In this document: one piece after another, positions 1-33,349 of the stretch | How positions within the stretch are numbered: position 1 is the stretch's first letter | Layout of the letters: each line of letters begins with the position of its first letter | Source: Escherichia phage P2_AC1 | Sequence record: NC_070903.1 | Strand: one strand, 5' to 3' | Length of the DNA: 33,349 nt | Position numbers and translations under genes: made by a program | The notes under the pieces: model-generated | The model's input: the letters and a program-made list of their open reading frames with translations, nothing else | Databases searched by the model: none | Told to the model about the DNA's origin: nothing

Positions 1-104
1 CGCCCGCTTCGTGGGGCGGTTTTAATGCAGTTGCATGAACACTCCAAGAGCGCGCCAGCACTGACGATAACTGACAATAAAAACGGCTTCTGACATATGC
101 ACAT

Positions 105-1022
105 TCATTCACAATCATGCATATTAAAGAACGGGTATGGATAGCGTCGTAAGATCTCATCTTCACTGTACCCCAAATAATCAGACATGAGTTTAATCGA
201 AGGTGGCGTTACAGGTTTCATAAGTAGAGGAAAACGTTCGTGCAAATCATTGAATTTAAGAATCCCTGAATCTTCTTGCATTACTCTTTTGTCAAACAGC
301 GATTCAGCATACAATGGCAACTCTTTGAGCAACAGATTAATATCAAGCAACAAAACATCTATCATAATCATTATTTGCTCAGTAATATCAATGTAATAAG
401 CTGCCTTATTACTACCTATAGCATTAACAATATCATCATTTTTAAAACGCATCGTAGGCAAAGGTGAACCTGTTGATTCAATAATCATTCCTCTATAGGT
501 GTCATCAAAATCATTCCTAACATTTAATGCAGCCAATAGGCTGTTAAACCTTCTTGCTATATCACTAACAGCAAAAGCATCCCCCCAGTTAGTAGTCTTT
601 GCTGTTTCTCTATTATTCCCTACTCCCTTTTGACTCAATATACAGGCCAACTCACTTAAATCTGATGATAGAGGAGCACCAGAAAAAACCACAACAGGAA
701 AAGCTAAAGCCCTCTCGATAGGATTTTCACTTATACTTACCCCACCATAATAATTCCCTTTAATTTGCAACAACGTTGTCATTGCAGAAAAGTAGTCATA
801 AATACATTTATTTACAACGCTTACCTTTCTTCTTTGTGCTTTAAGGTACTCCTGCCGATAAAACAACCTAGTTGCAATAAAGTAACTCAGCACAGAAGAT
901 ATAATTGGTAATACTACAGGCAGCACATAATCTTTTATGACATTAGTATTATTAACGCCTTTAATTGCATCAATAATATCCTCAACCTGAAGCTGTCCTA
1001 TTATATAGCTCGTATAATCCAT
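105..1022 (-). CDS. hypothetical cargo protein, N-terminal transmembrane anchor; no family recognised
   Basis: 305-aa ORF; ATG at 1020-1022 lies 2 nt after the stop of the upstream small ORF (tgaTAatg), suggesting coupling; hydrophobic helix at about res 33-55 (LPVVLPIISSVLSYFIATRLFY); strongly AT-rich DNA unlike backbone; last gene before the genome end. Confidence 0.6.
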   Translation of the reverse strand: MDYTSYIIGQLQVEDIIDAIKGVNNTNVIKDYVLPVVLPIISSVLSYFIATRLFYRQEYLKAQRRKVSVVNKCIYDYFSAMTTLLQIKGNYYGGVSISENPIERALAFPVVVFSGAPLSSDLSELACILSQKGVGNNRETAKTTNWGDAFAVSDIARRFNSLLAALNVRNDFDDTYRGMIIESTGSPLPTMRFKNDDIVNAIGSNKAAYYIDITEQIMIMIDVLLLDINLLLKELPLYAESLFDKRVMQEDSGILKFNDLHERFPLLMKPVTPPSIKLMSDYLGYSEDEILRRYPYPFFNMHDCE

Positions 1023-1024
1023 TA

Positions 1025-1213
1025 TCAGAAAGCCGTTATTGTTCTATTACAACGTTCAGTAGCAACTTTCACAGCATCACGCCCATCACTTAATTTAGGG
1101 TAAGAACCAATCTCTATAAAATATTGGACACCTCTTTCAATACAACCCTCAACTTCTTTTTTATTACTCTCATTACAACCAGCCAGCAACGCCCCCAAAA
1201 AGCCATAACACAA
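1025..1213 (-). CDS. small ORF (62 codons) with non-ATG (TTG) start, lipobox-like LLAGC near N-terminus; possibly coupled to downstream 305-aa gene
   Basis: Start codon read directly as TTG (rc of caa at 1211-1213); AAGGAG lies upstream but is better spaced for a TTG in another frame, so frame and start are uncertain. Confidence 0.3.
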   Translation of the reverse strand: MCYGFLGALLAGCNESNKKEVEGCIERGVQYFIEIGSYPKLSDGRDAVKVATERCNRTITAF

Positions 1214-1702
1214 ATCAGTTTTCTTTTCAATCCAAACTCCTTAACAAACACAATACAAAAACATATAAATATATTATTTTTCAAACTAAGTAAATCCCAG
1301 CGATTCATAAACCCTCTGTGTCAATCTGATGGGCATCTAACGCCTCGCTGTGCTTGTTGTTCAACGCTGCCATTCCAGAACGACTGGAGAGATTCCCTAT
1401 CGTCTATGTGATGCTGCAACTCAGGATTGACCGATATTATTAAACCACTCCATAAATACCTCTAACAATTCTCCCCGACCAACTCACTCAGCGTCATTTT
1501 TTCGTTGCCCATCATCTGCTGTAGACGAAGAACATTTCATGGAACGATTTTAATACTGATGCGTTCATAGTTGAATTCAGCACAATAGCCGTAAGCAGGC
1601 ATAATCTTCTAACATTAATAATACATGTGCATTCATATAACATCGACAATTTTAATGATTTTATCAAAATAAAAAATAACATACCCATTATAAACGATAT
1701 AC

Positions 1703-1725
1703 AGCCGCTGAAAAATAGCGGCTGC
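1703..1725 (-). terminator. candidate intrinsic terminator downstream of the TIR gene
   Basis: Inverted repeat cagccgc / gcggctg with 9-nt loop, about 50 nt past the TIR-gene stop; U-tract on the minus strand is interrupted (tatatcgttta), so weak. Confidence 0.35.
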
Positions 1726-1775
1726 GGCATTATAAGTTTATATATGCAAAATTATTTATGATTAGTCAAAATTGA

Positions 1776-2723
1776 TTATTCCATTTCATCCCGTTCTGCA
1801 TCCTCCTCATCCATCATGTCAATTAAATTTCTGGTCCGCAATCTAAGCGCACTATTGAACATATTGTTTGATGAAACCCCACAATAATTATCTAAGTGAG
1901 CGATTACTCTAGAACAATCCATTATCATTTTATTTAATGATTCAATTAACTCGCTCCTAGATGTTTCATCAATACCACGGCGAATAAATCTTCTTTTTAC
2001 ACGAATTAGTGAATGATGCATGGATAATAAATCAGAAGCTACAATTTTTAAAACAGTTTCTTTACGCCCTTCCCTGTTTATTATTTTGCTAACATATTCT
2101 TCTGGCAATAATGATGCTGGATCACGCAATAATTGGTGATTTGTTCGGCTAATATCCAGCAAACTTTCAACAATTTTGGAAAGATTTTGTATCTCAGAAG
2201 TCGAATCACCTTTTGTTTTTTTAGTGGAATCTTTATCTACAGGGTTAATATCTTGAATGTTATCTAACTCACGCTCTAAACTTGGCCACCATTGCTCGAA
2301 AGCTTTAGTTAAGCGTTCTTCAGTCAAAAATCCTGCTTGATTATTTATTGACAACATCAACTTCAAAATATCGTTCTTATCATCCGAACGAGTATACTGG
2401 AATTGTAATATTGGGCCTGTTATCTCAGATGGTTTAATTTTAAACAAGAAAGGACTAACCCGGCTCTTATCAACCTTTTTACCTAAAGCACCCGCCTCAA
2501 AATTTATCCACGGTGCATTAATATTATTTTTTGTAAGGCAAATAATCCCATAAGAAGAGTCATCAAGTTCCTTTGATATATCAGTCGCCCAGCGAGTGCC
2601 TTTATCAATATCTTCCGCTGATACGTACGGCTCAGCTACTTGAATAACATTCGGTATCCAATCCCGTAATACTTTTGCTATCTCCAGGCTGTCCTGACCT
2701 GACCAACTAATAAATATCTTCAT
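1776..2723 (-). CDS. TIR-domain protein (N-terminal TIR, about res 1-125) with C-terminal helical domain of unknown function; candidate NAD+-consuming defence effector/sensor
   Basis: 315-aa ORF, ATG 2721-2723 with AAGGT about 9 nt upstream; N-terminus MKIFISWSGQD matches the TIR beta-A motif (F-I-S-x-S-x-x-D, same spacing as FISYSEHD of Toll-like receptors); W72-x3-E76 (APWINFEAG) matches the TIR W-x-x-x-E spacing; AT-rich. Confidence 0.75.
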   Translation of the reverse strand: MKIFISWSGQDSLEIAKVLRDWIPNVIQVAEPYVSAEDIDKGTRWATDISKELDDSSYGIICLTKNNINAPWINFEAGALGKKVDKSRVSPFLFKIKPSEITGPILQFQYTRSDDKNDILKLMLSINNQAGFLTEERLTKAFEQWWPSLERELDNIQDINPVDKDSTKKTKGDSTSEIQNLSKIVESLLDISRTNHQLLRDPASLLPEEYVSKIINREGRKETVLKIVASDLLSMHHSLIRVKRRFIRRGIDETSRSELIESLNKMIMDCSRVIAHLDNYCGVSSNNMFNSALRLRTRNLIDMMDEEDAERDEME

Positions 2724-2934
2724 AATACCATACCTTGATTAAAAAAGATCCATATCTATGACGTCAATACCTGAGCACGCGGGGAAGTTATGCCTTATGG
2801 CAGAATGATTTCTTATTAAGCCCGTGTTTTTGCTACATGTAGCGATAGCTGGCAGTGAAAACACCCATTTCCACATGCAAAACAATGCATCTGATACATG
2901 CGGATTTACAATGTCAGCTAATCAAAAGTCATGT

Positions 2935-2964
2935 AAAAAAATCACCCCCTAAGGGGTGATTTTT
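2935..2964 (-). terminator. rho-independent terminator (bidirectional hairpin) ending the A-proximal cargo operon
   Basis: Perfect 8-bp stem atcacccc / ggggtgat with 4-nt loop (2941-2960), A6 on one side and T4 on the other; on the minus strand it directly follows the stop of the 185-aa gene and is followed by 6 U. Confidence 0.65.
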
Positions 2965-3520
2965 ATGCGTATACAACCTTTTCAACCTGAGTATCAGGAA
3001 GCAGCATTATAGCTTCCTCTAAATCTCTTCCTTTGACCCACTGTACTAAACTACTTGCTGTCTTTATGACCCTAACACAGAACCATACAGCAAGGACAAA
3101 TGGAAACATGTAAAGCAATAACATTAAGCTATTGAATAACAGTACATTTTCAAGTATCCGACCGGATTTAAACAGTACATCAACAACTTCTCTATCATCA
3201 CAGCGTTTGAAAACATCTATCTCACGCCGAATTTTCTGCCTTATTGCATGGTTTTCTGCCATACGCTTTTGAGCACGAAATTTGTTTGGCAACGTGAGTA
3301 AATGCAATCTATTGATAGCGTTATTCAATGAGTCATGCACAAGTGTTGCCGCTTGCATGGAAGTATCGGAACCTCCATCAATGATTTTCCTCCTAGCGAC
3401 ATCACGAAGCGCAAACAATTGGTTTCTATAATGAAGTCGGATGGACGGCAAAATGATTCGCTCGTAAATGAAGTGTGCTGCGCCTAAACCCAACAGCACA
3501 TAAAACAGCACTGTCAGCAT
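2963..3520 (-). CDS. hypothetical membrane protein (two predicted TM helices flanking a ~110-aa soluble region)
   Basis: 185-aa ORF with strong RBS (AGGAG 6 nt before ATG at 3518-3520); TM1 res 2-19, TM2 about res 129-150; starts 20 nt after the stop of the upstream 126-aa gene (operon); followed by the terminator. Confidence 0.7.
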   Translation of the reverse strand: MLTVLFYVLLGLGAAHFIYERIILPSIRLHYRNQLFALRDVARRKIIDGGSDTSMQAATLVHDSLNNAINRLHLLTLPNKFRAQKRMAENHAIRQKIRREIDVFKRCDDREVVDVLFKSGRILENVLLFNSLMLLLYMFPFVLAVWFCVRVIKTASSLVQWVKGRDLEEAIMLLPDTQVEKVVYA

Positions 3521-3540
3521 AATAACTCCTAAATAAACAA

Positions 3541-3921
3541 CTATTTATCACTTGTACCCAAGGCTTGAGTGGTCTGTCTTTGTTGATACTTTGTTTTCTC
3601 GTTACCGATTCTCTGTGCCTCGGAACTAAAACAGCGCCTCATGATTCGCGCATGTGCAGACCAAGCCAAACCCACTATTACCGAGATAGCCCAACCAACC
3701 AAGGAATGCTCCTTAAAGCCATCAACAATAGAGAAGGCTAAATTGGACAAGTCAGTTTTTGGTAACCTCCATGCAGCAATCATTAAAATAATACTGATGG
3801 TAATAGGTATCAACTGACCATTAGACATGGCTCTTATCATTACATCCCGCCACGCCTGAGCCCACGTAACCTTAACCTGATTTTTGTTGCCTTTGCCTTT
3901 GCCTTTGCCTTGCTTCCCCAT
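3541..3921 (-). CDS. hypothetical small 2-TM membrane protein with Gly/Lys-rich N-terminus
   Basis: 126-aa ORF, ATG at 3919-3921; two hydrophobic helices (about res 36-52 and 73-89); first gene after a ~330-bp non-coding gap downstream of A; the N-terminal (GK)n is encoded by a hexamer repeat, so the true start could be internal. Confidence 0.6.
   Translation of the reverse strand: MGKQGKGKGKGNKNQVKVTWAQAWRDVMIRAMSNGQLIPITISIILMIAAWRLPKTDLSNLAFSIVDGFKEHSLVGWAISVIVGLAWSAHARIMRRCFSSEAQRIGNEKTKYQQRQTTQALGTSDK
3886..3913. repeat. in-frame hexanucleotide tandem repeat (ctttgc x3 plus partial copies) encoding the GKGKGKG tract
   Basis: Direct reading of ttgcctttgcctttgcctttgccttgc at the 5' end of the 126-aa ORF. 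Confidence 0.5.
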
Positions 3922-4250
3922 TTTACCCAGCCGCCGGTTACTTTTGAGGGCGCAAATAGTACAACTCGCTATCGTATTCAGTCAAAAAAGCTTTTCAGAT
4001 TTTTGACAAAAGCCAGCTTAATCCTTGATTACTTCTCCTTCTCAATACAAGGTGTATAGCAAAGAGCGCCCATCAATCAAGCAAAATCTCCTTCCTTTGG
4101 CTTCATTTATCACCAAAACACAACATATAGAGTACATCTTCCCATTAAATAACTATACGAGAGTGCAACGAGGAAACATTCTAATCATAGAACAAGATCT
4201 TTAGATGCTTAACGCTGCCCCCTGTAAATAATTTTCGCAACTGGCGACGT

Positions 4251-6572
4251 TCACTCCATTACTGCTGAGAATCCCCGCCACTCATCAGCGACCGGATACG
4301 TGAATTTTTTCCCGTCGTAATTTACAATTGCTCCACGCGCCAGCGCCTCAAGCTCCCATCGCTGCGGCCTGATACCGTTCTGAGCAAGGTCAACGCGGAT
4401 ACGGGTAATTTGCATTCGTTCTGACCGGGTCAGTCTGGCCGATGGTGCCATTTCATGCTGTTTTAACGGGCTTCCGTTTCTTTGCTGACGGTTTGGTCTT
4501 CTCAGACCTTGTTTTAATGCGCCCCTGAGCGCCCTCACGACCTCCGGGTCATTCCATTCAATAACACCGTCATCAACCAGATTAAGCACTGCTGCGGCGT
4601 GCTCAGAAGGTGTGGGAGCCGGTAACGAAGTATCACCACCGGTGAGCTTTCCACAGTTATTGACAGGACTCCGAGGCGCGGCGATGCCGCTTTTTAAAGT
4701 CAAAGGCTCAACGACCGGCACTTTCGGCACAATGCGCCAGTCCGTCGTTCTGGTGATATGAATATGACGCGCGCCGAGATGCGGCGCGTAAATGCCGACC
4801 ACTCTCTCGACTTCTTCCTCGTACTCGTTAACGTCATCCGACGGGCTACGGGCAACCCTGACAGTCTGACAATCGCGCGGGACATTTGCCCCACCCTGCG
4901 CGCTGATATACAACGCAAAATCACCACTGTCTGCAGCAGCGCGAGCAGCCTCGACGCGTTCGTCAAACTCATCAGCAATACTGACGCCGCGAGGCAATTT
5001 GCGTAGTTCACGGTAAGCCCCCATTGTCGGCAGGCCAACCGTTTTAAATTGCGGGATGCGCCACGTTGACGCCCATGCGGTAACAGCCGCCGCTGTGTCT
5101 TTCAGCGGTCTGCCGGTATCGTTATCGAGCTGACCATCCAGTGCATAGCCGTCGATGTTTTTTGAAATGTATTTCGCGATATATCCCGCAGCACCGCCCC
5201 GGTTAAGGTGTTTTGCCTGAAAACGGTTTCGCGCGGCTCCTCTTTCGTCGCCATCCTCTTTGAGCGCATAGCGACGCATGATTTCGATAATCTGGTTGCG
5301 CTGGCGTGGATTACAAAAAAGCATCATATGCCAGTGCGGCGTTCCGTCGTGGTGTGGCTCGACGACACGCAAACCGTAGACCTGTAAATCATTATCCTTG
5401 AATGCCGTGCGCATCAGGCTCCAGATACGGCAGAGATAACGCTGCGCATCCTTTGGATTAAATGCCTCATCGTTCCAGCCGTGATTAAGCTGAACGGTTT
5501 TACTTTCGCCTTTTCCGACCTGACGTGTCGGGTGATACTTTGACGGCGCGGTCAGCGTGATAAACATCCCCACATCACCCTCTGCGGCGGCGTAACGCTC
5601 AATACCGGCAATGGTGTTCATCAGCTCCATCCGGCGAATTTCTGGATTAGAAATACTGCCCATCACCTTACTGATAAGGTCGATGCGCTCGCCAGTTTCC
5701 CTGTTTTCAAGGTCACACGATTTAAGAAATTCCAGATTTGCCTGGCGGCGCGCACGCACATCACGAATGGCATGTTTACTGGCATAAGGAGAACGGTCTT
5801 TATTGACCTCCCCGACAGCAATCAGTAACGCCTCATGCCAGCGCATACGCTGGCCTTTAAGCTGATGAGTCCACCACTCATCGTTAAACAGGCGGGTAAT
5901 GGCAGAATATGCCTGCCTCGTGGTCATCTGCCCTTTACGGTATTTTTTCCAGTAGAGAGGGGAAATATTGAAAGCTCGTGCAGCGCCAGCAACATGACCA
6001 TACAGGTGAGCCTGCGCCTCATCCGTAAACAGCGATTCTTTCTCGCCATGCGCATCCACCCAGGCATCGCTGAGTTCCTCATACATCATGAAAAGCTGCG
6101 ATGAGATACGGGCGGCAAATTTTTTCAGCTCCTTGTCATTCATCCCCGGCAGGCGCGCATAGTGGTCACGCTCTGCCAGAAACAGCAACGACGCGTTGGT
6201 GTTCATTTCATGGCGCTGATTAACGCGCTCAATGCGCGGCCATAAACGACGCTGAAAAGTGGATGTGAGGAAATAAAACCCGTGCACCGGGCTTTTATTG
6301 CGCCGGATGTAGTCATAGCGTGAAGTAAACAGCGAGCGCAAAAAGTAAGGCAGGCGGTTAATCGTGGATAAAACACCTTGCACCTGACGCATCTCGTCAC
6401 GTGTAAGGGGTCTTTCGCGCCCGACAGCCTCGCGTGGCGCGTTCCATGCATAAGCACCGGTAAACGCCTTACCGGTGCCTGCGGCAAATGCTGACGGAGG
6501 GACAAAACGCCCGGAGGCTTTAACGGCCATGTGAGCCAAAAGCCTCTGAACAACGCTTGCTGAGTTGCTCAA
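4251..6572 (-). CDS. A: replication initiation endonuclease gpA (rolling-circle initiator)
   Basis: 773-aa ORF; sequence (MAVKASGRFVPPSAF..., HHDGTPHWHMMLF, YIAKYISKNIDGY) matches P2 gpA as remembered; true start probably the internal Met at about 6530 (~759 aa). Confidence 0.95.
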   Translation of the reverse strand: MSNSASVVQRLLAHMAVKASGRFVPPSAFAAGTGKAFTGAYAWNAPREAVGRERPLTRDEMRQVQGVLSTINRLPYFLRSLFTSRYDYIRRNKSPVHGFYFLTSTFQRRLWPRIERVNQRHEMNTNASLLFLAERDHYARLPGMNDKELKKFAARISSQLFMMYEELSDAWVDAHGEKESLFTDEAQAHLYGHVAGAARAFNISPLYWKKYRKGQMTTRQAYSAITRLFNDEWWTHQLKGQRMRWHEALLIAVGEVNKDRSPYASKHAIRDVRARRQANLEFLKSCDLENRETGERIDLISKVMGSISNPEIRRMELMNTIAGIERYAAAEGDVGMFITLTAPSKYHPTRQVGKGESKTVQLNHGWNDEAFNPKDAQRYLCRIWSLMRTAFKDNDLQVYGLRVVEPHHDGTPHWHMMLFCNPRQRNQIIEIMRRYALKEDGDERGAARNRFQAKHLNRGGAAGYIAKYISKNIDGYALDGQLDNDTGRPLKDTAAAVTAWASTWRIPQFKTVGLPTMGAYRELRKLPRGVSIADEFDERVEAARAAADSGDFALYISAQGGANVPRDCQTVRVARSPSDDVNEYEEEVERVVGIYAPHLGARHIHITRTTDWRIVPKVPVVEPLTLKSGIAAPRSPVNNCGKLTGGDTSLPAPTPSEHAAAVLNLVDDGVIEWNDPEVVRALRGALKQGLRRPNRQQRNGSPLKQHEMAPSARLTRSERMQITRIRVDLAQNGIRPQRWELEALARGAIVNYDGKKFTYPVADEWRGFSAVME

Positions 6573-6795
6573 CCTGCGCGTTTAAATCAGCAAAAGATTT
6601 TGCGCTTCCGGTCAGAATATCGTGATGCATCATGCCGGAAACGAGCTGGCTTAATTTCGGGTAATAACCAACCACCGCCAGCCATTCCTGACCGGCGTTT
6701 TTACCGCTTTCCGCTCTCTTTTTCTCGTGGAGAATAAACTGAAAGCTGTCACTGGTAACGACATAACGTTCGCCAATTTCAATACGAATACTCAT
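6520..6795 (-). CDS. P2 orf83-like early-region protein, function unknown
   Basis: 91-aa ORF in the conserved position immediately upstream of A, overlapping the neighbouring stop/start. Confidence 0.7.
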   Translation of the reverse strand: MSIRIEIGERYVVTSDSFQFILHEKKRAESGKNAGQEWLAVVGYYPKLSQLVSGMMHHDILTGSAKSFADLNAQVEQLSKRCSEAFGSHGR

Positions 6796-7016
6796 GCCGT
6801 TCTCCGGTAATGTTTGTTTTTTGCTTCAAAGACTGACTGGCAGGAAACACAACGCGTGGCTGAAGGATAAGCCGCACGACGGGCAGCAGGTATTGGCGCG
6901 TCACACTCTTCGCAAACCAGCGCAGAAGCTCCGCAATGTTTTACCCTTGCCGCGTTAATCTGGCGCTCCAGTAATTCAGCCTGTTGTTCCTGAATAAAAT
7001 CTACGTTGTCCGGCAT
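6792..7016 (-). CDS. TraR/DksA-family C4 zinc-finger protein (P2 orf82-like)
   Basis: 74-aa ORF with CEEC-x17-CVSC four-cysteine motif; conserved position between B and A. Confidence 0.75.
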   Translation of the reverse strand: MPDNVDFIQEQQAELLERQINAARVKHCGASALVCEECDAPIPAARRAAYPSATRCVSCQSVFEAKNKHYRRTA

Positions 7017-7321
7017 TACCAGTTCCTTTTGTCGTTCAGTTTTTTAAATTCATCAGCGCAATAGCTGGCGATTTCTGTAGTTAATTTCGTCAGTTCATCC
7101 ACGGAGGAAATTTGCTTGTGAAATACAGCGCGTTTAACAAGTAAATTGACCACATCAGACAGGAGGTTTAATTCATTCTGATAAATCGCGATAACAGATT
7201 CAGTTATGTCGCGTTTTTCTTTATCAAGACAAAGTTGAATAAGAGACAAATCGCCATTTTTCATAACGGCGATTTTTAAGGCGTTATTCAGTAATACAAC
7301 TGAATGAGAACAGGACATCAA
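7016..7321 (-). CDS. P2 orf81-like early-region protein, function unknown
   Basis: 101-aa ORF, start/stop overlap with neighbours (operon packing). Confidence 0.7.
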
Positions 7322-7575
7322 AGTACCTCCCCGCGAGACAATCCGATATTGTGAAATTTTTCCGACTCCTGACTGAGCAGCTCGACTATCTCCACGCGGG
7401 ATAACTCCGCCTTTGTGATGTGGCGAATCATGGCGTCAAGATGAGAAGAAAAGCGCGTCGCCGCGTCGGCCTGTGCTTCGGTTCTGGCCTGTTGCAGCAG
7501 TAATGCGTATTTACCGCACTGATTTTCAGAAACTGTATGCATGACTTTCTCCAAGCAAAAAAAAGCCCCGCACAA
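7318..7575 (-). CDS. P2 orf80-like early-region protein, function unknown
   Basis: 85-aa ORF; true start may be the internal Met (MHTVSENQ...). Confidence 0.6.
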
Positions 7576-7605
7576 TTAAGTGCGTTAAAAACTCTGGTTA
7601 ATTAC

Positions 7606-8106
7606 TTAATGCAGATATTGCTCTGGTTTTACCGATGTCAGAATTGTCGGTGCATACTCAAACAGACTGAATAATTCACGTAATGCACGGAATAAAGCAT
7701 CACGCCAGTAACATGATTCTTCATTAATTCGCCAGTATGGCTGGTTGAATTCTTTTTCTGTCAATCTGGCATGCATAAATAAAGTACGCCGCTGACTGAC
7801 TGTTAAAAAACTAATATATGCATACTCACTTGCACCGACCTGACGGCGTTTTGAGAATGCCCCACGCAATTCATCAATTGCACAAACCAGCCGTTCACGT
7901 TCGACATCGTTCATTTCTTCGAAACGCATCGTTGCGTGACGTTGTTTTAACTGCGCATGGAAGCAAACCGTTAGCCGTTCACGTTCCATCATCTGATTAT
8001 AATAATCACATGTCTCCTGCCAGCGAGGGACGGCCAGATGCTTACCAATTATCCGGCGCATAGCTGCTGGCTGTTTTTCGACGAGATTAAGTGTCATCAC
8101 TGTCAT
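7606..8106 (-). CDS. B: gpB, replication protein (helicase-loader-like)
   Basis: 166-aa ORF MTVMTLNLVEKQPAAMRRIIGKHLAVPRWQ... near-identical to P2 gpB as remembered. Confidence 0.9.
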   Translation of the reverse strand: MTVMTLNLVEKQPAAMRRIIGKHLAVPRWQETCDYYNQMMERERLTVCFHAQLKQRHATMRFEEMNDVERERLVCAIDELRGAFSKRRQVGASEYAYISFLTVSQRRTLFMHARLTEKEFNQPYWRINEESCYWRDALFRALRELFSLFEYAPTILTSVKPEQYLH

Positions 8107-8300
8107 TTCCAGCCCCTCCGGCTTTTCAGAAAGGTCAGAGCCTTTTTTAACGGACTCTGTTTTTTGGTACGGATAATGATTCCCTTGCGTCCCTTCCCGT
8201 GGGTGATGGTGAAGTCAATCGCCCTGGGGCTTTCGTTACGCAGTAACTGAGCAATACAACGCGGCTCATTCATAATCACAACCCCATCCACAAAAGCCAT
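8103..8300 (-). CDS. small early ORF between cox and B (P2 orf78 position)
   Basis: 65-codon ORF overlapping the cox 3' end and the B start; position conserved in P2 but sequence not recognised. Confidence 0.45.
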   Translation of the reverse strand: MAFVDGVVIMNEPRCIAQLLRNESPRAIDFTITHGKGRKGIIIRTKKQSPLKKALTFLKSRRGWK

Positions 8301-8563
8301 GCATCACGCTGTTCAACCGGTCGGTTATAAAACGCATCACGTACAGCGCGATTAAACTCAGGAATGAAAACCCATTTTTCACCGGCACGAGCCTTCGGTT
8401 TGCAAGGATCACGCAATTCAATAATTGGTAATTTATTTGCCTTCACCATTTCACTGACTGCTGTCTTTGGCTTCCCTAATAAATCAGCAAATTTATCCAC
8501 ATGAACCGCATCAAGCGGATACTGAATCACATAATTTTCAGCGTCCATATATGGTACCCTCAT
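8276..8563 (-). CDS. cox: Cox-like excisionase / early-operon transcriptional regulator
   Basis: First gene of the early operon, divergent from C; C-terminal KLPIIELRDP...AGEKWVFIPEFN...RDAWLLWMGL resembles P2 Cox as remembered; N-terminal part differs; true start may be the internal Met. Confidence 0.75.
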   Translation of the reverse strand: MRVPYMDAENYVIQYPLDAVHVDKFADLLGKPKTAVSEMVKANKLPIIELRDPCKPKARAGEKWVFIPEFNRAVRDAFYNRPVEQRDAWLLWMGL

Positions 8564-8684
8564 AGGATCCAGCCCTTTCTAAACCACTCAAAACCGTTTA
8601 GACGCTGGTTTATTCTCAAATCAATGGAACCTATATAGGTTCCAGTTTTGAGGGAATTTAGTCCCTATATAGGCACCATGTCAA
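8564..8684. promoter_or_regulatory. divergent Pe/Pc immunity switch region with two operator-like palindromes
   Basis: 121-bp gap between divergent cox (-) and C (+); CCTATATAGG occurs twice (8630-8639, 8664-8673), the first within an 18-bp perfect palindrome GGAACCTATATAGGTTCC. Confidence 0.6.
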
Positions 8685-8978
8685 ATGAAATTAAGCGAAA
8701 AGATTAAGGCCTTGCGTGAGGCTGAAGGGCTAAGCCAATCAAAATTCTGTGAAATCATAGAGTTACCGCTAAGCACACTTAAAAAATATGAAGGAGGAAA
8801 CTTTGAACCCGGTGGCACAGCTTTGCTAAAAATCACTATGCATCCCACATTCCAAAAATATGCTCTATGGCTTATGACAGATAAAACCGCGCCGGACGCA
8901 GGACAAATCGCACCGGCTCTCGCGCACATTGGGCCAGAGTCAACAGAGTCCAACCACTCCGCGAAAAGGATTGGCTAA
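8685..8978 (+). CDS. C: immunity repressor C (HTH, XRE-like)
   Basis: 97-aa ORF; C-terminal QIAPALAH and YALWLMTDKTAP resemble P2 C as remembered; N-terminal helix-turn-helix region differs. Confidence 0.85.
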   Translation: MKLSEKIKALREAEGLSQSKFCEIIELPLSTLKKYEGGNFEPGGTALLKITMHPTFQKYALWLMTDKTAPDAGQIAPALAHIGPESTESNHSAKRIG

Positions 8979-9017
8979 CTCTATATAAAGATTACATTTT
9001 CACCATTTGCTACCAAG

Positions 9018-10028
9018 ATGGTGAATACAGCGCCGGAGGGCTTTCTTATGGCAATTAAGAAGCTCGATGATGGTCGCTATGAAGTGGACATTAGACCTCG
9101 CGGTCGCGACGGAAAACGCATCCGCAGGAAATTCGAAAGAAAAGCTGAGGCACTAGCATTTGAGCGATACACAATCGCCAATGCCAGTCAGAAAGAATGG
9201 GGAGGCCAGCGAGCAGACCGCCGGACTTTGAGTGAGTTGCTGGACATCTGGTGGAAATATCACGGGCAAAACCACGAGCATGGAACAAAAGAGTTTAATC
9301 ATCTACTCAAAACCATCAGCGGCATAGGTGATATACCAGTGAGCAGGATGAGCAAAAGGGCTTTGATGGATTATCGTTCCATGCGACTACGTGATGGTAT
9401 CAGTGCCGCAACGATAAACCGTGACATGTACCGATTATCCGGCATGTTCACAAAATTAATTCAATTGGATGAATTTTCCGGGCAACACCCAATTCACGGA
9501 CTGCCGCCACTGGCGGAGGCCAACCCTGAAATGACGTTCCTGGAAAAAGCAGAAATCGAAAAACTGTTAAATGTTTTGGCTGGTGATGACTTACTTGTCG
9601 CGCTTTTATGTCTGAGCACTGGAGGAAGATGGACGGAAGTTGCCACGCTAAAACCAGCACAGATTACAAATTGCAGGGTTACCTTCCTGAAAACCAAAAA
9701 CGGTAAAAAGCGAACCGTGCCGATTTCTGAGGAACTGGAGAAAAAAGTTAAAGAGGAGGCCAGCGCCAAATTATTCAAAGTTAATTATGAGAAATTTTGC
9801 GGGATTTTACGCAGAGTGAAACCTGATATACCACCCAATCAGGCAACCCACATCCTGCGGCATACATTCGCAAGCCATTTCATGATGAATGGGGGCAATA
9901 TAATCGCACTGCAACAGATTCTGGGACATGCGAGCATTCAGCAGACGATGGCCTATGCGCACCTTGCGCCTGACTATCTGCAAAATGCCGTCGCTCTGAA
10001 TCCACTAAAAGGCGGAGTGACGTTATAA
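9018..10028 (+). CDS. int: tyrosine integrase (P2 Int type)
   Basis: ORF with MAIKKLDDGRYEVDIRPRGRDGKRIRRKF start (likely true ATG at 9048), C-terminal HxLRHTF...H...Y catalytic region; reads toward attP as in P2. Confidence 0.95.
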   Translation: MVNTAPEGFLMAIKKLDDGRYEVDIRPRGRDGKRIRRKFERKAEALAFERYTIANASQKEWGGQRADRRTLSELLDIWWKYHGQNHEHGTKEFNHLLKTISGIGDIPVSRMSKRALMDYRSMRLRDGISAATINRDMYRLSGMFTKLIQLDEFSGQHPIHGLPPLAEANPEMTFLEKAEIEKLLNVLAGDDLLVALLCLSTGGRWTEVATLKPAQITNCRVTFLKTKNGKKRTVPISEELEKKVKEEASAKLFKVNYEKFCGILRRVKPDIPPNQATHILRHTFASHFMMNGGNIIALQQILGHASIQQTMAYAHLAPDYLQNAVALNPLKGGVTL

Positions 10029-10043
10029 ATTTCCCCCTCTGAG

Positions 10044-10062
10044 TGTCCACATAGTGTCCACA
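10044..10062 (+). repeat. integrase arm-type binding site pair (TGTCCACATAGTGTCCACA)
   Basis: Tandem 8-mers 3 bp apart, immediately after the int stop. Confidence 0.55.
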
Positions 10063-10146
10063 CTCAAGAAATTTTGAAACCGCTCCAAACCCTTACAGCT
10101 TTCGATAAGTACCTGTTTTTACTTTTGATTGCATGTAAGTAATTGA

Positions 10147-10174
10147 TAAAAAAAACCCCCACATCATGTGGGGG
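10147..10174 (-). terminator. rho-independent terminator of the D-ogr late transcript inside attP
   Basis: Palindrome cccccacat-c-atgtggggg followed on the minus strand by a run of 9 U (A9 at 10147-10155 on plus). Confidence 0.6.
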
Positions 10175-10239
10175 AAGACAGGGATGGTGTCACAAAAAAG
10201 CACCTAACCTGATGATATAAATGGATTTATATCAAACGC

Positions 10240-10258
10240 TGTCCACATAGCGTCCACA
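10240..10258 (+). repeat. integrase arm-type binding site pair (TGTCCACATAGCGTCCACA)
   Basis: Direct repeat of the 10044-10062 element, 196 bp away on the other side of attP. Confidence 0.55.
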
Positions 10259-10272
10259 TCGACCATAAATAA

Positions 10273-10299
10273 AGCCCCTCAACTGAGGGGCTATTTTTG
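10273..10299 (+). terminator. rho-independent terminator (plus-strand, possibly for C-int read-through; weaker on minus)
   Basis: Stem agcccctc / gaggggct with loop aact, followed by atttttgt. Confidence 0.5.
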
Positions 10300-10302
10300 T
10301 GA

Positions 10303-10521
10303 TTACATCCACATAATTTGCTGTCCTGACGGCAACGGGTGCGGCCTTACGGCATGGACTTCTCCCGGCTTCACGATGTATCGCTGTACCGACTCATAAG
10401 TGATGAACGTGGCGCTGCAATTCACGTTCTGACACTGGTGATAACGCTCTTTTGTCGTGTCAGTGATATAGCGGCTTGTACGCGCATGTGCGGCATGCTG
10501 GCATAAAGGACAATGAAACAT
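10303..10521 (-). CDS. ogr: Ogr, zinc-finger late-gene transcription activator
   Basis: MFHCPLCQHAAHARTSRYITDTTKERYHQCQNVNCSATF... (72 aa from the internal Met; the ORF track extends upstream to 10584); C-x2-C...C-x4-C zinc motif. Confidence 0.9.
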   Translation of the reverse strand: MFHCPLCQHAAHARTSRYITDTTKERYHQCQNVNCSATFITYESVQRYIVKPGEVHAVRPHPLPSGQQIMWM

Positions 10522-10602
10522 CGCGAGCACCTCTTCCGGTTTTGTTGATGGTGCCATTTTAGTTAATTTATCCTTATAAAACAAACAGATAAATAAATTA
10601 CA

Positions 10603-11766
10603 TCACTCATCATCTTCTGTTTCGTACTCCACATCAGAAAGCCTGACCTCAAGCTCCAGGGACGTCGTGAAGCCGCTATTATTCAGAAAATGTGTCACCT
10701 TAGTGATTGTCCAGTCCTGCTCGTCTATGACGCGCTTAAAGCCTGACACTCTGACCGGCGTTTCCGTGTAAATATCTGCCCGACCAGTAGCCAGGCTGAT
10801 GGAGAACTCCGCAACACCCCGTTGCAGTTTATCCCACTTCGCCTGAGCGGCGCGCATGGCCTGTGCTTTCGTGGCATATACCGTGGTCAGGGCAAAAACG
10901 TTGTCAGCCTCACCGGCCATGTATTCACCTTCGCGCGCTTCCGGTACTTTTGGCTCTTTCTTCTGCGTGACCGGTTTCGCTTTCGGGTGCTCCAGTGCGC
11001 GCAGGTGTTTCTCTTTCTTTTTGCGTTTCAGTTTTACCTTCTGCTTTTGCGGCTTCGGGTCTTTGGTGTGTAACCACTTTGCCGTTACGCCTGTGTAGGC
11101 TCCACGGTCAGCAATCGCAAAATGATGACGGTCGCCGTCGCTGCGGGTGATGGTAATCTGCGGGATTTTTTTACCGCTGGCCGTCACCCCCTGCCCCGCT
11201 TTGAGAAACAGCAGTTTTCCCATTTTTACCGACACCTCACCGCCGTTGCGTTCAGCAAGACGGGTCAGGAATTTCGCATCGGACTCCTGCGACTGGTCGA
11301 TGTGCGGGATTTTAATTCCGGCCAGTGACGGAGCGACACTGGCTTCCAGCCTGTTACGGGAGGCTATCGCCTCAACAATCGCACCGAGCGTGGTGTCATG
11401 CCAGGAGCCTTCACGGCGGGAATTGAGCGTCCCGCGAAAATCTGCACTCCGGGCGCGGATGGTAACCACATCCGGCGCGCCCCGGTGTTCAACCTCATCA
11501 ACGGTAAATTTCCCTTTGCATACCAGGGCAAAACCTTTCCAGCCGATATACACCGTCAGGACAGCGCCACGAACCGGCAGCCCGACCTGCCCGTCGGCAT
11601 CGTTCAGTTCAATATCAAGCTGGTCAGCCTCAAAGCCCCGGTTATCCGTCAGGGTCATGCTCATCAGACGGTCGCTGATATTGCCGGTAATATCCCTGCT
11701 GTCGAGCATCAGCATGTAATCCGGCGTCAGCGTACTGCCTGCATCAAATGTCAGCGCATCCAGCAT
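10603..11766 (-). CDS. D: tail protein gpD
   Basis: 387-aa ORF matching P2 gpD length and position (last late gene before ogr). Confidence 0.95.
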   Translation of the reverse strand: MLDALTFDAGSTLTPDYMLMLDSRDITGNISDRLMSMTLTDNRGFEADQLDIELNDADGQVGLPVRGAVLTVYIGWKGFALVCKGKFTVDEVEHRGAPDVVTIRARSADFRGTLNSRREGSWHDTTLGAIVEAIASRNRLEASVAPSLAGIKIPHIDQSQESDAKFLTRLAERNGGEVSVKMGKLLFLKAGQGVTASGKKIPQITITRSDGDRHHFAIADRGAYTGVTAKWLHTKDPKPQKQKVKLKRKKKEKHLRALEHPKAKPVTQKKEPKVPEAREGEYMAGEADNVFALTTVYATKAQAMRAAQAKWDKLQRGVAEFSISLATGRADIYTETPVRVSGFKRVIDEQDWTITKVTHFLNNSGFTTSLELEVRLSDVEYETEDDE

Positions 11767-12245
11767 TATCCCGCCCCCGTCATACCTGTGAATCTGGTCG
11801 CCATACTGCCGGCCTTACCGATGAGCGATTCCGCCTGTTTACCGATATCGCCATAAAGCGCGGCCAGTGATTCATCAACGCGGGTGAGTGACAGCGTAAA
11901 ATCAATTTTCCGGGGTGTGCCGTCTGCAAAGAAAATACTCCCTGTTTCACTCACCCTGCTGATGACATACATGCCGTAAATCATGCCGGTGCCATCCAGC
12001 AACGGCCACGCCCGCCCCTCCTCTGCCATCAGCCTGAGCGTGGTCATCGTCAGCTTGCCGCCGGTCAGTTCGGGATAAAGCACACCGGCAAGCGTGATGT
12101 TTTCCTCACCCACACCGAGAAACTGAAAAGCGTCCCGTTTACCGATACGGGAATTTGACGGCCAGCGATAATCTGATTCACGCTGCATGGTCTGGTGTGG
12201 CAGCGTCTGGCGCATAAAAACAAACATACCTAACGCGAGCATCAT
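11766..12245 (-). CDS. U: tail protein gpU
   Basis: 159-aa ORF, position and length as P2 gpU; stop overlaps the D start. Confidence 0.95.
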   Translation of the reverse strand: MMLALGMFVFMRQTLPHQTMQRESDYRWPSNSRIGKRDAFQFLGVGEENITLAGVLYPELTGGKLTMTTLRLMAEEGRAWPLLDGTGMIYGMYVISRVSETGSIFFADGTPRKIDFTLSLTRVDESLAALYGDIGKQAESLIGKAGSMATRFTGMTGAG

Positions 12246-12259
12246 TTTTCGTCACCTCC

Positions 12260-14707
12260 TTAACCGTCATGCATCATGCTGGCACGGGCGCGCGCACGTT
12301 TATCCCGCTCGTATTTTTCGAGCGCATCCTGTAACTGGCGGTCAAGCTGTGTTCCCGGCGCAGTACCGCCCGTCAGGTTGATGTGATATTCGTTTTTACT
12401 CTGGTCCACATAAGAGCGGCCAGCCGGTGCCGTAACCGGCTGATAAGCCTGATAGCCTGCATAAGAGCTGGTCGCCGGAATATAACCACCGGTGCCATAC
12501 GTGGCGGCATGAGTTCTGGCTGCGGTCTGGTCAAGTGTGTCTGACTCTTTGTTGATAACACCGAGTTTTTCCAGTACCCAGTCAATACCGCTGCGCAGTT
12601 TGTTGAACGCATTAAGCGGCAGCATCAGCGCGTCAGCCAGTGCCTGCCCGAACATGACGCCCGTGTCACGGCAACGGTTCAGGGTGTCCTGTGTGGCTTT
12701 GACCGGGGCAATCAGGTTTTTAAACCACTGCCACGCGGCCTGTAACTTTTCGCCCAGCCAGTCAAACACCGGCTTCAGTGGCGTGAACAGTTCTCCCACC
12801 GGCGCAAATGCCGCTTTCAGCCCTTCCACCACACCGCCAAAGAATGCGCTGACAGGCTCCCAGTATTTACGGATAAGCAACGCCCCGGCGACAATTGCAG
12901 CCACCACGGCCACAACCGGCCAGCTAATCGCCCCGATGGCCGTCATAACAGCACTGCCAACCGTCGTGAAGATTGCCCCCATTGCGCCTGCTGCCGCGAT
13001 AATGGCATTGATGCCGGTGATAACCGGCCAGGCTACAAGACCAATGGCACCGATGACACCAATCAGCGCCAGTGCACCACCGACAATGAGGCCGATGGTT
13101 GATGCCAGTGATTTGTTTTTCTGGATCCAGCCGTCGAGTTTTAACACATACTTTGTGGCCGTCTGCGTGAGCTTACGCAGCGCGCCTTCCTGCTGGTCAA
13201 ACAGGTCAGTCCCCACCGCCTCATAAGCGGACTGAAACTCCTTAAAGTCACCGCCGAGGTTATCCTGCATGATTTTAACCAGCTCTTCCGTTTTACCGTC
13301 CGAGGCTTTCAGCGTGGCGGTCAGCGTATCCAGTTTTCCGCTTGCTGCCGCTGCCAGTAAAACGTTCGCTGATTTCAGGGCTTCCTCACCAAAAATGGTT
13401 TTAAGGTATTCCCCCTTCTGAGACGTTCCCAGCTTGTGTTTATCAAAGCTGGCCTGAATCTCTTTCAGAATGGTGAACAACGGACGCATATTTCCCTTTT
13501 TGTCCGAGGTTTTAACGCCAAGCTCTTTGAGTGCATCCCATGCTTTTCCAGTCGGTGCCTGTAATCGGGTGACAACGGCACTGCTACCCGTACCCGCCAT
13601 TGACCCCCTGATGTTATTGTCATGCAGCACACCTGTCATGGCCGCTGCCTGTTCAAGACTTACACCTGCCGTCCTCGCAACCGGCCCGAGGTAAGTCAGT
13701 GCATCACTGAGTCCCTGAAAATCAGCCGCCGACTTATTCATCGTTGCCGACAACACGTCGCCCACATGGCTGACATCATCATTTGACAGTTGAAAGGATG
13801 CCTTAGTCCCCAGCAACAGTTGCGCGTTTTCTTCCATCGACCGCTGATTCGCCAGTGCCATATTCAGCGTGACCGGCGTTGCCGCCTGAATGGCATCAAC
13901 ATCCCCACCGGCTTTCGCAATAATAATCTGCGCACCGGCTGCATCATCTGCCGAGGCTGCGGTATTGTCGCCGAGCTGACGCGCCTGCTTGCGTAGTGCA
14001 GCCATTTCGGCGGAGTCTTTTGCCACACCGAGCACGGCCTGCAATTCTGAGTTTTTCTGCGCAAACTCATAACCTGGCATCAGCAGCTTAACACCGGCCA
14101 TCGTTCCCGCCGCCGCAATCCCCACACCGGCAGCGCCCACTGAGGCCATATTTCCGGCCAGTTCTTTTCCGGCCTGATAACGCTGTTTGACTGCGTTAAG
14201 TTTTGACTGTTGTGCACTGACACGCGCCAGTGCGTCGCGCTGACGGTTAAGCTGTGCGGTGGTTTCACTGATACGGTTTTTCAGCCCCTGCTCATCATGT
14301 GCAAGATTGCGGGTATTAATTCCCACAGCGGCCAGTTCCCGCTGCTGGCGTTTAACGGAATCCGTCAGGCGGTTATATTTCGCCTGTAAGTCTTCCGCCG
14401 CTCGCTTTGCTGATTCCAGCACTTTCGCCTGAGCACGGGTCGGACGTTCGGTGTTTTTAAACTGTGTGGCAAGGGCTTCGGCTTCCTGCCGTGCCTTTTC
14501 AAGCGCATGACCAGTCACGGCGAGCTGTGCACTGGTCTTGCGGAATCCCTCAATACGGGATGCGTGACCGTTCAGCTCGCGCAGTGATTTTTGTGTTTCC
14601 CGGATATCCCCCGACAGCGACTTACTCGCTGTACGGATGGATTTAAACGGGCGGGATGCCTGGTCAACAGCCCTGAGCAATACCTGTAATTTTACATTGT
14701 TACTCAT
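12260..14707 (-). CDS. T: tail tape measure protein gpT
   Basis: 815-aa ORF; coiled-coil N-terminus, Gly/Ala-rich hydrophobic central segment; same length as P2 gpT. Confidence 0.95.
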   Translation of the reverse strand: MSNNVKLQVLLRAVDQASRPFKSIRTASKSLSGDIRETQKSLRELNGHASRIEGFRKTSAQLAVTGHALEKARQEAEALATQFKNTERPTRAQAKVLESAKRAAEDLQAKYNRLTDSVKRQQRELAAVGINTRNLAHDEQGLKNRISETTAQLNRQRDALARVSAQQSKLNAVKQRYQAGKELAGNMASVGAAGVGIAAAGTMAGVKLLMPGYEFAQKNSELQAVLGVAKDSAEMAALRKQARQLGDNTAASADDAAGAQIIIAKAGGDVDAIQAATPVTLNMALANQRSMEENAQLLLGTKASFQLSNDDVSHVGDVLSATMNKSAADFQGLSDALTYLGPVARTAGVSLEQAAAMTGVLHDNNIRGSMAGTGSSAVVTRLQAPTGKAWDALKELGVKTSDKKGNMRPLFTILKEIQASFDKHKLGTSQKGEYLKTIFGEEALKSANVLLAAAASGKLDTLTATLKASDGKTEELVKIMQDNLGGDFKEFQSAYEAVGTDLFDQQEGALRKLTQTATKYVLKLDGWIQKNKSLASTIGLIVGGALALIGVIGAIGLVAWPVITGINAIIAAAGAMGAIFTTVGSAVMTAIGAISWPVVAVVAAIVAGALLIRKYWEPVSAFFGGVVEGLKAAFAPVGELFTPLKPVFDWLGEKLQAAWQWFKNLIAPVKATQDTLNRCRDTGVMFGQALADALMLPLNAFNKLRSGIDWVLEKLGVINKESDTLDQTAARTHAATYGTGGYIPATSSYAGYQAYQPVTAPAGRSYVDQSKNEYHINLTGGTAPGTQLDRQLQDALEKYERDKRARARASMMHDG

Positions 14708-15127
14708 TCGTGTTTCCGCTTCGCCGGAGCGCCTTTTCGCGCCATGTGATGAGTTCGGTCAGGCTCATGGGATACAGTTCTGATGGCGGCCAGTGAAATA
14801 TCACTGCCACATCCGCCATCAGGTCATCGACCGACAGATTTTTCGGGAACGTTACTGCACCGAGTTCGGCGACAAAAAACCGACCACCTTACCGGCCAGC
14901 GCCACAAGGTCAGGCAGTTCCAGCGCGGCGACTTCCTGCTCGGTCAGCATCGGTGCCGTCATGCGCGGCAGCACCTTAATCAGTGCATCGACTTCGGAGT
15001 TCGCGACCGCTGCCAGACTGACACCGCGCAGCGTCCCGGCACTGGGTTTCATCAGCGTGACCTGTTCGATAACCTGCTCACCACGTTTGACCGGATTGTC
15101 CAGGGTAATGACGTTTTCTTTGTTCAT
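14700..15127 (-). CDS. E': gpE+E' -1 frameshift fusion product (about 142 aa)
   Basis: Hand translation: after the slippery heptamer the -1 frame stays open for 58 codons (FVAELGAVTFPKNLSVDDLMADVAVIFHWPPSELYPMSLTELITWREKALRRSGNTNE) and stops at 14700-14702, overlapping the T start codon. Confidence 0.75.
14852..15127 (-). CDS. E: tail assembly chaperone gpE
   Basis: 91-aa ORF directly downstream of FII, as in P2. Confidence 0.9.
   Translation of the reverse strand: MNKENVITLDNPVKRGEQVIEQVTLMKPSAGTLRGVSLAAVANSEVDALIKVLPRMTAPMLTEQEVAALELPDLVALAGKVVGFLSPNSVQ
14873..14879 (-). other. programmed -1 ribosomal frameshift slippery site T_TTT_TTG
   Basis: Minus-strand GGT TTT TTG in the E zero frame, 8 codons before the E stop; analogous to lambda G/GT. 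Confidence 0.75.
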
Positions 15128-15183
15128 GGTTTTCTCACTTCTGAATCGTGGTTAACCGGTCAGCCAGGCTGACCGGATGAAAA

Positions 15184-15702
15184 TCACAGGCCGATATTGC
15201 GGCGGTGTTGCTCCAGCCGGTCGACGCCGTTCACCTTCTCAATCATGTTGATGGTGTCGATTTCGACCAGCTCCTTACCGTCCATCGTCAGCCGGAAATA
15301 GGTGCAGACCACGGAGATTTTCGACTCGGTGTCTTCTCCCTGCTTGCCCTCGCCGGTGTCGATTTCTTTCTGACGTCCACGCATGACCACCTCGACGGCT
15401 ACCGTTTCGCCGGTATCGTCGCGCTGGTAAGAGCCTGCAAAACGAATCGGTACGGCATCCACACCGGTTGCGGCGTAAAGCTCCCAGATAACCGAATCCG
15501 GGAAGCCACCGAGCGACCACTCCATTGACAGCGCATCGTCATCAAGGCCGAGGTCTACCGGTGCGCTGCCGTTCATCCCCGCACCTCGATAGTTTTCGAG
15601 CTTACGGGTCAGTTTTGGCAGCGTGACGGACTTCGCGACGCCCTGATAGCTGTAGCCGTTCAGAAAGACGTTCATTAACTTGAGTTTGCGCGGCATTGCC
15701 AT
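15184..15702 (-). CDS. FII: tail tube protein FII
   Basis: 172-aa ORF, P2 FII length and position. Confidence 0.95.
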   Translation of the reverse strand: MAMPRKLKLMNVFLNGYSYQGVAKSVTLPKLTRKLENYRGAGMNGSAPVDLGLDDDALSMEWSLGGFPDSVIWELYAATGVDAVPIRFAGSYQRDDTGETVAVEVVMRGRQKEIDTGEGKQGEDTESKISVVCTYFRLTMDGKELVEIDTINMIEKVNGVDRLEQHRRNIGL

Positions 15703-15714
15703 CGGTCAGGCTCC

Positions 15715-16905
15715 TTAATTGCTGTTAACCAAGGTGACCAGATTTGCCAGGTATTTATCGGTAATACGCTGGCGCAGGGTCAGGTTTTCGAGAGGAGGCA
15801 CCGGTGTATAGTCGTAGTCGATATACAATTTTCCGGCCTTGAGGGTTTCCGCATCGTTGGATTCTTCGCTGAACCAGCAGGTCGCATCCACGATATAGCC
15901 GTTTGTTTTCAGCTCACGGAATTTGGCATTGATGCCGTCAACGATGTCGCGAATCAGCGTTGCAGTGATGGGCTTGTCCACCGCCCACATGTGCGCCTCA
16001 GCCATCGTGTCGGCCAGCACCTGCGCGGTGCGGGTGTAGTTTTCAAAGAGGAACAGCGGGTCATCAGAGCAGGTACGGTTACCCCAGAAGCGGAAACCGT
16101 CACGGCGAATCAGCGTTGTGACACCTGACTCGTTCAACAGGTCAGCATCGGTGCCGGACTCCTGCAAATCCCAGAATACAGAGGCACTGATGCCGGTAAC
16201 ACCGTTTACCCCGACGTTGGACAGCGTTTTATGCCAGCCCTGCTCCTGGTCGATTTTAGCGCGCAGGCCCAGCGCACGGGCGGTGGCATACGCGGTGGCG
16301 GTGGTACTGGCGACCGTATCCCATGCGAGGAAATCCGGCCAGATGACCATCAGCTCACGCTGGCTGAAATTCTGGCGGTAGGCTTTCACCTCGGAAATGG
16401 TTTTACAGCCCCATGCGCTGATATACCCGAAAGCGCGCAGCTTCTGACAGACGGATGCCAGTGCAACAGCCACCTCTTTGGTGTCCAGTCCCGGCACACC
16501 GAGAATACGCGGTTTAACACCGGTAACCGACTCCGCCGCCAGCAGGGCTTTCAGTCCGGTGTACTGACCGTTTTCGTCGGTGGTGCCGATGATATTGGAA
16601 ACAGTCTGCGCGAGTTTCGTTTCTTCGTCGTCGCCGGTGCCGTCTTCCACGCGCACAACAACGGTGACCGGTTTTGACTGGTCAGCGATGGCCTGCAACG
16701 ATGCCGCCAGCGTGCCTTTTTTACCGGCCTTTGCAATTGCGCTCTGCACATTGGTAATCAGCACCGGTTTATTGAGGGGGAAGGTTTCCGCATCCGCATC
16801 GCTGGCCGTGCAGACCATGCCGACAATGGCCGTGGATACGGTGGAAATGACGCGGGTGCCGTCGTTAATTTCCAGCACCTGCACGCCGTGATGATAGTCA
16901 CTCAT
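15715..16905 (-). CDS. FI: contractile tail sheath protein FI
   Basis: 396-aa ORF, P2 FI length and position. Confidence 0.95.
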   Translation of the reverse strand: MSDYHHGVQVLEINDGTRVISTVSTAIVGMVCTASDADAETFPLNKPVLITNVQSAIAKAGKKGTLAASLQAIADQSKPVTVVVRVEDGTGDDEETKLAQTVSNIIGTTDENGQYTGLKALLAAESVTGVKPRILGVPGLDTKEVAVALASVCQKLRAFGYISAWGCKTISEVKAYRQNFSQRELMVIWPDFLAWDTVASTTATAYATARALGLRAKIDQEQGWHKTLSNVGVNGVTGISASVFWDLQESGTDADLLNESGVTTLIRRDGFRFWGNRTCSDDPLFLFENYTRTAQVLADTMAEAHMWAVDKPITATLIRDIVDGINAKFRELKTNGYIVDATCWFSEESNDAETLKAGKLYIDYDYTPVPPLENLTLRQRITDKYLANLVTLVNSN

Positions 16906-17000
16906 CCGTTTAACTCCGTGGTTAATGGGTGCAACTATTTTCCGTTGGGTAGTGCATGAGACGCTATTTAACCTGGCTGGTCAGTGGATGAAACAACAGA

Positions 17001-17027
17001 TAAAGAAAAAGCGGGCAATTCGCCCGC
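17001..17027 (-). terminator. rho-independent terminator between the G-FI cargo gene and FI
   Basis: Stem gcgggc / gcccgc with 5-nt loop, followed on the minus strand by tttttcttta. Confidence 0.5.
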
Positions 17028-17234
17028 CTGTCCTGATTTGTACACACTCATTTTCCGACTGACAATTTACATAACCCAAAAGTTATCAAATATGACAGTC
17101 TGCTTTGAGCAAGAAGCGGACATTTGCCTGTCAGGGTATATGCCGCTCTGCGGTTATTATCCAGAATCAATAATTCATCTGAGTTGGATTACATATAAAA
17201 CATAGTTATCCCATGAATAACCATTAGCAGATCA

Positions 17235-17828
17235 TCAATTATGTAAATCTTTTGTTTCAGGTTTTTTGAGGTGTTGTGACAACAAATGGCTATAGCGTTT
17301 AAGCAAAATATTAGAAAGATTAAACTCATTCATGAAGTGTTCTTCTAATAAGTAACCATCAATATCAACTTTAATATCATTATTACTTTTCATCTTCTGT
17401 AACGTAGATTTTACACGCTCCAGCAGGATGCTTTGCTCATGGTAATAGTCCATAAGAAGAGTAACATCCTCTTTATCAAGTTTACTTAATTCACTGAAGT
17501 AGGCTTTAAACACTTTATCAGTCTGGTTTAATGCAACCTGTAAGCGAGGCCCTCCTAATGATTTGACATTAATGGCAAAAGGCTCGCCAACAAAATGCTC
17601 CGAATTTTCGTCAAAGCCAATATGTCTCGTTTTATCAAGAAAAGTGAGAGCGCGATGGTTATTAGCGATTTCATATGCAAACATTGTTCTGATACTGTCC
17701 CTCTCAGCCTCCATGCTTATATCATCACGGTGATTTGTATAAAATATATTTCCAACAAAGAGAACCATAGCAAGAATCACTGAACTTGCCTCCCAGTTAA
17801 TATTTTTTAATCGTCGCTTAGTAAACAT
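17235..17828 (-). CDS. hypothetical membrane-anchored cargo protein in the Z/fun variable locus
   Basis: 197-aa ORF, AAGGTG RBS 5 nt before ATG; N-terminal signal-anchor helix (about res 14-36), remainder soluble; AT-rich island 16906-18049 between G and FI. Confidence 0.6.
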   Translation of the reverse strand: MFTKRRLKNINWEASSVILAMVLFVGNIFYTNHRDDISMEAERDSIRTMFAYEIANNHRALTFLDKTRHIGFDENSEHFVGEPFAINVKSLGGPRLQVALNQTDKVFKAYFSELSKLDKEDVTLLMDYYHEQSILLERVKSTLQKMKSNNDIKVDIDGYLLEEHFMNEFNLSNILLKRYSHLLSQHLKKPETKDLHN

Positions 17829-18049
17829 ACCGCACCTTAATTATCAAAAATATTCCTTCAGTGTTATCTGGTTAGCCTAAACCAAGTCATTAAAGTCCGC
17901 AGGATATCATATACATAAAATGTATTGATTAGAATTTGCACTAATAAAATAATGCTTTACTAAAATCTACTCCAGACACAGAGCGGTCTGTCAGATTAGG
18001 CTTTACTCTGTGCTATAGATATGTAAGCTCACACCAGAGATCATACAAC

Positions 18050-18577
18050 TTATTGCGGCATTTCCGGCCATTCGGGATTTGCAGGATCCACACGACTGAC
18101 CAGAACGCTGTAGCGTTCCCATGCTTCCAGTCGGCTGCGTTCCTCATCCGTCGCCATATTCAGCTTGACAGCGCGTTCCAGCGGCAAAATCACGGATTCA
18201 ACTTCGGAAAGTAAAGCTGCTTTTTGTGATTCTGCCTGTTGCTCCTGTTCATCTGCCGTATAAATCCGCTTAATCACGGCACCATCCTTAAACATCCATT
18301 TACCTGAGTCATCAGCACGTCGGTTGGAGGTAATATCAGGAACCTCGACAACGCTGAAACCTTCAGGGTTAAGCGTTGAAGCATCTCTGGTGATGCCGAC
18401 AATTATATTATTCTCGTCGTAAACAATCTTTATCGTGTCTTCCTGAAAATTACTTACTTCCTCATACCAGTTTTTTCCCTCTTCGGACCATAACCAGATA
18501 ACATCAAAATTTTTTGTCAGTTGATATTGGGCAACAGTTTTTGGATTACCCGCAGTAATATTTTTTAAATGCTGCAT
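18050..18577 (-). CDS. G: tail fibre assembly protein gpG
   Basis: 175-aa ORF immediately downstream of H; P2 gpG length. Confidence 0.9.
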
Positions 18578-18580
18578 AAA

Positions 18581-20626
18581 TTACACCTGTGCGACGTTAT
18601 ACCATGTGCCATTGATGTATTTTTGTATTGGCCTGAATACTGCGGGGTCATCACCATCGACTTCACCGACAATACCAAGCCCGGTAATTACGTGCCCTGC
18701 TTTCTCATACATCACCCCTTTCTGCATGGTCTGGACAACACGTGTGCCAAGTCTGATATCTCTCACATAGCGGGAATCAAAGTTACCGTAATCCGAGGGA
18801 TTAACACGCCCCGTAATATTTATGGTCTTATTACTTTGAATGCTTCCGGAAACAAAGCGCATAACATGGACGTTATTAGCATAAACATCCAGATTACCAT
18901 CGCCATTTTGTTTAAATCCGGTGTCGTTATCACCAAGAACAATAGAGTTCCCACCCAACGCGTTATTCGTGCCAAGTGCCAGCCCGCCATCAATCCTGGC
19001 ACCATTACCAACAGACACAACTCCTGTTCTTAAGTTGATGCCGAATGGCCTTAATGGCCCAATATCTCCATTTTCACCCTCATTTTCTCGTGTAGGAATG
19101 ATATACAGGTTTTCTTCAGAACGGCGAAAAATAGCACCAAAAGATGAATTAAATATCCTCAGCGCATTGACTGTAGATATTTTTACTTCACTGCTGAAAA
19201 GGGCTTTAACAAGAACATACAGAGCATCCCATTTAAGATTCATCAGGTCTTTTGTTGTGGTGCTCTGGCGACTTCTCCATTTGAAATATTCATTGCCGTT
19301 GTCACCTGTTTCAAACCACATATATGAATCAGTATCGCTGTCGGCATCATTTTTAAATCCAATCTTTGCCCAGTCAGTATTTCGAATCCAGGCAAGGATT
19401 GAGTCGTTTTCAAAAGTAAGCCCGCCGGACAAGGTATCGCCATTTTTTTGCACGGCGTTCCCGGCTCGGTTTACCGTTTCCTGTAAACCGAGATATTCGA
19501 TAACGGCGGCAACGGTCGATTTAGCCAGAATATCCCGCCCGACTTTTGTCAGGGTCGCCAGGCTGGCAACATCATTCCCCGTAAAATACGGAAACCTGTC
19601 TGCCGCAGTAGCAAGCCCCGCCAGCGCCGTCAAAGTGGCATCTTTCGGTTGCTTACCCGCAAGCGCATTAGTCATGGTGGTAGCAAAATTCGGGTCATTG
19701 CCCAGCGCCGCCGCCAGCTCGTTCAGCGTATTCAGTGCGTCAGGCGACGAGTCTACAAGGGCGGCAATCGCGGCCATAACGAAAGCCGTGTTTGCGATCT
19801 GAGTATTATTCGTTCCCTGTCGCGCAGTTGGCGTCGTTGGCGTTCCGGTCAGTGCAGGGCTGTTTAATGGCGCTTTCTTGTTCGTTTCATCCATTACCGT
19901 CTTAACGGCTTTTGGTGTTGCGGCGAGCGTTTCAGACGTGCTGTTGGTGGCACTACTGAGCTGGACAAGGCCTTTTCGCGCTGTGGTGGCGTCCTGTGCA
20001 GTGTATTTCCCGTTAGCAAGGTCATATGCTGCTTTTACCGCTTTTGGTGTTGCGGCGAGTGTTTCAGACGTGCTGTTGGTCGCACTGCTTAACTGAGTAA
20101 AACCTTTGGCGGTCAGCGAGGCGTCCGGGTGACGTCGTGACTGTTCATGTTCTGCAATTTTGTCATCAACGTAATCCTGCGTTGCCATCACCGTTGTGGT
20201 GTCAATGGTCAGCGCCACTGAGGCCACACTGCTGACGATGATGACCATGCGGCAGGTCTGCGAACGCCCTGAGCCTTCGGCAAGAGCTGGCTTATAACTT
20301 TCAGCCATGTTCGCCACGGCAATTAACGTTCCAGCATCATCGTACAGGCCAAGCTCACGCATCCAGAAACCGCCCACCTCCGGCGGAATAACCAGCTCTG
20401 CGATAATATAATTACTGTTTCGTTTGTCCTGGCTGATTTTGTTCAGCGCATGTCGCCAGACTTCGTGGATAAGCCCGGTCTGTCCGGCATCCGGGACAGG
20501 CAATTTACCACCGCCATCCCCGACGGCCATCGTGGTAATGTTGACCTTCCGCCCTCCCGGCGCGGTTGCCGCTGCCAGCTTTGCTGCACCAGCAGTGGTG
20601 ATAACGGTTCTGAATTTTGTGCTCAT
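18581..20626 (-). CDS. H: tail fibre protein gpH (receptor-binding)
   Basis: 681-aa ORF; conserved N-terminus MSTKFRTVITTAGAAKLAAATAPGG..., internal duplicated QLSSATNSTSETLAATPKAVK motif, Gly/Asn-rich C-terminal region. Confidence 0.9.
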   Translation of the reverse strand: MSTKFRTVITTAGAAKLAAATAPGGRKVNITTMAVGDGGGKLPVPDAGQTGLIHEVWRHALNKISQDKRNSNYIIAELVIPPEVGGFWMRELGLYDDAGTLIAVANMAESYKPALAEGSGRSQTCRMVIIVSSVASVALTIDTTTVMATQDYVDDKIAEHEQSRRHPDASLTAKGFTQLSSATNSTSETLAATPKAVKAAYDLANGKYTAQDATTARKGLVQLSSATNSTSETLAATPKAVKTVMDETNKKAPLNSPALTGTPTTPTARQGTNNTQIANTAFVMAAIAALVDSSPDALNTLNELAAALGNDPNFATTMTNALAGKQPKDATLTALAGLATAADRFPYFTGNDVASLATLTKVGRDILAKSTVAAVIEYLGLQETVNRAGNAVQKNGDTLSGGLTFENDSILAWIRNTDWAKIGFKNDADSDTDSYMWFETGDNGNEYFKWRSRQSTTTKDLMNLKWDALYVLVKALFSSEVKISTVNALRIFNSSFGAIFRRSEENLYIIPTRENEGENGDIGPLRPFGINLRTGVVSVGNGARIDGGLALGTNNALGGNSIVLGDNDTGFKQNGDGNLDVYANNVHVMRFVSGSIQSNKTINITGRVNPSDYGNFDSRYVRDIRLGTRVVQTMQKGVMYEKAGHVITGLGIVGEVDGDDPAVFRPIQKYINGTWYNVAQV
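19905..20092. repeat. direct repeat inside H (two ~53-bp near-identical copies about 131 bp apart)
   Basis: Copies at 19905-19957 and 20036-20092 differ at a few positions; they encode the duplicated LSSATNSTSETLAATPKAVK peptide. Confidence 0.7.
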
Positions 20627-20636
20627 TATTCCTCAC

Positions 20637-21167
20637 TTATCCGGGGTAAACCGTAATTACATCGCCGTCATAAGCCACACCACCGGCGAACAGGTAGCCG
20701 GGAATGTCCCGGGTAATGTTCAGACCAATAAGGTGACGGCTTGCAGGTTTGGCATCAGCAATCAGCCGTTCCATTTCCTGATACATTGCCTCTGTGATAC
20801 CGCTTTCCAGTACACCAATATCAAGGCGGAAGGTGCCGGGCGGGTCACTGTTTTCCCACCACTCCGTCACGTTGATGAGATAGCCGAGCGGCTCCACCAC
20901 ACGCCGGATTGCGCCGATAGTGCCTTTATGACAGTGGATGAAATAGGCATCGCGGATAACGGCGCGTTTTGTCGCTTCCGGCCACTTTTCATCCCACCTG
21001 TCGACCGAAAACGCCCACGCCAGCCACGGCAGCAGATTTGCCGGGCAGGTGTCCGGGTTCCACAGCTCACGAATCCTGACCGGCGTTTTTTCAATTTCCG
21101 CACAGGCTTTTGCGGCGGCAACTTCAAGCGGTGATGAGCCGGTCGGCAGCAGGCGCGAATCACTCAT
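20637..21167 (-). CDS. I: baseplate protein gpI
   Basis: 176-aa ORF, P2 gpI length and position. Confidence 0.9.
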   Translation of the reverse strand: MSDSRLLPTGSSPLEVAAAKACAEIEKTPVRIRELWNPDTCPANLLPWLAWAFSVDRWDEKWPEATKRAVIRDAYFIHCHKGTIGAIRRVVEPLGYLINVTEWWENSDPPGTFRLDIGVLESGITEAMYQEMERLIADAKPASRHLIGLNITRDIPGYLFAGGVAYDGDVITVYPG

Positions 21168-22068
21168 CCGAGCCTCCGGTCACGACGCGGTATTCGGTAC
21201 AGAAAGACGCCTGCGTACTGTTGAGCACGATGTCAGCCAGTGGTGCAGCCAGTTCGACACGCTGCACGCCTTCCACATGCAAAGCGGCATAAATGGCAGA
21301 CAGACGGATGTCGCGCCCCAGCCGGTGCTGTGCCGTGATATACGCTTCCAGCTTTTTCACAGCGGCAGCGCGGATGGGTTCGCTTTCGGGACCAGGGTAA
21401 AGGTAAAGCGTGGCGTTTATCTGGTATTCAACGATGGCGGCAGACTGCACGGTCACGCGGTCGGCCACCGGCCTGACGTCCTCGCCATTAAGGGCGTTAC
21501 GCACCACAGCCAGCAGGTCTTCGGATGCGACGCCGTTATTTTCACGTGACAGCACAGAGATGGTGACACAGGCAGGAGACGGACTGGTGACAGAAATATC
21601 CGCGACACGCCCGTCGGCACTGCGACCATGATACTGATAAGCCCCCACCGACCCGGCGACGCTTAAACCTTCAAACGCCTGCTGAATACGCAGACGATAA
21701 TCGGTGTCAGATTCCATCACTGCCGGTGTCGGCGGAATGGTCGAATCATCTGCCGGGGTGATAGTCAGGCGCGTGGTGTTGTAATTGGCACCAATCACAT
21801 CAAGGTCATTACCGGCGGCACAGGCCAGCATTACCGCCCGTGCGGCCTCATTCACACGCTGACGCCAGATAAGCTCACGATAAGCATTTTCCTCCAGCAG
21901 TTTGACGAGAGGCTCGGATTCCAGCATCAGGGCACGGGCGACCGCCTCCTGCTGGTCTTCCGGGTAAAGGGAAATCAGTGTCGCCTTGCGTTCAGCAAGA
22001 ATGGTTTCAAAGTCCAGCTCCTCGACCACATCCGGTGCGGGTAGCTGGTTCAGGTCGATAATCGGCAT
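21160..22068 (-). CDS. J: baseplate protein gpJ
   Basis: 302-aa ORF, P2 gpJ length and position. Confidence 0.95.
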   Translation of the reverse strand: MPIIDLNQLPAPDVVEELDFETILAERKATLISLYPEDQQEAVARALMLESEPLVKLLEENAYRELIWRQRVNEAARAVMLACAAGNDLDVIGANYNTTRLTITPADDSTIPPTPAVMESDTDYRLRIQQAFEGLSVAGSVGAYQYHGRSADGRVADISVTSPSPACVTISVLSRENNGVASEDLLAVVRNALNGEDVRPVADRVTVQSAAIVEYQINATLYLYPGPESEPIRAAAVKKLEAYITAQHRLGRDIRLSAIYAALHVEGVQRVELAAPLADIVLNSTQASFCTEYRVVTGGSDE

Positions 22069-22072
22069 GGTT

Positions 22073-22420
22073 TCAACTCACAGGGATGGTTAACGAAAGT
22101 GGCTGGCCGGTGTCGTTGTGCAGGCCGGTTAACGTGACCGTCATTCGCCCGTCAAAACTGCGCGCCGTGGTGACGGATGACAGGGTGACGCGGGGTTCCC
22201 ATTTCAGCACTGCCATGTAACAGGCGACTTTAATCTGCAACTCAAGCGCCGGGGTCTGCGGCTGGTCAATCATTGACGCCAGCAACGAGCCGTAATCACG
22301 ACGCATCACCCGTGAGCCGACCGGTGTGCGCAGGATATCGCCGATACTCTGGCTGATATGCTCAAGGTCAGTGACAGTCAGGCCATCACTGCGATTCATT
22401 CCGAGATAACGCGCTGTCAT
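22073..22420 (-). CDS. W: baseplate wedge protein gpW
   Basis: 115-aa ORF, P2 gpW length and position. Confidence 0.9.
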   Translation of the reverse strand: MTARYLGMNRSDGLTVTDLEHISQSIGDILRTPVGSRVMRRDYGSLLASMIDQPQTPALELQIKVACYMAVLKWEPRVTLSSVTTARSFDGRMTVTLTGLHNDTGQPLSLTIPVS

Positions 22421-23052
22421 AGAGGTCCCCCTGTTGTGCCGCCACTGTCGCCGGGGTGTTTATGGGTATGCAGTACCTTACCGTTTGATGAGAGTTCACC
22501 GCCGGTGTGTTCAATGTTGCCGCGCATCGTCCCGCCCTTCTGCACTTCCAGCGTGCCGGTAATCAGCCTGTTGGTGCAGACCACCTCCGGTGTGTCCAGG
22601 GTGACGCGGGTTGATGCTTTCACCATGACCACCGGCACCGTGGCAGTAACAGAATCAGAAGCCGTCACGCTGGCCGTTTTAATTCCGCTTACCGTAAGTG
22701 CACTGGTTTCGGGTTCATACTCAATCACCGCCCCGTCAGGGAAACGGATATGCAGGGCATCCGCCGACGCAGACGGCGCGGGGTTATCGCCGGAATAAAT
22801 CCCCGGCAGAACGAATGCCGTGTCGAGTTCACCGCCCACGGACAGAATCAGCACCTGTTCTCCCACGGAAGGTGCCCACCATGTGCGCGAACGACCGGCG
22901 CGATGGGTCAGCCACTGAAGCCAGTCGGTGCACATGCCGCCGGTCTGCACGCGGCAGCGACCGGCGTTAAGGTCGGTTTCGACGATAATGCCGGTGCGAA
23001 TCATGTTGCGCAGTGCGCGCGCGAGTTCCTGAATATTTGCGAGAGTGTTCAT
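22417..23052 (-). CDS. V: baseplate hub/spike protein gpV
   Basis: MNTLANIQELARALRNM... from the internal Met (211 aa; the ORF track extends to 23070). Confidence 0.9.
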   Translation of the reverse strand: MNTLANIQELARALRNMIRTGIIVETDLNAGRCRVQTGGMCTDWLQWLTHRAGRSRTWWAPSVGEQVLILSVGGELDTAFVLPGIYSGDNPAPSASADALHIRFPDGAVIEYEPETSALTVSGIKTASVTASDSVTATVPVVMVKASTRVTLDTPEVVCTNRLITGTLEVQKGGTMRGNIEHTGGELSSNGKVLHTHKHPGDSGGTTGGPL

Positions 23053-23135
23053 GCATGTGAGATTGCACAATATATAAAAGTTATGCTATCTGGATTCATT
23101 TGTAGAACTACCAGACAACATTCAAGGAGAGCGTA

Positions 23136-23921
23136 ATGGTCAGCTATAATGTGACTAATGTGTGGGGGCTAATCGTTTTTTTCCTTTGTAGCTTTGCAGT
23201 ATTAGCATTTTTTAGCTTTGGTAAAAGTAACCTTATGAGGCTTATTGCACATTATTTCAATTTTGGATATTCAGACAAAAAATTAAAAAGACTTGACCGC
23301 GAGTGGCGCGACATTCAACTATTTAAAATAATTAACGGAATCAATGTATCAGGCATTGAAAATGTGAGAATGATACAGCAGGGACTGATTGATGGAAAAC
23401 TAAAAACATCGTATTTTTTCCTTACTCGCATCTGGGGTGACATAACAAAACCACCACACATAATTAAAACAATAATTGTAATTCTGACCAGTATTTTTTA
23501 CATTCTCCTCGCATGTTACATACACAACAAACAATCCGTTATAGTAAGGGATGCCATAGGCATACCATATAAAAACATGATGTACTATGTTTATAGTGAC
23601 AAAGTTCTTTTATCCTTCAAAAATAAAGCAGTTGAATTTAATAAAACTTATAGCCTTGCCGATTGCAAGAAACTGCAAAACGTATTTATAAAAGACACAC
23701 TTCCTGAGATCGCCTGCAATAAGCTCTTACAGCTAAACGAGGAGGACTCCGAATGGTTAAGCCAGGAGATTAAAGATAATAACAGTCACAAAAAAGCATT
23801 ATTAATACTATCCCTCGTCTATTTCACTTCAGGTCTGGTTATATTCCTGTCATATACAAAATTCTTTTACGCCAATAAGAAGGTTTTAGAATACAAAGCA
23901 TCAAATAAAAATCACTCATAA
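23136..23921 (+). CDS. hypothetical polytopic membrane cargo protein in the S-V variable locus
   Basis: 261-aa ORF on the strand opposite the late operons; AAGGAGA RBS 5 nt before ATG; at least 3 hydrophobic helices (res ~10-28, ~112-132, ~222-242); AT-rich island 23071-23940. Confidence 0.6.
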   Translation: MVSYNVTNVWGLIVFFLCSFAVLAFFSFGKSNLMRLIAHYFNFGYSDKKLKRLDREWRDIQLFKIINGINVSGIENVRMIQQGLIDGKLKTSYFFLTRIWGDITKPPHIIKTIIVILTSIFYILLACYIHNKQSVIVRDAIGIPYKNMMYYVYSDKVLLSFKNKAVEFNKTYSLADCKKLQNVFIKDTLPEIACNKLLQLNEEDSEWLSQEIKDNNSHKKALLILSLVYFTSGLVIFLSYTKFFYANKKVLEYKASNKNHS

Positions 23922-23926
23922 ACCTC

Positions 23927-23963
23927 TAAACATTGAGCGACCAGCATGGCCGCTCAATGTTTA
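23927..23963. terminator. bidirectional terminator hairpin between the convergent cargo gene and S
   Basis: About 12-bp stem taaacattgagcg / cgctcaatgttt around an 11-nt loop, between the stop of the 261-aa gene (23921) and the stop of S (23993). Confidence 0.5.
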
Positions 23964-23992
23964 ATTGCGCATCAGCCTCTGCCTGGATAAAA

Positions 23993-24445
23993 CTAACGCT
24001 CAAGGTGAGCCAGGATAATCTCTTCAATCATCTGCACATCCTCACCGGTAAAGCCGAGCAGGGGACGCGCCGGATAATCAATTTTCTTACCGTCTTTCCG
24101 GTTTTCTTCCGACAGACCAAACTGATGCACACTGGCGATTTTCGGCGACTTCCCGCCGTAAAATTCCATTGATGCCTGCTCCGGGCTGGCACGGATATGC
24201 AAAAAACGACTGGTAATAAGTTTCGCAAACATTTTTCGCTTAACGCGACCGGTCTTTTTTCTGGCGCTCTGCTGCTGGCGTGGTGCGTAGGGTGTGCCGT
24301 CCGGAGCTTTCTGTGCCATCACCCGACGCTGCTGACTCTGCCGCAGACGTTTCGCCAGTTCTGCACTCAGTCGCCGACGCCCAGACGGTGACAGCGATTC
24401 AATCAGTCCGGTCAGCCGGTCTTCAAAACGCTTAAACTCATTCAT
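23993..24445 (-). CDS. S: tail completion protein gpS
   Basis: 150-aa ORF, P2 gpS length and position. Confidence 0.9.
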   Translation of the reverse strand: MNEFKRFEDRLTGLIESLSPSGRRRLSAELAKRLRQSQQRRVMAQKAPDGTPYAPRQQQSARKKTGRVKRKMFAKLITSRFLHIRASPEQASMEFYGGKSPKIASVHQFGLSEENRKDGKKIDYPARPLLGFTGEDVQMIEEIILAHLER

Positions 24446-24905
24446 CCCACTTGCTCACCAGTTCGCCATTGATATAAAGCTCCATCGGGCGGGTGACCGG
24501 CTCCGGCGGCGTGGGTTCCGGGATATTCTTCACATGCAGCGCGCCGTCCACCTCACTGACCAGCGTGCGCTCGGTCAGCATCAGGCTGATGCTGATATCA
24601 AAGCTGCTGTCATTGTTGATGTCTGCATAAAACGTGAAACCTTTTTTCTGGCCTTCGTCGGTGGTTATGATGTCGGGCTGATTTTCCCGCAGCCACGCCA
24701 GCACCGGCACGATGAGCAGGTCAAAATCACCGGTAAAGTCGGTCACAATGACATTGAGCGTGTAACGCTTTTCGAATGACAGCGACGTCGCCAGCGTGGA
24801 GGCAATACTCCCGTTATCAACGAATATCCGCAGCATATCGGGGTTAGTTTTCAGCACCGTGACGGCATCAGTCAGCGCCCTGCGCAGGCTGTCGGGTTTG
24901 AGCAT
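24438..24905 (-). CDS. R: tail completion protein gpR
   Basis: 155-aa ORF, P2 gpR length and position. Confidence 0.9.
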   Translation of the reverse strand: MLKPDSLRRALTDAVTVLKTNPDMLRIFVDNGSIASTLATSLSFEKRYTLNVIVTDFTGDFDLLIVPVLAWLRENQPDIITTDEGQKKGFTFYADINNDSSFDISISLMLTERTLVSEVDGALHVKNIPEPTPPEPVTRPMELYINGELVSKWDE

Positions 24906-25158
24906 CGTTTTCGTCCTGACAGTGTTTAATCATTTTTACCTGGCTGGCACAGCGTGCCAGCGCGTTCTCAAGCTGCCGGATATCGGCACTTAAATCGCCG
25001 TTCGTCTGCGGGTCACTGCCCGGCATCGGGCAAAGGCTCACTTTCGGGCAGGCGTTGTGGACAATCACTGGCGTCGGTGCAGGCCGGACGCTGGTGCAAC
25101 CGGCGCACAGCATCAGGCAGGTCAGCGCCGTACCAGCGGCGGAAATCTTCGTTTTCAT
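24868..25158 (-). CDS. lysC: LysC, outer-membrane lipoprotein spanin (Rz1-like), embedded in the +1 frame of lysB
   Basis: From the internal Met: MKTKISAAGTALTCLMLCAGC with lipobox LCAGC; the ORF track shows a longer 135-aa frame. Confidence 0.7.
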   Translation of the reverse strand: MKTKISAAGTALTCLMLCAGCTSVRPAPTPVIVHNACPKVSLCPMPGSDPQTNGDLSADIRQLENALARCASQVKMIKHCQDENDAQTRQPAQGAD

Positions 25159-25438
25159 TGAGTAATCTCGTGATGGTTTTCTCGCGCTGAGCTTCACGCT
25201 TCGCGGCGTTTTCCAGTTCCTGACGCAGTGCCACCTGCGCCAGCTCGTTTTTGTCTGCCCTGGTGAGCGCAACATGAAGCTGATTTTTCAGCATGGTGAT
25301 GGTCGCCTGTTGCTCGCTGGCGACGTTGTTCGCCCTGTCCAGCGAGGCGCGCAGGCTGGCGTTTTCATGCTTCACCAGAAACAGCGCCGCTACCGCCAGT
25401 GATAACAACACAACCAGCACAATCATCAGCTTTGACAT
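25013..25438 (-). CDS. lysB: LysB, inner-membrane spanin (Rz-like)
   Basis: 141-aa ORF, N-terminal TM anchor plus coiled coil; P2 LysB length. Confidence 0.85.
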   Translation of the reverse strand: MSKLMIVLVVLLSLAVAALFLVKHENASLRASLDRANNVASEQQATITMLKNQLHVALTRADKNELAQVALRQELENAAKREAQREKTITRLLNENEDFRRWYGADLPDAVRRLHQRPACTDASDCPQRLPESEPLPDAGQ

Positions 25439-25851
25439 GGTTCCCGCCCCTCAAAACGCTGATGGCAGGCCGTACGTATCAGCCGGAAGAACACCGACGC
25501 CACGAGGTAAATCAGCGCAGTAAAAATCCACCCGGCGGCAACCAGCGAGATAAACGTCGCCACCATCACCACCAGAGCCGCCGCCCGTCTGCGCCACGGC
25601 ACCGGCTGCAAAAACAGCGACGTGACAATCTTCACGGCCAGCGATTCCGGCGGCAGCTCCCGCCCGTAGCGTTCCAGCACATACTCAGTGGCATACACGC
25701 CGACACCACCGGCAACCACACAGATAACCGTCGCCAGAATCGCCCAGGCAGCGACAAAATTGACGGCCACGCTCTGCGGGTAAATCAGGGACAGTGCCAG
25801 CATCAGCGCCAGCGACACGTTCAGCATCAGTGAAAGGGATAATTTCTTCAT
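25426..25851 (-). CDS. lysA: LysA, membrane protein of the lysis cassette (lysis timing)
   Basis: 141-aa ORF with multiple TM helices, P2 LysA length and position. Confidence 0.85.
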   Translation of the reverse strand: MKKLSLSLMLNVSLALMLALSLIYPQSVAVNFVAAWAILATVICVVAGGVGVYATEYVLERYGRELPPESLAVKIVTSLFLQPVPWRRRAAALVVMVATFISLVAAGWIFTALIYLVASVFFRLIRTACHQRFEGREPCQS

Positions 25852-25865
25852 GGTGTTTACTCCGT

Positions 25866-26363
25866 TTAAGCCGGTACGCCGCCAGCGGTACGCCAGACGG
25901 TGACCAGTTTTTCCAGTGAATGCTCACGCTGACCGTAACCGGCACCCGGCAGGGACGCCCAGATATTGCGACAGCGTGAAATGGCGCGCTCAATGCGTCC
26001 CGCCCGGATGTCATCCAGTGCTCCGCGTTCGCGGATCAACTGAATGGCGAGTCTGTCCTGTGACAACGGACTGAAATCCGGCAGGGCAAGCTGTTTGCGG
26101 TAATGCGGCCAGAACAGGTAAAGCTGCTGATAGCGACCGGAGGCCGTGGATTTTTCACCGCGACGGTTAAACACCTTCGCCGGTCGGCCATGTGCGAACG
26201 GGTGGTCACTGTAGTCGGTGAAAATTTCCGGCTTTCCGTCCAGTCCGGTGACTATCACGTCATAGCCCCGGTTTTTCGTCAGCGGATGATTCGCCGTCCC
26301 TTCGGACACGGCCAGCATGTCGAGAAAGGCGGCGATATTCTGATGCGTGTTAATTACCGGCAT
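25866..26363 (-). CDS. K: endolysin gpK (lysozyme-like)
   Basis: 165-aa ORF, P2 gpK length and position. Confidence 0.9.
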   Translation of the reverse strand: MPVINTHQNIAAFLDMLAVSEGTANHPLTKNRGYDVIVTGLDGKPEIFTDYSDHPFAHGRPAKVFNRRGEKSTASGRYQQLYLFWPHYRKQLALPDFSPLSQDRLAIQLIRERGALDDIRAGRIERAISRCRNIWASLPGAGYGQREHSLEKLVTVWRTAGGVPA

Positions 26364-26644
26364 TACGGTTTCCCCCTGCCCTTAAAACGGCGCTGAATGG
26401 CAATCTCAATCACCTGATAACCGGCGATGCCCAGCATGGAGCCGATGCCGCACACCGCAGGCAGTGACAGGTCAGGAAACTGCACCAGAACAACACCGGC
26501 AACCATCGAGACAAAACCACCGAGCAACATGCGCCCGATAAACAGACGCGGGGTGATAGGTTCACCACCGGCAAGCACCTTGCCGACAACAATCAGCACC
26601 CCAATCATGAAAAGCGACAGGACGCTTTTTTCTTCTGCTGTCAT
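26363..26644 (-). CDS. Y: holin gpY
   Basis: 93-aa ORF with hydrophobic helices and charged C-terminus (RRFKGRGKP). Confidence 0.9.
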   Translation of the reverse strand: MTAEEKSVLSLFMIGVLIVVGKVLAGGEPITPRLFIGRMLLGGFVSMVAGVVLVQFPDLSLPAVCGIGSMLGIAGYQVIEIAIQRRFKGRGKP

Positions 26645-26647
26645 GCG

Positions 26648-26851
26648 TTACTCCCACAGATTGACAGTTTCAGCCACGGGCGCGGTCTGAACGTCAGGCA
26701 GTTCGACGGCGGTGCCGTGCGGCAGCACCGCGCCCAGTTCAGCCAGTCCCGGATTTGCGGCGAGCACGGCCTCGACCACGCCCTCAGTGCGCCCGTAATA
26801 CCGGACACAAATGGCGTCAAGCGTGTCGCCCTGTAGCGCAAAGGTCTCCAT
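26648..26851 (-). CDS. X: tail protein gpX (LysM-like)
   Basis: METFALQGDTLDAICVRYYG... 67 aa from the internal Met; start overlaps the L stop by 1 nt. Confidence 0.85.
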   Translation of the reverse strand: METFALQGDTLDAICVRYYGRTEGVVEAVLAANPGLAELGAVLPHGTAVELPDVQTAPVAETVNLWE

Positions 26852-27360
26852 CAGATTTGACTCACGATGCAGCGCGGCTTGTCCTGGATACGCGCCACCG
26901 CCCAGCGCATATCCCGCCACAGCTCATCAATGGTGCTGTCAATGCTGTCAGCCTTCTTGTCGCCTTTCGCACTGGCATCCACGCCGCGATAACGCTCATA
27001 AAGCGATGCGGTCGCCATCGCACACACGGCGCGCTCGTAGTAAAAAACCTTGATGCTTTCACCGTCGATATCGTCCGCCGGGACGTCCGCCAGACGCGTA
27101 AAACCGGCAGCAATTTTCTGTTCGCGGTACTCGTACAGCTCCGCATTCGTCTCCGCCATGCCTGACTTGATGGCCTCACGCAGACGGGCGGGGGCGACGG
27201 TCTGCTCAAGGCGCATACGTTCCCGGACGCGCTTCGGGTCGATATCGGGAAAAAAGAACGTGTTTTTAATCACCGGCTCGTCGCCTGCCGGTTGCGGGAT
27301 GACCACCGTACCCTCACCGGACACGGGAGCCTCCTTTCGCGGAATAATCAGCGTCATCAT
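26851..27360 (-). CDS. L: head completion/stabilisation protein gpL
   Basis: MMTLIIPRKEAPVSGEG... 169 aa from the internal Met (the ORF track extends to 27420). Confidence 0.9.
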   Translation of the reverse strand: MMTLIIPRKEAPVSGEGTVVIPQPAGDEPVIKNTFFFPDIDPKRVRERMRLEQTVAPARLREAIKSGMAETNAELYEYREQKIAAGFTRLADVPADDIDGESIKVFYYERAVCAMATASLYERYRGVDASAKGDKKADSIDSTIDELWRDMRWAVARIQDKPRCIVSQI

Positions 27361-27459
27361 GACTACCTCTGAAAAGTCGGGCGGTGGACGCCGGTGCAGT
27401 GTCAGGTGATTCACCCTCACTGACCGGCGTGCCGCCCTGGCGCGGGGCGCATTCGGTTG

Positions 27460-28203
27460 TTAACTGGCTTTCTTTTTCGGGCGTCCACGTTTTGCCGGTG
27501 CCACGCTCCGGGTCTTACGCGGGGCGCGGGTGGCCGCTTTTGGCTGTGGCTCCGGCTTCGGTTTCAGTTCCCGCTCCAGTCGTTCAATCTCTTTTTTGAC
27601 GCCTGCCTGACAGTCGAGCTGTGTCGCACGTTGCAGGTGCGCCAGCGCACCTGCGGCATCACCAGTGTCACGCAGAAACAGACCAGTGATTTTGTGCAGC
27701 TTTGCGCGCACTTCATCAGGCATGTCTGCCGTGGCAGTCAGTTCAAGGGTGTCCGTCAGCAGGCGGGTATCCACAGACTCACCGGCAACGTGAGCACGCA
27801 TGGCCGCGAGCGCCACCTCCTCGGTGAACATGTACGGCGGGGTGCGGCGGTGTTTACCCGGCATGGTCAGACCGTACTTCAGGGCATAACGGGCAATCTC
27901 CAGCGCACCGGCAATATCGCCGGTATCCAGACGCCACAGCATGACCGTCATCAGAATGTCATCCTGTGCACCTTTGCCCTGCTCCAGCACGCCGTTCACC
28001 CACGGCAACCAGAACGGCAGCAGTTCGCGTTTTTTCGCGGCCTTCAGCTCTTTTGAATAAATCGCTTTCAGTGTGCGCTGGTCTGCGGCCAGCTTGACCA
28101 GCATCTGCTCATAGACAGTTGCATGTCGCAACGGGGCGGCTTCCCGCTGCGCGGTCATCGCTGCCGAGACCCGCATCATGTGACGCTGTGCGGGACTCGT
28201 CAT
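27460..28203 (-). CDS. M: terminase small (endonuclease) subunit gpM
   Basis: 247-aa ORF, P2 gpM length and position. Confidence 0.9.
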   Translation of the reverse strand: MTSPAQRHMMRVSAAMTAQREAAPLRHATVYEQMLVKLAADQRTLKAIYSKELKAAKKRELLPFWLPWVNGVLEQGKGAQDDILMTVMLWRLDTGDIAGALEIARYALKYGLTMPGKHRRTPPYMFTEEVALAAMRAHVAGESVDTRLLTDTLELTATADMPDEVRAKLHKITGLFLRDTGDAAGALAHLQRATQLDCQAGVKKEIERLERELKPKPEPQPKAATRAPRKTRSVAPAKRGRPKKKAS

Positions 28204-28206
28204 CGG

Positions 28207-29280
28207 TTACGCTCCCGGCTCTGCGTTCGCTTTATCCGGTGTGGAGAAATCACCGACCTTAATTTTTTCCACCAGACAACCGGCGGCGTAGTCCTCCACC
28301 ACGTAATCAATGTTCATTGACTCGTAGTTCTCCACGCGGTCGAGTTTCGGGTTTTCCTCAATCACGCGGCGATGGCTGTCATCCATGTAGTAGATGGACA
28401 GGTTTTCCAGCTTTGTGATGAGCATCGCATCCGCCGGGAAGTACGGGACGCGTACCGCTGGCAGGTTGCCGATGCGTTTCTGGCTGATGATGACGTCAGC
28501 GGCCAGCATTTCGCTGTTGTCCTGCTCCTTGTTGACGATGGGAAAATACTTGTCCGCCAGTAGCTGACGTCCCACAATCACCACAAGGTCAGGGTCTTCC
28601 TGATACCACGGCTCAATCAGGTTGTTGGTCGCATCCATCACCAGTGCGTCAAGGCTGGCATAATCACCGCCCTTACCCACGCGGATAACCTCAGAGGTGG
28701 TGTGCCCTTCCTCGTCAGTGACCTTGCTCATCACGCGCGCCGGTGCTTCATTGCGGTATTTCTGCAGCCAGCCGACCGCCACATCCTGTAGCATCGGATT
28801 GCTGCTGCGGTCAGAGGTTTCTGCACGCTTCACGCCGTTAAAACCGGCCATGATGAAATCAAGGGACTGGCGTTTGATAATGGCGTTACGGATACGGAGC
28901 TGGAAATCCTGATAACGCGCCCACAGGTCCAGCGTTTTGTAGCGGATATAAAAATCGAAGTTAATCTGGTCGCATTCGTACTTGTTAGACGCCAGCTTCG
29001 AGAAGTCCTTCGGCTGACGCTCGGTGCCACCGGCGGTGTCGGTGGTGCTGGCGATGGAGCCGGTGACACCGATGCCAATTTTTTCCCCTTTCATTTCGCT
29101 GACCGGCACAATGTTGATGCGGGTCAGAAAGTCAGAGGACTCCTGCATGGTGTTCATCAGGGTCTGGGTGACCGACGGTTCAACGGTGAATTTTTTCGAC
29201 ACATCACCGGCGTCGATGCCGTTCAGTTCGGCAACACGGGACAGGTAGGCATTAAATTTAAAGCGGGTTTCCTGGCGCAT
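28207..29280 (-). CDS. N: major capsid protein gpN
   Basis: 357-aa ORF MRQETRFKFNAYLSRVAELNG..., P2 gpN length. Confidence 0.95.
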   Translation of the reverse strand: MRQETRFKFNAYLSRVAELNGIDAGDVSKKFTVEPSVTQTLMNTMQESSDFLTRINIVPVSEMKGEKIGIGVTGSIASTTDTAGGTERQPKDFSKLASNKYECDQINFDFYIRYKTLDLWARYQDFQLRIRNAIIKRQSLDFIMAGFNGVKRAETSDRSSNPMLQDVAVGWLQKYRNEAPARVMSKVTDEEGHTTSEVIRVGKGGDYASLDALVMDATNNLIEPWYQEDPDLVVIVGRQLLADKYFPIVNKEQDNSEMLAADVIISQKRIGNLPAVRVPYFPADAMLITKLENLSIYYMDDSHRRVIEENPKLDRVENYESMNIDYVVEDYAAGCLVEKIKVGDFSTPDKANAEPGA

Positions 29281-29338
29281 AGTTTTTCCTGAAATTAAGG
29301 GTTAATCGTGAAGGTTTTCCCGGACTGACTGACGCCGG

Positions 29339-30193
29339 TCAGCAGTTCGTCATCAGGGCGTCACCGCCACCGCCGGTGGCTTTGCTGCGGCGCTGCTGGG
29401 TCAGACTTTCGGTGTGGTCGAGACTGTTTTTCAGGCGGGTGAATGCCTGACTGGTTTCATCCGCCCTGTCAGTCACATCCTGCTTAAGTGCGGAAAAGGC
29501 GGTTTCCATCTCAGCAAGGCGCTGCTCAGTGGCGCTCAGTTTTTCCTGCACATGTTCAGCAACAGCGGTCACCGCTTCATGCACGTCATTCAGACGGGCA
29601 TCATCGCTGGCCTGTTTGCGGCCAAAAATGGACTTCACCTTTTCGGTCAGGGCGGTGAACACGGTTTCAGGCAGGTCTTCAAATTCCAGCTCAACAGGCG
29701 TTGCCACTGAAATCAGATTTTCAGGGCTTAATTTGAAGCGGTTCAGGGGGTTGTGTTTTGCCGTGCGGCAGAATTCCAGGTATTCCGTGCCGAGGCTTGC
29801 CGGGTCATCGGTGACGGCCAGACCCACCAGATAACATTTGCCGGTATTGGCAAAGTTCGGCTGAATTTCCATTGAGGTATAGACCTTCTGCGCGGCCTTG
29901 TTCATCGCGATAAGGTCATCGGTCGGGGTGATTTTCGCAAACAGCGCCCATTTGCCTTTCAGCGCCGAATCATCGTCAATCTTTTCGGCCTTCAGTTCGG
30001 CCACATCGCCATAACGCTTAAAAATACCGTCAGGCAGGATGCCGCGCAGATGTTCCAGGTTAATGCGGCAACCATAGACTCGCGGGTCAAAGGTTTCGGC
30101 CATTTCCTGAATATCCTGCGCACTGATGACACGCCCGTCACAGGTGTCACCCTCAACGCCGATACGAAAGAATTTTGAGACTTTTTTTGCCAT
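29339..30193 (-). CDS. O: capsid scaffolding protein/protease gpO
   Basis: MAKKVSKFFRIGVEGDTCDGRVISAQDIQEM... 284 aa from the internal Met (the ORF track extends to 30259). Confidence 0.9.
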   Translation of the reverse strand: MAKKVSKFFRIGVEGDTCDGRVISAQDIQEMAETFDPRVYGCRINLEHLRGILPDGIFKRYGDVAELKAEKIDDDSALKGKWALFAKITPTDDLIAMNKAAQKVYTSMEIQPNFANTGKCYLVGLAVTDDPASLGTEYLEFCRTAKHNPLNRFKLSPENLISVATPVELEFEDLPETVFTALTEKVKSIFGRKQASDDARLNDVHEAVTAVAEHVQEKLSATEQRLAEMETAFSALKQDVTDRADETSQAFTRLKNSLDHTESLTQQRRSKATGGGGDALMTNC

Positions 30194-30366
30194 TGTCAGG
30201 AGTCCTGAATAGTGATTAGAGGAGTCACATGTCGGCATCAGTTTCCCGACGATGCGCATCCTCCGCCATCAGTCCCGGATGGCTTATCACTGACACAACA
30301 GCACCTTAGCGAATCGCGGGGCGCGACTCAGTAGCCTTGCCGTGTATTCATCACGGCGAGGTATTC

Positions 30367-32139
30367 ATGACCATCACCACAGACACCACTCTTTTACACG
30401 ACCCGCGTCGTCAGGCGGCGCTGCTGTACTGGCAGGGGTTTTCCGTGCCGCAGATTGCCGCCATGTTGCAGATGAAACGCCCGACGGTGCAGAGCTGGAA
30501 ACAGCGCGACGGCTGGGACAGCGTTGCCCCCATCAGCCGTGTCGAAATGAGTCTGGAAGCGCGGCTGACCCAGCTCATCATCAAACCGCAGAAAACCGGC
30601 GGTGACTTCAAGGAAATTGACCTGCTGGGACGCCAGATTGAACGGCTGGCGCGGGTCAACCGCTACAGTCAGACCGGCAACGAGGCAGACCTTAATCCGA
30701 ACGTCGCTAACCGCAACAAAGGCGGGCGTCGCAAACCGAAAAAGAATTTTTTCAGTGACGAGGCCATCGAAAAGCTGGAGCAGATTTTCTTTGAGCAGTC
30801 TTTCGACTATCAGTTGCACTGGTATCGCGCCGGGCTTGAGCACCGCATCCGCGATATCCTGAAATCCCGCCAGATTGGCGCGACGTTTTATTTTTCCCGC
30901 GAGGCGCTGCTGCGCGCCCTGAAAACCGGTCATAACCAGATTTTTCTGTCGGCCAGTAAAACGCAGGCGTATGTGTTCCGCGAATACATCATCGCCTTTG
31001 CCCGTCTGGTTGACGTTGACCTGACCGGTGACCCGATTGTCCTGGGCAATAACGGCGCAAAACTGATTTTTCTCGGCACCAACTCCAACACCGCACAGAG
31101 CCATAACGGTGACCTGTACGTCGACGAGATTTTCTGGATCCCGAATTTTCAGGTACTGCGTAAGGTGGCATCAGGTATGGCCTCACAGAGTCACCTGCGC
31201 TCAACCTATTTCTCCACCCCGTCCACGCTGGCGCACGACGCCTACCCGTTCTGGTCGGGTGAACTGTTTAACCGGGGACGCGCCAGCGCCGCCGAACGCG
31301 TGGAAATCGACGTCAGTCATAACGCACTTGCCGGAGGTCTTCTCTGTGCGGACGGCCAGTGGCGGCAGATTGTCACCATTGAGGACGCCCTGAAAGGCGG
31401 CTGCACGCTGTTCGACATTGAGCAGCTCAAACGCGAAAACAGCGCCGACGATTTTAAAAACCTGTTCATGTGTGAATTTGTTGACGACAAGGCGTCGGTG
31501 TTCCCGTTCGAGGAGTTGCAACGCTGCATGGTCGACACGCTGGAAGAATGGGAAGACTATGCGCCGTTTGCCGCCAATCCGTTCGGCTCACGCCCGGTCT
31601 GGATTGGTTACGACCCGTCACACCGTGGCGACAGCGCCGGATGCGTGGTACTGGCACCGCCGGTGGTTGCCGGTGGCAAATTCAGAATACTTGAGCGTCA
31701 CCAGTGGAAAGGCATGGACTTTGCCACCCAGGCGGAATCCATCCGCAAACTCACCGAAAAATACAACGTCGAATACATCGGTATTGATGCCACCGGCCTC
31801 GGTGTCGGCGTGTTCCAGCTCGTGCGCTCGTTCTATCCTGCCGCGCGCGACATCCGCTACACGCCGGAAATGAAAACCGCAATGGTGCTCAAGGCAAAAG
31901 ACGTTATCCGCCGTGGCTGTCTGGAATACGACGTCAGCGCCACCGACATCACCAGCTCGTTTATGGCTATCCGCAAGACCATGACCAGCAGCGGACGCAG
32001 CGCCACCTATGAGGCCAGCCGCAGCGAGGAAGCCAGCCACGCCGACCTCGCCTGGGCGACCATGCACGCCCTGTTAAATGAGCCACTCACCGCCGGTATC
32101 AGCACCCCGCTGACATCCACCATTCTGGAGTTTTACTGA
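30367..32139 (+). CDS. P: terminase large (ATPase) subunit gpP
   Basis: MTITTDTTLLHDPRRQAALLYWQGFSVPQIAAM... 590 aa with GAGG RBS; divergent from O as in P2. Confidence 0.95.
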   Translation: MTITTDTTLLHDPRRQAALLYWQGFSVPQIAAMLQMKRPTVQSWKQRDGWDSVAPISRVEMSLEARLTQLIIKPQKTGGDFKEIDLLGRQIERLARVNRYSQTGNEADLNPNVANRNKGGRRKPKKNFFSDEAIEKLEQIFFEQSFDYQLHWYRAGLEHRIRDILKSRQIGATFYFSREALLRALKTGHNQIFLSASKTQAYVFREYIIAFARLVDVDLTGDPIVLGNNGAKLIFLGTNSNTAQSHNGDLYVDEIFWIPNFQVLRKVASGMASQSHLRSTYFSTPSTLAHDAYPFWSGELFNRGRASAAERVEIDVSHNALAGGLLCADGQWRQIVTIEDALKGGCTLFDIEQLKRENSADDFKNLFMCEFVDDKASVFPFEELQRCMVDTLEEWEDYAPFAANPFGSRPVWIGYDPSHRGDSAGCVVLAPPVVAGGKFRILERHQWKGMDFATQAESIRKLTEKYNVEYIGIDATGLGVGVFQLVRSFYPAARDIRYTPEMKTAMVLKAKDVIRRGCLEYDVSATDITSSFMAIRKTMTSSGRSATYEASRSEEASHADLAWATMHALLNEPLTAGISTPLTSTILEFY

Positions 32140-33173
32140 TGAGCAAGAAAAAAGGGAAAACACCGCAACCTGCGGCAAAAACAATGACCGCCAGCGCCCC
32201 GAAAATGGAGGCATTCACCTTTGGTGAGCCGGTGCCGGTACTCGACCGCCGTGACATTCTGGATTACGTCGAGTGCATCAGTAACGGCAGATGGTATGAG
32301 CCACCGGTCAGCTTTACCGGTCTGGCAAAAAGCCTGCGTGCTGCCGTACATCACAGCTCACCGATTTACGTCAAACGTAATATTCTGGCTTCAACGTTTA
32401 TCCCGCACCCGTGGCTGTCCCAGCAGGATTTCAGCCGCTTTGTGCTGGATTTTCTGGTGTTCGGTAATGCGTTTCTGGAAAAACGTTACAGCACCACCGG
32501 TAAGGTCATCAGACTGGAAACCTCACCGGCAAAATATACCCGCCGTGGTGTGGAAGAGGATGTTTACTGGTGGGTGCCGTCCTTCAACGAGCCGACACCT
32601 TTCGCGCCCGGCTCCGTGTTTCACCTGCTGGAGCCGGATATTAATCAGGAGCTGTACGGCCTGCCGGAATATCTCAGCGCCCTTAACTCTGCCTGGCTGA
32701 ATGAATCGGCCACGCTGTTCCGCCGCAAGTATTACGAAAACGGCGCACATGCCGGATACATCATGTACGTCACCGATGCCGTGCAGGATCGCAACGATAT
32801 CGAAATGCTCCGCGAAAACATGGTGAAGTCGAAAGGCCGCAACAACTTTAAAAATCTGTTTCTCTATGCCCCACAGGGGAAAGCCGACGGCATTAAAATT
32901 ATCCCGCTCAGTGAAGTGGCAACGAAGGACGATTTTTTTAATATCAAAAAAGCAAGCGCCGCTGACCTGCTGGACGCGCACCGCATCCCCTTTCAGTTGA
33001 TGGGCGGTAAGCCGGAGAACGTCGGGTCGCTGGGTGATATTGAGAAAGTGGCAAAGGTCTTTGTCCGCAATGAGCTTATCCCGTTACAGGACAGGATTCG
33101 GGAAATAAACGGCTGGCTCGGTCAGGAGGTCATCCGCTTTAAAAACTACTCACTGGACACTGACAACGGCTGA
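32139..33173 (+). CDS. Q: portal protein gpQ
   Basis: 344-aa ORF MSKKKGKTPQPAAKTMTASAPKMEAFTFGEPVPVLDRRD...; start overlaps the P stop. Confidence 0.95.
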   Translation: MSKKKGKTPQPAAKTMTASAPKMEAFTFGEPVPVLDRRDILDYVECISNGRWYEPPVSFTGLAKSLRAAVHHSSPIYVKRNILASTFIPHPWLSQQDFSRFVLDFLVFGNAFLEKRYSTTGKVIRLETSPAKYTRRGVEEDVYWWVPSFNEPTPFAPGSVFHLLEPDINQELYGLPEYLSALNSAWLNESATLFRRKYYENGAHAGYIMYVTDAVQDRNDIEMLRENMVKSKGRNNFKNLFLYAPQGKADGIKIIPLSEVATKDDFFNIKKASAADLLDAHRIPFQLMGGKPENVGSLGDIEKVAKVFVRNELIPLQDRIREINGWLGQEVIRFKNYSLDTDNG

Positions 33174-33178
33174 ACATC

Positions 33179-33200
33179 GCCGCCTGCGGGCGGCTTTTTT
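33179..33200 (+). terminator. rho-independent terminator downstream of Q
   Basis: Stem gccgcc / ggcggc with loop tgcg, followed by T6. Confidence 0.7.
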
Positions 33201-33330
33201 ACACCCCCGTCATCACGCCCTCACACGCTCGCCACTGTACAAAACACCCCGCAGACACACCAACGCCCCGGTGCACAATCTAAACGCCATCACGACGCGC
33301 TCAGACAATCATCACCACCGCCAGCGCGCA

Positions 33331-33349
33331 GTGCTTTCCCCGCCTCGCC
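33331..33349. other. cos: cos cohesive-end sequence (19 nt), genome terminus
   Basis: The last 19 nt, gtgctttccccgcctcgcc, are the reverse complement of GGCGAGGCGGGGAAAGCAC, which I recall as the P2 5' cohesive end; lies just past Q as in P2. Confidence 0.8.

What the first reader, a model, noticed from the sequence alone, without database searches (positions are those of the whole stretch)
105..1213. Second, very AT-rich cargo module next to the genome end: small ORF plus 305-aa membrane-anchored protein of unknown family
The last gene before the genome end encodes a 305-aa protein with one N-terminal TM helix and a large soluble domain I cannot assign to any family. It is preceded, 2 nt upstream, by a 62-codon ORF that can only start on TTG and carries a lipobox-like LLAGC. 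The DNA is the most AT-rich in the window, arguing for recent acquisition separate from the TIR module. Position, composition and membrane anchoring fit a single-protein abortive-infection or exclusion effector, but function is pure inference.
Basis: inference. Interest (0 to 1): 0.7.

Follow-up and report, generated by a model that had tools for sequence, protein, structure and literature searches.

The report
Untested membrane-protein cassette in P2 hotspot
Next to the end of this P2-like phage genome sits a separate two-gene cargo cassette: a small lipoprotein gene, broken here by a one-base deletion, and a membrane-anchored helical protein from a widespread unnamed family that travels on phages, satellites and plasmids and is probably, but not demonstrably, an anti-phage gene.

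Summary
Both ORFs exist exactly as described (305 aa at 105-1022, 62 aa at 1025-1213, minus strand). The window is a complete cos-to-cos P2-like genome, identical where comparable to phage AC1 of Rousset 2022.

The 62-codon TTG ORF is the remnant of a 68-aa lipoprotein gene. A 1-nt deletion in a T5G6 run separates its start, ribosome-binding site and signal peptide from the lipobox. Thirteen of fifteen complete E. coli genomes carry two annotated genes there, consistent with an intact copy.

The 305-aa protein belongs to a real, unnamed family: 171 clusters, no Pfam or PADLOC model. The confident AF2 model (pLDDT 88) has one TM helix and a long helical bundle, with no specific structural relative.

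The pair recurs in three diverged versions, always in the P2 gpA-cos hotspot, with or without the TIR genes. It is therefore an independent cassette. Distant relatives are solitary genes at prophage ends, in a satellite, on a plasmid and beside a type I RM system.

DefensePredictor lists it as a predicted, untested defence gene. The validated AC1 TIR clone excludes it yet reproduces the lysogen's phenotype.

The "most AT-rich" claim is wrong. An anti-phage role is plausible but unproven, and the module is probably crippled in this genome.

The parts
105..1022 (-). Gene for a 305-aa single-pass membrane protein of an unnamed family (phrog_21267). It has an acidic N-terminal tail, a TM helix and a roughly 250-aa helical-bundle domain.
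   Evidence: ORF. phrog_21267 E 1.4e-149. 171 homologous clusters. AF2 pLDDT 88.3, pTM 0.81. dN/dS 0.065 against the MS16-3 allele.
861..926 (-). Codons for the transmembrane helix (about residues 33-54). Predicted orientation is N-out / C-in.
   Evidence: Hydropathy maximum 2.04 at residue 33. In 48 of 60 family members there are more K/R on the C-terminal flank, and the N-tail is net acidic. The TM is part of continuous helix 28-97 in the model. Orientation is inferred from the positive-inside rule.
1025..1213 (-). The 62-codon ORF of the finding. It is the out-of-frame 3' remnant of a lipoprotein gene and holds the lipobox LAGC (Cys codon at 1175-1177) and the 49-aa mature domain with two further invariant Cys.
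   Evidence: Alignment with intact alleles. phrog_32041 E 1.9e-30. AF2 gives a helical hairpin, core pLDDT about 85.
1114..1230 (-). Authentic 5' part of the lipoprotein gene. The TTG start is at 1230-1228 and the product is MKRKLICVMAFWG. After the deletion this frame runs into a TAG at 1116-1114, giving a 38-aa nonsense product.
   Evidence: Translation from the TTG start. In MS16-3 the same position is an ATG, and the homologues begin MKRK/MNKN.
1237..1242 (-). Shine-Dalgarno sequence AAGGAG, 6 nt upstream of the authentic TTG start.
   Evidence: Sequence. An equivalent AAGGAG/AAGGAA precedes the lipoprotein start in L003 and L013.
1191..1201 (-). T5G5 homopolymer junction carrying the 1-nt deletion. 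Intact alleles have 11 nt here: T5G6 in D7 and T7G4 in MS16-3.
   Evidence: The G5 allele is also present in E. coli M21816 (L004) and two IMG/VR contigs (L008, L009). The G6 allele is in D7 (L001).
1..1380 (.). Extent of the block shared at 97% identity with E. coli MS16-3, where it lies in the same hotspot without the TIR genes. Position 1380 is the upstream boundary of the cassette.
   Evidence: blastn of window 1-4500 against the fetched loci. Annotation of L002.
1389..1413 (+). Binding site of the reverse primer used to clone the validated '2TM + 1TM + TIR' system of phage AC1 (pFD240). It marks the end of the tested fragment, which excludes the module.
   Evidence: Rousset 2022 Table S2. 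Exact match. The forward primer matches at 4161-4186, and 399 nt of the insert are identical.
1701..1725 (-). Terminator-like GC-rich hairpin just downstream of the TIR-TM gene, between the two modules. A promoter-like site overlaps it at 1714-1687.
   Evidence: Consensus scan only; the number of sites does not exceed the shuffled expectation.
1776..3921 (-). Neighbouring, independent, known defence system Rst_2TM_1TM_TIR: 2TM protein 3541-3921, 1TM protein 2963-3520, TIR-TM protein 1776-2723.
   Evidence: PADLOC hits with E 7e-58, 3e-75 and 3e-118. Pfam TIR_2.

Best explanation
Window 1-1380 is a self-contained two-gene cargo cassette in the P2 gpA-cos variable hotspot. It is independent of the adjacent TIR system.

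Gene 1 encodes a 68-aa lipoprotein precursor. Its 49-aa mature part is predicted to be a helical hairpin with two invariant Cys positioned to staple it. Most diverged homologues carry Asp at +2, so it is probably tethered to the periplasmic face of the inner membrane.

Gene 2 encodes a 305-aa single-pass inner-membrane protein. It probably has a short acidic periplasmic N-tail and a cytoplasmic elongated helical bundle. It belongs to a widespread, unnamed family carried as accessory cargo by mobile elements.

The most likely role is protection of the lysogen against other phages. I take the 305-aa protein to be the core sensor and effector, acting at the inner membrane in an abortive-infection-like way by disturbing the membrane. 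I take the lipoprotein to be a clade-specific periplasmic accessory. Both of these roles are inferred.

In this genome the lipoprotein gene is inactivated by a 1-nt deletion. The 305-aa gene has no Shine-Dalgarno sequence of its own and abuts the lipoprotein stop codon, so its translation is probably reduced as well. The module is therefore likely crippled here.

Shown: gene structure, the frameshift, family membership, cassette independence and mobile-element contexts. Inferred: topology, localisation, anti-phage role and mechanism.
For: Cassette independence:
- The same block occurs without TIR genes in MS16-3.
- Diverged pairs (57% and 53% identity) sit in P2 hotspots in L003 and L013. In L013 the pair is the only cargo called between gpA and the portal gene.
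- The validated TIR clone ends at 1389.
- hhalign finds no relation to the TIR-module proteins.

Lipoprotein:
- Intact alleles have a canonical signal peptide and lipobox: MKRKLICVMAFWGALLAGC, MNKNVFYMAVITLFLLSGC, MNKNTFYIIVIATFLLSGC.
- Three Cys are invariant.
- The +2 residue is Asp in L003, L013 and L015.
- The predicted fold is a helical hairpin.

Frameshift:
-.
- One of the fifteen complete E. coli genomes with the locus has a single annotated gene there; fourteen have two.

The 305-aa family:
- 171 clusters, 79 of them at E<=1e-10, mostly full length.
- Conserved polar positions K88, Y91, R104, N160, R169, E215 and D222.
- Confident all-alpha model.
- Purifying selection, dN/dS 0.065.
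- Predicted topology.

Mobile-element and defence-type contexts of solitary relatives:
- Directly after a gpJ-like tail-tip gene at a prophage end in Pseudoalteromonas.
- The last gene of a capsid-encoding, satellite-like element in E. coli.
- An Erwinia conjugative plasmid, next to a resolvase.
- Beside type I RM hsdM/hsdS genes.
- Beside an integrase and IS21.

Literature:
- The P2 gpA-portal hotspot is a reservoir of defence systems (PMC9122126, PMC9519451, PMC13586616).
- DefensePredictor Table S10 lists WP_023140581.1 as a 'predicted novel defense gene' with mean log-odds 4.84. The paralogous E. coli cluster WP_016230959 scores 10.85.

Loss of translational coupling.
Against: - There is no experimental test of this family.
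- The AC1 lysogen protected only against lambda and LF82_P8 in an eight-phage panel, and the TIR clone alone reproduced that result. The module, at least in its frameshifted form, therefore added no detectable phenotype.
- The DefensePredictor score of 4.84 is only just above the authors' cutoff of 4. Overall validation in that study was 45% and rose with the score.
- The fold is a generic helical bundle with no catalytic or pore-forming signature, so the proposed mechanism has no structural support.
- Topology rests only on the positive-inside rule.
- No convincing promoter was found inside the cassette.
- The window-type lipoprotein has Asn, not Asp, at +2.
Confidence: 0.4

Rival explanations
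1. The pair is an envelope-level superinfection-exclusion device rather than an abortive system. The inner-membrane protein and its periplasmic lipoprotein would block genome entry, or periplasmic transit, of incoming phages without killing the cell. Analogies are T4 Imm/Sp, P22 SieA, HK97 gp15 and the lipoproteins Llp, Cor and Ltp.
For: - A temperate-phage accessory locus carries both an inner-membrane protein and a periplasmic lipoprotein.
- Asp at +2 in most homologues would place the lipoprotein on the inner membrane, next to its partner.
- The pairing is conserved through about 45% sequence divergence.
Against: - The positive-inside rule puts about 250 of the 305 residues in the cytoplasm, which is unusual for entry blockers.
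- Distant relatives lack any lipoprotein partner.
- There is no sequence or fold similarity to known exclusion proteins.
- The AC1 lysogen showed no extra exclusion phenotype, although it carries the broken allele.
Confidence: 0.2
2. The module is a lysogenic-conversion or host-fitness moron unrelated to phage defence. Examples would be an envelope, stress or serum-resistance function like lambda Bor, or a modulator of the phage's own lysis or of envelope physiology.
For: - A small lipoprotein plus a membrane protein at a prophage end resembles classical morons.
- There is no defence-family match.
- No phenotype was seen in the published lysogen panel beyond that of the TIR system.
- A lipoprotein with the same C-terminal domain occurs in a GC-rich bacterium with no adjacent family member.
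Against: - Relatives recur in slots that are typically occupied by defence genes: the P2 hotspot, a satellite terminus and the flank of an RM system.
- Two family clusters are scored as defensive by DefensePredictor.
- Most P2-hotspot cargo tested so far has proved to be defensive.
Confidence: 0.15
3. In this particular genome the module is simply a decaying, unexpressed remnant, whatever the intact cassette does elsewhere.
For: - The frameshift removes the lipoprotein.
- The 305-aa gene has no Shine-Dalgarno sequence of its own, and the shifted frame stops 92 nt upstream of its ATG.
- No strong promoter was found.
- The lysogen shows no added phenotype.
Against: - The 305-aa ORF is fully intact, with 0-2 substitutions relative to alleles that have an intact partner.
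- The G5 allele persists in at least four independent assemblies.
- Relatives function, if at all, as solitary genes, so loss of the lipoprotein need not abolish activity.
Confidence: 0.12
4. The two genes are accessory components of the neighbouring 2TM-1TM-TIR system, for example an extra effector or regulator.
For: - The genes are adjacent to and co-directional with the TIR genes in the window and in 14 of the 15 complete E. coli genomes with the locus.
- The five genes are listed together as one locus in Rousset 2022 Table S5.
Against: - The pair occurs without TIR genes in MS16-3, L003 and L013.
- The three-gene clone lacking the pair reproduces the lysogen phenotype.
- A terminator-like hairpin and about 560 nt separate the two modules.
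- There is no homology to the TIR-module proteins.
Confidence: 0.04
5. The pair is a toxin-antitoxin-like addiction module, with the membrane protein as toxin and the lipoprotein as antidote, and has no direct anti-phage role.
For: - The two genes are tightly coupled (2-nt spacing).
- A membrane protein paired with a small partner is reminiscent of small-lipoprotein toxin/antidote pairs.
Against: - Loss of the putative antidote by frameshift is tolerated in several lineages while the 305-aa ORF stays intact.
- Most family members have no partner.
- The two proteins are predicted to lie largely in different compartments.
Confidence: 0.04

Closest known systems
Cargo of the P2 gpA-cos/portal hotspot (tin, old, PARIS, the Rst_ and PD- systems; Rousset 2022, Vassallo 2022, Moura de Sousa 2026)
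   Same: The genomic slot is identical. The cargo is AT-rich relative to the phage core. It behaves as a swappable cassette with discrete boundaries and is found with different neighbours in different P2-like prophages.
   Different: Neither protein matches any PADLOC model of known or candidate systems. No phenotype has been reported.
Rst_2TM_1TM_TIR (the neighbouring system, validated from phage AC1)
   Same: It occupies the same hotspot and strand, and it also uses small membrane proteins.
   Different: There is no sequence relationship. The pair occurs without it. The pair was not part of the validated clone.
DefensePredictor 'predicted novel defense gene' clusters WP_023140581 and WP_016230959 (Science 2026, Table S10)
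   Same: WP_023140581.1 is the product of the 918-nt gene annotated at this position in E. coli D7; that gene differs from the window's by 2 nt and 1 residue. The paralogue is 27% identical over 291 residues. Both clusters are scored above the authors' strict cutoff.
   Different: This is a machine-learning prediction only. Neither cluster appears in the tables of cloned or validated units. The lipoprotein partner and the frameshift are not noted there.
Phage exclusion proteins of the envelope (T4 Imm and Sp, P22 SieA, HK97 gp15, T5 Llp, phi80/N15 Cor, TP-J34 Ltp)
   Same: These are phage-encoded inner-membrane proteins and/or lipoproteins expressed to protect the infected or lysogenic cell. 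This comparison rests on my own knowledge of those systems.
   Different: No sequence or fold similarity was detected. The bulk of the 305-aa protein is predicted to be cytoplasmic.
Two-component spanins (Rz / Rz1; P2 LysB / LysC)
   Same: A phage gene pair encoding a small lipoprotein and a single-pass inner-membrane protein.
   Different: - The pair is not in the lysis cassette.
- The gene order is reversed, with the lipoprotein first.
- The membrane partner is about twice the size of an i-spanin and is predicted N-out/C-in.
- Homologues carry Asp at +2, an inner-membrane retention signal, whereas o-spanins go to the outer membrane.
Four-helix-bundle sensor domains (4HB_MCP of Tar/Tsr, PcaY, McpS; NarQ and TorS sensors) and DUF3829 lipoproteins
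   Different: - The hits are at the level of de novo designed bundles, so the resemblance is generic.
- There is no Pfam match in any of 60 family members.
- There is only one TM helix and no output domain.
- The bundle is probably cytoplasmic.

Membership tests
Rst_2TM_1TM_TIR (PADLOC 2TM-TIR / 1TM-TIR / TIR-TM) | Profile match to one of the three component families | tested here: not met
   Neither the 305-aa nor the 62-aa protein gives a PADLOC hit at E<=1. The three neighbouring genes hit at 7e-58 to 3e-118.
Rst_2TM_1TM_TIR (PADLOC 2TM-TIR / 1TM-TIR / TIR-TM) | Obligate co-occurrence with the TIR gene, and requirement for the phenotype | tested here: not met
   The pair is found without TIR genes in L002, L003 and L013. 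The published active clone spans window 4186-1389 only.
Bacterial lipoproteins (signal peptidase II substrates) | N-terminal signal peptide with a positively charged n-region, a hydrophobic h-region and a lipobox [LVI][ASTVI][GAS]C | tested here: met
   The feature is met in the intact alleles: MKRKLICVMAFWGALLAGC (D7), MKRK...LLVGC (MS16-3) and MNKN...LLSGC (L003, L013). It is not met by the window's own 62-aa ORF, which begins MCYGFLGALLAGC with no n-region, because of the frameshift.
Bacterial lipoproteins (signal peptidase II substrates) | Actual lipidation and membrane localisation (the +2 sorting rule) | not testable with these tools
   Only the +2 residue can be read: Asn in the window type and Asp in L003, L013 and L015. 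Testing needs globomycin or palmitate labelling and membrane fractionation.
PHROG families phrog_21267 and phrog_32041 (unknown function) | Full-length profile match | tested here: met
   E 1.4e-149 over profile positions 1-291 of 291, and E 1.9e-30 over positions 11-74 of 77.
Two-component spanins (Rz/Rz1-like) | Located in the lysis cassette; i-spanin gene first, with the o-spanin gene embedded, overlapping or following it; i-spanin N-in/C-out with a periplasmic coiled coil; o-spanin targeted to the outer membrane | tested here: not met
   The pair lies in the gpA-cos hotspot with the lipoprotein gene upstream. Predicted topology is N-out/C-in (inference). Asp at +2 in homologues signals inner-membrane retention.
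HEPN (suggested by DefensePredictor's weak HHblits hit to 'tm_HEPN VI-B') | Conserved Rx4-6H catalytic motif on a four-helix core | tested here: not met
   No His is among the invariant or near-invariant columns of the 60- and 12-sequence alignments. The published hit covers only 9% of the query at probability 55. There is no HEPN Pfam hit in 60 members.
4HB_MCP / four-helix-bundle sensor domains | Pfam 4HB_MCP-type profile match; a periplasmic bundle between two TM helices, coupled to an output domain | tested here: not met
Anti-phage defence system (functional class) | Reduces phage plating or propagation when expressed | not testable with these tools
   Only indirect evidence exists: mobile-element and hotspot context and DefensePredictor scores. 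The published AC1 lysogen data show no phenotype beyond that of the TIR system.

The most novel reading that the evidence does not exclude
The 305-aa protein would represent a new, widespread, single-gene membrane-anchored anti-phage family carried by P2-like phages, lambdoid prophages, phage satellites and plasmids. In the enterobacterial P2 clade it would have recruited an inner-membrane-tethered, disulfide-stapled mini-lipoprotein. That partner would couple a periplasmic event, such as phage tail penetration or genome injection, through the short N-terminal tail and TM helix to a cytoplasmic helical-bundle effector. This would amount to a trans-envelope phage sensor.
Probability: 0.12. Interest if true: 0.75.

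Novelty: new variant of a known kind. Interest (0 to 1): 0.42.

Why it matters
If the intact cassette is defensive, it would add a defence family with no recognisable enzymatic or pore-forming domain. Its fold would have no specific solved relative, and it would be spread across phages, satellites and plasmids of several gammaproteobacterial genera.

The optional inner-membrane lipoprotein partner would be a handle on how events in the periplasm are reported to the cytoplasm during infection. Natural G5 (broken) and G6 (intact) alleles in otherwise near-identical prophages provide a ready-made genetic comparison.

For annotation there are three practical points:
- The 94-aa RefSeq model of the small gene is over-extended.
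- The window's 62-codon ORF should be called a pseudogene fragment.
- The five-gene 'TIR locus' listed in earlier catalogues is really two independent cassettes.

Tried and rejected
- **Curated family searches.** Pfam, NCBIfam and PADLOC scans of both proteins, and a Pfam scan of 60 family members, gave only sub-threshold noise: UBA_2, FLAD1_M, Rpp14, Sdh5, CbiX and CNNM.
- **PDB sequence-profile search.** It returned only noise at E 0.2-0.7, the top hits being a 41-residue TM-helix chain aligned to the query's TM segment.
- **Part of the TIR system.** Rejected.
- **Spanin pair.** Rejected on location, gene order, size and sorting signal.
- **HEPN.** Rejected for lack of a conserved His.
- **Programmed -1 frameshifting or phase variation at the T5G5 run.** Considered. 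A tRNA-Gly could re-pair on G GGG, but the neighbouring Trp codon cannot. There is no canonical slippery heptamer, and the tract is short for slipped-strand switching. I treat it as a plain mutation; this is inference.
- **Sequencing error as the cause of the frameshift.** Rejected, because four independent assemblies share it.
- **Composition as evidence for separate acquisition.** Rejected.
- **Structured RNA or repeats in 1-4400.** None found. A possible shared junction motif (1358-1371 versus 4206-4219) did not hold up on alignment.
- **tblastn against the phage collection.** It found no copy with either the window protein or P0006.
- **Profile-based scans of genome contigs.** These failed for the broad alignments. 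The one successful scan returned only two loci.
- **Literature searches by accession.** These found nothing in main texts.
Full report
**What the window is.** The 33,349-nt window is a complete linear P2-like (Peduovirus) genome in the reverse of the standard P2 orientation.
- Its last bases are the reverse complement of the P2 cos sequence. In prophages the sequence continues directly from the window's end, across cos, into window position 1.
- The replication gene A ends near 4250.
- Everything between gene A and position 1 therefore lies in the variable gpA-cos/portal hotspot. Published work identifies this hotspot as a reservoir of anti-phage systems (PMC9122126, PMC9519451, PMC13586616).
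- The three genes at 3541-3921, 2963-3520 and 1776-2723 are the known Rst_2TM_1TM_TIR system (PADLOC E 7e-58, 3e-75 and 3e-118).
- The primers and the first 399 nt of plasmid pFD240, which Rousset et al. used to validate this system from phage AC1, match the window exactly at 4186-3788, 4161-4186 and 1389-1413. The window is therefore AC1 or a near-identical phage.

**Checking the observation.** The ORFs are as described: a 305-aa ORF at 105-1022 (-) and a 62-aa ORF at 1025-1213 (-). The small ORF's only possible start is TTG, it contains LLAGC, and it ends 2 nt before the large gene's ATG.
- The large protein has one strongly hydrophobic segment at about residues 33-54.
- The claim that this is the most AT-rich DNA in the window is wrong. 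Its GC is 0.359. The TIR-TM gene has 0.357, the intervening spacer 0.349, and two other islands 0.357-0.359. The minimum lies at 1435-2543, at 0.337.

**The small ORF is a broken lipoprotein gene.** I aligned the region with the same locus in E. coli D7 and MS16-3.
- The window lacks one base in a T5G6 run at 1191-1201.
- In the intact alleles an AAGGAG Shine-Dalgarno sequence (window 1242-1237) precedes a TTG start (an ATG in MS16-3) at 1230. That start opens a 68-codon gene encoding MKRKLICVMAFWGALLAGC|NESNKKEV..., a textbook lipoprotein signal peptide and lipobox.
- In the window this frame runs into a TAG at 1116-1114 after 38 codons. The finding's 62-codon ORF is the out-of-frame remainder. 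Its N-terminus, MCYGFLGALLAGC, lacks an n-region, so it could not serve as a signal peptide.
- The G5 allele is not a read error. It is shared by E. coli M21816 and two IMG/VR contigs that are 99.7-99.96% identical over 4.5 kb.
- It is the minority allele. Of the 15 complete E. coli genomes with the locus, only M21816 lacks an annotated small gene; sequence confirms G5 there and an intact G6 run in D7. The intact protein cluster was seen on 297 contigs.
- RefSeq's 94-aa model (MNRWDLL...) is an over-extension to an upstream ATG.
- The mature 49-aa part has two further invariant Cys (C24 and C55 in the 62-aa numbering). Its C-terminus, ATERCNRTxTAF, is nearly invariant.
- AF2 predicts a helical hairpin with core pLDDT about 85 and an overall mean of 72.
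- Three diverged homologues carry Asp at +2, the classical inner-membrane retention signal. The window type has Asn.

**The 305-aa protein.**
- *Curated libraries.* There is no hit in Pfam, NCBIfam or PADLOC. The protein does match phrog_21267 end to end.
- *Family size.* A word-indexed search found only two clusters. An exhaustive HMMER scan of 1.84 billion representatives found 171 clusters at E<=1e-3 and 79 at E<=1e-10. Most listed hits are 270-320 aa and align end to end.
- *Family annotation.* None of 60 members has a Pfam domain, and no PDB sequence is related.
- *Conserved motifs.* These include KDYxFP at the membrane entry, LxxIKxNY, NPxxRA, NYN...RN and IDLTExxIxxxD. The invariant or near-invariant residues are K88, Y91, P101, R104, N160, R169, E215 and D222. 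No His is conserved.
- *Structure.* AF2 with the 60-sequence alignment is confident (pLDDT 88.3, pTM 0.81). The model has a short N-terminal helix and a 70-residue helix (28-97) that forms the TM segment and continues into a bundle with helices 149-184 and 204-242.
- *Topology.* In 48 of 60 members the C-terminal flank of the TM helix has more K/R than the N-terminal flank, and the N-tail is net acidic. The positive-inside rule therefore places the bundle in the cytoplasm and the roughly 30-residue tail in the periplasm. This is inference.
- *Selection.* Against the MS16-3 allele the gene shows 10 nucleotide changes but only 2 amino-acid changes, giving dN/dS 0.065.

**An independent cassette.**
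- The block 1-1380 is 97% identical to a block in E. coli MS16-3. There it follows DUF3850 and another small gene instead of the TIR genes.
- A version 57% identical (L003) and one 53% identical (L013, E. coli strain with locus tags HVV53) again pair a lipoprotein (MNKN...LLSGC|D...) with the membrane protein in a P2 hotspot.
- In L013 the pair is the only cargo called between gpA and the portal gene.
- hhalign finds no relation to the TIR-module proteins.
- The pair is thus conserved through about 45% divergence and moves as a unit, independently of the TIR system. Rousset's Table S5 lists the five genes as one locus, but they are two cassettes.

**Relatives elsewhere are solitary accessory genes on mobile elements.**
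- In Pseudoalteromonas, a relative lies directly after a gpJ-like tail-tip gene at the end of a prophage.
- In E. coli, a 311-aa paralogue (27% identity, E 3e-26) is the last gene of a small element that encodes a primase, SSB, a major capsid protein and a head-decoration protein. That element is inserted in the capsid gene of a lambdoid prophage. I read it as a capsid-forming satellite, which is inference from the annotation. No lipoprotein gene lies upstream of the paralogue.
- In Erwinia pyri, a relative sits on a conjugative plasmid beside a resolvase.
- Other relatives lie beside type I RM hsdM/hsdS genes and beside an integrase and IS21.
- Named members come from E. coli, Salmonella, E. 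albertii, Ewingella, Serratia and Acinetobacter.

**What the literature says.**
- DefensePredictor (Science 2026) Table S10 lists WP_023140581.1, the D7 allele, as a 'predicted novel defense gene'. Its mean log-odds is 4.84 (range 3.83-5.98) against a strict cutoff of 4.
- The paralogous cluster WP_016230959 scores 10.85 (range 9.0-13.1).
- Neither cluster appears in the tables of cloned or validated units. Overall validation in that study was 45% and rose with the score.
- In Rousset 2022 the AC1 lysogen protected only against lambda and LF82_P8 from the eight-phage panel. The three-gene TIR clone, which excludes the module, reproduced that phenotype. The G5 allele of the module therefore contributes nothing detectable in that assay.

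**How it most likely works.** I commit, at about 40%, to the following model.
- The 305-aa protein is the core of an anti-phage module acting at the inner membrane. Its cytoplasmic bundle would be the sensing or regulatory part, and its TM helix the membrane-active part, in an abortive-infection-like way.
- In the P2 clade, an inner-membrane-tethered mini-lipoprotein would act as a periplasmic accessory that contacts the N-terminal tail.
- In this genome the lipoprotein is lost. The 305-aa gene has no Shine-Dalgarno sequence of its own and normally abuts the lipoprotein stop codon (TGAtaATG). The shifted frame now ends 92 nt upstream of its ATG, so its translation is probably reduced as well. 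That would explain the silent phenotype.

Rivals, in order:
- Non-abortive exclusion of DNA entry (0.2).
- A non-defence conversion function (0.15).
- A dead remnant in this genome (0.12; this is not exclusive of the others).
- A TIR accessory (0.04).
- An addiction module (0.04). This one is disfavoured because loss of the putative antidote is tolerated.

**Verdict.**
The module is separate cargo, and a defence role is plausible and has independently been predicted by others.
- However, the small ORF is a pseudogene fragment, the function is untested, and this copy is probably impaired.
- Unknown genes in this hotspot are expected. The value of the finding lies in three things: a sizeable uncharacterised family, its unusual lipoprotein partnership, and a natural broken/intact allele pair that makes it easy to test.

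Noticed in passing
window 1-33349: The window is a full cos-to-cos P2-like genome in reverse orientation. It matches exactly the primers and 399 nt of the insert published for phage AC1 (Rousset 2022, pFD240, ERZ3656369). No record in the GenBank phage collection searched covers this hotspot: the best match covers 7% of window 1-4500.
   Followed up: yes
window 17235-17828 (-): An AT-rich island (GC about 0.36) holds an orphan 197-aa ORF with no Pfam or PADLOC hit. It lies just downstream of the tail-fibre assembly gene (18050-18577, Caudo_TAP). This is the position of the second P2 defence hotspot (the Z/fun locus) described by Vassallo 2022.
   Followed up: partly
window 23136-23921 (+): A second AT-rich island (GC about 0.36) lies inside the late-gene region. 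It holds an orphan 261-aa ORF on the opposite strand to its neighbours, with no Pfam or PADLOC hit.
   Followed up: partly
window 1114-1308 (-); L001 6966-7250: RefSeq annotates the small gene as 94 aa starting at an upstream ATG (MNRWDLL...). The Shine-Dalgarno sequence and the homologues show that the real start is the TTG/ATG giving MKRK... (68 aa). In the window the same upstream ATG opens a spurious 64-aa ORF.
   Followed up: yes
L003 1808-3109: In the 57%-identical version of the cassette, a further 433-aa gene lies between the pair and the portal gene. It gives a weak PADLOC hit to DzbB (Dazbog, E 2e-4) and a weak Pfam MauJ hit.
   Followed up: partly
L002 4674-5675: In E. coli MS16-3 an extra 333-aa hypothetical gene (no Pfam or PADLOC hit) lies between the portal gene and the cos-proximal end of the shared block. 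This places it on the other side of cos from the hotspot.
   Followed up: no
L025 / L026 (E. coli MDR_56, SC475) 1-8900: A small element encodes an Icd-like protein, a DUF4222 protein, a primase, SSB, a major capsid protein, a head-decoration protein and an HTH regulator. It is inserted in the major capsid gene of a lambdoid prophage, leaving a 5'-truncated capsid pseudogene. The 311-aa paralogue of the finding's protein is its terminal gene. In SC475 a 'putative phage abortive infection protein' lies at the other end.
   Followed up: partly
L015 232-666: A lipoprotein (MRQAILIAPILLMGC|DSS...) with the same C-terminal domain (CIERG...IGSYP...ATERCNRTTTAF) occurs on a short contig from a GC-rich organism. 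No member of the 305-aa family is adjacent, so the mini-lipoprotein domain also exists outside the pair.
   Followed up: no
window 1-19 (+): A GC-rich hairpin followed by TTTT lies immediately inside cos. It reads as a terminator on the plus strand, that is, for transcription entering from the portal side in the circular or prophage form. It is not a terminator for the module's own strand.
   Followed up: no

What the first reader, a model, noticed from the sequence alone, without database searches (positions are those of the whole stretch)
1776..3921. Membrane-protein plus TIR-domain cargo module in the A-to-cos hotspot (candidate anti-phage defence system)
Where P2 carries old and tin, this phage carries three different genes: a 126-aa 2-TM protein and a 185-aa 2-TM protein in a tight operon (20-nt gap, strong AGGAG RBS, ended by a perfect hairpin terminator at 2935-2964), then a separately transcribed 315-aa protein whose N-terminus shows the TIR motifs (FISWSGQD; W72-x3-E76). 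TIR domains in prokaryotic immunity typically act as NAD+-degrading or signal-generating enzymes, and small membrane proteins could be the membrane-disrupting partner. The architecture resembles membrane-protein plus TIR systems I recall being reported from P2/P4 hotspots (a '2TM-1TM-TIR'-type family), so this may be a known family rather than a new one; the ~190-aa C-terminal domain of the TIR protein has no family I can assign. The terminator between the TM operon and the TIR gene leaves open whether these are one system or two.
Basis: partly seen in the sequence, partly recalled or inferred. Interest (0 to 1): 0.85.

Follow-up and report, generated by a model that had tools for sequence, protein, structure and literature searches.

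The report
Known AC1 TIR defence locus, composite
These three genes are exactly the "2TM + 1TM + TIR" anti-phage locus of P2-like phage AC1, already cloned and shown to protect E. coli, but comparison with about 70 related loci suggests it is two independent gene cassettes lying side by side rather than one three-gene machine.

Summary
The three ORFs (126, 185 and 315 aa, minus strand) match PADLOC models 2TM-TIR, 1TM-TIR and TIR-TM over their full length (E 7e-58, 3e-75, 3e-118). They are 100% identical to the three proteins of plasmid pFD240 from phage AC1 in Rousset et al. 2022. Both cloning primers map exactly, so the tested insert is window 1389-4186. That insert protected E. coli C against lambda, LF82_P8 and P2. 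No single-gene dissection was reported, and the proposed mechanism (TIR signal activates the TM proteins) was only a hypothesis.

New here: the two parts separate. The TM pair is always a pair (34 loci, including Bacteroidota), but 29 of those loci have no TIR gene. 38 TIR loci have no TM pair. P2-like hotspots exist with the TM pair only, with TIR only, or with both. The "both" state is one near-clonal haplotype (14 of 5,426 complete E. coli genomes, all at least 99% identical). Each cassette has its own conserved 5' region and terminator hairpin, and solitary copies are under purifying selection.

The TIR domain keeps the catalytic WxxxE glutamate (E76). It most likely acts as a self-contained NAD+-cleaving protein. 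The function of the TM pair remains unknown.

The parts
3956..3985 (-). Promoter-like site upstream of the TM operon (TTGACT, 18-nt spacer, TACTAT)
   Evidence: Consensus scan, 9/12 match. It lies inside the region that is conserved with TM-pair-only P2-like phages (window 4130-2935). Consensus match only; no evidence of function.
3541..3921 (-). 126-aa membrane protein (PADLOC 2TM-TIR / Rst_2TM_TIR). Basic N- and C-terminal tails, hydrophobic segments at about 38-56 and 74-93. Inferred topology N-in/C-in.
   Evidence: ORF. PADLOC PDLC02978, E 6.9e-58, full length. Identical to AC1 protein 1. Charge distribution. Always directly upstream of the 185-aa homologue.
3887..3911 (-). In-frame hexamer repeat (4.2 copies) that encodes the (GK)n N-terminal tail of the 126-aa protein
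   Evidence: TRF: period 6, 100% matches. Homologues are 124, 126 or 128 aa long.
3526..3530 (-). AGGAG ribosome-binding site of the 185-aa gene, 5 nt before its ATG, within the 20-nt intergenic gap
   Evidence: Read directly from the sequence.
2963..3520 (-). 185-aa membrane protein (PADLOC 1TM-TIR / Rst_1TM_TIR). Two hydrophobic segments flank a basic, all-helical domain of about 105 aa.
   Evidence: PADLOC PDLC02977, E 2.7e-75. Identical to AC1 protein 2. AlphaFold pLDDT 85.8, all helical. The family has 1,036 clusters at 50% identity, with conserved H16 Y19 P25 R28 R32 F36 R39 D40 R43 N66 N130 Y137 P140.
2935..2964 (-). Intrinsic terminator of the TM operon and 3' boundary of the TM cassette
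   Evidence: 12-bp stem, -17.8 kcal/mol, z = -3.5. Homology with the TM-pair-only phage L018 ends at 2935.
2724..2855 (-). 5' region of the TIR cassette, conserved with TIR-only prophages. It contains a -35-like TTGACG at about 2761-2766.
   Evidence: Alignment A3 with L035, L038 and L040. No site passed the promoter scan threshold here, so promoter function is inferred.
1776..2723 (-). 315-aa TIR protein (PADLOC TIR-TM / Rst_TIR_tm). TIR domain at about 1-155 with W72-x3-E76. Conserved helical motif at 178-210. Variable helical hairpin at 217-281.
   Evidence: Pfam TIR_2. PADLOC PDLC03016, E 2.7e-118. Identical to AC1 protein 3. TIR fold matches. E76 aligns with the AbTir and plant TIR catalytic Glu. 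Invariant columns. Model.
1701..1725 (-). Terminator-like hairpin downstream of the TIR gene; 3' boundary of the TIR cassette
   Evidence: Terminator scan. Fold. The hairpin is conserved in TIR-only loci, where cos follows directly.
1025..1308 (-). Frameshifted remnant of a 94-aa ORF (lipobox-like LLAGC). Outside the published tested insert.
   Evidence: 1-bp deletion in a C6 run relative to strain 0-4. PHROG 32041, unknown function.
105..1022 (-). 305-aa ORF with one N-terminal hydrophobic segment. A possible third cassette, outside the published tested insert.
   Evidence: ORF. No Pfam, PADLOC or NCBIfam family. PHROG 21267, unknown function. Hydropathy.

Best explanation
This is the published AC1 '2TM + 1TM + TIR' anti-phage locus (DefenseFinder Rst_2TM_1TM_TIR, PADLOC 2TM-1TM-TIR). 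Protection against lambda, LF82_P8 and P2 was shown for this exact DNA (window 1389-4186).

My reading is that it is a composite of two autonomous cassettes stacked in the P2 gpA-cos hotspot.

Cassette 1 (window about 4130-2935) is a two-gene operon with its own terminator. It encodes two small inner-membrane proteins that always occur together and probably form one complex. The 126-aa protein has two TM segments, basic tails on both ends and a holin-like topology. The 185-aa protein has two TM segments flanking a basic helical cytoplasmic domain. This complex acts without any TIR protein. What it does is inferred only: either it blocks superinfecting phage at the membrane, or it permeabilises the membrane as an abortive response.

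Cassette 2 (window about 2855-1700) is a single gene with its own conserved 5' region and terminator. It encodes a TIR enzyme with an intact catalytic glutamate, fused to a conserved helical C-terminal region. Because it is solitary in 38 other loci, it most likely both senses infection (through the helical region) and acts (NAD+ cleavage leading to growth arrest). It is less likely to signal to the neighbouring TM proteins.

Shown: identity with AC1, the TIR fold and catalytic motif, and the separability and boundaries of the cassettes. Published: the defence phenotype of the combined insert. Inferred: NADase activity, the sensing role of the C-terminus, and any function of the TM pair.
For: Identity with the known system:
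- Full-length PADLOC hits for all three proteins.
- The proteins are 100% identical to the pFD240 proteins, and both primers map to the window.
- Published phenotype.

Separability:
- Of 34 loci with the 185-aa homologue, all 31 profile-scanned have the 126-aa homologue directly upstream (the other 3 were read from gene calls only), but only the 5 AC1-type copies have a TIR gene.
- 38 of 40 TIR loci lack the TM pair.
- P2-like hotspots bracketed by gpA and portal hold the TM pair only (L017-L019, L025, L026, L075, L076) or TIR only (L035-L038, L040).
- The three-gene state is one haplotype at 99% identity or more, in 14 of 5,426 E. coli genomes.

Cassette boundaries:
- Homology with the TM-only phage L018 ends at the hairpin (hairpin).
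- The TIR 5' region and 3' hairpin are conserved in TIR-only loci.

Selection on solitary copies: dN/dS is 0.05-0.07 for the TM genes and 0.15-0.28 for TIR.

No other conserved TIR partner: the recurrent neighbours are terminase and HNH genes.

TIR chemistry: TIR_2; fold matches to SPARTA TIR-APAZ, PdTIR, BtTir and AbTir; W72 and E76 align with the WxxxE motif of AbTir and SWCLDE of a plant TIR and are invariant.

Independent cargo: both modules separately occupy cargo slots in lambdoid phages. The TM pair lies between Q and holin or next to the lysis genes. A TIR homologue lies between Q and holin in phage mEp390.
Against: - No experiment separates the cassettes. The published phenotype could need all three genes.
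- Co-location in AC1 is compatible with cooperation that evolved recently.
- Absence of a partner within 4-8 kb does not exclude an unlinked partner, and several loci have truncated flanks.
- The alignments that place E76 on known catalytic residues have weak E-values (0.5-0.9), and NADase activity was not measured.
- The TM pair has no detectable similarity to any characterised protein.
- In Bacteroidota the TM pair sits in ordinary chromosomal contexts, so a non-defence role is possible.
Confidence: 0.65

Rival explanations
1. One integrated three-gene signalling system, as proposed by Rousset et al. On infection the TIR protein converts NAD+ into a nucleotide messenger. The messenger activates the two membrane proteins, which disrupt the membrane (Thoeris-like logic).
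For: - The three genes are adjacent, on the same strand, and were tested together.
- The TIR domain has an intact catalytic motif.
- The 185-aa protein has a conserved arginine stripe (R28, R32, R39, R43) that could bind a phosphate-bearing ligand.
- Both cataloguing tools define it as one system.
Against: - The TIR gene and the TM pair never co-occur outside one near-clonal haplotype: 29 TM-only and 38 TIR-only loci.
- A strong terminator and a separately conserved 5' region divide them.
- Neither TM protein has a known signal-binding domain such as SLOG, Macro, SAVED, CARF or STING.
- Solitary copies are under purifying selection.
Confidence: 0.2
2. Only the TIR cassette is the defence system. 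The TM pair is unrelated cargo, for example a lysis-timing or envelope-related module, and contributes nothing to the published phenotype.
For: - In lambdoid prophages the TM pair sits inside or beside the lysis cassette.
- The 126-aa protein has a holin-like topology.
- In Bacteroidota the pair lies in ordinary chromosomal neighbourhoods, next to PBP1a, glycosyltransferases or a two-component regulator.
- TIR proteins have ample precedent in immunity (established knowledge).
Against: - In P2-like phages the pair is the sole occupant of a hotspot shown to be enriched in defence systems.
- The Q-holin and post-Rz slots are also classic cargo positions.
- The lambdoid phages that carry the pair already have their own recognised holins.
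Confidence: 0.25
3. Only the TM pair is responsible for the published protection, for example by excluding superinfecting DNA at the inner membrane. The TIR protein then targets other phages or is inactive in E. coli C.
For: - The protection includes the close relative P2, which is typical of prophage superinfection exclusion.
- The TM pair is carried as the only hotspot gene set in several P2-like phages.
Against: No similarity to any known exclusion protein. The TIR gene is intact, highly conserved and has a catalytic motif.
Confidence: 0.15

Closest known systems
2TM + 1TM + TIR system of P2-like phage AC1 (Rousset et al. 2022, Cell Host Microbe 30:740, PMC9122126; DefenseFinder Rst_2TM_1TM_TIR; PADLOC 2TM-1TM-TIR)
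   Same: Everything. All three proteins are 100% identical. The gene order, the hotspot and both cloning primers match the window exactly.
   Different: Nothing at the sequence level. The interpretation differs: the catalogue treats it as one three-gene system, whereas the comparative data here indicate two separable cassettes. The hotspot also contains a 305-aa ORF and a frameshifted 94-aa ORF that were not in the tested insert.
Thoeris (ThsB TIR signal generator plus ThsA effector, including type II ThsA with TM helices and a Macro domain)
   Same: A TIR protein with a catalytic glutamate lies next to membrane proteins. This analogy was the basis of the published hypothesis.
   Different: No ThsA-type ligand-binding domain is present. 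The TIR gene and the membrane genes are not evolutionarily linked. The TIR protein also carries its own conserved helical C-terminal region of about 150 aa.
Self-contained TIR NADase effectors (AbTir/BtTir-type bacterial TIR NADases; TIR modules of SPARTA and TIR-NLR/Avs proteins)
   Same: TIR fold and the WxxxE catalytic motif. Single-polypeptide sensor-plus-effector logic is the most economical reading for a gene that occurs alone.
   Different: The partner domain is a short helical region with the motif E186...R193-x-N195...R200-x-P202...P207...Y210. It has no detectable relative. There is no STAND NTPase, Argonaute or APAZ domain.
P2 old / tin (the occupants of the same hotspot in phage P2)
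   Same: Same genomic slot between gene A and cos. Same role as prophage-borne exclusion cargo.
   Different: Unrelated proteins. No old or tin homologue is present in window 1-4250.
Prophage two-component membrane exclusion or abortive systems (lambda RexAB; T4 Imm/Sp; P22 SieA/SieB)
   Same: Small prophage-encoded inner-membrane proteins carried as cargo. This is a functional analogy for the TM pair only.
   Different: No sequence or fold similarity was detected. The analogy is an inference, not a test result.

Membership tests
2TM-1TM-TIR (Rst_2TM_1TM_TIR) | Three proteins that match the family's three profile models | tested here: met
   PADLOC 2TM-TIR E 6.9e-58, 1TM-TIR E 2.7e-75, TIR-TM E 2.7e-118. 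All matches are full length.
2TM-1TM-TIR (Rst_2TM_1TM_TIR) | The three genes are adjacent, co-oriented and in the order 2TM, 1TM, TIR | tested here: met
   3921-3541, 3520-2963 and 2723-1776, all on the minus strand.
2TM-1TM-TIR (Rst_2TM_1TM_TIR) | Identity with the type specimen (phage AC1, plasmid pFD240) | tested here: met
   Exact match of all three protein sequences, of the first 399 nt of the insert, and of both primers.
2TM-1TM-TIR (Rst_2TM_1TM_TIR) | Anti-phage activity | not testable with these tools
   Published for the identical insert against lambda, LF82_P8 and P2 (PMC9122126).
2TM-1TM-TIR (Rst_2TM_1TM_TIR) | The three genes form one conserved functional unit (evolutionary co-occurrence) | tested here: not met
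   Co-occurrence is seen only in one haplotype at 99% identity or more. There are 29 TM-pair loci without TIR and 38 TIR loci without the TM pair. This questions the definition of the system, not the membership of this locus.
TIR-domain NAD+-cleaving enzymes | TIR fold | tested here: met
   Pfam TIR_2, E 7.5e-10, above the gathering score. Foldseek top hits are TIR domains with probability 1.00, e.g. PdTIR with TM-score 0.66-0.70 normalised to the target.
TIR-domain NAD+-cleaving enzymes | Catalytic glutamate in the WxxxE / SxWCxxE motif | tested here: met
   W72 and E76 align with W and E of AbTir (kkdWtnyEl) and AT1G72930 (sWcldEl). Both residues are invariant in 34 homologues. The pairwise E-values are weak (0.5-0.9).
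TIR-domain NAD+-cleaving enzymes | NAD+ hydrolase or cyclase activity | not testable with these tools
   Requires an enzyme assay or an NAD+ measurement after infection.
Thoeris | ThsA-type effector with a signal-binding domain (SLOG or Macro) linked to the TIR gene | tested here: not met
Holins / known superinfection-exclusion proteins (for the TM pair) | Match to a described holin, Sie, Imm or Rex family | tested here: not met
   No Pfam or NCBIfam family. The PHROGs are of unknown function. No viral fold match with E below 0.5.

The most novel reading that the evidence does not exclude
The catalogued three-gene 'Rst_2TM_1TM_TIR' system is really two independent anti-phage systems, each widespread and currently invisible to DefenseFinder and PADLOC because their rules expect all three genes.

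(a) A two-gene inner-membrane module. Its 185-aa component belongs to an unnamed family of more than 1,000 clusters at 50% identity, reaching from Enterobacterales to Bacteroidota.

(b) A single-gene TIR-plus-helical-domain protein, found alone beside terminase or lysis genes in dozens of unrelated prophages.
Probability: 0.4. Interest if true: 0.6.

Novelty: already known. Interest (0 to 1): 0.35.

Why it matters
As a discovery the locus adds nothing, because it is the type example of a published and catalogued defence system. Its value lies in what remains open. The mechanism was never dissected, and the comparative evidence here argues that the catalogue entry merges two units.

If that is right, three things follow:
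- The rules used by annotation tools under-report both units. The three-gene form is found in only 14 of 5,426 complete E. coli genomes, whereas the separate families have hundreds to thousands of members.
- The Thoeris-like signalling model for this system is probably wrong.
- Two compact, easily clonable candidates become available for mechanistic work: a TIR protein of about 300 aa and a two-gene membrane operon of about 1 kb.

Tried and rejected
- Sequence families for the TM proteins: Pfam and NCBIfam gave nothing above noise for the TM proteins or the 305-aa ORF. PHROGs gave only families of unknown function.
- Cultured phages: no DNA match for the locus and no protein match for the 185-aa protein. 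The TIR protein matched only mEp390.
- C-terminal region of the TIR protein: sequence and profile searches of the PDB returned only designed or coiled-coil helical proteins. I treat these as compositional matches.
- A hidden conserved partner for solitary TIR genes: I clustered the neighbouring ORFs. The recurrent ones are terminase subunits and HNH genes, i.e. phage backbone. The Vibrio neighbours (368 and 219 aa) have no significant family.
- Literature: I found no paper after 2022 that dissects this system, only catalogue mentions.
- Solitary copies in complete E. coli genomes: a DNA search found only the 14 AC1-type copies. Solitary E. coli examples exist only in draft assemblies.
- The 305-aa ORF as an independent cassette elsewhere: in IMG/VR it was found only with AC1-type hotspots, so this is unresolved.
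- Promoter of the TIR gene: no site in 2724-2962 passed the scan. The promoter is inferred from conservation only.
Full report
**What is there**

The window is a P2-like (Peduovirus) genome that starts at cos. Its backbone is 95-97% identical to P2, WPhi and relatives.

Between the replication gene A (4251-6572, minus strand) and cos, the minus strand carries three ORFs at 3541-3921 (126 aa), 2963-3520 (185 aa) and 1776-2723 (315 aa). The first two are separated by 20 nt, with AGGAG 5 nt before the second ATG.

A 12-bp hairpin at 2937-2964, followed by U residues, overlaps the stop codon of the 185-aa gene. It folds at -17.8 kcal/mol, and none of 200 shuffles folds as well.

The 315-aa protein matches Pfam TIR_2 (E 7.5e-10, residues 3-113).

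Two details need correction. First, the hotspot also contains a 305-aa ORF (105-1022) and the remains of a 94-aa ORF. The latter is broken by a 1-bp deletion in a C-run relative to E. coli strain 0-4. Second, the published label for the 185-aa protein is "1TM".

**It is a known, tested system**

PADLOC gives full-length hits for all three proteins to the three models of a single named system: 2TM-TIR (6.9e-58), 1TM-TIR (2.7e-75) and TIR-TM (2.7e-118).

That system was defined by Rousset et al. 2022 (PMC9122126) from the P2-like phage AC1. An AC1 lysogen of E. coli C resisted lambda and LF82_P8. The cloned locus reproduced this protection and also protected against P2.

Table S2A of that paper gives the insert of plasmid pFD240. 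The three listed proteins are letter-for-letter identical to the window's ORFs. The first 399 nt of the insert equal window 3788-4186 (reverse strand). The two primers anneal at 4161-4186 and 1389-1413. So the tested DNA is window 1389-4186, and the window is AC1 or indistinguishable from it at this locus.

[quoted passage not shown] It reports no single-gene dissection. I found no later paper that dissects the system, only catalogue mentions.

**One system or two?**

*From the 185-aa protein.* Searches of the protein collection, GTDB genomes and IMG/VR gave 34 loci.
- Profile scans of the six-frame ORFs cover 31 of these loci; in every one the 126-aa homologue lies directly upstream on the same strand. 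This includes four Bacteroidota loci at 25-33% identity. L075-L077 were read from gene calls: L075 has a 121-aa ORF there, while none was called in L076/L077.
- A TIR homologue is present only in the five copies that are essentially identical to the window.
- The other 29 loci lack a TIR gene within the DNA available, up to 8 kb on each side.

*From the TIR protein.* Forty loci were retrieved. Only the two 100%-identical contigs have the TM pair, and 38 do not.

*Inside P2-like phages.* The same gpA-portal hotspot exists in three states:
- TM pair only: L017-L019, L025, L026, the E. coli 186-like L075 and the Serratia L076.
- TIR only: Klebsiella L035-L037, E. coli L038 and L040.
- Both: the AC1 type.

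In complete E. coli genomes the "both" state is a single haplotype. It occurs in 14 of 5,426 genomes, all at 99% identity or more.

*Cassette boundaries.*
- Homology between the window and the TM-only phage L018 runs from about 4130 to 2935, the foot of the hairpin.
- About 125 nt upstream of the TIR ATG (with a TTGACG -35-like box) and the hairpin at 1701-1725 are conserved in the TIR-only prophages. In those, cos follows directly.

*Selection.* Solitary copies are under purifying selection relative to the AC1 copies. dN/dS is 0.045-0.068 for the TM genes and 0.15-0.28 for TIR.

*Neighbours.* The recurrent neighbours of solitary TIR genes are terminase and HNH genes, which are phage backbone rather than a conserved partner.

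*Lambdoid phages.* Both modules also occupy classic cargo slots separately. The TM pair lies between Q and holin, between endolysin and spanin, or after Rz. A TIR homologue lies between Q and the holins of phage mEp390, next to an annotated bidirectional terminator.

Rousset et al. themselves note that many P2 hotspots hold more than one system. I conclude, with about 0.7-0.75 confidence, that the AC1 locus is two autonomous cassettes, plus a possible third (the 94-aa and 305-aa ORFs), rather than one three-gene machine.

**The TIR cassette**

The AlphaFold model (34-sequence alignment, mean pLDDT 73.8) has a confident alpha/beta domain over residues 1 to about 155. This is followed by helices 174-200, 208-249 and 253-281.

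Foldseek places the N-terminal domain among TIR domains: SPARTA TIR-APAZ bound to NAD+, PdTIR, BtTir, AbTir, TcpB and TLRs, all with probability about 1.0.

W72 and E76 align with the Trp and the catalytic Glu of AbTir and of a plant TIR. Both residues, together with about 70 other positions in the first 150 residues, are invariant across homologues from Enterobacterales, Burkholderiales and Vibrio.

A second conserved block covers residues 178-210 (E186, R193, N195, R200, P202, P207, Y210). A short motif with P273 and Y276 lies in an otherwise variable helical region. Neither has a detectable relative.

Because the gene stands alone in 38 loci, the most economical mechanism is a self-contained protein. 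The helical region would sense infection or mediate assembly, and the TIR domain would cleave NAD+, causing growth arrest. This is an inference. Enzyme activity, the trigger and the outcome are all untested.

**The TM cassette**

The 126-aa protein has a Lys/Gly-rich N-terminal tail, two hydrophobic segments and a basic C-terminal tail. The flanks carry 8 and 7 Lys/Arg residues and the loop carries 1. By the positive-inside rule this implies an N-in/C-in topology, which is also typical of small holins.

The 185-aa protein is all helical (pLDDT 85.8). It has an N-terminal hydrophobic helix that continues into a basic domain of about 105 residues, and then a second hydrophobic segment.

An exhaustive profile search shows a large unnamed family: 1,036 clusters at 50% identity, 783 of them with E at or below 1e-10, and all about 170-195 aa long. 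The conserved signature is H16, Y19, P25, R28, R32, F36, R39, D40, R43, N66, N130, Y137 and P140.

No fold or family match suggests a function. The strict pairing and tight spacing of the two genes (overlapping in several loci) suggest a heteromeric membrane complex. Its presence as the only cargo in a defence-enriched hotspot suggests exclusion or abortive infection. However, its position beside lysis genes in lambdoid phages and in ordinary chromosomal contexts in Bacteroidota keeps a non-defence role open.

**Verdict**

The finding is real and correctly interpreted, but it is already known. It is the type specimen of a catalogued, experimentally validated system, so novelty is "already known" and interest is modest.

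The residual interest is that the catalogue entry probably merges two independent units, each far more widespread than the three-gene combination. The published signalling model is therefore unlikely. A two-construct cloning experiment would settle the question.

Noticed in passing
window 105-1022 (-) and 1025-1308 (-): A 305-aa ORF has one N-terminal hydrophobic segment, belongs to PHROG 21267 (unknown function) and has no Pfam or PADLOC hit. Upstream of it lies a 94-aa ORF with a lipobox-like LLAGC. The 94-aa ORF is intact in E. coli strain 0-4 but frameshifted here by a 1-bp deletion in a C6 run near 1192-1197. Both lie in the hotspot but outside the insert tested by Rousset et al. Their Table S5A lists the hotspot as five genes. 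This may be a third, untested cassette.
   Followed up: partly
window 3887-3911 (-): A perfect hexamer repeat (4.2 copies) encodes the (Gly-Lys)n N-terminal tail of the 126-aa protein. Close homologues are 124, 126 or 128 aa long, which is consistent with in-frame repeat slippage.
   Followed up: partly
L003, L004, L027-L034 (about 7500-8580 in the 16.5-kb loci); L005 3613-4579; L021 7598-8579: In lambdoid prophages of Klebsiella, Plesiomonas and others, the TM pair sits between antiterminator Q and holin, between endolysin and spanin, or after Rz. No TIR gene is present. The position next to the lysis genes is unexplained.
   Followed up: partly
L078 (phage mEp390, JQ182729.1) 3001-3819: The cultured lambdoid phage mEp390 carries a 272-aa protein whose first 157 residues or so are 41% identical to the TIR domain. 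It lies between Q and the holins on the opposite strand, next to an annotated bidirectional terminator. It is annotated only as a hypothetical protein.
   Followed up: no
L008 5004-6927 (Vibrio fluvialis): The TIR homologue in Vibrio fluvialis is followed by 368-aa and 219-aa ORFs with no significant Pfam or PADLOC family. It is unclear whether these are partners or unrelated genes.
   Followed up: partly
L010 (JAIJJM010000013.1, labelled MAG: Collinsella sp.): A 15.8-kb contig binned as an actinobacterial Collinsella MAG is 98-99% identical to this E. coli P2-like phage across the hotspot, gene A and the portal side. It is almost certainly a mis-binned enterobacterial prophage contig.
   Followed up: no
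L011-L014 (Bacteroidota): Distant copies of the TM pair (25-33% identity) lie in ordinary chromosomal neighbourhoods. Neighbours include PBP1a, CinA, glycosyltransferases and a PIN protein in L011, and a hybrid two-component regulator and nitronate monooxygenase in L012. There is no evident phage or defence-island context.
   Followed up: partly
window 1-19 (+): The window begins at the P2-type cos region (CGCCCGCTTCGTGGGGCGGTTTTAATGCA). The same sequence follows the TIR terminator directly in the TIR-only prophages. So the 33,349-bp window is a complete linear phage genome cut at cos.
   Followed up: partly

What the first reader, a model, noticed from the sequence alone, without database searches (positions are those of the whole stretch)
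10029..10302. attP with TGTGGACA-type arm repeats but a non-P2 core: integration specificity may differ from P2
Two tandem pairs of TGTCCACA-like 8-mers flank a ~180-bp segment that contains a strong terminator hairpin (10156-10174), while the integrase is clearly P2-type. I could not find the P2 attP core as I remember it within this segment, suggesting a different chromosomal target. The ogr terminator being embedded in attP reproduces the P2 arrangement in which integration separates late-operon termination signals.
Basis: partly seen in the sequence, partly recalled or inferred. Interest (0 to 1): 0.4.

Follow-up and report, generated by a model that had tools for sequence, protein, structure and literature searches.

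The report
Known Wphi-type phage attachment site

Summary
TGTCCACA-type repeats sit in two tandem pairs (10044/10055 and 10240/10251) around a 177-bp segment between int and ogr, and the P2 27-bp core is absent.

The module is already known. Int is 98-99% identical to the Wphi and L-413C integrases and 51% to P2 Int. The attP is 97-99% identical to L-413C, R18C and HQ103.

Comparison with 5,426 complete E. coli genomes defines a 47-bp core at 10145-10191. Every genome carries it, 23 nt downstream of the cpxP stop codon and 78 nt upstream of fieF. About 800 genomes carry a prophage there, with attP split exactly at this core.

The hairpin at 10156-10174 is not the ogr terminator. It is a phage-borne copy of the host cpxP terminator, the 3' end of the CpxQ small RNA. 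The ogr terminator annotated in P2 corresponds to 10273-10292, outside the arm repeats.

Natural variants place strand exchange to the right of 10164, probably within 10170-10189. The core therefore runs from the crossover to the 3' end of CpxQ, as in phages that integrate into tRNA genes.

Novelty: already known. Interest: low.

The parts
9048..10028 (+). int, a tyrosine integrase of 326 aa counted from MAIKK. The mechanical ORF starts at 9018.
   Evidence: ORF; 99% identical to L-413C Int, 98% to Wphi Int, 51% to P2 Int; identity to P2 Int is 71% for residues 1-55 (arm-binding domain) but 29% for residues 56-110 (core-binding region).
10044..10062 (.). P' arm: two direct Int arm-type repeats, TGTCCACA at 10044 and 10055 (TGTGGACA on the minus strand), phased 11 bp apart.
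   Evidence: Aligns column for column with the P2 repeats annotated as 'Int P' arm'. Published consensus is tgTGGaCa (PMC3448106).
10063..10135 (.). Presumed Cox (excision directionality factor) binding region, between the P' arm and the core.
   Evidence: Same position as the annotated P2 Cox footprint. This is where the window and L-413C differ from Wphi, in step with Cox identity: 98% to L-413C, 81% to Wphi, 41% to P2. No binding data exist, and P2 cox-boxes do not match well.
10136..10148 (-). Perfect IHF consensus (TATCAATTACTTA = WATCAANNNNTTR), overlapping the left edge of the core.
   Evidence: This is a consensus match only. There is no annotated P2 counterpart on this side of the core.
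10145..10191 (.). 47-bp core, identical between attP and attB: GATAAAAAAAACCCCCACATCATGTGGGGGAAGACAGGGATGGTGTC.
   Evidence: query positions 117-163 match in 5426 of 5426 E. coli genomes. attL matches query 1-163 and attR matches query 117-274. One search aligns attP, attB, attL and attR; the core is identical in Wphi and L-413C.
10156..10174 (-). Hairpin followed by T8 (T-run at 10148-10155): a copy of the host cpxP intrinsic terminator, which is the 3' end of the CpxQ sRNA.
   Evidence: In hosts the core begins 23 nt after the cpxP stop codon on the cpxP strand. CpxQ is about 60 nt and spans almost the whole cpxP 3' UTR (PMC9438474).
10170..10189 (.). Interval inferred to contain the strand-exchange (overlap) region. 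It includes the inverted repeat AGACA-GGGATGG-TGTC (10175-10190).
   Evidence: Host T/G SNP at 10164: the G allele is found in attR in 50 lysogens, never in attL, and never in 40 phage attP records. A related prophage in strain AR_0118 carries its own alleles at 10156, 10161 and 10169 in attL only, and its identity with the host ends at 10189. This is inference from natural variants, not a biochemical mapping.
10205..10217 (-). IHF-like site (TATCATCAGGTTA, 1 mismatch) between the core and the P arm.
   Evidence: Lies in the stretch that aligns with the annotated P2 IHF site.
10240..10258 (.). P arm: two direct Int arm-type repeats, TGTCCACA at 10240 and CGTCCACA at 10251.
   Evidence: Aligns with the P2 'Int P arm'.
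10273..10292 (.). Bidirectional hairpin: the real ogr / late-operon terminator. On the minus strand it reads AGCCCCTCAGTTGAGGGGCT followed by TTATTTAT.
   Evidence: One search finds it on both strands.: -17.7 kcal/mol (minus strand) and -20.8 kcal/mol (plus strand), z-scores -4.3 and -6.1. Homologous to the P2 feature annotated 'rho-independent terminator for ogr transcript and F operon'.
10303..10521 (-). ogr, the late-gene activator (72 aa from MFHCPLCQ).
   Evidence: A 219-nt ogrK is annotated at the same place in lysogens.
8276..8563 (-). cox (excisionase and repressor of Pc), the presumed partner of the 10063-10135 region.
8685..8978 (+). C immunity repressor, L-413C type.
   Evidence: 100% identical to L-413C C, 56% to Wphi C, 43% to P2 C.

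Best explanation
Window 10029-10302 is the attP of a P2-like (Peduovirus) phage that carries the Wphi/L-413C integration module.

How it works. Int is a heterobivalent tyrosine recombinase. Its N-terminal domain binds the four TGTGGACA-type arm repeats (P' arm at 10044-10062, P arm at 10240-10258). These repeats and that domain are shared with P2. Its diverged core-binding and catalytic domains act on a 47-bp core (10145-10191) that is identical to an attB present in all E. coli genomes, between cpxP and fieF.

What the core is. The core is a phage-borne copy of the 3' 44 nt of the cpxP 3' UTR, meaning most of the CpxQ sRNA including its terminator hairpin and U-run, plus 3 further nucleotides.

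Where exchange occurs. Strand exchange takes place near the right end of the core, right of 10164 and probably within 10170-10189. After integration, attL is int-P'-core-cpxP. This junction rebuilds an intact cpxP 3' end whose terminator is phage-derived. The displaced host copy ends up in attR, which is fieF-core-P-ogr.

Accessory sites. IHF and Cox sites are expected at the P2-homologous positions: IHF between the core and the P arm, Cox between the core and the P' arm.

The ogr terminator is the separate hairpin at 10273-10292, outside the arm repeats.

Shown here: the anatomy, the identity of attB, the junction structure, and the allele segregation. Inferred: actual protein binding and the exact overlap region.
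For: - Int is 99% identical to L-413C Int and 98% to Wphi Int.
- attP is 97-99% identical to R18C, HQ103 and L-413C, and 88% to Wphi.
- The 47-bp core is present in 5426 of 5426 E. coli genomes. attL covers query 1-163 and attR covers query 117-274.
- The host context is cpxP on one side and fieF on the other.
- 792 genomes carry attL and 815 carry attR.
- The annotated P2 attP has the same order of parts, and the arm repeats, the IHF stretch and the ogr terminator all align with it.
- Against P2 Int, the N-terminal domain is 71% identical while the core-binding segment is 29%.
- Allele segregation at 10164 and in the AR_0118 prophage places the crossover.
- Literature: the P2-type arm consensus is tgTGGaCa, and the L-413C core is identical to the Wphi core (PMC3448106). 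The Wphi1 prophage sits at cpxP-fieF (PMC3032704). CpxQ is the cpxP 3' UTR (PMC9438474, PMC4817254).
Against: - No binding or recombination data exist for this exact sequence.
- The Cox region is only 88%-level similar to the experimentally studied Wphi. P2 cox-boxes are not recognisable here.
- The best IHF consensus (10136-10148) lies on the opposite side of the core from P2's annotated IHF site.
- The crossover mapping rests on genomes that may share only a few independent integration events. At least two kinds are seen: a 2-kb remnant and a 31-kb prophage.
- Part of the mapping rests on a prophage whose Int is only 67% identical to the window's.
Confidence: 0.93

Rival explanations
1. One reading: the central hairpin (10156-10174) is the ogr / late-operon terminator embedded inside attP, as supposedly in P2, so that integration separates the late-operon termination signals.
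For: The hairpin plus T8 is on the same strand as ogr and lies downstream of it. In the free phage it could act as a second terminator behind the first.
Against: The hairpin lies within the 47 bp found in every E. coli genome, 23 nt after the cpxP stop codon, with or without a prophage. In P2 the annotated ogr/F-operon terminator lies outside the P arm, and its homologue here is 10273-10292. The P2 core contains no such ogr terminator.
Confidence: 0.04
2. This is a P2-specificity attP whose core has merely drifted, so integration still occurs at P2 locI (the cyaR 3' end).
For: The arm repeats, the IHF stretch and the ogr terminator are homologous to P2's.
Against: The P2 27-mer has no match at up to 3 mismatches. 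The Int core-binding region is 29-45% identical to P2's. About 800 prophages with these arms sit at cpxP-fieF.
Confidence: 0.01
3. The attP and attB assignment is right, but strand exchange occurs in the loop of the big hairpin (around 10161-10168), using the perfect 9-bp inverted repeat CCCCCACAT/ATGTGGGGG as the Int core sites, rather than in 10170-10189.
For: This is the strongest dyad symmetry in the core. The number of independent integration events behind the SNP pattern is unknown.
Against: The G allele at 10164 is seen in attR in 50 lysogens and never in attL, for either arm type. No phage attP carries G. An overlap-region SNP should give mixed outcomes or block recombination. In AR_0118, phage-specific alleles up to 10169 all stay in attL.
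Confidence: 0.1

Closest known systems
attP/Int of phage L-413C (also R18C, HQ103, P24B2)
   Same: Int is 99% identical and Cox 98%. The C repressor is 100% identical. attP is 97-99% identical over all 274 bp, with the same core, arm repeats and Cox-side region.
   Different: A few point differences only. The rest of the genome is a different mosaic, about 96% identical over about 75%, with a different cargo region at 1-4250.
attP/Int of coliphage Wphi (integration site cpxP-fieF)
   Same: Int is 98% identical. The 47-bp core, the arm repeats and the P-arm side are identical. The host site is the same (PMC3032704, PMC3448106).
   Different: The stretch between the P' arm and the core (about 10063-10140) is diverged. 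Cox is 81% identical and C only 56%, so immunity differs and Cox-site details probably differ too.
Phage P2 attP (locI, 27-bp core at the 3' end of cyaR)
   Same: The order of parts is the same: ogr, terminator, P arm, IHF, core, Cox, P' arm, int. The TGTGGACA arm repeats have the same 11-bp phasing. The ogr terminator is homologous. The Int N-terminal domain is conserved.
   Different: The core sequence and host target differ. Int is 51% identical overall and 29% in part of the core-binding region. The host RNA 3' end carried in the core points towards the int side here, whereas the P2 core's T-run points towards the ogr side. That the P2 core is the cyaR 3' end is my own knowledge, supported only by the 'cyaR RNA' row for P2-type prophages in the PMC3032704 table.
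tRNA/tmRNA-type attachment sites of tyrosine integrases (e.g. phage 186, HP1)
   Same: The block of attP-attB identity runs from the crossover to the 3' end of a small structured RNA gene. The phage therefore restores the gene it splits. The candidate crossover lies in a 5-bp-stem / 7-nt-loop element.
   Different: The target is the 3' UTR-derived sRNA CpxQ, not a tRNA. That the crossover lies in that stem-loop is inferred, not shown.

Membership tests
P2-type attP (heterobivalent Int with P2-type arm sites) | At least two direct repeats matching tgTGGaCa on each side of the core | tested here: met
   repeats at 10044, 10055, 10240 and 10251, phased 11 bp apart. They align with the annotated P2 P and P' arm sites. 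Consensus from PMC3448106.
P2-type attP (heterobivalent Int with P2-type arm sites) | Located between int and ogr, next to a P2-family tyrosine integrase whose N-terminal arm-binding domain is conserved | tested here: met
   (gene order); residues 1-55 are 71% identical to P2 Int, against 51% overall.
P2-type attP (heterobivalent Int with P2-type arm sites) | Core identical to a bacterial attB, with prophages flanked by attL and attR that split attP at the core | tested here: met
   792 genomes carry attL and 815 carry attR.
P2-type attP (heterobivalent Int with P2-type arm sites) | IHF site between the P arm and the core; Cox sites between the core and the P' arm | tested here: inconclusive
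   An IHF-like site with 1 mismatch lies at 10205-10217, the P2-homologous position, and a perfect consensus lies at 10136-10148. The Cox side co-varies with Cox type. Actual binding is not testable with these tools.
P2 locI specificity | The 27-bp core AAAAAATAAGCCCGTGTAAGGGAGATT | tested here: not met
   no match at up to 3 mismatches. The 27-mer was verified in the P2 record.
Wphi/L-413C integration specificity (cpxP-fieF) | Int near-identical to Wphi and L-413C Int | tested here: met
   98% and 99% identity.
Wphi/L-413C integration specificity (cpxP-fieF) | Core identical to the Wphi and L-413C core | tested here: met
   all 47 bp are identical in the three phages. PMC3448106 states that the L-413C core is identical to the Wphi core.
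Wphi/L-413C integration specificity (cpxP-fieF) | Prophages with these arms located between cpxP and fieF | tested here: met
   PMC3032704 lists 'cpxP-fieF: Wphi1 (P2)'.
ogr / F-operon intrinsic terminator (as a label for hairpin 10156-10174) | Homologous to the terminator annotated immediately downstream of ogr in P2 | tested here: not met
   The P2 terminator (L008 666-689) aligns with window 10273-10292, not with 10156-10174.
CpxQ sRNA / cpxP 3' UTR (for the core) | Sequence identity with the region directly downstream of the cpxP stop codon, on the cpxP strand, ending in its terminator | tested here: met
   CpxQ is about 60 nt and spans almost the whole 3' UTR (PMC9438474). Only the 3' 44 nt are present in the phage.
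CpxQ sRNA / cpxP 3' UTR (for the core) | Match to a curated Rfam model | tested here: inconclusive
   No CpxQ-named family was hit. Hrs1 (RF02628) matches on the opposite strand below its gathering score of 56.4 bits: 31.8 bits in the window and 44.5 bits on a real attB.

The most novel reading that the evidence does not exclude
The Wphi-type integrase crosses over inside the first small stem-loop of CpxQ (AGACA-GGGATGG-TGTCT, a 5-bp stem with a 7-nt loop, shaped like an anticodon arm). Every lysogen would then express a chimeric CpxQ whose seed-proximal part is host-derived and whose terminator hairpin is phage-derived. Related prophages that carry variant hairpins, such as CCCCTCATCATGAGGGG in strain AR_0118, would rewrite the 3' end of a host envelope-stress sRNA and might alter its stability or Hfq binding. 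I found no paper in the searched library that links CpxQ to prophage integration.
Probability: 0.3. Interest if true: 0.4.

Novelty: already known. Interest (0 to 1): 0.15.

Why it matters
The main value is correct annotation. This phage integrates at cpxP-fieF, not at the P2 site, and the central hairpin is host-derived rather than an ogr terminator.

There is also a modest biological point. The site lies in the 3' UTR-derived sRNA CpxQ of the Cpx envelope-stress response, and roughly 15% of complete E. coli genomes carry a prophage or remnant there. In those strains the CpxQ terminator is supplied by the phage. This is a testable case of a phage restoring, and sometimes altering, a regulatory RNA. 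The attP/Int system itself is not new.

Tried and rejected
- I searched the window for the P2 27-bp core at up to 3 mismatches and found none.
- The Rfam scan found no family above its gathering score. The only notable hit was Hrs1, sub-threshold and on the strand opposite to cpxP.
- The P2 cox-box consensus TTAAA(G/C)NC(A/C) gave no convincing array in 10063-10144. This is expected, because this Cox is only 41% identical to P2 Cox. Words shared between the C-cox switch region and attP gave nothing useful.
- I scanned one representative genome per species for the attL/attP junction word. There was a single hit, a 32.7-kb contig of Escherichia sp. MOD1-EC7003, so it gave no view of host range.
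- The papers that first mapped the Wphi site and its Cox/Int binding could not be read. Karlsson et al. 2006 (PMC1482927) is not held. I did not look up Ahlgren-Berg et al. 2009. Statements about Wphi footprints are therefore not used.
- I considered the hairpin loop as the crossover point and rejected it because of the allele segregation.

Full report
**What is in the sequence**

The window is a P2-like (Peduovirus) phage genome, read in the opposite orientation to the P2 map. Around the finding the genes run as follows:

| Gene | Coordinates | Strand |
|---|---|---|
| cox | 8276-8563 | - |
| C | 8685-8978 | + |
| int | 9018/9048-10028 | + |
| intergenic segment (the finding) | 10029-10302 | |
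| ogr | 10303-10521 | - |
| D | 10603-11766 | - |

Exact TGTCCACA occurs at 10044, 10055 and 10240. The only other copy in 33 kb is unrelated, at 25056 (4 found, 1.27 expected). A fourth, one-mismatch copy (CGTCCACA) sits at 10251. The two pairs are each phased 11 bp apart, all in one orientation, and enclose 177 bp. A hairpin with 8 pairs followed by T8 lies at 10156-10174 on the minus strand.

**Which phage module it is**

| Protein | L-413C | Wphi | P2 |
|---|---|---|---|
| Int | 99% | 98% | 51% |
| Cox | 98% | 81% | 41% |
| C | 100% | 56% | 43% |

- The 274-bp segment is 97-99% identical to R18C, HQ103, P24B2 and L-413C, and 88% to Wphi.
- Against P2 Int, residues 1-55 (the arm-binding domain) are 71% identical, while residues 56-110 are 29%. 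This matches the published picture: P2-type integrases share arm recognition (consensus tgTGGaCa) and differ in the core-binding domain (PMC3448106).

**Comparison with the annotated P2 attP**

The P2 RefSeq record annotates these features in order:
1. ogr
2. 'rho-independent terminator for ogr transcript and F operon'
3. Int P arm
4. IHF
5. attP core (27 bp)
6. Cox
7. Int P' arm, overlapping the end of int

In the alignment:
- Both arm-repeat pairs align with P2.
- An A/T-rich stretch at the P2 IHF site aligns.
- The ogr terminator (window 10273-10292) aligns.
- The core and the Cox side are replaced.

The P2 27-mer is absent from the window at up to 3 mismatches. I checked that 27-mer against the P2 record. 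The statement that the central hairpin is the ogr terminator is wrong. The ogr terminator is the other hairpin, outside the arm repeats.

**Defining the core and the target**

I searched the 274 bp against 5,426 complete E. coli genomes.
- Every genome contains query positions 117-163, which is window 10145-10191 (47 bp).
- Lysogens contain query 1-163 at one place and 117-274 at another.
- A four-way alignment of attP, attB, attL and attR shows identity limited to GATAAAAAAAACCCCCACATCATGTGGGGGAAGACAGGGATGGTGTC.
- In unoccupied genomes the 47 bp lie 23 nt downstream of the cpxP stop codon, on the cpxP strand, and 78 nt upstream of the fieF start.
- In lysogens the int side joins cpxP (attL) and the ogr side joins fieF (attR).
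- 792 genomes have attL and 815 have attR. Some of these are 2-kb remnants consisting of ogr, a truncated C and int.

This is the known Wphi site. It is listed as 'cpxP-fieF: Wphi1 (P2)' in the E. coli W genome paper (PMC3032704). The L-413C core was reported as identical to the Wphi core (PMC3448106).

**What the hairpin is**

The core contains the cpxP intrinsic terminator. The cpxP 3' UTR is processed into the roughly 60-nt Hfq-dependent sRNA CpxQ, which spans almost the whole UTR (PMC9438474, PMC4817254). The phage core therefore carries the 3' 44 nt of CpxQ plus 3 further nucleotides.

No Rfam family matches on the CpxQ strand. Hrs1 (RF02628) matches the opposite strand below threshold, with 31.8 bits in the window and 44.5 bits on a real attB. 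My reading is that the Hrs1 model is built on the strand opposite to the cpxP 3' UTR/CpxQ.

**Where strand exchange happens (inference from natural variants)**

Hosts are polymorphic at the position equivalent to window 10164, in the hairpin loop: T or G. K-12 has G. The evidence from this SNP is:
- About 898 unoccupied genomes carry G.
- None of 40 phage attP records carries G.
- Among lysogens, 50 have G in attR at 100% identity.
- No lysogen has G in attL, whether the arm next to the core is the L-413C type or the Wphi type.
- In ECCWS199 the two junctions were read directly: attR has G and attL has T.
- H9Ecoli, which carries a full-length prophage of about 31 kb, shows the same pattern.

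Position 10164 is therefore inherited with the left-hand partner, and exchange occurs to its right.

A second, independent case comes from strain AR_0118.
- It carries a different P2-like prophage at the same site. Its Int is 67% identical and its arm repeats read TGTCTACA.
- Its own core variants, at positions equivalent to 10156, 10161 and 10169, give the compensated stem CCCCTCATCATGAGGGG. These variants are found only in attL, while attR has the host alleles.
- Its identity with the host ends at 10189.

Together these cases suggest that exchange lies within 10170-10189. That interval contains the inverted repeat AGACA-GGGATGG-TGTC, which is the 5-bp-stem / 7-nt-loop first hairpin of CpxQ.

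The 47-bp identity then runs from the crossover to the 3' end of the RNA, as in tRNA-type att sites. The lysogen's cpxP/CpxQ terminator is phage-derived.

Caveats:
- The number of independent integration events is unknown.
- The second case uses a diverged integrase.
- The raw frequency of lysogeny is about three times lower in G hosts (about 5% against 17%). This figure is confounded by phylogeny.

**Accessory sites**
- An IHF-like site with 1 mismatch lies at 10205-10217, the P2-homologous position.
- A perfect IHF consensus lies at 10136-10148, on the other side of the core.
- The stretch 10063-10135 is where the window and L-413C differ from Wphi, in step with their Cox proteins. This fits a Cox-binding region.
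- P2 cox-boxes are not recognisable there.
- None of this can be tested for binding with these tools.

**Verdict**

The inference of a non-P2 target is also right. The target and module are already described (Wphi/L-413C, cpxP-fieF), and the hairpin interpretation is wrong.

The only modestly new points are the explicit link of the core to CpxQ and the variant-based placement of the crossover. I found no open-access paper connecting CpxQ with prophage integration, but the primary Wphi papers could not be read.

Noticed in passing
window 1-4250 (ORFs 1776-2723, 2963-3520 and 3541-3921, all on the minus strand; also 105-1022): This stretch has no match in the closest Peduovirus genomes. It encodes three proteins that match PADLOC candidate-defence models TIR-TM (2.7e-118), 1TM-TIR (2.7e-75) and 2TM-TIR (6.9e-58). 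One of them also has a Pfam TIR_2 domain. It looks like anti-phage defence cargo in a P2 variable hotspot. The 305-aa ORF at 105-1022 has no hit.
   Followed up: partly
L022 (E. coli AR_0118, NZ_CP020048.1 2402215-2433390): A different P2-like prophage occupies the same cpxP-fieF site. Its Int is 67% identical and its arm repeats read TGTCTACA. It carries a variant copy of the CpxQ terminator with compensatory stem changes (CCCCTCATCATGAGGGG), so this lysogen's cpxP has a different terminator hairpin.
   Followed up: partly
L003 2504-2576 (attB of UPEC 536) and window 10148-10214: Rfam family Hrs1 (RF02628, 'Hfq-regulated sRNA 1') matches the cpxP 3' UTR region on the strand opposite to cpxP, with 44.5 bits against a gathering score of 56.4. 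Read in reverse complement, the consensus looks like CpxQ. The family may model CpxQ homologues in the wrong orientation.
   Followed up: partly
L016 (E. coli ECCWS199, NZ_CP032237.1 4512366-4514333); same layout in PSS-10: Some genomes keep only a 2-kb remnant at the site, consisting of ogrK, a truncated C gene and an intact int between fieF and cpxP. It resembles the ogrK remnant of P2 at cyaR in K-12.
   Followed up: no
E. coli 1332KP, NZ_CM173849.1 273981-274182 (hit H81/H121): One genome has a place that covers attP positions 1-202 at 92% identity, running across the core into the P-arm side, and it has three places in total. This may be an internal attP-like junction of tandem or hybrid P2-like prophages.
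   Followed up: no
window 10273-10292: The ogr terminator hairpin scores as a terminator on both strands. It could also stop transcription coming from int and attP towards ogr.
   Followed up: no

What the first reader, a model, noticed from the sequence alone, without database searches (positions are those of the whole stretch)
16906..18049. Cargo gene in the Z/fun variable locus between G and FI: 197-aa membrane-anchored protein
The G-FI junction, which holds Z/fun in P2, here holds a 1.1-kb AT-rich insert encoding a 197-aa protein with an N-terminal signal-anchor helix and good RBS, followed by its own terminator (17001-17027) before FI. It is on the same strand as the late genes, whereas P2 fun is transcribed in the opposite direction, so this is a replacement, not a fun homologue. 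It is a candidate superinfection-exclusion or defence protein.
Basis: partly seen in the sequence, partly recalled or inferred. Interest (0 to 1): 0.6.

Follow-up and report, generated by a model that had tools for sequence, protein, structure and literature searches.

The report
Membrane-protein cargo cassette in P2 hotspot
A P2-like prophage carries, at its known variable G–FI spot, a real but uncharacterised gene for a small membrane-anchored protein (probably a phage-exclusion factor), and the swap-in cassette is bounded by two short palindromic sites that also bracket other cargo in phages, plasmids and islands.

Summary
A 197-aa ORF (17235-17828, minus strand) with a good RBS lies in an AT-rich insert between tail-fibre assembly gene G and sheath gene FI.

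Two details need correcting:
- The foreign DNA is about 0.89 kb (17098-17988), not 1.1 kb.
- The terminator at 17009-17029 is conserved P2 backbone, not the gene's own. The ORF therefore sits inside the late V transcription unit. An independent promoter is unproven.

The protein:
- It is under purifying selection (dN/dS about 0.1-0.2).
- It matches no Pfam, NCBIfam or PADLOC model and is unrelated to P2 Fun(Z).
- The model is one N-terminal transmembrane helix plus a four-helix bundle, probably periplasmic.
- Relatives are always solitary cargo on mobile elements: P2-like phages, a P4-like satellite, a lambdoid prophage end, an ICE and a plasmid. In two places they lie next to SIR2-HerA or a type II restriction-modification system.
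- My best guess is envelope-level phage exclusion. This is unproven.

Unexpected finding: the cassette is flanked by two related palindromic sites, L and R. The same pair brackets 32 different cargo types in P2-like phages. It also brackets PARIS, Gabija-like and ars cassettes elsewhere. The sites are chimeric at the junctions, which suggests cassette exchange by recombination within them.

The parts
17235..17828 (-). Cargo ORF, 197 aa (stop codon included). Single-pass membrane protein of an uncharacterised family (PHROG 3829).
   Evidence: dN/dS 0.06-0.24. AF2 model pLDDT 83.6: helix 12-66, then a helical bundle.
17736..17792 (-). Codons for the predicted transmembrane helix (residues 13-31, EASSVILAMVLFVGNIFYT).
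   Evidence: Hydropathy 1.54 over 19 residues. Conserved across 38 family members.
17833..17838 (-). Ribosome-binding site AAGGTG, 4 nt upstream of the ATG.
   Evidence: The block TTTTTGATAATTAAGG is conserved in the Pantoea and plasmid copies.
17829..17964 (-). Cargo-specific 5' region (136 nt). It holds an AT-rich block that travels with the gene to other elements. Only weak promoter matches.
17965..17988 (-). L boundary site, decayed copy: GACCGCTCTGTGTCTGGAGTAGAT (consensus GTCCGCTCTGTGCCAGGAGCGGAC).
17989..18049 (-). Conserved backbone between the G stop codon and the L site, including AGCCTAATCTGACA directly before L.
17122..17234 (-). Cargo-specific 3' untranslated region (113 nt).
17098..17121 (-). 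R boundary site GTCCGCTTCTTGCTCAAAGCAGAC. The inner arm is cargo-linked and the outer arm is backbone-linked.
17009..17029 (-). Intrinsic-terminator-like hairpin with T-run. It is a P2 backbone element that ends transcription coming from G and the cargo, ahead of pF.
   Evidence: Conserved in P2, Wphi, L-413C and 12474III.
16906..17008 (-). Backbone pF late-promoter region upstream of FI, placed by alignment with the annotated P2 activator site and transcription start.
18050..18577 (-). Gene G, tail fibre assembly protein (flank).
   Evidence: Pfam Caudo_TAP, E = 1.4e-34.
15715..16905 (-). Gene FI, tail sheath (flank).
   Evidence: Pfam Phage_sheath_1 and related domains.

Best explanation
The G-FI interval holds an 0.89-kb mobile cassette with one gene. 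Its product is a small inner-membrane protein: a roughly 12-residue basic N-terminal tail, one transmembrane helix, and a roughly 160-residue four-helix bundle that most likely faces the periplasm.

It has essentially no cytoplasmic part apart from that tail, so it must act in the membrane or periplasm. The most likely role is envelope-level exclusion of other phages, that is, interference with DNA entry or with a membrane or periplasmic entry factor. This would benefit the prophage and its host.

Transcription is at least by read-through from the late V operon, ending at the backbone terminator. A weak promoter of its own in the 136-nt leader is possible.

What is shown and what is inferred:
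- Shown: the gene is real, it is under selection, it is solitary and mobile, and its boundaries are mapped.
- Inferred: the topology.
- Inferred from context only: the anti-phage function and the mechanism.
For: - Real, conserved gene: 38 homologous clusters, all from sources named as Enterobacterales where named; 29 representatives in the exhaustive search; dN/dS 0.06-0.24.
- Common: 201 of 5426 complete E. coli genomes carry it, about 20% of the 1003 with this junction. Eleven Peduovirus records carry it.
- Architecture: one hydrophobic helix in all members. N-flanks are basic (up to 8 K/R in distant members) and C-flanks are acidic. A conserved C-x4-C pair sits in the C-terminal tail of three divergent subgroups, which fits a periplasmic disulfide.
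- Fold: AF2 pLDDT 83.6, transmembrane helix continuing into a four-helix bundle. The closest folds are generic four-helix bundles, including periplasmic chemoreceptor and sensor-kinase modules.
- Context: always a solo gene on mobile DNA. It is found at the P2 Z/fun locus (a known defence-enriched locus, PMC9519451), in a P4-like satellite, at a lambdoid prophage end next to a type II RM system, next to SIR2-HerA, in an ICE and on an IncFII plasmid.
Against: - No homology to any known exclusion or defence protein. No specific structural match.
- No convincing promoter for lysogenic expression. If the gene is expressed only late, a role in the lytic cycle is as likely as protection of the lysogen.
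- In the closest family members the K/R count alone does not settle the topology: 2-4 on the N side against 1-4 on the C side.
- The L/R-bounded cassettes carry non-defence genes too, such as ars and transporters, so the location is weaker evidence for defence than it looks.
- The accessions are absent from the DefensePredictor supplements.
Confidence: 0.4

Rival explanations
1. Abortive-infection or other post-entry defence. The transmembrane helices oligomerise and damage the membrane when infection is sensed, as proposed for membrane effectors of several defence systems.
For: - Single-gene membrane proteins occur among defence hotspot cargo (PMC9122126).
- Defence neighbours in two contexts.
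- Solo, mobile distribution.
Against: - Only one transmembrane helix, and no recognisable sensor or enzymatic domain.
- The cytoplasmic part is only about 12 residues if the predicted topology is right, which leaves nothing to sense cytoplasmic infection cues.
- No PADLOC match.
Confidence: 0.18
2. An envelope function unrelated to phages. Examples: immunity to a periplasm-acting toxin, bacteriocin or tailocin; modulation of a surface structure ('lysogenic conversion' in the classical sense); or another host-fitness trait.
For: - The Pantoea copy lies a few kb from Rhs/WHH toxin and SUKH immunity genes.
- L/R cassettes carry many kinds of accessory genes.
- Part of RefSeq calls it 'lysogenic conversion protein'.
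Against: - The RefSeq name is applied inconsistently to proteins that are near-identical (their 1144-bp intervals are 97-99% identical to the window's): some are 'hypothetical'. No NCBIfam model matches the protein and I found no paper about it.
- No enzyme motif or glycosyltransferase-like domain.
- No toxin gene is consistently adjacent.
Confidence: 0.2
3. A late-expressed accessory of the P2 lytic cycle, for example lysis timing or blocking superinfection or re-adsorption during late infection, rather than a lysogen-expressed gene.
For: - Same strand as the late genes.
- No terminator between G and the ORF; the first terminator is the backbone one after the ORF.
- Only weak promoter matches.
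Against: - Relatives sit in non-phage contexts (ICE, plasmid, chromosomal islands) where no late operon exists.
- Most P2-like phages lack the gene and carry other cargo instead, so it is dispensable.
Confidence: 0.12

Closest known systems
P2 Fun(Z) and the P2 Z/fun (G-FI) defence-enriched locus
   Same: Same position between G and FI. Non-essential, AT-rich cargo. The locus is known to hold fun (annotated in the P2 record as blocking T5 growth when cloned) and three PD systems (PMC9519451).
   Different: No sequence similarity. 197 aa against 528 aa. Opposite orientation. Membrane-anchored, where Fun(Z) shares no region with it. No tested phenotype.
Prophage superinfection-exclusion membrane proteins (HK97 gp15, T4 Imm, P22 SieA, lactococcal Sie2009; recalled from general knowledge)
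   Same: Small, single-gene, prophage- or phage-borne inner-membrane proteins without enzymatic domains, often placed as cargo among tail genes.
   Different: No detectable sequence or specific fold relationship. Function not tested. A promoter for lysogenic expression is not evident.
Four-helix-bundle periplasmic sensor modules of chemoreceptors and histidine kinases (4HB type)
Integron gene cassettes / heterospecific lox-type cassette exchange (comparison for the L and R boundary sites)
   Same: Variable cargo of unrelated function sits at a fixed place, bounded by short imperfect palindromes. Arrays of cassettes occur (R, 15-18 nt, L). The sites are chimeric at junctions, as expected for crossover between the two arms.
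   Different: No integrase or other recombinase recurs nearby. The sites are 24 bp and lack the attC R-box GTTRRRY. Each cassette has two different sites rather than one attC. Recombination has not been demonstrated.

Membership tests
P2 Fun(Z) | Sequence homology to P2 NP_046777 (528 aa). | tested here: not met
   BLASTP best E = 2.1 over 34 residues.
P2 Fun(Z) | Transcribed opposite to the late genes, between G and FI. | tested here: not met
   Same locus, but the ORF is on the late-gene strand.
Known anti-phage defence systems (PADLOC-DB 2.0) | A match to any of the 5027 defence protein models. | tested here: not met
   0 families at E <= 1.
Moron (autonomous prophage cargo unit with its own promoter and terminator) | Own promoter upstream. 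| tested here: inconclusive
   Only 8-9 of 12 sigma-70 matches; the best one overlaps the RBS.
Moron (autonomous prophage cargo unit with its own promoter and terminator) | Own terminator downstream. | tested here: not met
   The only terminator (17009-17029) is backbone, shared by phages with other cargo.
Moron (autonomous prophage cargo unit with its own promoter and terminator) | Deviant base composition and dispensability. | tested here: met
   GC 0.342 against 0.507 for the window. Absent from about 80% of E. coli P2-like loci.
Superinfection-exclusion membrane proteins | Inner-membrane location. | tested here: met
   Prediction only: one conserved hydrophobic helix in all 38 aligned members.
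Superinfection-exclusion membrane proteins | Expression from the prophage and a block of phage DNA entry. | not testable with these tools
   Needs transcript mapping and infection assays.
PHROG 3829 / RefSeq 'lysogenic conversion protein' cluster | Full-length profile match. | tested here: met
   phrog_3829 E = 9e-134 over residues 1-197. Member of a 569-sequence 90% cluster. The family has no known function.
Integron cassette (for the boundary sites) | An attC site with R-box GTTRRRY/RYYYAAC and an integron integrase. | tested here: not met
   The L and R sequences lack the R-box. No integrase recurs in 120 loci.
IS200/IS605-type element (for the boundary sites) | Whole subterminal hairpins move with the element; Y1 transposase. 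| tested here: not met
   Outer arms stay with the P2 backbone and inner arms go with the cargo. No recurring transposase.

The most novel reading that the evidence does not exclude
The two boundary sites are heterospecific recombination sites. L (GTCCGCTYTGTGCCARRAGCGGAC) and R (GTCCGCTYYTCGCTCAWAGCGGAC) have the same 7-8-bp inverted arms but different centres. L-by-L plus R-by-R crossovers would swap whole cassettes between P2-like phages, ICEs, plasmids, other prophages and chromosomal islands. That would be a natural counterpart of recombinase-mediated cassette exchange, driven by a recombinase acting in trans that has not been identified. If so, the 197-aa gene is one cassette of a shared pool that also holds PARIS, Gabija-like and ars cassettes, and this would explain the rapid cargo swapping at the P2 Z/fun hotspot.
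Probability: 0.3. Interest if true: 0.85.

Novelty: new variant of a known kind. Interest (0 to 1): 0.58.

Why it matters
The gene:
- It is the resident cargo at about a fifth of the P2-like G-FI junctions found in complete E. coli genomes, which is about 4% of those genomes.
- It belongs to no described family, so it is a cheap and well-defined candidate for a new envelope-level phage-exclusion protein.

The boundary sites may matter more. A 2026 survey of P2 and P4 hotspots states that the way defence cargo is swapped there, and exchanged with unrelated mobile elements, is unknown, and that transposable elements are not involved (PMC13586616). A conserved pair of short palindromic sites brackets 32 unrelated cargo types in P2-like phages and other cassettes elsewhere, and the junction sites are chimeric. 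This turns that question into testable experiments.

Tried and rejected
Protein searches that found nothing useful:
- Pfam, NCBIfam and PADLOC scans of the protein, and Pfam on 18 family members: no meaningful hit.
- PDB sequence search with the family profile: nothing below E = 0.2.
- First AF2 run with 22 close homologues: unusable, pLDDT 46. A second run with 38 diverse sequences worked.
- Similarity to P2 Fun(Z) and Wphi gp44: none.

Literature searches that found nothing:
- Accession numbers, the RefSeq name, the PHROG id and the site sequences: nothing relevant.
- Odegrip 2006 and Sibley & Raleigh 2004 are not held.

Tests on the region and the boundary sites:
- Rfam on the region: nothing.
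- An empty P2 site with the outer flanks 15-45 nt apart: none in IMG/VR.
- L or R sites in the K-12 hsd-mcr immigration control region: none.
- A recombinase or transposase family recurring beside the sites: none among 1925 ORFs from 120 loci.
- Base-pair covariation in the R arms: weak and inconclusive.
- IS200/IS605-like and attC-like readings of the sites: rejected on site anatomy.

Full report
**1. What is there**

The window is a P2-like (Peduovirus) prophage with its late genes on the minus strand. Pfam identifies:
- 18581-20626 as the tail fibre gene H;
- 18050-18577 as the tail-fibre assembly gene G;
- 15715-16905 as the sheath gene FI.

Between G and FI lies one long ORF, 17235-17828 on the minus strand, 197 aa. 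It has an ATG start preceded by AAGGTG four bases upstream. GC is 0.34 across the insert, against 0.565 in FI and 0.507 for the window.

The interval is 100% identical to E. coli M21816. At 80% coverage or more it is present in 201 of 5426 complete E. coli genomes. A further 802 genomes match only the flanks, so about one P2-like G-FI junction in five carries this cargo. Eleven Peduovirus records encode the protein at about 95% identity.

**2. Boundaries, and the terminator**

I aligned the interval with P2, Wphi, L-413C and vB_EcoM-12474III, each of which has different cargo.
- On the FI side, similarity runs up to about 17113-17127.
- On the G side, it runs from 17977.
- The foreign DNA is therefore about 0.89 kb, with an 843-bp interior at 17122-17964.

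The terminator-like hairpin at 17009-17029 lies in the conserved part. It is present in all four phages, including P2, whose fun(Z) is on the other strand. It is a backbone element just upstream of the pF region, whose activator site and transcription start are annotated in P2.

No terminator-like site lies between the G stop codon and the ORF. The leader has only 8-9 of 12 sigma-70 matches, and the best of them overlaps the RBS. By default, then, the ORF belongs to the late V transcription unit. Expression from the lysogen is unproven.

P2 fun(Z) is 528 aa, on the opposite strand, and unrelated. Orientation is not a rule at this locus: Wphi orf44 is co-oriented with the late genes, while the cargo of L-413C and 12474III is opposed.

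**3. The protein**

Family searches:
- Nothing in Pfam, NCBIfam or PADLOC.
- PHROG 3829 matches end to end, but it has no known function.
- The word-indexed search found 38 clusters. Those that carry a source name are from Escherichia, Pantoea, Salmonella, Kosakonia, Pluralibacter and Enterobacter.
- The exhaustive profile search found 29 representatives. They include full-length relatives at 17-38% identity with the same layout.

Selection: pairwise dN/dS is 0.06-0.24.

Topology:
- Every aligned member has one hydrophobic helix near the N-terminus, apart from one N-terminally truncated sequence.
- N-flanks are basic (2-4 K/R in close members, 5-8 in distant ones). C-flanks are acidic.
- Three divergent subgroups keep a C-x4-C pair in the C-terminal tail.
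- Together these favour an N-in, C-out topology with a periplasmic C-terminal domain. This is an inference.

Structure:
- With the 38-sequence alignment AlphaFold gives pLDDT 83.6 and pTM 0.73. The transmembrane helix continues as a long helix (12-66). A short hairpin follows, then four more helices that pack into a bundle.
- Foldseek against viral models finds nothing below E = 0.1.

Naming: part of RefSeq calls it 'lysogenic conversion protein', but other records with near-identical DNA (97-99% over the 1144-bp interval) are called 'hypothetical'. I found no model or paper behind the name.

**4. Where relatives live**

The gene is always solitary, and always in accessory DNA:

| Locus | Context |
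|---|---|
| L007 | Pantoea island with an AlpA-type regulator |
| L009 | Enterobacter IncFII plasmid |
| L012-L014 | End of a lambdoid prophage in Salmonella, next to a type II methyltransferase and restriction enzyme |
| L015 | P4-like satellite in Pantoea ananatis, after the primase |
| L016 | Between tra genes of a Salmonella conjugative element (distant homologue) |
| L008 | Dickeya island beside SIR2-HerA (distant homologue) |

The G-FI locus itself was already noted as a second defence-enriched locus of P2-like prophages. [quoted passage not shown] Rousset et al. analysed only the A-Q hotspot (PMC9122126).

**5. Most likely function**

With the predicted topology, apart from a roughly 12-residue N-terminal tail the protein has no cytoplasmic part, and it has no enzymatic motif. 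It can therefore only act in the membrane or periplasm. Combined with its solitary, mobile distribution and its defence neighbours, the best-supported reading is envelope-level exclusion of other phages.

I give about 0.4 to this whole statement. About half of my probability is on some anti-phage role, exclusion and abortive infection together.

Rivals:
- a membrane abortive-infection effector;
- a non-phage envelope function, such as immunity to a periplasm-acting toxin or a surface change;
- a late lytic-cycle accessory.

The last rival gains weight from the missing promoter. It loses weight because relatives sit in non-phage elements.

**6. The boundary sites**

This was found while mapping the cassette. 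On the late-gene strand the cargo is bracketed by two related 24-bp palindromic sites.
- L, next to G. Consensus: GTCCGCTCTGTGCCAGGAGCGGAC. The copy here, at 17965-17988, is decayed: GACCGCTCTGTGTCTGGAGTAGAT.
- R, next to FI, at 17098-17121: GTCCGCTTCTTGCTCAAAGCAGAC.
- The two have the same arms and different centres.

In P2-like phages:
- An IMG/VR scan with the backbone flank plus the outer half of L found 100 sites. Of these, 69 have R plus the pF backbone downstream on the same strand; most of the rest are truncated loci.
- Those 69 hold 32 unrelated cargo types of 843-5837 bp.
- The outer arms stay with the backbone. The R outer arm is AGCAGAC or a close variant, never the general consensus AGCGGAC.
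- The inner arms differ between cargo types yet mostly stay close to the consensus.
- The junction sites are therefore chimeric, which places the breakpoints between the arms.

Outside P2-like phages:
- The same L-cargo-R unit carries the 197-aa gene in the Pantoea island and on the IncFII plasmid. The two copies are 94% identical, and similarity stops in the R site.
- In the Salmonella conjugative element, L and R enclose the distant homologue together with an IS110 element.
- Other L-R units hold:
  - PARIS AriAB in an E. coli island next to a hipA fragment;
  - an OLD-like ATPase plus UvrD-like helicase pair, identified from the protein N-termini only;
  - an ars-like operon, also identified from the protein N-termini only;
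  - a transporter/regulator set;
  - a 136-aa ORF that is about 98-99% identical between two genera, with similarity running from about 10 nt inside the R site to the L site.
- Arrays read R, 15-18 nt, L.

How widespread, and how significant:
- Among blocks of similarity between loci, 21 of 59 internal ends lie within 35 nt of a site, against 2.8% of bases (binomial p about 6e-18).
- The R-spacer-L junction is covered at 80% or more in 753 of 5426 E. coli genomes, with up to five places per genome.
- A 23-base degenerate L pattern, expected about once by chance by my own estimate, hit more than 120 loci in the species-representative genomes. These include many Alphaproteobacteria and Nitrosomonadaceae, where it is a multi-copy tandem-hairpin repeat.

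Limits:
- I found no recurrent recombinase next to the sites.
- Arm covariation is weak.
- There is no Rfam family.
- No paper in the library contains the sequence.
- A 2026 survey states that the swapping mechanism at P2 and P4 hotspots is unknown (PMC13586616).

The anatomy fits crossover inside the sites. Possible mechanisms are site-specific recombination in trans, or microhomology-based exchange. It does not fit attC sites or IS200/IS605 ends. No recombination has been shown here.

**7. Verdict**

- The defence reading is reasonable but untested.
- The gene belongs to an uncharacterised family at a known hotspot.
- The paired boundary sites are the more surprising result and deserve their own follow-up.

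Noticed in passing
window 17098-17121 and 17965-17988; also L003-L009, L016, L097, L120, L121, L137, L138, L139-L236: Two related 24-bp palindromic sites (L and R: same arms, different centres) bracket the variable cargo at the P2 G-FI locus, with 32 cargo types seen in IMG/VR. The same pair brackets unrelated cassettes (PARIS, Gabija-like, ars and others) in plasmids, an ICE, prophages and islands. The junction sites are chimeric: outer arm with the backbone, inner arm with the cargo.
   Followed up: yes
L017-L136 (e.g. L040, L106, L114, L132): In soil Alphaproteobacteria (Pseudolabrys, Xanthobacteraceae, Hyphomicrobiales) and in Nitrosomonadaceae the L-type palindrome is a multi-copy repeat. 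It usually appears as a tandem: GTCCGCTTTACCCCCGAAAGCGGAC, about 21 nt, then L. The ORF family that recurs most often in these loci (25 loci) begins with a twin-arginine-like signal sequence. I did not run it against any family library, and I did not measure its position relative to the repeat.
   Followed up: partly
window 17009-17029: A strong intrinsic terminator is conserved in all P2-like phages compared, directly upstream of the pF late-promoter region. It looks like an insulator that stops transcription from whatever cargo occupies the hotspot.
   Followed up: partly
window 17965-17988; same in L001, L010, L011 and two IMG/VR contigs: In this cargo type the L site is decayed, with two changes in the centre and three in the inner arm, while R is intact. 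If the sites are recombination substrates, this cassette may be locked in. That could relate to its high frequency.
   Followed up: no
L008 4640-5662 and L016 8117-9355: IS110-family transposase genes lie beside or inside the cassettes that hold the distant homologues. In L016 the element lies between the L and R sites.
   Followed up: no
window 18400-19400: GC drops to 0.40-0.46 over gene G and the 3' part of the tail fibre gene H. The receptor-binding module is therefore compositionally distinct from the rest of the late region, separately from the cargo cassette. G is not linked to a particular cargo type.
   Followed up: partly
L008 5888-6000 and L016 5894-6000: The distant homologues in Dickeya and in the Salmonella ICE share a conserved leader with TTGACA and TATAAT hexamers, although the spacing is short. 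The close family in this window has no such element.
   Followed up: no
RefSeq records NZ_CP133923, NZ_AP022326, NC_022370: RefSeq names the protein 'lysogenic conversion protein' in one record and 'hypothetical protein' in others, although the 1144-bp intervals are 97-99% identical. No NCBIfam model matches the protein, so the name is not evidence of function.
   Followed up: yes
L033, L092, L118: A XerD-like recombinase gene lies within 8 kb of an L-type site in 3 of 120 loci. My rough estimate of the chance expectation is about 0.24. This is too few to interpret.
   Followed up: no

What the first reader, a model, noticed from the sequence alone, without database searches (positions are those of the whole stretch)
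18581..20626. Tail fibre H with an internal tandem duplication and a Gly/Asn-rich C-terminal receptor-binding region
H contains two ~53-bp near-identical direct repeats (19905-19957 and 20036-20092) encoding a duplicated LSSATNSTSETLAATPKAVK segment; these are a substrate for recombinational length variation. The C-terminal ~200 residues, which determine host range together with G, are the part most likely to differ from P2.
Basis: seen in the sequence. Interest (0 to 1): 0.4.

Follow-up and report, generated by a model that had tools for sequence, protein, structure and literature searches.

The report
Ordinary P2-type tail fibre gene
This is the well-known tail-fibre gene H of a P2-like E. 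coli phage: its two internal repeats are an old, catalogued protein repeat also present in P2, and its tip carries a swapped receptor-binding cassette already seen in many E. coli prophages, so the finding is correct but ordinary.

Summary
The ORF at 18581-20626 (minus strand, 681 aa) is P2 gene H, in the V-W-J-I-H-G order and followed by chaperone G. The direct repeat is real: 62 of 74 nt at 19902-19975 and 20034-20107, spaced 132 nt, against at most 42 of 74 in shuffles.

The repeat is not special to this phage. It is two tandem 44-aa units of Pfam PF03406, with the same protein sequence as in P2. The two copies differ only synonymously in their cores and share at most 20 exact nt, so the duplication is old.

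- **Copy number varies.** It ranges from 1 to 5 among 109 related H genes, always in 44-aa phase. Some arrays hold 132-nt units that are 100% identical. A natural one-copy allele is a clean repeat-1/repeat-2 hybrid. The 120 closest relatives, however, all have two copies.
- **The C-terminus differs from P2.** Residues 1-469 are about 99% P2. Residues 470-612 are a replaced cassette that is identical in phage pro147. The last 69 residues are 81% P2.

From residue 375 the protein is homologous to Mu fibre protein S (PDB 5YVQ), starting at a relic gix inversion site. The exact protein is already in public databases. Verdict: already known, low interest.

The parts
18581..20626 (-). Gene H, tail fibre protein, 681 aa (end includes the stop codon)
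   Evidence: ORF. Pfam PF12571, PF03406 x2 and PF21446. About 92% aligned-column identity to P2 gpH and 99% to phage pro147 ORF11 (tblastn 98.8%). Exact match to CAH0786508.1 (phage P2_AC1).
20174..20626 (-). N-terminal baseplate-attachment domain, aa 1-151 (Phage_tail_fib, PF12571)
   Evidence: Pfam E=4.6e-58 over the full length of the model. Aa 1-169 are 97-100% identical in all P2-type alleles examined.
19988..20119 (-). PF03406 repeat unit 1, aa 170-213 (SLTAKGFTQLSSATNSTSETLAATPKAVKAAYDLANGKYTAQDA). It contains the DNA repeat copy 20034-20107.
19856..19987 (-). PF03406 repeat unit 2, aa 214-257 (TTARKGLVQLSSATNSTSETLAATPKAVKTVMDETNKKAPLNSP). It contains the DNA repeat copy 19902-19975.
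   Evidence: In other alleles the unit's tail is the junction to different downstream modules.
19505..19855 (-). Conserved shaft segment, aa 258-374
   Evidence: 97-100% identical in all P2-type alleles. Aa 276-372 match the PDB chain 9D93 'tail collar fibers gp4' at E=3.3e-10.
19478..19503 (-). Relic gix/cix-type inversion crossover site, TTATCGAATATCTCGGTTTACAGGAA, which encodes IEYLGLQE (aa 376-383)
   Evidence: 23 of 26 nt match the sequence at Mu's annotated G-segment boundary, and it lies exactly where homology to the Mu S variable part begins. The next best match in the window is 16 of 26. The site is identical in P2.
19220..19504 (-). Conserved first part of the Mu-S-like module, aa 375-469
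   Evidence: Nearly identical to Mu S aa 166-260. 92-100% identical among P2-type alleles. GC content falls from about 55% to 40-45% here.
18791..19219 (-). Variable receptor-binding cassette, aa 470-612, the part that differs from P2
   Evidence: Identity to P2 is 8% over aa 470-545 and 63% over aa 546-612, with large indels. DNA identity to P2 is lost between about 19250 and 18640. The cassette is 100% identical in pro147. It is homologous to Mu S aa 261-440. At full length it occurs in 47 of 5426 complete E. coli genomes, and in pieces in 1234.
18581..18790 (-). Conserved fibre tip, aa 613-681 (NFDSRYVRD...INGTWYNVAQV) plus the stop codon
   Evidence: 81% identical to P2 H and alignable to the Mu S C-terminus.
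18050..18577 (-). Gene G, tail fibre assembly protein, 175 aa
   Evidence: Pfam Caudo_TAP E=1.4e-34. 91% identical to P2 gpG. 86% identical to Mu U, also called TfaMu.
20637..21167 (-). Gene I, baseplate protein, the upstream neighbour (context)
   Evidence: Pfam Tail_P2_I E=8e-56. The gene order matches the P2 V-W-J-I-H-G operon.

Best explanation
This is gene H of a P2-like (Peduovirus) phage. It encodes the trimeric tail fibre and is built from modules that recombination has shuffled. Residues 1-151 dock the fibre on the baseplate. Residues 170-257 are two tandem 44-residue PF03406 units that form part of the proximal shaft. They are an old duplication shared with P2 and kept by selection on the protein, not on the DNA. 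Residues 258-374 continue the shaft. From residue 375 onward, starting at a relic gix/cix crossover site, the protein is the homologue of the variable part of Mu and P1 fibre protein S, fixed in one orientation. Within that module, residues 470-612 are a swappable cassette that most likely sets which lipopolysaccharide core the phage binds. The last 69 residues are the conserved tip that the chaperone G (86% identical to Mu TfaMu) helps to trimerise. Shown here: the homologies, the repeat anatomy, the breakpoints, the copy-number polymorphism across the family, and the one-copy hybrid allele. Inferred: trimeric assembly, the receptor being LPS, and the cassette determining host range.
For: - **Context.** The gene order is I-H-G with the matching Pfam families. 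Window positions 10000-33349 are 96% identical in DNA to P2 over 94% of their length.
- **Repeats.** There are two PF03406 hits. The two units have the same protein sequence as in P2. The 20-residue cores are identical in protein but differ at 8 nt, all synonymous.
- **Mosaic.** The boundaries against P2, pro147 and other P2-type alleles were mapped.
- **Mu homology.** Mu S (PDB 5YVQ) matches aa 375-680 at E=2e-92, and BLASTP gives 51% identity. The gix-like site matches 23 of 26 nt at the start of that homology. GC content drops at the same point. G is 86% identical to Mu U.
- **Literature.** The host-range-determining region of P2 H is C-terminal, and chimeric fibres with the matching chaperone work (PMC9942202). 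L-413C H is a mosaic of P2 H (PMC7460101). Mu Tfa stays bound to the distal fibre (PMC9608196). Mu fibres bind LPS (PMC11915804).
Against: Nothing found contradicts this reading. Three things remain untested. The receptor of this particular cassette is unknown. No structure covers the PF03406 units, and their structure and function were described as little known (PMC3368898). The role of the cassette in host range rests on analogy with P2, Mu and P1 chimeras, not on data for this allele.
Confidence: 0.92

Rival explanations
1. The two repeats in this allele are an active recombination hotspot that currently produces fibre-length variants in this phage lineage.
For: Copy number ranges from 1 to 5 in the family. 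The same downstream module occurs with 3, 4 or 5 copies. Adjacent units are 132 of 132 nt identical in L005 and L083. One-copy P2-type alleles in E. coli YL03 and strain 405 have the crossover mapped between unit positions 60 and 81, which is the longest exact run shared by the two copies.
Against: In this allele only 82 of 132 nt match, and the longest exact run is 20 nt. That is below the roughly 23-27 bp usually quoted for efficient RecA recombination (from my own knowledge). All 120 closest relatives (0-8 substitutions) have 681 aa. All 22 P2-type IMG/VR alleles with a complete H gene have two copies. Two-copy alleles share a median of only 14 exact nt between units, against 41-53 in four- and five-copy alleles.
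Confidence: 0.15
2. The main evolutionary role of the PF03406 core is as a conserved linker, at which unrelated tail-fibre genes recombine to exchange whole C-terminal modules. Length variation would then be secondary. This does not exclude the best explanation.
For: In 109 H genes homology to the window ends right after the last AATPKAVK core. At least three unrelated continuations follow it: DNAEKRLQKDQNGADIP..., NDNANGRVP..RK.NG... and the P2-type TVMDETNKKAPLNSP. Mu S carries one copy just upstream of its variable part. L-413C H keeps P2 identity only to about residue 207, which lies inside the repeat region (PMC7460101). The repeat also occurs in lambda Stf and in EHEC prophage collagen-like fibres (PMC3368898).
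Against: In this window's allele the exchange with respect to P2 happened far downstream, at about residue 470, not at the repeats. Junction placement may simply reflect domain boundaries that tolerate fusion.
Confidence: 0.35
3. The C-terminal part of H together with G is a switchable (invertible) host-range segment, as in Mu, P1 or p15B.
For: A 23 of 26 nt gix-like site lies at the start of the Mu-Sv homology. H aa 375-681 and G are homologous to Mu Sv and U.
Against: There is only one such site in the 33-kb window; the next best match is 16 of 26. No alternative S'/U' genes lie downstream, only a 197-aa ORF of unknown function. No serine invertase was found; the only recombinase seen is a tyrosine integrase at 9018-10028. 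P2, which has the identical site, is not known to invert (from my own knowledge).
Confidence: 0.01
4. The repeat is a chance match or an assembly artefact.
For: None.
Against: The match is 62 of 74 nt, against at most 42 in 100 shuffles. The same two units are present in P2, pro147 and more than 100 independent assemblies.
Confidence: 0.005

Closest known systems
Bacteriophage P2 gpH (AAD03286.1, 669 aa) with gpG
   Same: Same operon position. Residues 1-469 are about 99% identical, including both PF03406 units and the relic gix site. The last 69 residues are 81% identical. G is 91% identical.
   Different: Residues 470-612 are replaced. A 68-residue stretch here has no counterpart in P2, and two P2-specific stretches (18 and 38 residues) are absent here. 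DNA identity is lost between about 19250 and 18640.
Escherichia phage pro147 ORF11 (AKH49327.1) and phage P2_AC1 (CAH0786508.1)
   Same: Both are 681 aa. The pro147 protein is 98.8% identical, with the same cassette at about 100% DNA identity. The P2_AC1 protein is identical in sequence.
   Different: The pro147 G allele is only 78-92% identical in DNA along its length. A recombination boundary therefore lies at or near the H/G junction.
Phage Mu tail fibre S (gp49, PDB 5YVQ and 9KI1) with U (TfaMu, gp50)
   Same: H aa 375-681 align with Mu S 166-504 (51% identity, E=2e-98). The first 95 residues are nearly identical. G is 86% identical to U. Mu S also has one PF03406 unit just upstream.
   Different: The N-terminal baseplate-binding part is unrelated. 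Mu has two inverted gix sites, alternative S'/U' genes and the Gin invertase, and this window has none of these. The cassette at aa 470-612 is shorter than, and diverged from, that of Mu S.
Yersinia phage L-413C gpH
   Same: It is a P2-like H gene described as a recombinational mosaic. The N-terminal and C-terminal parts are like P2, the middle is foreign, and the mosaic was proposed to set host specificity (PMC7460101, citing Garcia et al. 2008).
   Different: The L-413C breakpoint is at about residue 207, inside the repeat region, and its foreign part is much longer. Here the foreign part is only residues 470-612.
Pfam PF03406 (Phage_fiber_2, 'Pf2') repeats of lambda Stf and EHEC prophage fibres
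   Same: Same repeat family. The hits are above the gathering score, and there are two units.
   Different: Those proteins have a different N-terminal domain (PF08400) and often collagen-like segments (PMC3368898).

Membership tests
P2-type tail fibre protein H (Peduovirus) | N-terminal tail-collar fibre domain (PF12571) | tested here: met
   E=4.6e-58, 195.9 bits against a cut-off of 23, covering model positions 1-150 of 150.
P2-type tail fibre protein H (Peduovirus) | Position in the V-W-J-I-H-G late operon, directly followed by a Caudo_TAP chaperone gene | tested here: met
   I (PF09684) lies at 20637-21167 and G (PF02413) at 18050-18577, both on the same strand as H. The order is as annotated in P2.
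P2-type tail fibre protein H (Peduovirus) | Full-length sequence homology to P2 gpH | tested here: met
   About 92% aligned-column identity overall and about 99% over residues 1-469.
P2-type tail fibre protein H (Peduovirus) | Is a virion fibre component and mediates adsorption to LPS core | not testable with these tools
   Inferred from P2, Mu and L-413C work (PMC9942202, PMC7460101, PMC11915804).
PF03406 Phage_fiber_2 repeat proteins | One or more repeats of about 42 residues that score above the Pfam gathering threshold | tested here: met
   138.4 bits against a cut-off of 22, in two stretches. An HMM built here finds copies starting at aa 174 and 218, 44 residues apart.
Mu S / P1 S variable fibre module | Sequence homology to the variable part of S, and of the downstream gene to U | tested here: met
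   PDB 5YVQ matches at E=2e-92. BLASTP gives E=2e-98. G is 86% identical to U.
Invertible host-range segments (Mu G, P1 C, p15B Min) | Two inverted crossover sites (gix/cix) flanking the segment | tested here: not met
   One site matches 23 of 26 nt at 19478-19503. The next best match anywhere in the window is 16 of 26.
Invertible host-range segments (Mu G, P1 C, p15B Min) | An alternative set of fibre and chaperone genes in opposite orientation, and a serine invertase gene | tested here: not met
   Downstream of G there is only a 197-aa ORF of unknown function. No resolvase or invertase domain was found in the non-P2 ORFs scanned. The window is otherwise collinear with P2.

The most novel reading that the evidence does not exclude
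The PF03406 array of P2-like H genes may be a fast-evolving length module. Unequal recombination adds or removes exact 44-residue units, giving 1 to 5 copies, some of them 100% identical in DNA and therefore recent. The same receptor-binding tip would then be carried on shafts of different length, perhaps tuned to the thickness of the host's O-antigen or capsule layer. The window's two-copy allele would be a stabilised, diverged state of that system. I found no paper that describes this polymorphism for P2-like phages, but the library searched is incomplete.
Probability: 0.25. Interest if true: 0.35.

Novelty: already known. Interest (0 to 1): 0.15.

Why it matters
It matters little for discovery. 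The gene, its repeat family, its Mu/P1-related C-terminal module and this exact allele are all already in public databases and in the literature.

It does have practical value for annotation and engineering. The analysis gives exact module boundaries, at residues 170/214/258, 375, 470 and 613. At these points natural recombination has joined parts, which makes them sensible fusion points for retargeting P2/P4 particles or R-type pyocins.

The side result is a small, testable point about how fibre length evolves. PF03406 copy number varies from 1 to 5 in strict 44-residue steps, with recent duplications and a natural one-copy hybrid.

Tried and rejected
- **Tandem Repeats Finder** found nothing at the repeat, because whole units are only 62% identical. 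The repeat is still real.
- **Rfam** search of the whole window gave no hit, so there is no known RNA element in or near H.
- **Invertible segment** was rejected: one gix-like site only, no invertase, and no alternative fibre genes.
- **Diversity-generating retroelement or another programmed variation mechanism** got no support. There is no other repeat of 21 nt or more in 18400-21500 apart from one weak 22-nt inverted pair, and the window is collinear with P2. I did not scan every ORF for a reverse transcriptase.
- **The many ORFs on the plus strand inside H** (for example 18921-19802) are mechanical antisense ORFs with no support.
- **Structure prediction was not run.** Only near-identical homologues could be supplied as an alignment, the fibre is a trimer, and a solved homologue (5YVQ) already covers residues 375-680.
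- **Papers not held** in the library: Haggard-Ljungquist 1992, Christie and Calendar 2016, and North and Davidson 2021. My recollection that the P2 paper already noted the similarity to Mu/P1 S and the crossover-site relic is therefore unverified.
- **Literature searches** for a described copy-number polymorphism of this repeat found nothing relevant.

Full report
**What is at the coordinates.** The interval 18581-20626 is one ORF on the minus strand that encodes 681 residues. Its neighbours on the same strand are a Tail_P2_I protein (20637-21167) upstream and a Caudo_TAP tail-fibre assembly protein (18050-18577) downstream. This matches the annotated V-W-J-I-H-G operon of phage P2. Window positions 10000-33349 are 96% identical in DNA to P2 over 94% of their length. 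The protein carries four Pfam matches:
- the N-terminal tail-collar fibre domain PF12571 (E=4.6e-58);
- two copies of the phage tail fibre repeat PF03406 (E=5.3e-41);
- the Gp34_trimer domain;
- a sub-threshold gp37_trimer match.

**The repeat.**
- The repeat finder gives two copies of 74 nt (19902-19975 and 20034-20107), 84% identical and 132 nt apart.
- On the coding strand 62 of 74 nt match. In 100 codon shuffles of H the best 74-nt match averaged 37 and never exceeded 42.
- At protein level the copies are the cores of two tandem 44-residue units, aa 170-213 and 214-257, which correspond to the two PF03406 hits.
- The first 29 residues of the units are nearly the same, and the last 15 differ: AAYDLANGKYTAQDA against TVMDETNKKAPLNSP.
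- Whole units share 82 of 132 nt, and the longest exact run is 20 nt. This explains why Tandem Repeats Finder reported nothing there.
- Within the 20-residue identical core the two copies differ at 8 nucleotides, all synonymous. Selection therefore acts on the protein, and the duplication is old.
- P2 H has the same two units, with identical protein sequence.

**Comparison with P2 and other phages.**
- Residues 1-469 are about 99% identical to P2 gpH.
- From residue 470 the alignment breaks. A 68-residue stretch has no counterpart in P2, and two P2-specific stretches (18 and 38 residues) are missing here.
- Similarity returns for the last 69 residues, at 81%.
- In DNA, identity to P2 is 90-100% down to about 19250, is lost until about 18640, and then returns.
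- Phage pro147 has the same 681-residue protein (98.8%) and the same cassette at about 100% DNA identity. Its G gene is only 78-92% identical.
- The exact protein is already public as CAH0786508.1 (Escherichia phage P2_AC1) and is seen on 125 contigs.
- The 120 best database relatives all have 681 residues and 0-8 substitutions.
- The full-length cassette is present in 47 of 5426 complete E. coli genomes. Pieces of it occur separately in 1234 genomes, in genes annotated as several kinds of tail fibre.
- Among P2-type alleles, residues 1-469 stay at 92-100% identity, while residues 470-681 fall into at least four full-length types (669, 681, 673/717 and 724 residues).

**Relation to Mu and P1.**
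- Residues 375-680 match the solved Mu tail fibre protein S (PDB 5YVQ) at E=2e-92. BLASTP gives 51% identity, and the first 95 residues are nearly identical.
- G is 86% identical to Mu U, the chaperone TfaMu.
- The homology starts at TTATCGAATATCTCGGTTTACAGGAA (window 19478-19503). This matches 23 of 26 nt of the sequence at Mu's annotated G-segment boundary and encodes IEYLGLQE.
- It is the only such site in the window; the next best match is 16 of 26. No invertase was found among the non-P2 ORFs scanned, and the only recombinase seen is a tyrosine integrase. The site is therefore a relic, not a working switch.
- P2 has the identical site.
- GC content falls from about 55% to 40-45% at the same point, as expected for a module of foreign origin.

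**Copy number in relatives.** I fetched 36 loci from one-genome-per-species bacterial assemblies and 80 loci from IMG/VR, using residues 1-290 as the query.
- 109 H genes were counted in all: the window's own, 104 complete genes from those loci, plus P2, pro147 and two E. coli chromosomes. An HMM of the repeat core finds 1 copy in 9 genes, 2 in 37, 3 in 14, 4 in 42 and 5 in 7. All 219 spacings between successive copies are exactly 44 residues.
- Clustering the sequence downstream of the last repeat shows the same module with different copy numbers, for example 3, 4 and 5, or 3 and 4. Copy number therefore changes independently of module exchange.
- Arrays with more copies have more similar units. 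The median longest exact run shared by any two units is 14 nt in two-copy alleles, 27 in three-copy, 41 in four-copy and 53 in five-copy alleles. L005 and L083 each contain two adjacent units that are 132 of 132 nt identical.
- In the IMG/VR sample, alleles with the P2-type junction always have two copies.
- A search of complete E. coli genomes, however, found P2-type alleles that are 132 nt shorter. The alleles in E. coli YL03 and strain 405 lack exactly 44 residues.
- Their single unit is like repeat 1 at 19 of the first 20 diagnostic sites and like repeat 2 at all 30 remaining sites. The crossover lies between unit positions 60 and 81, which is the longest exact run shared by the two copies.
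- The tail of unit 1 plus the head of unit 2 is the standard internal junction of longer arrays. The one-copy form is therefore best read as a deletion, not as the ancestor.

For this allele the substrate is poor, and no variants are seen among its closest relatives.

**How it most likely works.** Several points are taken from homology and from the literature.
- The N-terminal domain anchors a trimeric fibre on the baseplate wedge, as resolved for Mu gp49 (PMC11915804).
- The PF03406 units and residues 258-374 form the shaft. The structure and function of PF03406 were described as little known (PMC3368898).
- The Mu-S-like module forms the distal part.
- The chaperone binds the distal fibre, drives trimerisation and, in Mu, stays on the virion (PMC9608196).
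- The host-range-determining region of P2 H is C-terminal. It can be exchanged, together with the matching chaperone, to retarget particles (PMC9942202).
- L-413C H is a comparable natural mosaic that has been linked to Yersinia pestis specificity (PMC7460101).

I infer that residues 470-612 set which LPS core variant is bound, and that the conserved last 69 residues keep the fibre compatible with a G protein of the P2/Mu type. This inference is not tested here.

**Composition.** The last 212 residues are 13.2% Gly and 9.9% Asn (49 G+N of 212), against 61 of 469 in the rest of the protein (Fisher p=0.0015). P2 H and Mu S show similar values in the same region, 21.5% and 26.3%. The enrichment is real but is a family trait.

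**Verdict.** It is a known gene, a catalogued repeat, a known kind of mosaic, and an allele already in public databases. The only mildly new point is the strict 44-residue copy-number polymorphism (1 to 5) of the PF03406 array in P2-like H genes, with signs of recent duplication and deletion. I found no paper that describes it, but the library searched is incomplete.

Noticed in passing
window 19478-19503 (minus strand): There is a relic gix/cix-type inversion crossover site inside H (23 of 26 nt to the Mu G-segment boundary sequence). It lies exactly where homology to the Mu S variable part begins. It is the only such site in the window and is identical in P2.
   Followed up: yes
window 1776-2723 (minus strand), with neighbour 105-1022: A 315-aa protein matches the PADLOC model TIR-TM (E=2.7e-118) and Pfam TIR_2, so it is a candidate anti-phage defence gene. 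It sits at the genome end where I recall P2 carrying old/tin (my recollection, not checked here). The adjacent 305-aa ORF has no family hit.
   Followed up: partly
window 17235-17828 (minus strand): An AT-rich (31-39% GC) 197-aa ORF of unknown function (phrog_3829) lies between G and the sheath gene, in place of P2 fun(Z). It is found only in Peduovirus genomes at this spot. A promoter-like site lies at 17867-17840 and a terminator-like hairpin at 17029-17009.
   Followed up: partly
window 18050-18577 compared with L002 5047-5577: The H cassette is about 100% identical in DNA to that of pro147, but G is only 78-92% identical and is patchy against both pro147 and P2. A recombination boundary therefore lies at or near the H/G junction.
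   Followed up: partly
L121 2075-4096 (E. coli YL03, NZ_CP093548.1 18663-20684) and L122 (strain 405): These are natural one-copy P2-type H alleles (673 aa) that lack exactly 44 residues. The single unit is a repeat-1/repeat-2 hybrid, with the crossover in the longest exact run the two copies share. They carry a third, more Mu-S-like C-terminal cassette.
   Followed up: yes
L005 and L083 (H genes with four repeat units): Two adjacent 132-nt PF03406 units are 100% identical in DNA, which indicates very recent duplication. Five-copy alleles (for example L068) also exist.
   Followed up: partly
window 19450-18400: GC content drops from about 55% in the first two thirds of H to 40-45% in its last third and in the start of G. 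This fits a foreign origin for the Mu/P1-like module.
   Followed up: partly
window 23136-23921 (plus strand): A 261-aa ORF lies on the strand opposite to its neighbours, at the position of P2 orf30. It has no Pfam or PADLOC hit.
   Followed up: no
L044 and L059 (IMG/VR): These P2-type H genes have only 519 and 487 residues. They are identical to the window up to about residue 469 and then end early, so they may be truncated alleles or pseudogenes.
   Followed up: no

What the first reader, a model, noticed from the sequence alone, without database searches (positions are those of the whole stretch)
23071..23992. Opposite-strand polytopic membrane protein inserted between V and S (orf30 position)
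A 261-aa protein with at least three TM helices is encoded on the strand opposite the late operons, in an AT-rich island bounded by the V start and a bidirectional hairpin terminator shared with S. A gene at this position with its own RBS and orientation is likely expressed independently of late transcription, possibly in the lysogen, as lysogenic-conversion or exclusion genes typically are.
Basis: inference. Interest (0 to 1): 0.55.

Follow-up and report, generated by a model that had tools for sequence, protein, structure and literature searches.

The report
Phage P2 orf30 membrane-protein cargo gene
This is the long-annotated but still uncharacterised orf30 gene of phage P2, an optional AT-rich cargo gene for a three-helix inner-membrane protein in a known variable slot between tail genes S and V; it is real and under selection, but its suspected role in excluding other phages is untested.

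Summary
Window 23136-23921 (+) encodes a 261-aa protein with three hydrophobic helices. It lies on the strand opposite the late genes, in a 940-bp island of 35% GC between V (start 23052) and S (stop 23993). A strong hairpin sits at 23927-23963.

The feature is not new. It is orf30 of phage P2 (98.5% identical, annotated "nonessential"). The S/V gap is a published site of horizontally acquired genes in P2-like phages.

New here:
- Orf30 belongs to a small family found only in Enterobacterales, with no Pfam, NCBIfam, PADLOC or PDB relative.
- In P2-like phages of six genera it sits next to V on the opposite strand, at only 21-39% identity.
- About 29% of E. coli genomes with a P2-type V-S region carry it; most of the rest are empty there.
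- It is under purifying selection (dN/dS 0.48).
- Predicted topology is N-terminus out and C-terminus in, with a conserved cytoplasmic loop and a variable periplasmic domain holding a conserved cysteine pair.
- Relatives carry ApeA-like, PDC-S59 and HigBA genes in the same gap.

The most likely role is a prophage-expressed envelope or exclusion function (about 0.4), which remains unproven. No convincing sigma-70 promoter exists in the P2-type allele, and published orf30-carrying lysogens were not reported to protect. Interest is low to moderate.

The parts
23136..23921 (+). orf30 coding sequence (261 aa plus stop), the homologue of phage P2 Orf30
   Evidence: ORF list. 98.5% identity to AF063097.1 orf30. 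PHROG 2407, E 3.6e-148, full length. Intact 786-bp ORF in all 8 alleles compared, dN/dS 0.48.
23124..23129 (+). Shine-Dalgarno sequence AAGGAG, 6 nt before the ATG
   Evidence: Read directly from the sequence.
23160..23216 (+). TM1 (residues 9-27). The N-terminal tail carries no K or R, so it is predicted to face the periplasm.
   Evidence: Hydropathy 2.41. Family-wide mean K/R in the 12-residue flanks is 0.04 before TM1 and 1.75 after it.
23310..23411 (+). Most conserved segment of the family (residues 59-92, motif D-x-Q-L-F-K/R-x-x-N-G-I-N-V ... D-A-x-x-I ... G-x-L) inside the predicted cytoplasmic loop 1 (residues 28-108)
   Evidence: Lowest column entropy and highest BLOSUM score of all regions. 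G68 and G87 are invariant. dN/dS of loop 1 is 0.38.
23460..23516 (+). TM2 (residues 109-127)
   Evidence: Hydropathy 2.46. Model helix 109-134.
23517..23795 (+). Predicted periplasmic loop 2 (residues 128-220): a beta-meander followed by two short helices that carry the conserved Cys177 (23664-23666) and Cys194 (23715-23717), then a stalk helix
23796..23852 (+). TM3 (residues 221-239), followed by a lysine-rich C-terminal tail predicted to be cytoplasmic
   Evidence: Hydropathy 2.25. The C-tail has 5 positive and 1 negative residues.
23053..23135 (-). The 83-bp V-orf30 intergenic stretch, occupied by the Ogr-dependent late promoter P_V. Transcription starts at the V ATG (23052) and the activator-binding site is at 23094-23121. 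Any orf30 promoter in this stretch must overlap it.
   Evidence: Feature table of AF063097.1 mapped onto the window. No sigma-70 consensus on the + strand; best candidate 7 of 12. One mismatch in 83 bp against allele L004, whose coding region is diverged (dS 0.22).
23927..23963 (.). Strong hairpin between the convergent 3' ends of orf30 and S; putative terminator of the O operon and possibly of orf30
   Evidence: Inverted repeat, 17-nt arms, 94% complementary. -22.4 and -29.6 kcal/mol, z -5.0 and -4.3. Annotated as a putative terminator in P2. Nearly invariant among 8 alleles.
22417..23052 (-). Gene V (baseplate spike), the left boundary of the island
   Evidence: Pfam Phage_base_V, Phage_spike, Apex. 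Homology to the empty-site phage L-413C ends exactly at the V ATG.
23993..24445 (-). Gene S (tail completion), the right boundary of the island
   Evidence: Pfam Phage_tail_S, E 3.7e-44. Homology to L-413C resumes at 23991.

Best explanation
The feature is phage P2's orf30. It is a nonessential cargo ('moron') cassette of low GC content that occupies the S/V intergenic slot of P2-like phages. The cassette is exchanged between phage backbones by recombination in its conserved edges.

It encodes an inner-membrane protein with three membrane-spanning helices. The predicted layout is: a short uncharged N-terminus in the periplasm; a conserved helical loop of about 80 residues in the cytoplasm; a variable periplasmic domain of about 90 residues, probably held by a Cys177-Cys194 disulfide; and a positively charged C-terminal helix in the cytoplasm.

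My best guess at function is that it is made from the prophage independently of Ogr-driven late transcription. It would act at the cell envelope as a host-protective or exclusion protein, with the variable periplasmic domain meeting an incoming phage or other envelope-attacking agent and the conserved cytoplasmic loop providing the common output.

Shown here: identity with P2 orf30, accessory status, membrane character, selection, and conservation of locus and orientation across genera.

Inferred: topology, the disulfide, expression in the lysogen, and the exclusion function itself. Identity is essentially certain; the stated confidence refers to the functional part.
For: Identity:
- 98.5% nucleotide identity to AF063097.1 over 22400-24500, with orf30, V, S, the P_V activator site and the terminator in the same order.

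Accessory status and mobility:
- It is present in 460 of 1578 E. coli genomes that have this V-S region. Sampled rows without it mostly show an empty 1227-bp junction. 464 of 5426 complete genomes carry it overall.
- Window versus P2: orf30 dS is 0.006 while V dS is 0.094. L023 versus L024: orf30 dS is 0.019 while S dS is 0.18. The cassette's history is therefore decoupled from the backbone.

Real, selected protein:
- All 8 alleles are intact at 786 bp. dN/dS is 0.48 overall and 0.26-0.38 in the loops.
- Homologues of 250-270 aa exist at 17-39% identity.

Locus conservation:
- The family gene lies directly beside V on the opposite strand in P2-like phages of Escherichia, Enterobacter, Serratia, Yersinia, Pectobacterium and Cronobacter.

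Context typical of conversion and defence genes:
- Same layout as fun(Z).
- The same gap holds ApeA-like and PDC-S59 genes, HigBA plus ORF6N, and other cargo in relatives.
- GC is 0.33-0.35 in every member, whatever the host.

Own promoter in relatives:
- TTATCA-17-TAT(C/G/T)AT is invariant in three Serratia copies whose proteins are about 42% identical (compared for two of the three).

Topology:
- K/R distribution and the conserved Cys pair.
Against: - No experimental phenotype is attached to orf30 in any paper I could find.
- No hit to PADLOC, Pfam or NCBIfam, and PHROG 2407 is 'unknown function'. No fold match in the PDB or BFVD.
- The P2-type allele has no consensus-like sigma-70 promoter, and its 83-bp upstream region is filled by P_V. 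Expression in the lysogen is unproven, and an AT-rich gene of this kind may be silenced.
- Rousset et al. tested E. coli C lysogens of four P2-like phages against eight phages and reported protection only for AC1. The protection was reproduced by AC1's cloned TIR system. DC1 and SIAC10, which carry orf30 alleles, were not reported as protective (PMC9122126).
- The most conserved part is cytoplasmic, not periplasmic. That fits a sensor or effector less obviously than a simple entry block.
- Chromosomal copies outside prophages exist in Serratia and Enterobacter, so the function need not concern phages.
Confidence: 0.4

Rival explanations
1. Abortive-infection effector. Orf30 would be a single-gene membrane toxin or pore kept inactive until an infecting phage triggers it through the conserved cytoplasmic loop. 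It would then depolarise the membrane and kill the cell before progeny are released.
For: - The conserved part is cytoplasmic, where phage products appear.
- Membrane proteins are common effectors in defence systems found at P2 and P4 hotspots (PMC9122126).
- The same gap carries the abortive-type gene ApeA and a HigBA toxin-antitoxin pair in relatives.
- The family is uniformly AT-rich, as is common for defence cargo.
Against: - No similarity to any PADLOC model.
- No partner, sensor or antitoxin gene in the E. coli cassette, which holds a single ORF.
- orf30-carrying lysogens were not reported as protective against eight phages.
- Only three helices and no charged or amphipathic pore-lining pattern stood out.
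Confidence: 0.15
2. Lysogenic conversion unrelated to phages. Orf30 would alter host envelope physiology, for example tolerance to bacteriocins, tailocins, type VI attack, envelope stress or colonisation factors, and so benefit the lysogen.
For: - Chromosomal, non-prophage copies are kept at a fixed site (between an ASCH-domain gene and ecotin) in Serratia, and next to envelope or redox genes in Enterobacter.
- It has a periplasmic domain with a conserved Cys pair.
- No anti-phage phenotype has been reported.
Against: - Most genomic contexts recovered in public data are the V-S gap of P2-like phages.
- The chromosomal Serratia copies keep an 'ACAAACAACAA' stretch like the sequence upstream of P_V in the phage copy, which suggests they derive from a phage cassette.
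- No enzyme fold or known domain was found.
Confidence: 0.2
3. Lytic-cycle accessory. Orf30 would be made during P2 growth and tune lysis timing, membrane events of DNA entry or exit, or prevent progeny from wasting themselves on infected cells.
For: - It lies within about 1 kb of the lysis cassette (Y, K, lysA, lysB, lysC) and next to the spike gene.
- P2 already has nonessential lysis-timing membrane proteins such as LysA.
Against: - It is on the strand opposite every late operon. The Ogr site is placed to drive V, not orf30: a start 55 bp from the site on the + strand would fall inside the ORF (my arithmetic).
- It is absent from 71% of related E. coli prophages and from viable phages such as L-413C.
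- At 261 aa it is far larger than three-helix holins.
Confidence: 0.1
4. Silent passenger. The cassette would persist by hitch-hiking and recombination in a permissive gap and have no function in the P2-type context, for example because H-NS silences it.
For: - No consensus promoter in the P2-type allele.
- 35% GC.
- Constraint is relaxed compared with neighbouring genes: dN/dS 0.48 against 0.06-0.15.
- The gene is frequently absent.
Against: - All eight sequenced alleles examined are intact, with no frameshift or stop, despite up to 13% amino-acid-changing divergence. The loops have dN/dS of 0.26-0.38.
- The family keeps its length, topology and motifs down to about 20% identity across six genera. 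That requires long-term selection on the protein.
Confidence: 0.1

Closest known systems
Bacteriophage P2 Orf30 (AAD03281.1; GenBank AF063097.1 9439-10224), PHROG 2407
   Same: It is the same gene. Protein identity is 98.5% and the neighbours (V, P_V activator site, terminator, S), strand and length (261 aa) are the same. It matches PHROG 2407 over its full length at E 3.6e-148.
   Different: Only four amino-acid differences. The surrounding phage is not P2 itself: the old/tin region, the immunity and integrase region and the Z/fun slot differ.
P2 lysogenic-conversion genes fun(Z), old and tin, and the three published variable regions of P2-like phages (TO region, Z region, orf30 position)
   Same: These genes are nonessential, lie on the strand opposite the flanking operons and have an atypical composition. 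Like fun(Z), orf30 sits between a late-operon terminator and the next late promoter's activator site. The orf30 position is named in the literature as a place where foreign genes are found (PMC3091744; PMC2771037; PMC6823313).
   Different: fun(Z), old and tin have demonstrated exclusion phenotypes against T5, lambda and T-even phages. orf30 has none. There is no sequence similarity between them, and Orf30 is a membrane protein.
Prophage or phage inner-membrane superinfection-exclusion proteins (P22 SieA, T4 Imm, HK97 gp15; recalled from my own knowledge of the field)
   Same: They are small polytopic or bitopic inner-membrane proteins encoded as single accessory genes, and they act at the envelope.
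   Different: No sequence, profile or fold similarity was detected to anything annotated in this way. Orf30 is larger and its best-conserved part is cytoplasmic. A block of DNA entry has not been tested.
Defence cargo of P2/P4 hotspots (Rousset et al. 2022, PMC9122126; Moura de Sousa et al. 2026, PMC13586616)
   Same: A variable locus in P2-like phages, flanked by core genes. In relatives it holds recognised defence genes: ApeA-like, PDC-S59 and HigBA. [quoted passage not shown]
   Different: Those studies centre on the gpA-gpQ (old/tin) hotspot and on Z/fun. Orf30 is not recognised by PADLOC, and term searches of those two papers found no mention of orf30, gpV or gpS.

Membership tests
P2 Orf30 family (PHROG 2407) | Full-length sequence similarity to P2 Orf30 | tested here: met
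   98.5% protein identity to AAD03281.1. PHROG 2407 at E 3.6e-148, covering residues 1-261 of 261.
P2 Orf30 family (PHROG 2407) | Position between S and V, on the strand opposite the late operons | tested here: met
P2-type lysogenic-conversion or moron cargo (like fun(Z), old, tin) | Nonessential and variably present among close relatives | tested here: met
   Annotated 'nonessential'. Present in 460 of 1578 E. coli genomes with the locus. L-413C has S and V adjacent.
P2-type lysogenic-conversion or moron cargo (like fun(Z), old, tin) | Atypical base composition and placement between transcription units with its own signals | tested here: met
   GC 0.35 against 0.51 for the window. The cassette has its own Shine-Dalgarno sequence and a 3' hairpin. 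Same layout as fun(Z).
P2-type lysogenic-conversion or moron cargo (like fun(Z), old, tin) | Expressed from the prophage | tested here: inconclusive
   No consensus promoter in the P2-type allele. Conserved consensus-like promoters occur upstream of the Serratia, Yersinia and Pectobacterium members. No transcript data were available.
P2-type lysogenic-conversion or moron cargo (like fun(Z), old, tin) | Confers a phenotype on the lysogen, such as exclusion of another phage | not testable with these tools
   Only indirect evidence. Lysogens of orf30-carrying DC1 and SIAC10 were not reported as protective against eight phages (PMC9122126).
Known anti-phage defence systems (PADLOC-DB v2.0.0) | Match to a defence-protein HMM | tested here: not met
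   No families for Orf30 at E up to 1. None for the homologues P0024, P0025 and P0046.
Inner-membrane superinfection-exclusion proteins (SieA, Imm, gp15 type) | Integral inner-membrane protein | tested here: met
   Prediction only: three hydrophobic helices, the model and positive-inside statistics.
Inner-membrane superinfection-exclusion proteins (SieA, Imm, gp15 type) | Homology to a described exclusion protein | tested here: not met
Inner-membrane superinfection-exclusion proteins (SieA, Imm, gp15 type) | Blocks genome entry of a superinfecting phage | not testable with these tools
   Requires adsorption and DNA-entry assays.
Holins and lysis-timing membrane proteins | Small (about 70-150 aa) membrane protein inside the late lysis cassette and co-transcribed with it | tested here: not met
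   It is 261 aa, on the opposite strand to Y, K, lysA, lysB and lysC, and separated from them by R, S and a terminator.

The most novel reading that the evidence does not exclude
Orf30 would be the founding member of an undescribed single-protein envelope immunity family that is native to the V-S gap of P2-like phages throughout the Enterobacterales. A fast-evolving periplasmic, disulfide-stabilised domain would recognise an incoming phage, or a P2-type tailocin component, as it crosses the periplasm. A conserved cytoplasmic loop (D-x-Q-L-F-K-x-x-N-G-I-N-V ...) would deliver a common response. The result would be exclusion aimed mainly at other P2-like phages, which the published eight-phage panel hardly tested.
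Probability: 0.25. Interest if true: 0.55.

Novelty: already known. Interest (0 to 1): 0.3.

Why it matters
P2 is one of the best-studied temperate phages, yet orf30 is one of its few sizeable genes with no function assigned. It sits in about 8.5% of complete E. coli genomes (464 of 5426). Relatives hold the same place in P2-like phages of at least six enterobacterial genera.

If it proves to be an exclusion or defence protein, it would add a third, membrane-based hotspot to the P2 defence repertoire. It would also give a compact model, one gene and three helices, for how a prophage guards the inner membrane.

If it proves silent or unrelated to phages, the finding remains an ordinary accessory gene at a known variable site.

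Tried and rejected
- Family assignment. Pfam, PADLOC and NCBIfam gave nothing, and PHROG gave only an 'unknown function' family.
- Profile searches. A profile search of PDB sequences found nothing. A profile of the conserved cytoplasmic loop searched against 5.8 billion proteins returned only fragments of the same family, so the domain does not occur in other architectures.
- Insertion signature. There are no flanking direct repeats or transposon-like ends. The island replaces the whole 66-bp intergenic region of the empty site.
- RNA elements. No Rfam family anywhere in the window.
- Co-evolution with the neighbouring spike gene. orf30 dN against V dN gives Spearman 0.28, p 0.15, on non-independent pairs, so there is no support.
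- Literature. I found no paper giving orf30 a function or a transcript. One possibly relevant H-NS preprint could not be opened.
- The first attempt to find loci with the 24-sequence alignment failed because no stretch was conserved enough.
- Holin or lysis role: rejected on size and strand.
- Structural or backbone role: rejected on distribution.
Full report
**What is there**

The window is a P2-like phage genome read in the reverse of the standard P2 orientation. It aligns with AF063097.1 from window 33349 back to P2 coordinate 1, with four non-homologous stretches.

At 23136-23921 on the + strand there is a 261-codon ORF. It starts at ATG, 6 nt after an AAGGAG Shine-Dalgarno sequence. It lies between gene V (spike; 22417-23052, - strand) and gene S (tail completion; 23993-24445, - strand); both are identified by Pfam.

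The 940-bp stretch between them has 34.9% GC, against 50.7% for the window. In that composition, 261 stop-free codons have a chance probability of about 3e-9.

A 17-bp-arm hairpin sits at 23927-23963, between the convergent ends of orf30 and S. It is far more stable than shuffled controls on both strands, at -22.4 and -29.6 kcal/mol with z-scores of -5.0 and -4.3.

The only adjustment concerns the left boundary.

**What it is**

The region 22400-24500 is 98.5% identical to phage P2. The ORF is P2 orf30, annotated "nonessential".

The P2 record also places the late promoter P_V in the 83 bp between V and orf30. The transcription start coincides with the first base of the V ATG (window 23052). 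The activator (Ogr) binding site maps to window 23094-23121, which ends 3 nt before the orf30 Shine-Dalgarno sequence. The hairpin is annotated as the putative terminator of the O operon.

The literature already lists the orf30 position as one of three places where P2-like phages carry foreign genes:
- PMC3091744.
- PMC2771037 notes that W-phi and L-413C lack the insertion and that phiCTX has a different ORF there.
- PMC6823313 describes a different 741-bp ORF there in phage R18C.

None of these papers assigns a function to orf30, and further searches found none. The feature itself is therefore already known.

**Accessory status and mobility**

Among 5426 complete E. coli genomes, 1578 contain this V-S region. 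Of those, 460 (29%) carry orf30 in it. Sampled genomes without it mostly show an empty 1227-bp junction, and a few hold unrelated ORFs.

In the phage collection, 18-19 of 76 matching records carry it.

Against the empty-site phage L-413C, homology stops exactly at the V ATG and resumes 2 nt before the S stop. The cassette therefore replaces the entire 66-bp intergenic region, P_V included. There are no flanking direct repeats.

The two edges of the cassette are almost invariant among alleles:
- the 83 bp next to V (1 mismatch in the one pair compared);
- the 70 bp around the hairpin (98% mean column identity).

The coding region, by contrast, differs by up to 13% at amino-acid-changing sites.

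Synonymous distances are decoupled from the flanks. Window versus P2 gives orf30 dS 0.006 and V dS 0.094. L023 versus L024 gives orf30 dS 0.019 and S dS 0.18. This is as expected if the cassette is swapped between backbones by homologous recombination.

**A real, selected protein**

All eight alleles compared are intact at 786 bp. dN/dS is 0.48 overall, against 0.06-0.15 for W, V, S and R. By region it is 0.26-0.38 in the two large loops and the C-tail, and about 1.2 and 1.9 in TM1 and TM3; those two segments are short, so the values are noisy.

**The family**

A word-indexed search of 5.8 billion proteins found only E. coli alleles (79-100% identity) and one Enterobacter protein at 39%.

An exhaustive HMMER scan of 1.84 billion cluster representatives found 35 hits. 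About 20 of them are full-length proteins of 250-270 aa at 17-33% identity. Those with organism names come from Yersinia, Pectobacterium, Cronobacter, Sodalis, Serratia, Enterobacter and related Enterobacterales, and all are annotated as hypothetical.

The alignment keeps the three hydrophobic segments. It also keeps a motif, D-x-Q-L-F-K/R-x-x-N-G-I-N-V ... D-A-x-x-I ... G-x-L (residues 59-90), and two cysteines (Cys194 invariant, Cys177 in 18 of 21).

Pfam, NCBIfam and PADLOC have no model for the family, and PHROG 2407 is "unknown function". A profile of the conserved loop alone retrieves only fragments of the same family.

**Conserved position**

I mapped V, W, J, S and R onto every fetched locus. 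The family gene lies directly beside V, on the opposite strand, inside the V-S gap, in P2-like phages or prophages of six genera:
- Escherichia (L001, L004-6, L023-27)
- Enterobacter (L011)
- Serratia (L008)
- Yersinia (L014-17)
- Pectobacterium (L018-19)
- Cronobacter (L020)

In these phages V is 64-84% identical to the window's V, while the Orf30 relative is only 21-39% identical to the window's protein.

In two metagenomic viral contigs (L021, L022) the gene sits to the right of R instead. There the V-S gap holds a PDC-S59 candidate defence protein or an ApeA-like protein.

Other co-resident cargo includes:
- HigB/HigA plus an ORF6N protein (Pectobacterium);
- a DUF7480 lipoprotein (Cronobacter);
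- a second membrane-protein family of 264-273 aa (Serratia, Enterobacter).

Copies outside prophages exist in Serratia, between an ASCH-domain gene and ecotin, and in Enterobacter. The Serratia chromosomal copies retain a stretch resembling the sequence upstream of P_V in the phage copy, which suggests they came from a phage cassette.

Every member has 33-35% GC, whatever its surroundings.

**Structure and topology (predicted)**

An AlphaFold2 model built on 12 sequences has a mean pLDDT of 82. Its elements are:
- helices 7-40 (TM1), 48-67, 74-85 and 91-94;
- helix 109-134 (TM2);
- four beta-strands between 140 and 173;
- helices 174-180 and 189-198, which carry the two cysteines;
- one long helix, 202-260, that includes TM3.

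Across the family, the tail before TM1 has essentially no lysine or arginine (0.04 per 12 residues, against 1.75 after TM1). Loop 1 is net positive (about 13 positive to 8 negative). Loop 2 is neutral and nearly always has exactly two cysteines. The C-tail is positive.

This fits an N-terminus outside, loop 1 in the cytoplasm, loop 2 in the periplasm with a disulfide, and the C-terminus inside. No dedicated topology predictor was available, so this remains an inference.

The best-conserved region is the cytoplasmic loop. The membrane helices and the periplasmic domain vary most.

Neither the whole model nor a separate model of the periplasmic domain has a meaningful structural neighbour.

**Expression**

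In the P2-type allele, the consensus scan finds no sigma-70 promoter on the + strand upstream of orf30. A relaxed scan gives at best 7 of 12 matches, and that candidate overlaps the P_V core. Only 17 bp separate the ACA half of the partial dyad inside the activator site from the ATG. Any promoter must therefore overlap P_V or lie inside V.

Other family members do have consensus-like promoters between the P_V upstream element and their start codons:
- TTATCA-17-TATCAT in the Serratia phage copy. The -35 hexamer and the T-A-T...A-T of the -10 hexamer are invariant in two chromosomal Serratia copies, although the proteins compared (phage copy versus one chromosomal copy) are only 42% identical.
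- TTGTTA-17-AATAAT in Yersinia.
- TG-n-TAGAAT in Pectobacterium.

Independent transcription is thus well supported for the family. It is unproven for this allele.

**Function**

For a host-protective or exclusion role:
- optional presence;
- opposite-strand placement identical to fun(Z);
- low GC;
- recognised defence genes in the same gap in relatives;
- membrane location;
- rapid divergence, with exchange of alleles between backbones.

Against it:
- no homology to any known defence or exclusion protein;
- no attributed phenotype after decades of work on P2;
- Rousset et al. lysogenised E. coli C with four P2-like phages and tested eight phages. They reported protection only for AC1, explained by its TIR system (PMC9122126). 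Two of the other three phages, DC1 (OU784750) and SIAC10 (OU784549), carry orf30 alleles. That panel contained only one P2 relative (186), so exclusion directed at P2-like phages or tailocins is not excluded.

I put about 0.4 on a prophage-expressed envelope or exclusion function. The rest is spread over an abortive membrane effector, a phage-unrelated envelope function, a lytic-cycle accessory role and a silent passenger.

**Verdict**

The feature is already known (P2 orf30 at a published variable locus), and its function is still unknown.

The family-level picture assembled here makes it a reasonable but unsurprising experimental target:
- the same slot in six genera;
- a conserved cytoplasmic motif;
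- a periplasmic cysteine pair;
- purifying selection;
- cassette exchange between backbones;
- defence genes as neighbours.

Interest: 0.3.

Noticed in passing
window 1776-3921 (- strand; ORFs 1776-2723, 2963-3520, 3541-3921): The old/tin slot of this phage carries a three-gene TIR system. PADLOC matches are TIR-TM (E 2.7e-118), 1TM-TIR (E 2.7e-75) and 2TM-TIR (E 6.9e-58). This is the type described for P2-like phage AC1, which protects against lambda, LF82_P8 and P2 itself (PMC9122126). A further 305-aa ORF at 105-1022 has no family hit.
   Followed up: partly
window 17121-17976 (ORF 17235-17828, - strand): The Z/fun slot is not homologous to P2. It holds a 197-aa ORF with no Pfam or PADLOC match.
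   Followed up: partly
window 8275-10212 and 18788-19201: The integrase, repressor and cox region and part of the tail-fibre H/G region are not alignable, or only weakly alignable, with P2. The phage is therefore probably heteroimmune to P2 and may differ in host range.
   Followed up: no
window 23052 (V start) and 23094-23121: According to the P2 GenBank record, the P_V transcript starts at the first base of the V ATG, which means a leaderless V mRNA. Inside the annotated activator site, the partial dyad in this window reads TGT-N11-ACA (23101-23117), not the TGT-N12-ACA that I recalled as the consensus.
   Followed up: partly
L008 9835-9913 and 10990-11072 (Serratia liquefaciens P2-like prophage): The V 5' end plus the intergenic hairpin region occurs twice and brackets the orf30-like cassette. 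A GC-rich remnant of V lies between the copies (10820-11003). A second AT-rich cargo ORF (264 aa, 11085-11879, co-oriented with the late genes) lies next to S. This looks like two cargo modules stacked by recombination between phages.
   Followed up: partly
L008 11085-11879 (-) and L011 8915-9736 (-): A second uncharacterised family of membrane proteins (264 and 273 aa; 27% identity, E 1e-27) accompanies the Orf30-like gene in the V-S gap of Serratia and Enterobacter P2-like phages. It has no Pfam or PADLOC match.
   Followed up: partly
L021 2431-3756 (+) and L022 1891-3672 (+): In two metagenomic P2-like contigs the V-S gap holds a PDC-S59 candidate defence protein (E 1.7e-196) or an ApeA-like protein (E 2.1e-13). 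The Orf30-like gene sits to the right of R instead.
   Followed up: partly
L018 4507-6258 and L019 8796-10436 (Pectobacterium P2-like prophages): The V-S gap also carries an ORF6N-domain protein (weak PDC-S05 match) and a HigB/HigA toxin-antitoxin pair next to the Orf30-like gene.
   Followed up: partly
L009 and L010 10001-10759, L007 10001-10768 (Serratia chromosomes); L012 and L013 7968-8759 (Enterobacter chromosomes): Lone, AT-rich (33-35% GC) Orf30-family genes lie outside prophages. In Serratia they sit between an ASCH-domain gene and ecotin; in L007 a P2-like prophage is integrated right beside this site. In Enterobacter they sit beside an ECF sigma factor and a DsbD/DsbA/DsbC-like cluster. 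No tRNA gene is nearby.
   Followed up: partly
L028 964-2007 (+) and L030 931-1671 (-) (E. coli chromosomes): Alternative occupants of the same gap in E. coli are a 347-aa ORF and a 246-aa ORF. The 246-aa ORF is the size of the 741-bp ORF described in phage R18C. Neither has a significant family match.
   Followed up: partly

What the first reader, a model, noticed from the sequence alone, without database searches (positions are those of the whole stretch)
33331..33349. Window ends exactly at the cos cohesive end: a complete phage genome in virion coordinates, reverse orientation
The terminal 19 nt are the reverse complement of the P2 cos overhang as I recall it, and the internal int-attP-ogr unit is uninterrupted. 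The window is therefore a whole P2-like genome in linear, packaged form rather than an integrated prophage with split att sites. This fixes the orientation and explains why the variable cargo region sits at the window start (P2 right end).
Basis: partly seen in the sequence, partly recalled or inferred. Interest (0 to 1): 0.4.

Follow-up and report, generated by a model that had tools for sequence, protein, structure and literature searches.

The report
P2-like phage genome cut at cos

Summary
Confirmed and ordinary. Window 33331-33349 (GTGCTTTCCCCGCCTCGCC) is the exact reverse complement of the annotated 19-nt cohesive end of phage P2 (cosL). It is the only such site in the window, even with 3 mismatches allowed. 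Window base 1 corresponds to the last P2 base before cosR, so the overhang is written once and there is no terminal redundancy.

Joining window end to start gives a sealed cos. That junction is contiguous in permuted phage records, matches an E. coli M21816 prophage at 100% over 1000 bp, and is identical over its 61-nt core in ten bacterial assemblies. This core carries every position invariant among P2, P4, 186, PsP3 and two more distant relatives.

int-attP-ogr is intact. A 47-bp core (10145-10191) is shared with the attL and attR of the M21816 prophage, which sits between cpxP and fieF. The empty site is uninterrupted in 4592 of 5426 E. coli genomes.

The first ~4.2 kb is the known cos-proximal P2 defence hotspot. 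It holds the 2TM+1TM+TIR system of phage AC1 (Rousset et al. 2022): three proteins and 400 nt are identical, so the window is very probably AC1.

Sequence alone cannot show that the ends are physical rather than a choice of coordinates. Novelty: already known.

The parts
33331..33349 (.). 19-nt cohesive-end sequence of cos, written as the reverse complement of P2 cosL (GGCGAGGCGGGGAAAGCAC)
   Evidence: Exact 19/19 match to the annotated cosL of NC_001895 and KF322032 and to the P4 left end. It is unique in the window at up to 3 mismatches, with 0 of 100 shuffles matching.
33324..33349 (.). Left-end half of the conserved cos core: the 19-mer plus TGCGCGC
   Evidence: GCGCGC and 17 of the 19 overhang positions are invariant in the alignment of window, P2, P4, 186, PsP3, Klebsiella ST147-VIM1phi7.1, Erwinia ENT90 and fiAA91-ss or SIAC10.
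1..35 (.). Right-end half of the conserved cos core (reverse complement TGCAACTGCATTAAAACCGCCCCACGAAGCGGGCG). Window base 1 corresponds to P2 base 33574.
   Evidence: Aligns without gaps to the last 35 nt before cosR of P2 and to the right ends of P4, 186 and PsP3. P4 shares only this stretch (H135).
33179..33194 (+). Terminator-like hairpin after portal gene Q (equivalent of P2 tQ)
   Evidence: Consensus scan on the collinear M21816 locus, 6701-6686 on the minus strand. P2 annotates tQ at the equivalent place.
32139..33173 (+). Portal protein gpQ
   Evidence: Pfam Phage_portal. Annotated as portal in the matching records.
30367..32139 (+). Large terminase gpP (ATPase and nuclease), which is expected to cut cos
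   Evidence: Pfam Terminase_5, Terminase_6N and Terminase_6C. Coordinates come from the collinear PGAP annotation.
27460..28203 (-). Small terminase gpM
   Evidence: Pfam Phage_term_smal, 1e-47.
9048..10028 (+). Tyrosine integrase
   Evidence: Pfam Int_N and Phage_integrase. 100% identical DNA to the M21816 prophage integrase next to cpxP.
10145..10191 (.). attP core, 47 bp: GATAAAAAAAACCCCCACATCATGTGGGGGAAGACAGGGATGGTGTC
   Evidence: This is the overlap of the two collinear blocks with the M21816 chromosome, present at both attL and attR. The reconstructed cpxP-core-fieF attB is uninterrupted in 4592 of 5426 E. coli genomes.
10303..10521 (-). ogr, the late-gene activator
   Evidence: Pfam Ogr_Delta, 2e-21. 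Annotated ogrK in M21816 next to fieF.
4251..6530 (-). Replication endonuclease gpA, the inner boundary of the cargo hotspot
   Evidence: Pfam Phage_GPA, 1e-123. Homology to other P2-like phages begins at about 4250.
1389..4186 (-). 2TM + 1TM + TIR anti-phage system of phage AC1. Genes: 3541-3921, 2963-3520 and 1776-2723.
   Evidence: PADLOC 2TM-TIR, 1TM-TIR and TIR-TM, E-values 7e-58 to 3e-118. The three proteins are 100% identical to those in Table S2A of PMC9122126. The first 400 nt of the cloned fragment and the reverse primer match exactly.
105..1022 (-). 305-aa ORF of unknown function, the last gene before cos
   Evidence: Matches only phrog_21267 (unknown function). No Pfam, NCBIfam or PADLOC match. 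Always found next to the TIR system and 104 nt from cos in 10 bacterial loci.

Best explanation
The window is one complete unit of a P2-like (Peduovirus) temperate phage genome, very probably phage AC1 of Rousset et al. 2022. It is written as the reverse complement of the P2 map and is broken exactly at the top-strand nick of cos.

Shown here:
- The last 19 nt are the P2/P4 cohesive-end sequence.
- Window 33324-33349 plus 1-35 form the ~61-nt conserved cos core when joined.
- The cognate portal (Q), large terminase (P) and small terminase (M) genes lie next to it.
- attP is intact between int and ogr.

Inferred from established P2/P4 biology (Ziermann & Calendar 1990, Gene 96:9, and Wang et al. 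1973, Biochemistry 12:2119, both as cited in PMC2231350 and PMC9594776):
- Terminase gpM/gpP binds cos on closed circular monomers and nicks the two strands 19 nt apart.
- It threads the DNA through the gpQ portal. Virion DNA is linear with complementary 19-nt 5' overhangs.
- After injection the ends anneal and are ligated, which re-forms cos.
- Integration then uses the 47-bp attP core against the cpxP-fieF intergenic attB.

The window's minus strand equals one physical virion strand. The physical plus strand would be 33331-33349 followed by 1-33330.
For: - 19/19 identity to the annotated cosL of P2 at the exact window end, unique in the window, with 0 of 100 shuffles matching.
- Window base 1 corresponds to P2 33574, just before cosR.
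- The junction is contiguous in 10W, DC1 and SIDE7. It is 100% identical over 1000 bp in the M21816 chromosome. Its 61-nt core is identical in 10 bacterial loci.
- All invariant cos positions of an 8-member alignment, which includes satellite P4 and three other genera, are present.
- Q, P and M were identified by Pfam.
- The window is collinear with the M21816 prophage, with 0 indels and 181 substitutions, but permuted so that attP is whole. The empty attB is widespread.
- The full P2 late and early gene set is annotated in that collinear prophage, with no pseudogene flags.
- Length is 33,349 bp, against 33,574 unique bp in P2.
- AC1 identity: three defence proteins, 400 nt and a primer site are identical. 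AC1 is the only one of the four phages of that project missing from the search collection. AC1 was plaque-purified, lysogenises E. coli C and was sequenced from phage DNA.
- The 186 and PsP3 records annotate 'top strand cut at 5' end, bottom strand cut at 3' end' of the 19-mer, which means 5' overhangs.
Against: - Nothing contradicts the reading of the coordinates.
- No read-level or biochemical evidence was available, so physical ends are inferred by homology only.
- The 19 nt occur once, whereas the P2 and fiAA91-ss records write them at both ends. The termini therefore reflect some curation or assembly convention.
- Identity with AC1 rests on about 2.8 kb of cargo, and the M21816 prophage has the same three proteins. 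A near-identical sibling phage cannot be excluded.
Confidence: 0.93

Rival explanations
1. The ends are bookkeeping only. A circular assembly or a computationally excised prophage was rotated, by hand or by software, to begin and end at the P2 cos. The termini then say nothing about the DNA that was sequenced.
For: - The overhang is present once, not at both ends as end-repaired virion DNA or the P2 and fiAA91-ss records would show.
- Many Peduovirus records start exactly at cos by convention.
- A sealed version of the same junction exists in many bacterial genomes.
- The 47-bp att core is identical in attL and attR, so an in-silico excision would be seamless.
Against: - Sister records from the same project were not rotated to cos. 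DC1 breaks about 115 nt inside the left end, and SIDE7 has cos at about 476-494.
- SIAC10 has exactly the same two breakpoints and the same orientation as the window. This looks more like assemblies that break at real ends.
- AC1 DNA came from purified phage.
- Even if this rival is true, the window is still in virion coordinates.
Confidence: 0.25
2. The window is an excerpt of an integrated prophage, or of a tandem double lysogen, taken from a bacterial chromosome.
For: - A 99.5% identical prophage is integrated between cpxP and fieF in E. coli M21816.
- A cos-to-cos stretch with an intact attP could in principle be cut out of a tandem array.
Against: - In the single prophage, cos is internal and int and ogr lie at opposite ends next to host genes. 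The window instead has int-attP-ogr contiguous and no host sequence.
- No tandem array was seen in any locus examined.
- An arbitrary excerpt would not begin and end on the two faces of one nick to the base.
Confidence: 0.03
3. The terminal 19-mer is a chance or unrelated GC-rich match and is not a cos site.
Against: - Exact match to annotated cos features, unique in the window, never seen in shuffles.
- The flanks on both sides align to the cos regions of eight relatives.
- The site lies between Q and the hotspot, as in P2.
Confidence: 0.01

Closest known systems
Bacteriophage P2 cos (NC_001895, cosL 1-19 and cosR 33575-33593)
   Same: The 19-nt overhang is identical. The breakpoints and the position between Q and the right-end accessory genes are the same. 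The 30 nt before cosR differ at 2 positions, and the 9 nt after the 19-mer are identical.
   Different: - The window is reverse-complemented and writes the 19 nt once.
- It lacks 13 bp present in P2, about 45-57 nt in from the left end.
- Further out on the right-end side (-30 to -60) it resembles P4, 186 and PsP3 more than P2.
- The cargo is 2TM+1TM+TIR plus a 305-aa ORF, on the opposite strand, where P2 has orf91, tin and old.
Satellite phage P4 cos (NC_001609)
   Same: The 19-mer is identical. The conserved core (about 35 nt on the right-end side plus GCGCGC on the left) is shared. This corresponds to the published ~55-bp cos common to P2 and P4 (PMC9594776; PMC2231350).
   Different: P4 has no terminase, portal or capsid genes of its own. 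Nothing outside the core is homologous.
P2-like phage AC1 (Rousset et al. 2022, PMC9122126; ENA ERZ3656369 / SAMEA9990737)
   Same: The 2TM, 1TM and TIR proteins are 100% identical. The first 400 nt of the cloned locus and the reverse primer site match exactly. Both are P2-like genomes.
   Different: The full AC1 record could not be compared because it is not in the searchable collection. Identity is therefore inferred.
P2-like phage SIAC10 (OU784549.1), same project
   Same: Same reverse orientation. It starts at cgcccgcttc... and ends with the 19-mer, which are the same two breakpoints. The backbone is about 95% identical over window 4249-25000.
   Different: Its hotspot cargo differs and includes a BspRI-type methylase. 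Length is 33,562 bp.
Prophage of E. coli M21816 (NZ_CP133923.1) between cpxP and fieF
   Same: Collinear over all 33,349 bp with no indels and 181 substitutions. Same cargo and same att core.
   Different: It is integrated, so cos is internal and sealed, and attP is split into attL and attR. 177 of the substitutions cluster in the late-gene region 22-32 kb.

Membership tests
P2/P4-type cos site (19-nt 5' cohesive ends) | Overhang sequence GGCGAGGCGGGGAAAGCAC (186 and PsP3 differ at 2 positions) | tested here: met
   19/19 identity to the annotated cosL of P2 and fiAA91-ss and to the P4 left end.
P2/P4-type cos site (19-nt 5' cohesive ends) | Conserved flanking core of about 55 bp, shared with satellite P4 | tested here: met
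   All 40 invariant columns of the 8-sequence alignment are present in the window junction. The core spans window 33324-33349 plus 1-35.
P2/P4-type cos site (19-nt 5' cohesive ends) | End-to-start joining gives a sealed site that occurs in replicated or integrated copies | tested here: met
   Contiguous in 10W, DC1, SIDE7, the M21816 chromosome and 10 bacterial loci.
P2/P4-type cos site (19-nt 5' cohesive ends) | Cognate gpM/gpP terminase and gpQ portal encoded next to it | tested here: met
   Pfam Phage_term_smal, Terminase_5/6N/6C and Phage_portal.
P2/P4-type cos site (19-nt 5' cohesive ends) | Staggered cleavage in vivo, giving 19-nt 5' overhangs in virion DNA | not testable with these tools
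   Needs virion DNA or raw reads. Inferred from the record annotations of 186 and PsP3 and from the literature (PMC2231350).
Peduovirus (P2-like) complete genome | Full syntenic set Q-P-O-N-M-L ... FI-FII-E-T-U-D-ogr / int-C-cox-B-A | tested here: met
   The indel-free collinear M21816 prophage has all of these annotated, with no pseudogene flags. Key genes were confirmed by Pfam. The backbone is 95-97% identical to Peduovirus records.
Peduovirus (P2-like) complete genome | Intact attP between int and ogr (excised topology) | tested here: met
   A 47-bp core at 10145-10191 with the phage arms of attL and attR on either side. An empty attB exists.
Phage AC1 (Rousset et al. 2022) | Identity of the hotspot locus and its three proteins | tested here: met
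   400 nt, the primer site and the three proteins are identical. The M21816 prophage encodes the same TIR protein, and its hotspot differs from the window at only 2 bases, so this feature does not discriminate between them.
Phage AC1 (Rousset et al. 2022) | Whole-genome identity to ERZ3656369 | not testable with these tools
   The record is absent from the 'phages' collection. The three sister phages are present.

The most novel reading that the evidence does not exclude
The GC hairpin followed by TTTTAAT forms only when cos is sealed. Its first stem base is window 33349 and the rest is window 1-19. It might act as a topology-dependent transcription terminator, insulating the hotspot cargo from read-through of the late P-Q operon in circular or prophage DNA, in addition to being part of the terminase recognition site. 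Separately, the uncharacterised 305-aa gene that always lies between the TIR system and cos could be an untested fourth component or an independent defence or counter-defence gene.
Probability: 0.1. Interest if true: 0.3.

Novelty: already known. Interest (0 to 1): 0.06.

Why it matters
The practical value is small. The result fixes the orientation and coordinate system of the window: P2 map reversed, left end at the window's 3' end. It shows that the sequence is a whole phage unit with no host flanks. It places the first 4.2 kb in the known cos-proximal defence hotspot, and it identifies the phage as AC1 or a sibling. None of this changes what is known about P2 packaging.

Tried and rejected
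- **Terminator at the nick.** A consensus scan finds CCGCCC-N8-GGGCGG followed by TTTTAAT spanning the bottom-strand nick. The fold is no better than shuffles, z = -0.09. Across 8 cos sites there are 0 compensatory pairs, and 81% of cells pair against 75% with the partner slid by one column. There is no support for a selected structure, and the conservation is explained by cos itself.
- **Short repeats around cos as terminase-binding sites.** Only weak 10-14-nt matches were found. Not pursued.
- **Looking for the source record.** No identical record exists in the phage collection. Two IMG/VR contigs share the cos-proximal sequence but have other lengths, 26,079 and 33,085 bp.
- **Looking for contigs that end at cos.** Searching for contigs that encode the 305-aa protein returned only long bacterial contigs with a sealed cos. 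No virion-read evidence came from this.
- **Locus L025.** It seemed to have different genes after cos, suggesting a P4-like context. It is the same P2-like Q/P region aligned in 7 pieces with broken ORFs, so either a poor draft or a decayed copy.
- **One literature search failed** on a term shorter than 3 characters.

Full report
**Observation.** The last 19 bases of the window, 33331-33349, read GTGCTTTCCCCGCCTCGCC. Their reverse complement, GGCGAGGCGGGGAAAGCAC, is identical to bases 1-19 of the P2 reference NC_001895, which that record annotates as 'cosL; left cohesive end'. It is also identical to cosL of fiAA91-ss and to the left end of satellite P4. Phages 186 and PsP3 differ at two positions. 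The 19-mer occurs once in the window on either strand, even with three mismatches allowed, and none of 100 dinucleotide-preserving shuffles gave a match.

**The other end.** The reverse complement of window 1-30 is CTGCATTAAAACCGCCCCACGAAGCGGGCG. In P2 the same stretch, with two substitutions, ends at base 33574, immediately before the annotated cosR at 33575-33593. The window therefore corresponds to P2 bases 1-33574, reverse-complemented. It is one genome unit with the overhang written once. By contrast, the P2 and fiAA91-ss records repeat the 19 nt at both ends. There is no terminal redundancy: the longest prefix that equals a suffix is 4 nt.

**Joining the ends.** Window end plus window start gives ...GCGCAGTGCTTTCCCCGCCTCGCC|CGCCCGCTTCGTGGGGCGGTTTTAATGCAG.... 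This junction appears unbroken in several places:
- the circularly permuted phage records 10W, DC1 and SIDE7;
- the chromosome of E. coli M21816, where a 1000-bp junction query matches at 100%;
- all ten bacterial loci that encode the cos-proximal 305-aa protein, where the 61-nt core is identical.

I aligned the junction with P2, fiAA91-ss, P4, 186, PsP3, Klebsiella phage ST147-VIM1phi7.1, Erwinia phage ENT90 and SIAC10. The alignment shows a core of about 61 nt: roughly 35 nt on the right-end side, the 19-mer, and GCGCGC on the left. The window carries every invariant position. P4 shares nothing else with the window. This fits the published ~55-bp cos common to P2 and P4 (Ziermann & Calendar 1990, as cited in PMC9594776, and PMC2231350).

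**Surroundings.** Portal gpQ (32139-33173, +) and large terminase gpP (30367-32139, +) lie immediately inside the cos end. Small terminase gpM (27460-28203, -), capsid gpN and scaffold gpO lie a little further in. All five were confirmed by Pfam. The backbone from about 4250 onward is 95-97% identical to Peduovirus records.

**Topology.** The window is collinear with a prophage of E. coli M21816, with no indels and 181 substitutions:
- window 1-6530 matches chromosome 6530-1;
- window 6531-10191 matches the end of the circular chromosome record;
- window 10145-33349 matches chromosome 29735-6531.

In the chromosome, the integrase lies next to cpxP and ogr lies next to fieF. In the window, int (9048-10028), a 47-bp segment (10145-10191) and ogr (10303-10521) are contiguous. 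That 47-bp segment is the overlap of the two blocks, so it is present at both attL and attR and is the att core. A reconstructed empty site, cpxP-core-fieF, is uninterrupted in 4592 of 5426 complete E. coli genomes. The window therefore has the excised phage permutation and carries no host DNA.

**Cargo and identity.** Window 1-4250 has almost no match in the phage collection. It occupies the place of P2 orf91, tin and old. Three of its genes match the PADLOC models 2TM-TIR, 1TM-TIR and TIR-TM. Rousset et al. 2022 describe the cos-proximal hotspot between gpA and gpQ and a '2TM + 1TM + TIR' system from the P2-like phage AC1 (PMC9122126). Their Table S2A gives the cloned sequence and the proteins. 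The first 400 nt match window 3788-4186 on the minus strand exactly. The reverse primer sits at window 1389. All three proteins are 100% identical.

The three sister phages of that project are in the collection: SIAC10 (OU784549), DC1 (OU784750) and SIDE7 (OU784746). AC1 is not. SIAC10 has the same reverse orientation and the same two breakpoints as the window, whereas DC1 and SIDE7 are broken elsewhere. I conclude that the window is very probably AC1. AC1 was plaque-purified on E. coli C, lysogenises it, and was sequenced from phage DNA with SPAdes. The M21816 prophage encodes the same TIR protein and differs from the window at only 2 bases in 1-6530, so a sibling phage is not excluded.

**Mechanism.** Shown here are the sequence, position and conservation of cos, its cognate packaging genes, and the intact attP. 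The following steps are inferred from established P2/P4 knowledge (PMC2231350; the 186 and PsP3 record notes):
- Terminase cuts closed circular monomers at cos, nicking the top strand 5' of the 19-mer and the bottom strand 3' of it. This gives 19-nt 5' overhangs.
- The ends cohere and are ligated after injection.

As written, the window's minus strand is exactly one virion strand. The physical plus strand would start with 33331-33349 and end at 33330.

**What cannot be decided.** Sequence alone cannot show whether the termini come from physical ends seen in the reads or from rotation of a circular assembly. The single copy of the overhang points to some convention or trimming. The unrotated sister records argue against systematic rotation. 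Either way the coordinates are virion coordinates.

**Side checks.**
- A terminator-like hairpin with a T-run spans the nick and exists only in sealed cos. It folds no better than shuffles and shows no covariation in eight sequences.
- Short repeats around cos are weak.
- Locus L025 looked different after cos but is the same Q/P region with broken ORFs.

**Verdict.** This is a known phage family, a known cos site, a known hotspot and very likely a published phage. Novelty: already known. Interest: low.

Noticed in passing
window 105-1022 (-): A 305-aa ORF lies directly next to cos. It has no Pfam, NCBIfam or PADLOC match and hits only phrog_21267 (unknown function). It lies outside the AC1 fragment that was cloned and tested (1389-4186). 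In all 10 bacterial loci examined it sits in the same four-gene arrangement with 2TM, 1TM and TIR, 104 nt from cos. The exact protein is listed in 439 blocks of the assembly index.
   Followed up: partly
window 1389-4186 (-): The cargo at the P2 right end is the experimentally validated 2TM+1TM+TIR defence system of phage AC1. It is transcribed towards cos, the opposite direction to old and tin in P2.
   Followed up: yes
window 23136-23921 (+) and 17235-17828 (-): Two further accessory ORFs sit at the other known variable P2 loci. One is between S and V (the orf30 position, phrog_2407). The other is between G and FI (the Z/fun position, phrog_3829, named 'lysogenic conversion protein' by PGAP). 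Both are of unknown function.
   Followed up: partly
L008 / NZ_CP133923.1 base 1, and other records: The complete chromosome record of E. coli M21816 starts at the first base of the prophage replication gene gpA. In one search at least seven other complete E. coli chromosomes have the cos junction at about 5.0-7.0 kb from the record start. This suggests that start-fixing software mistook a P2-like replication gene for the chromosomal origin marker.
   Followed up: no
window 22000-32000 compared with L008: Of the 181 substitutions against the M21816 prophage, 177 fall in the late-gene region 22-32 kb. The remaining ~23 kb, including the cargo, differs at 4 positions. This looks like a recombination patch rather than uniform divergence.
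   Followed up: partly
window 33349 + 1-26 (sealed junction); L008 6531-6512 (-): The terminator-like hairpin CCGCCC-GCTTCGTG-GGGCGG followed by TTTTAAT spans the bottom-strand nick, so it exists only when cos is sealed. There is no covariation among 8 relatives, and the fold z-score is -0.09.
   Followed up: yes
window ~33293-33305 (about 45-57 nt from the cos end): The window, like the M21816 prophage, lacks 13 bp (GTATTTTTTCAGC in P2) that P2 and fiAA91-ss carry just outside the conserved cos core.
   Followed up: no
window 10145-10191: The 47-bp att core contains a hairpin flanked by an A-run (AAAAAAAACCCCCACATCATGTGGGGG), T-rich on the other strand. It lies in the cpxP-fieF intergenic region and looks like a host terminator that the phage core would regenerate on integration. 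The site is split in about 830 of 5426 complete E. coli genomes.
   Followed up: partly
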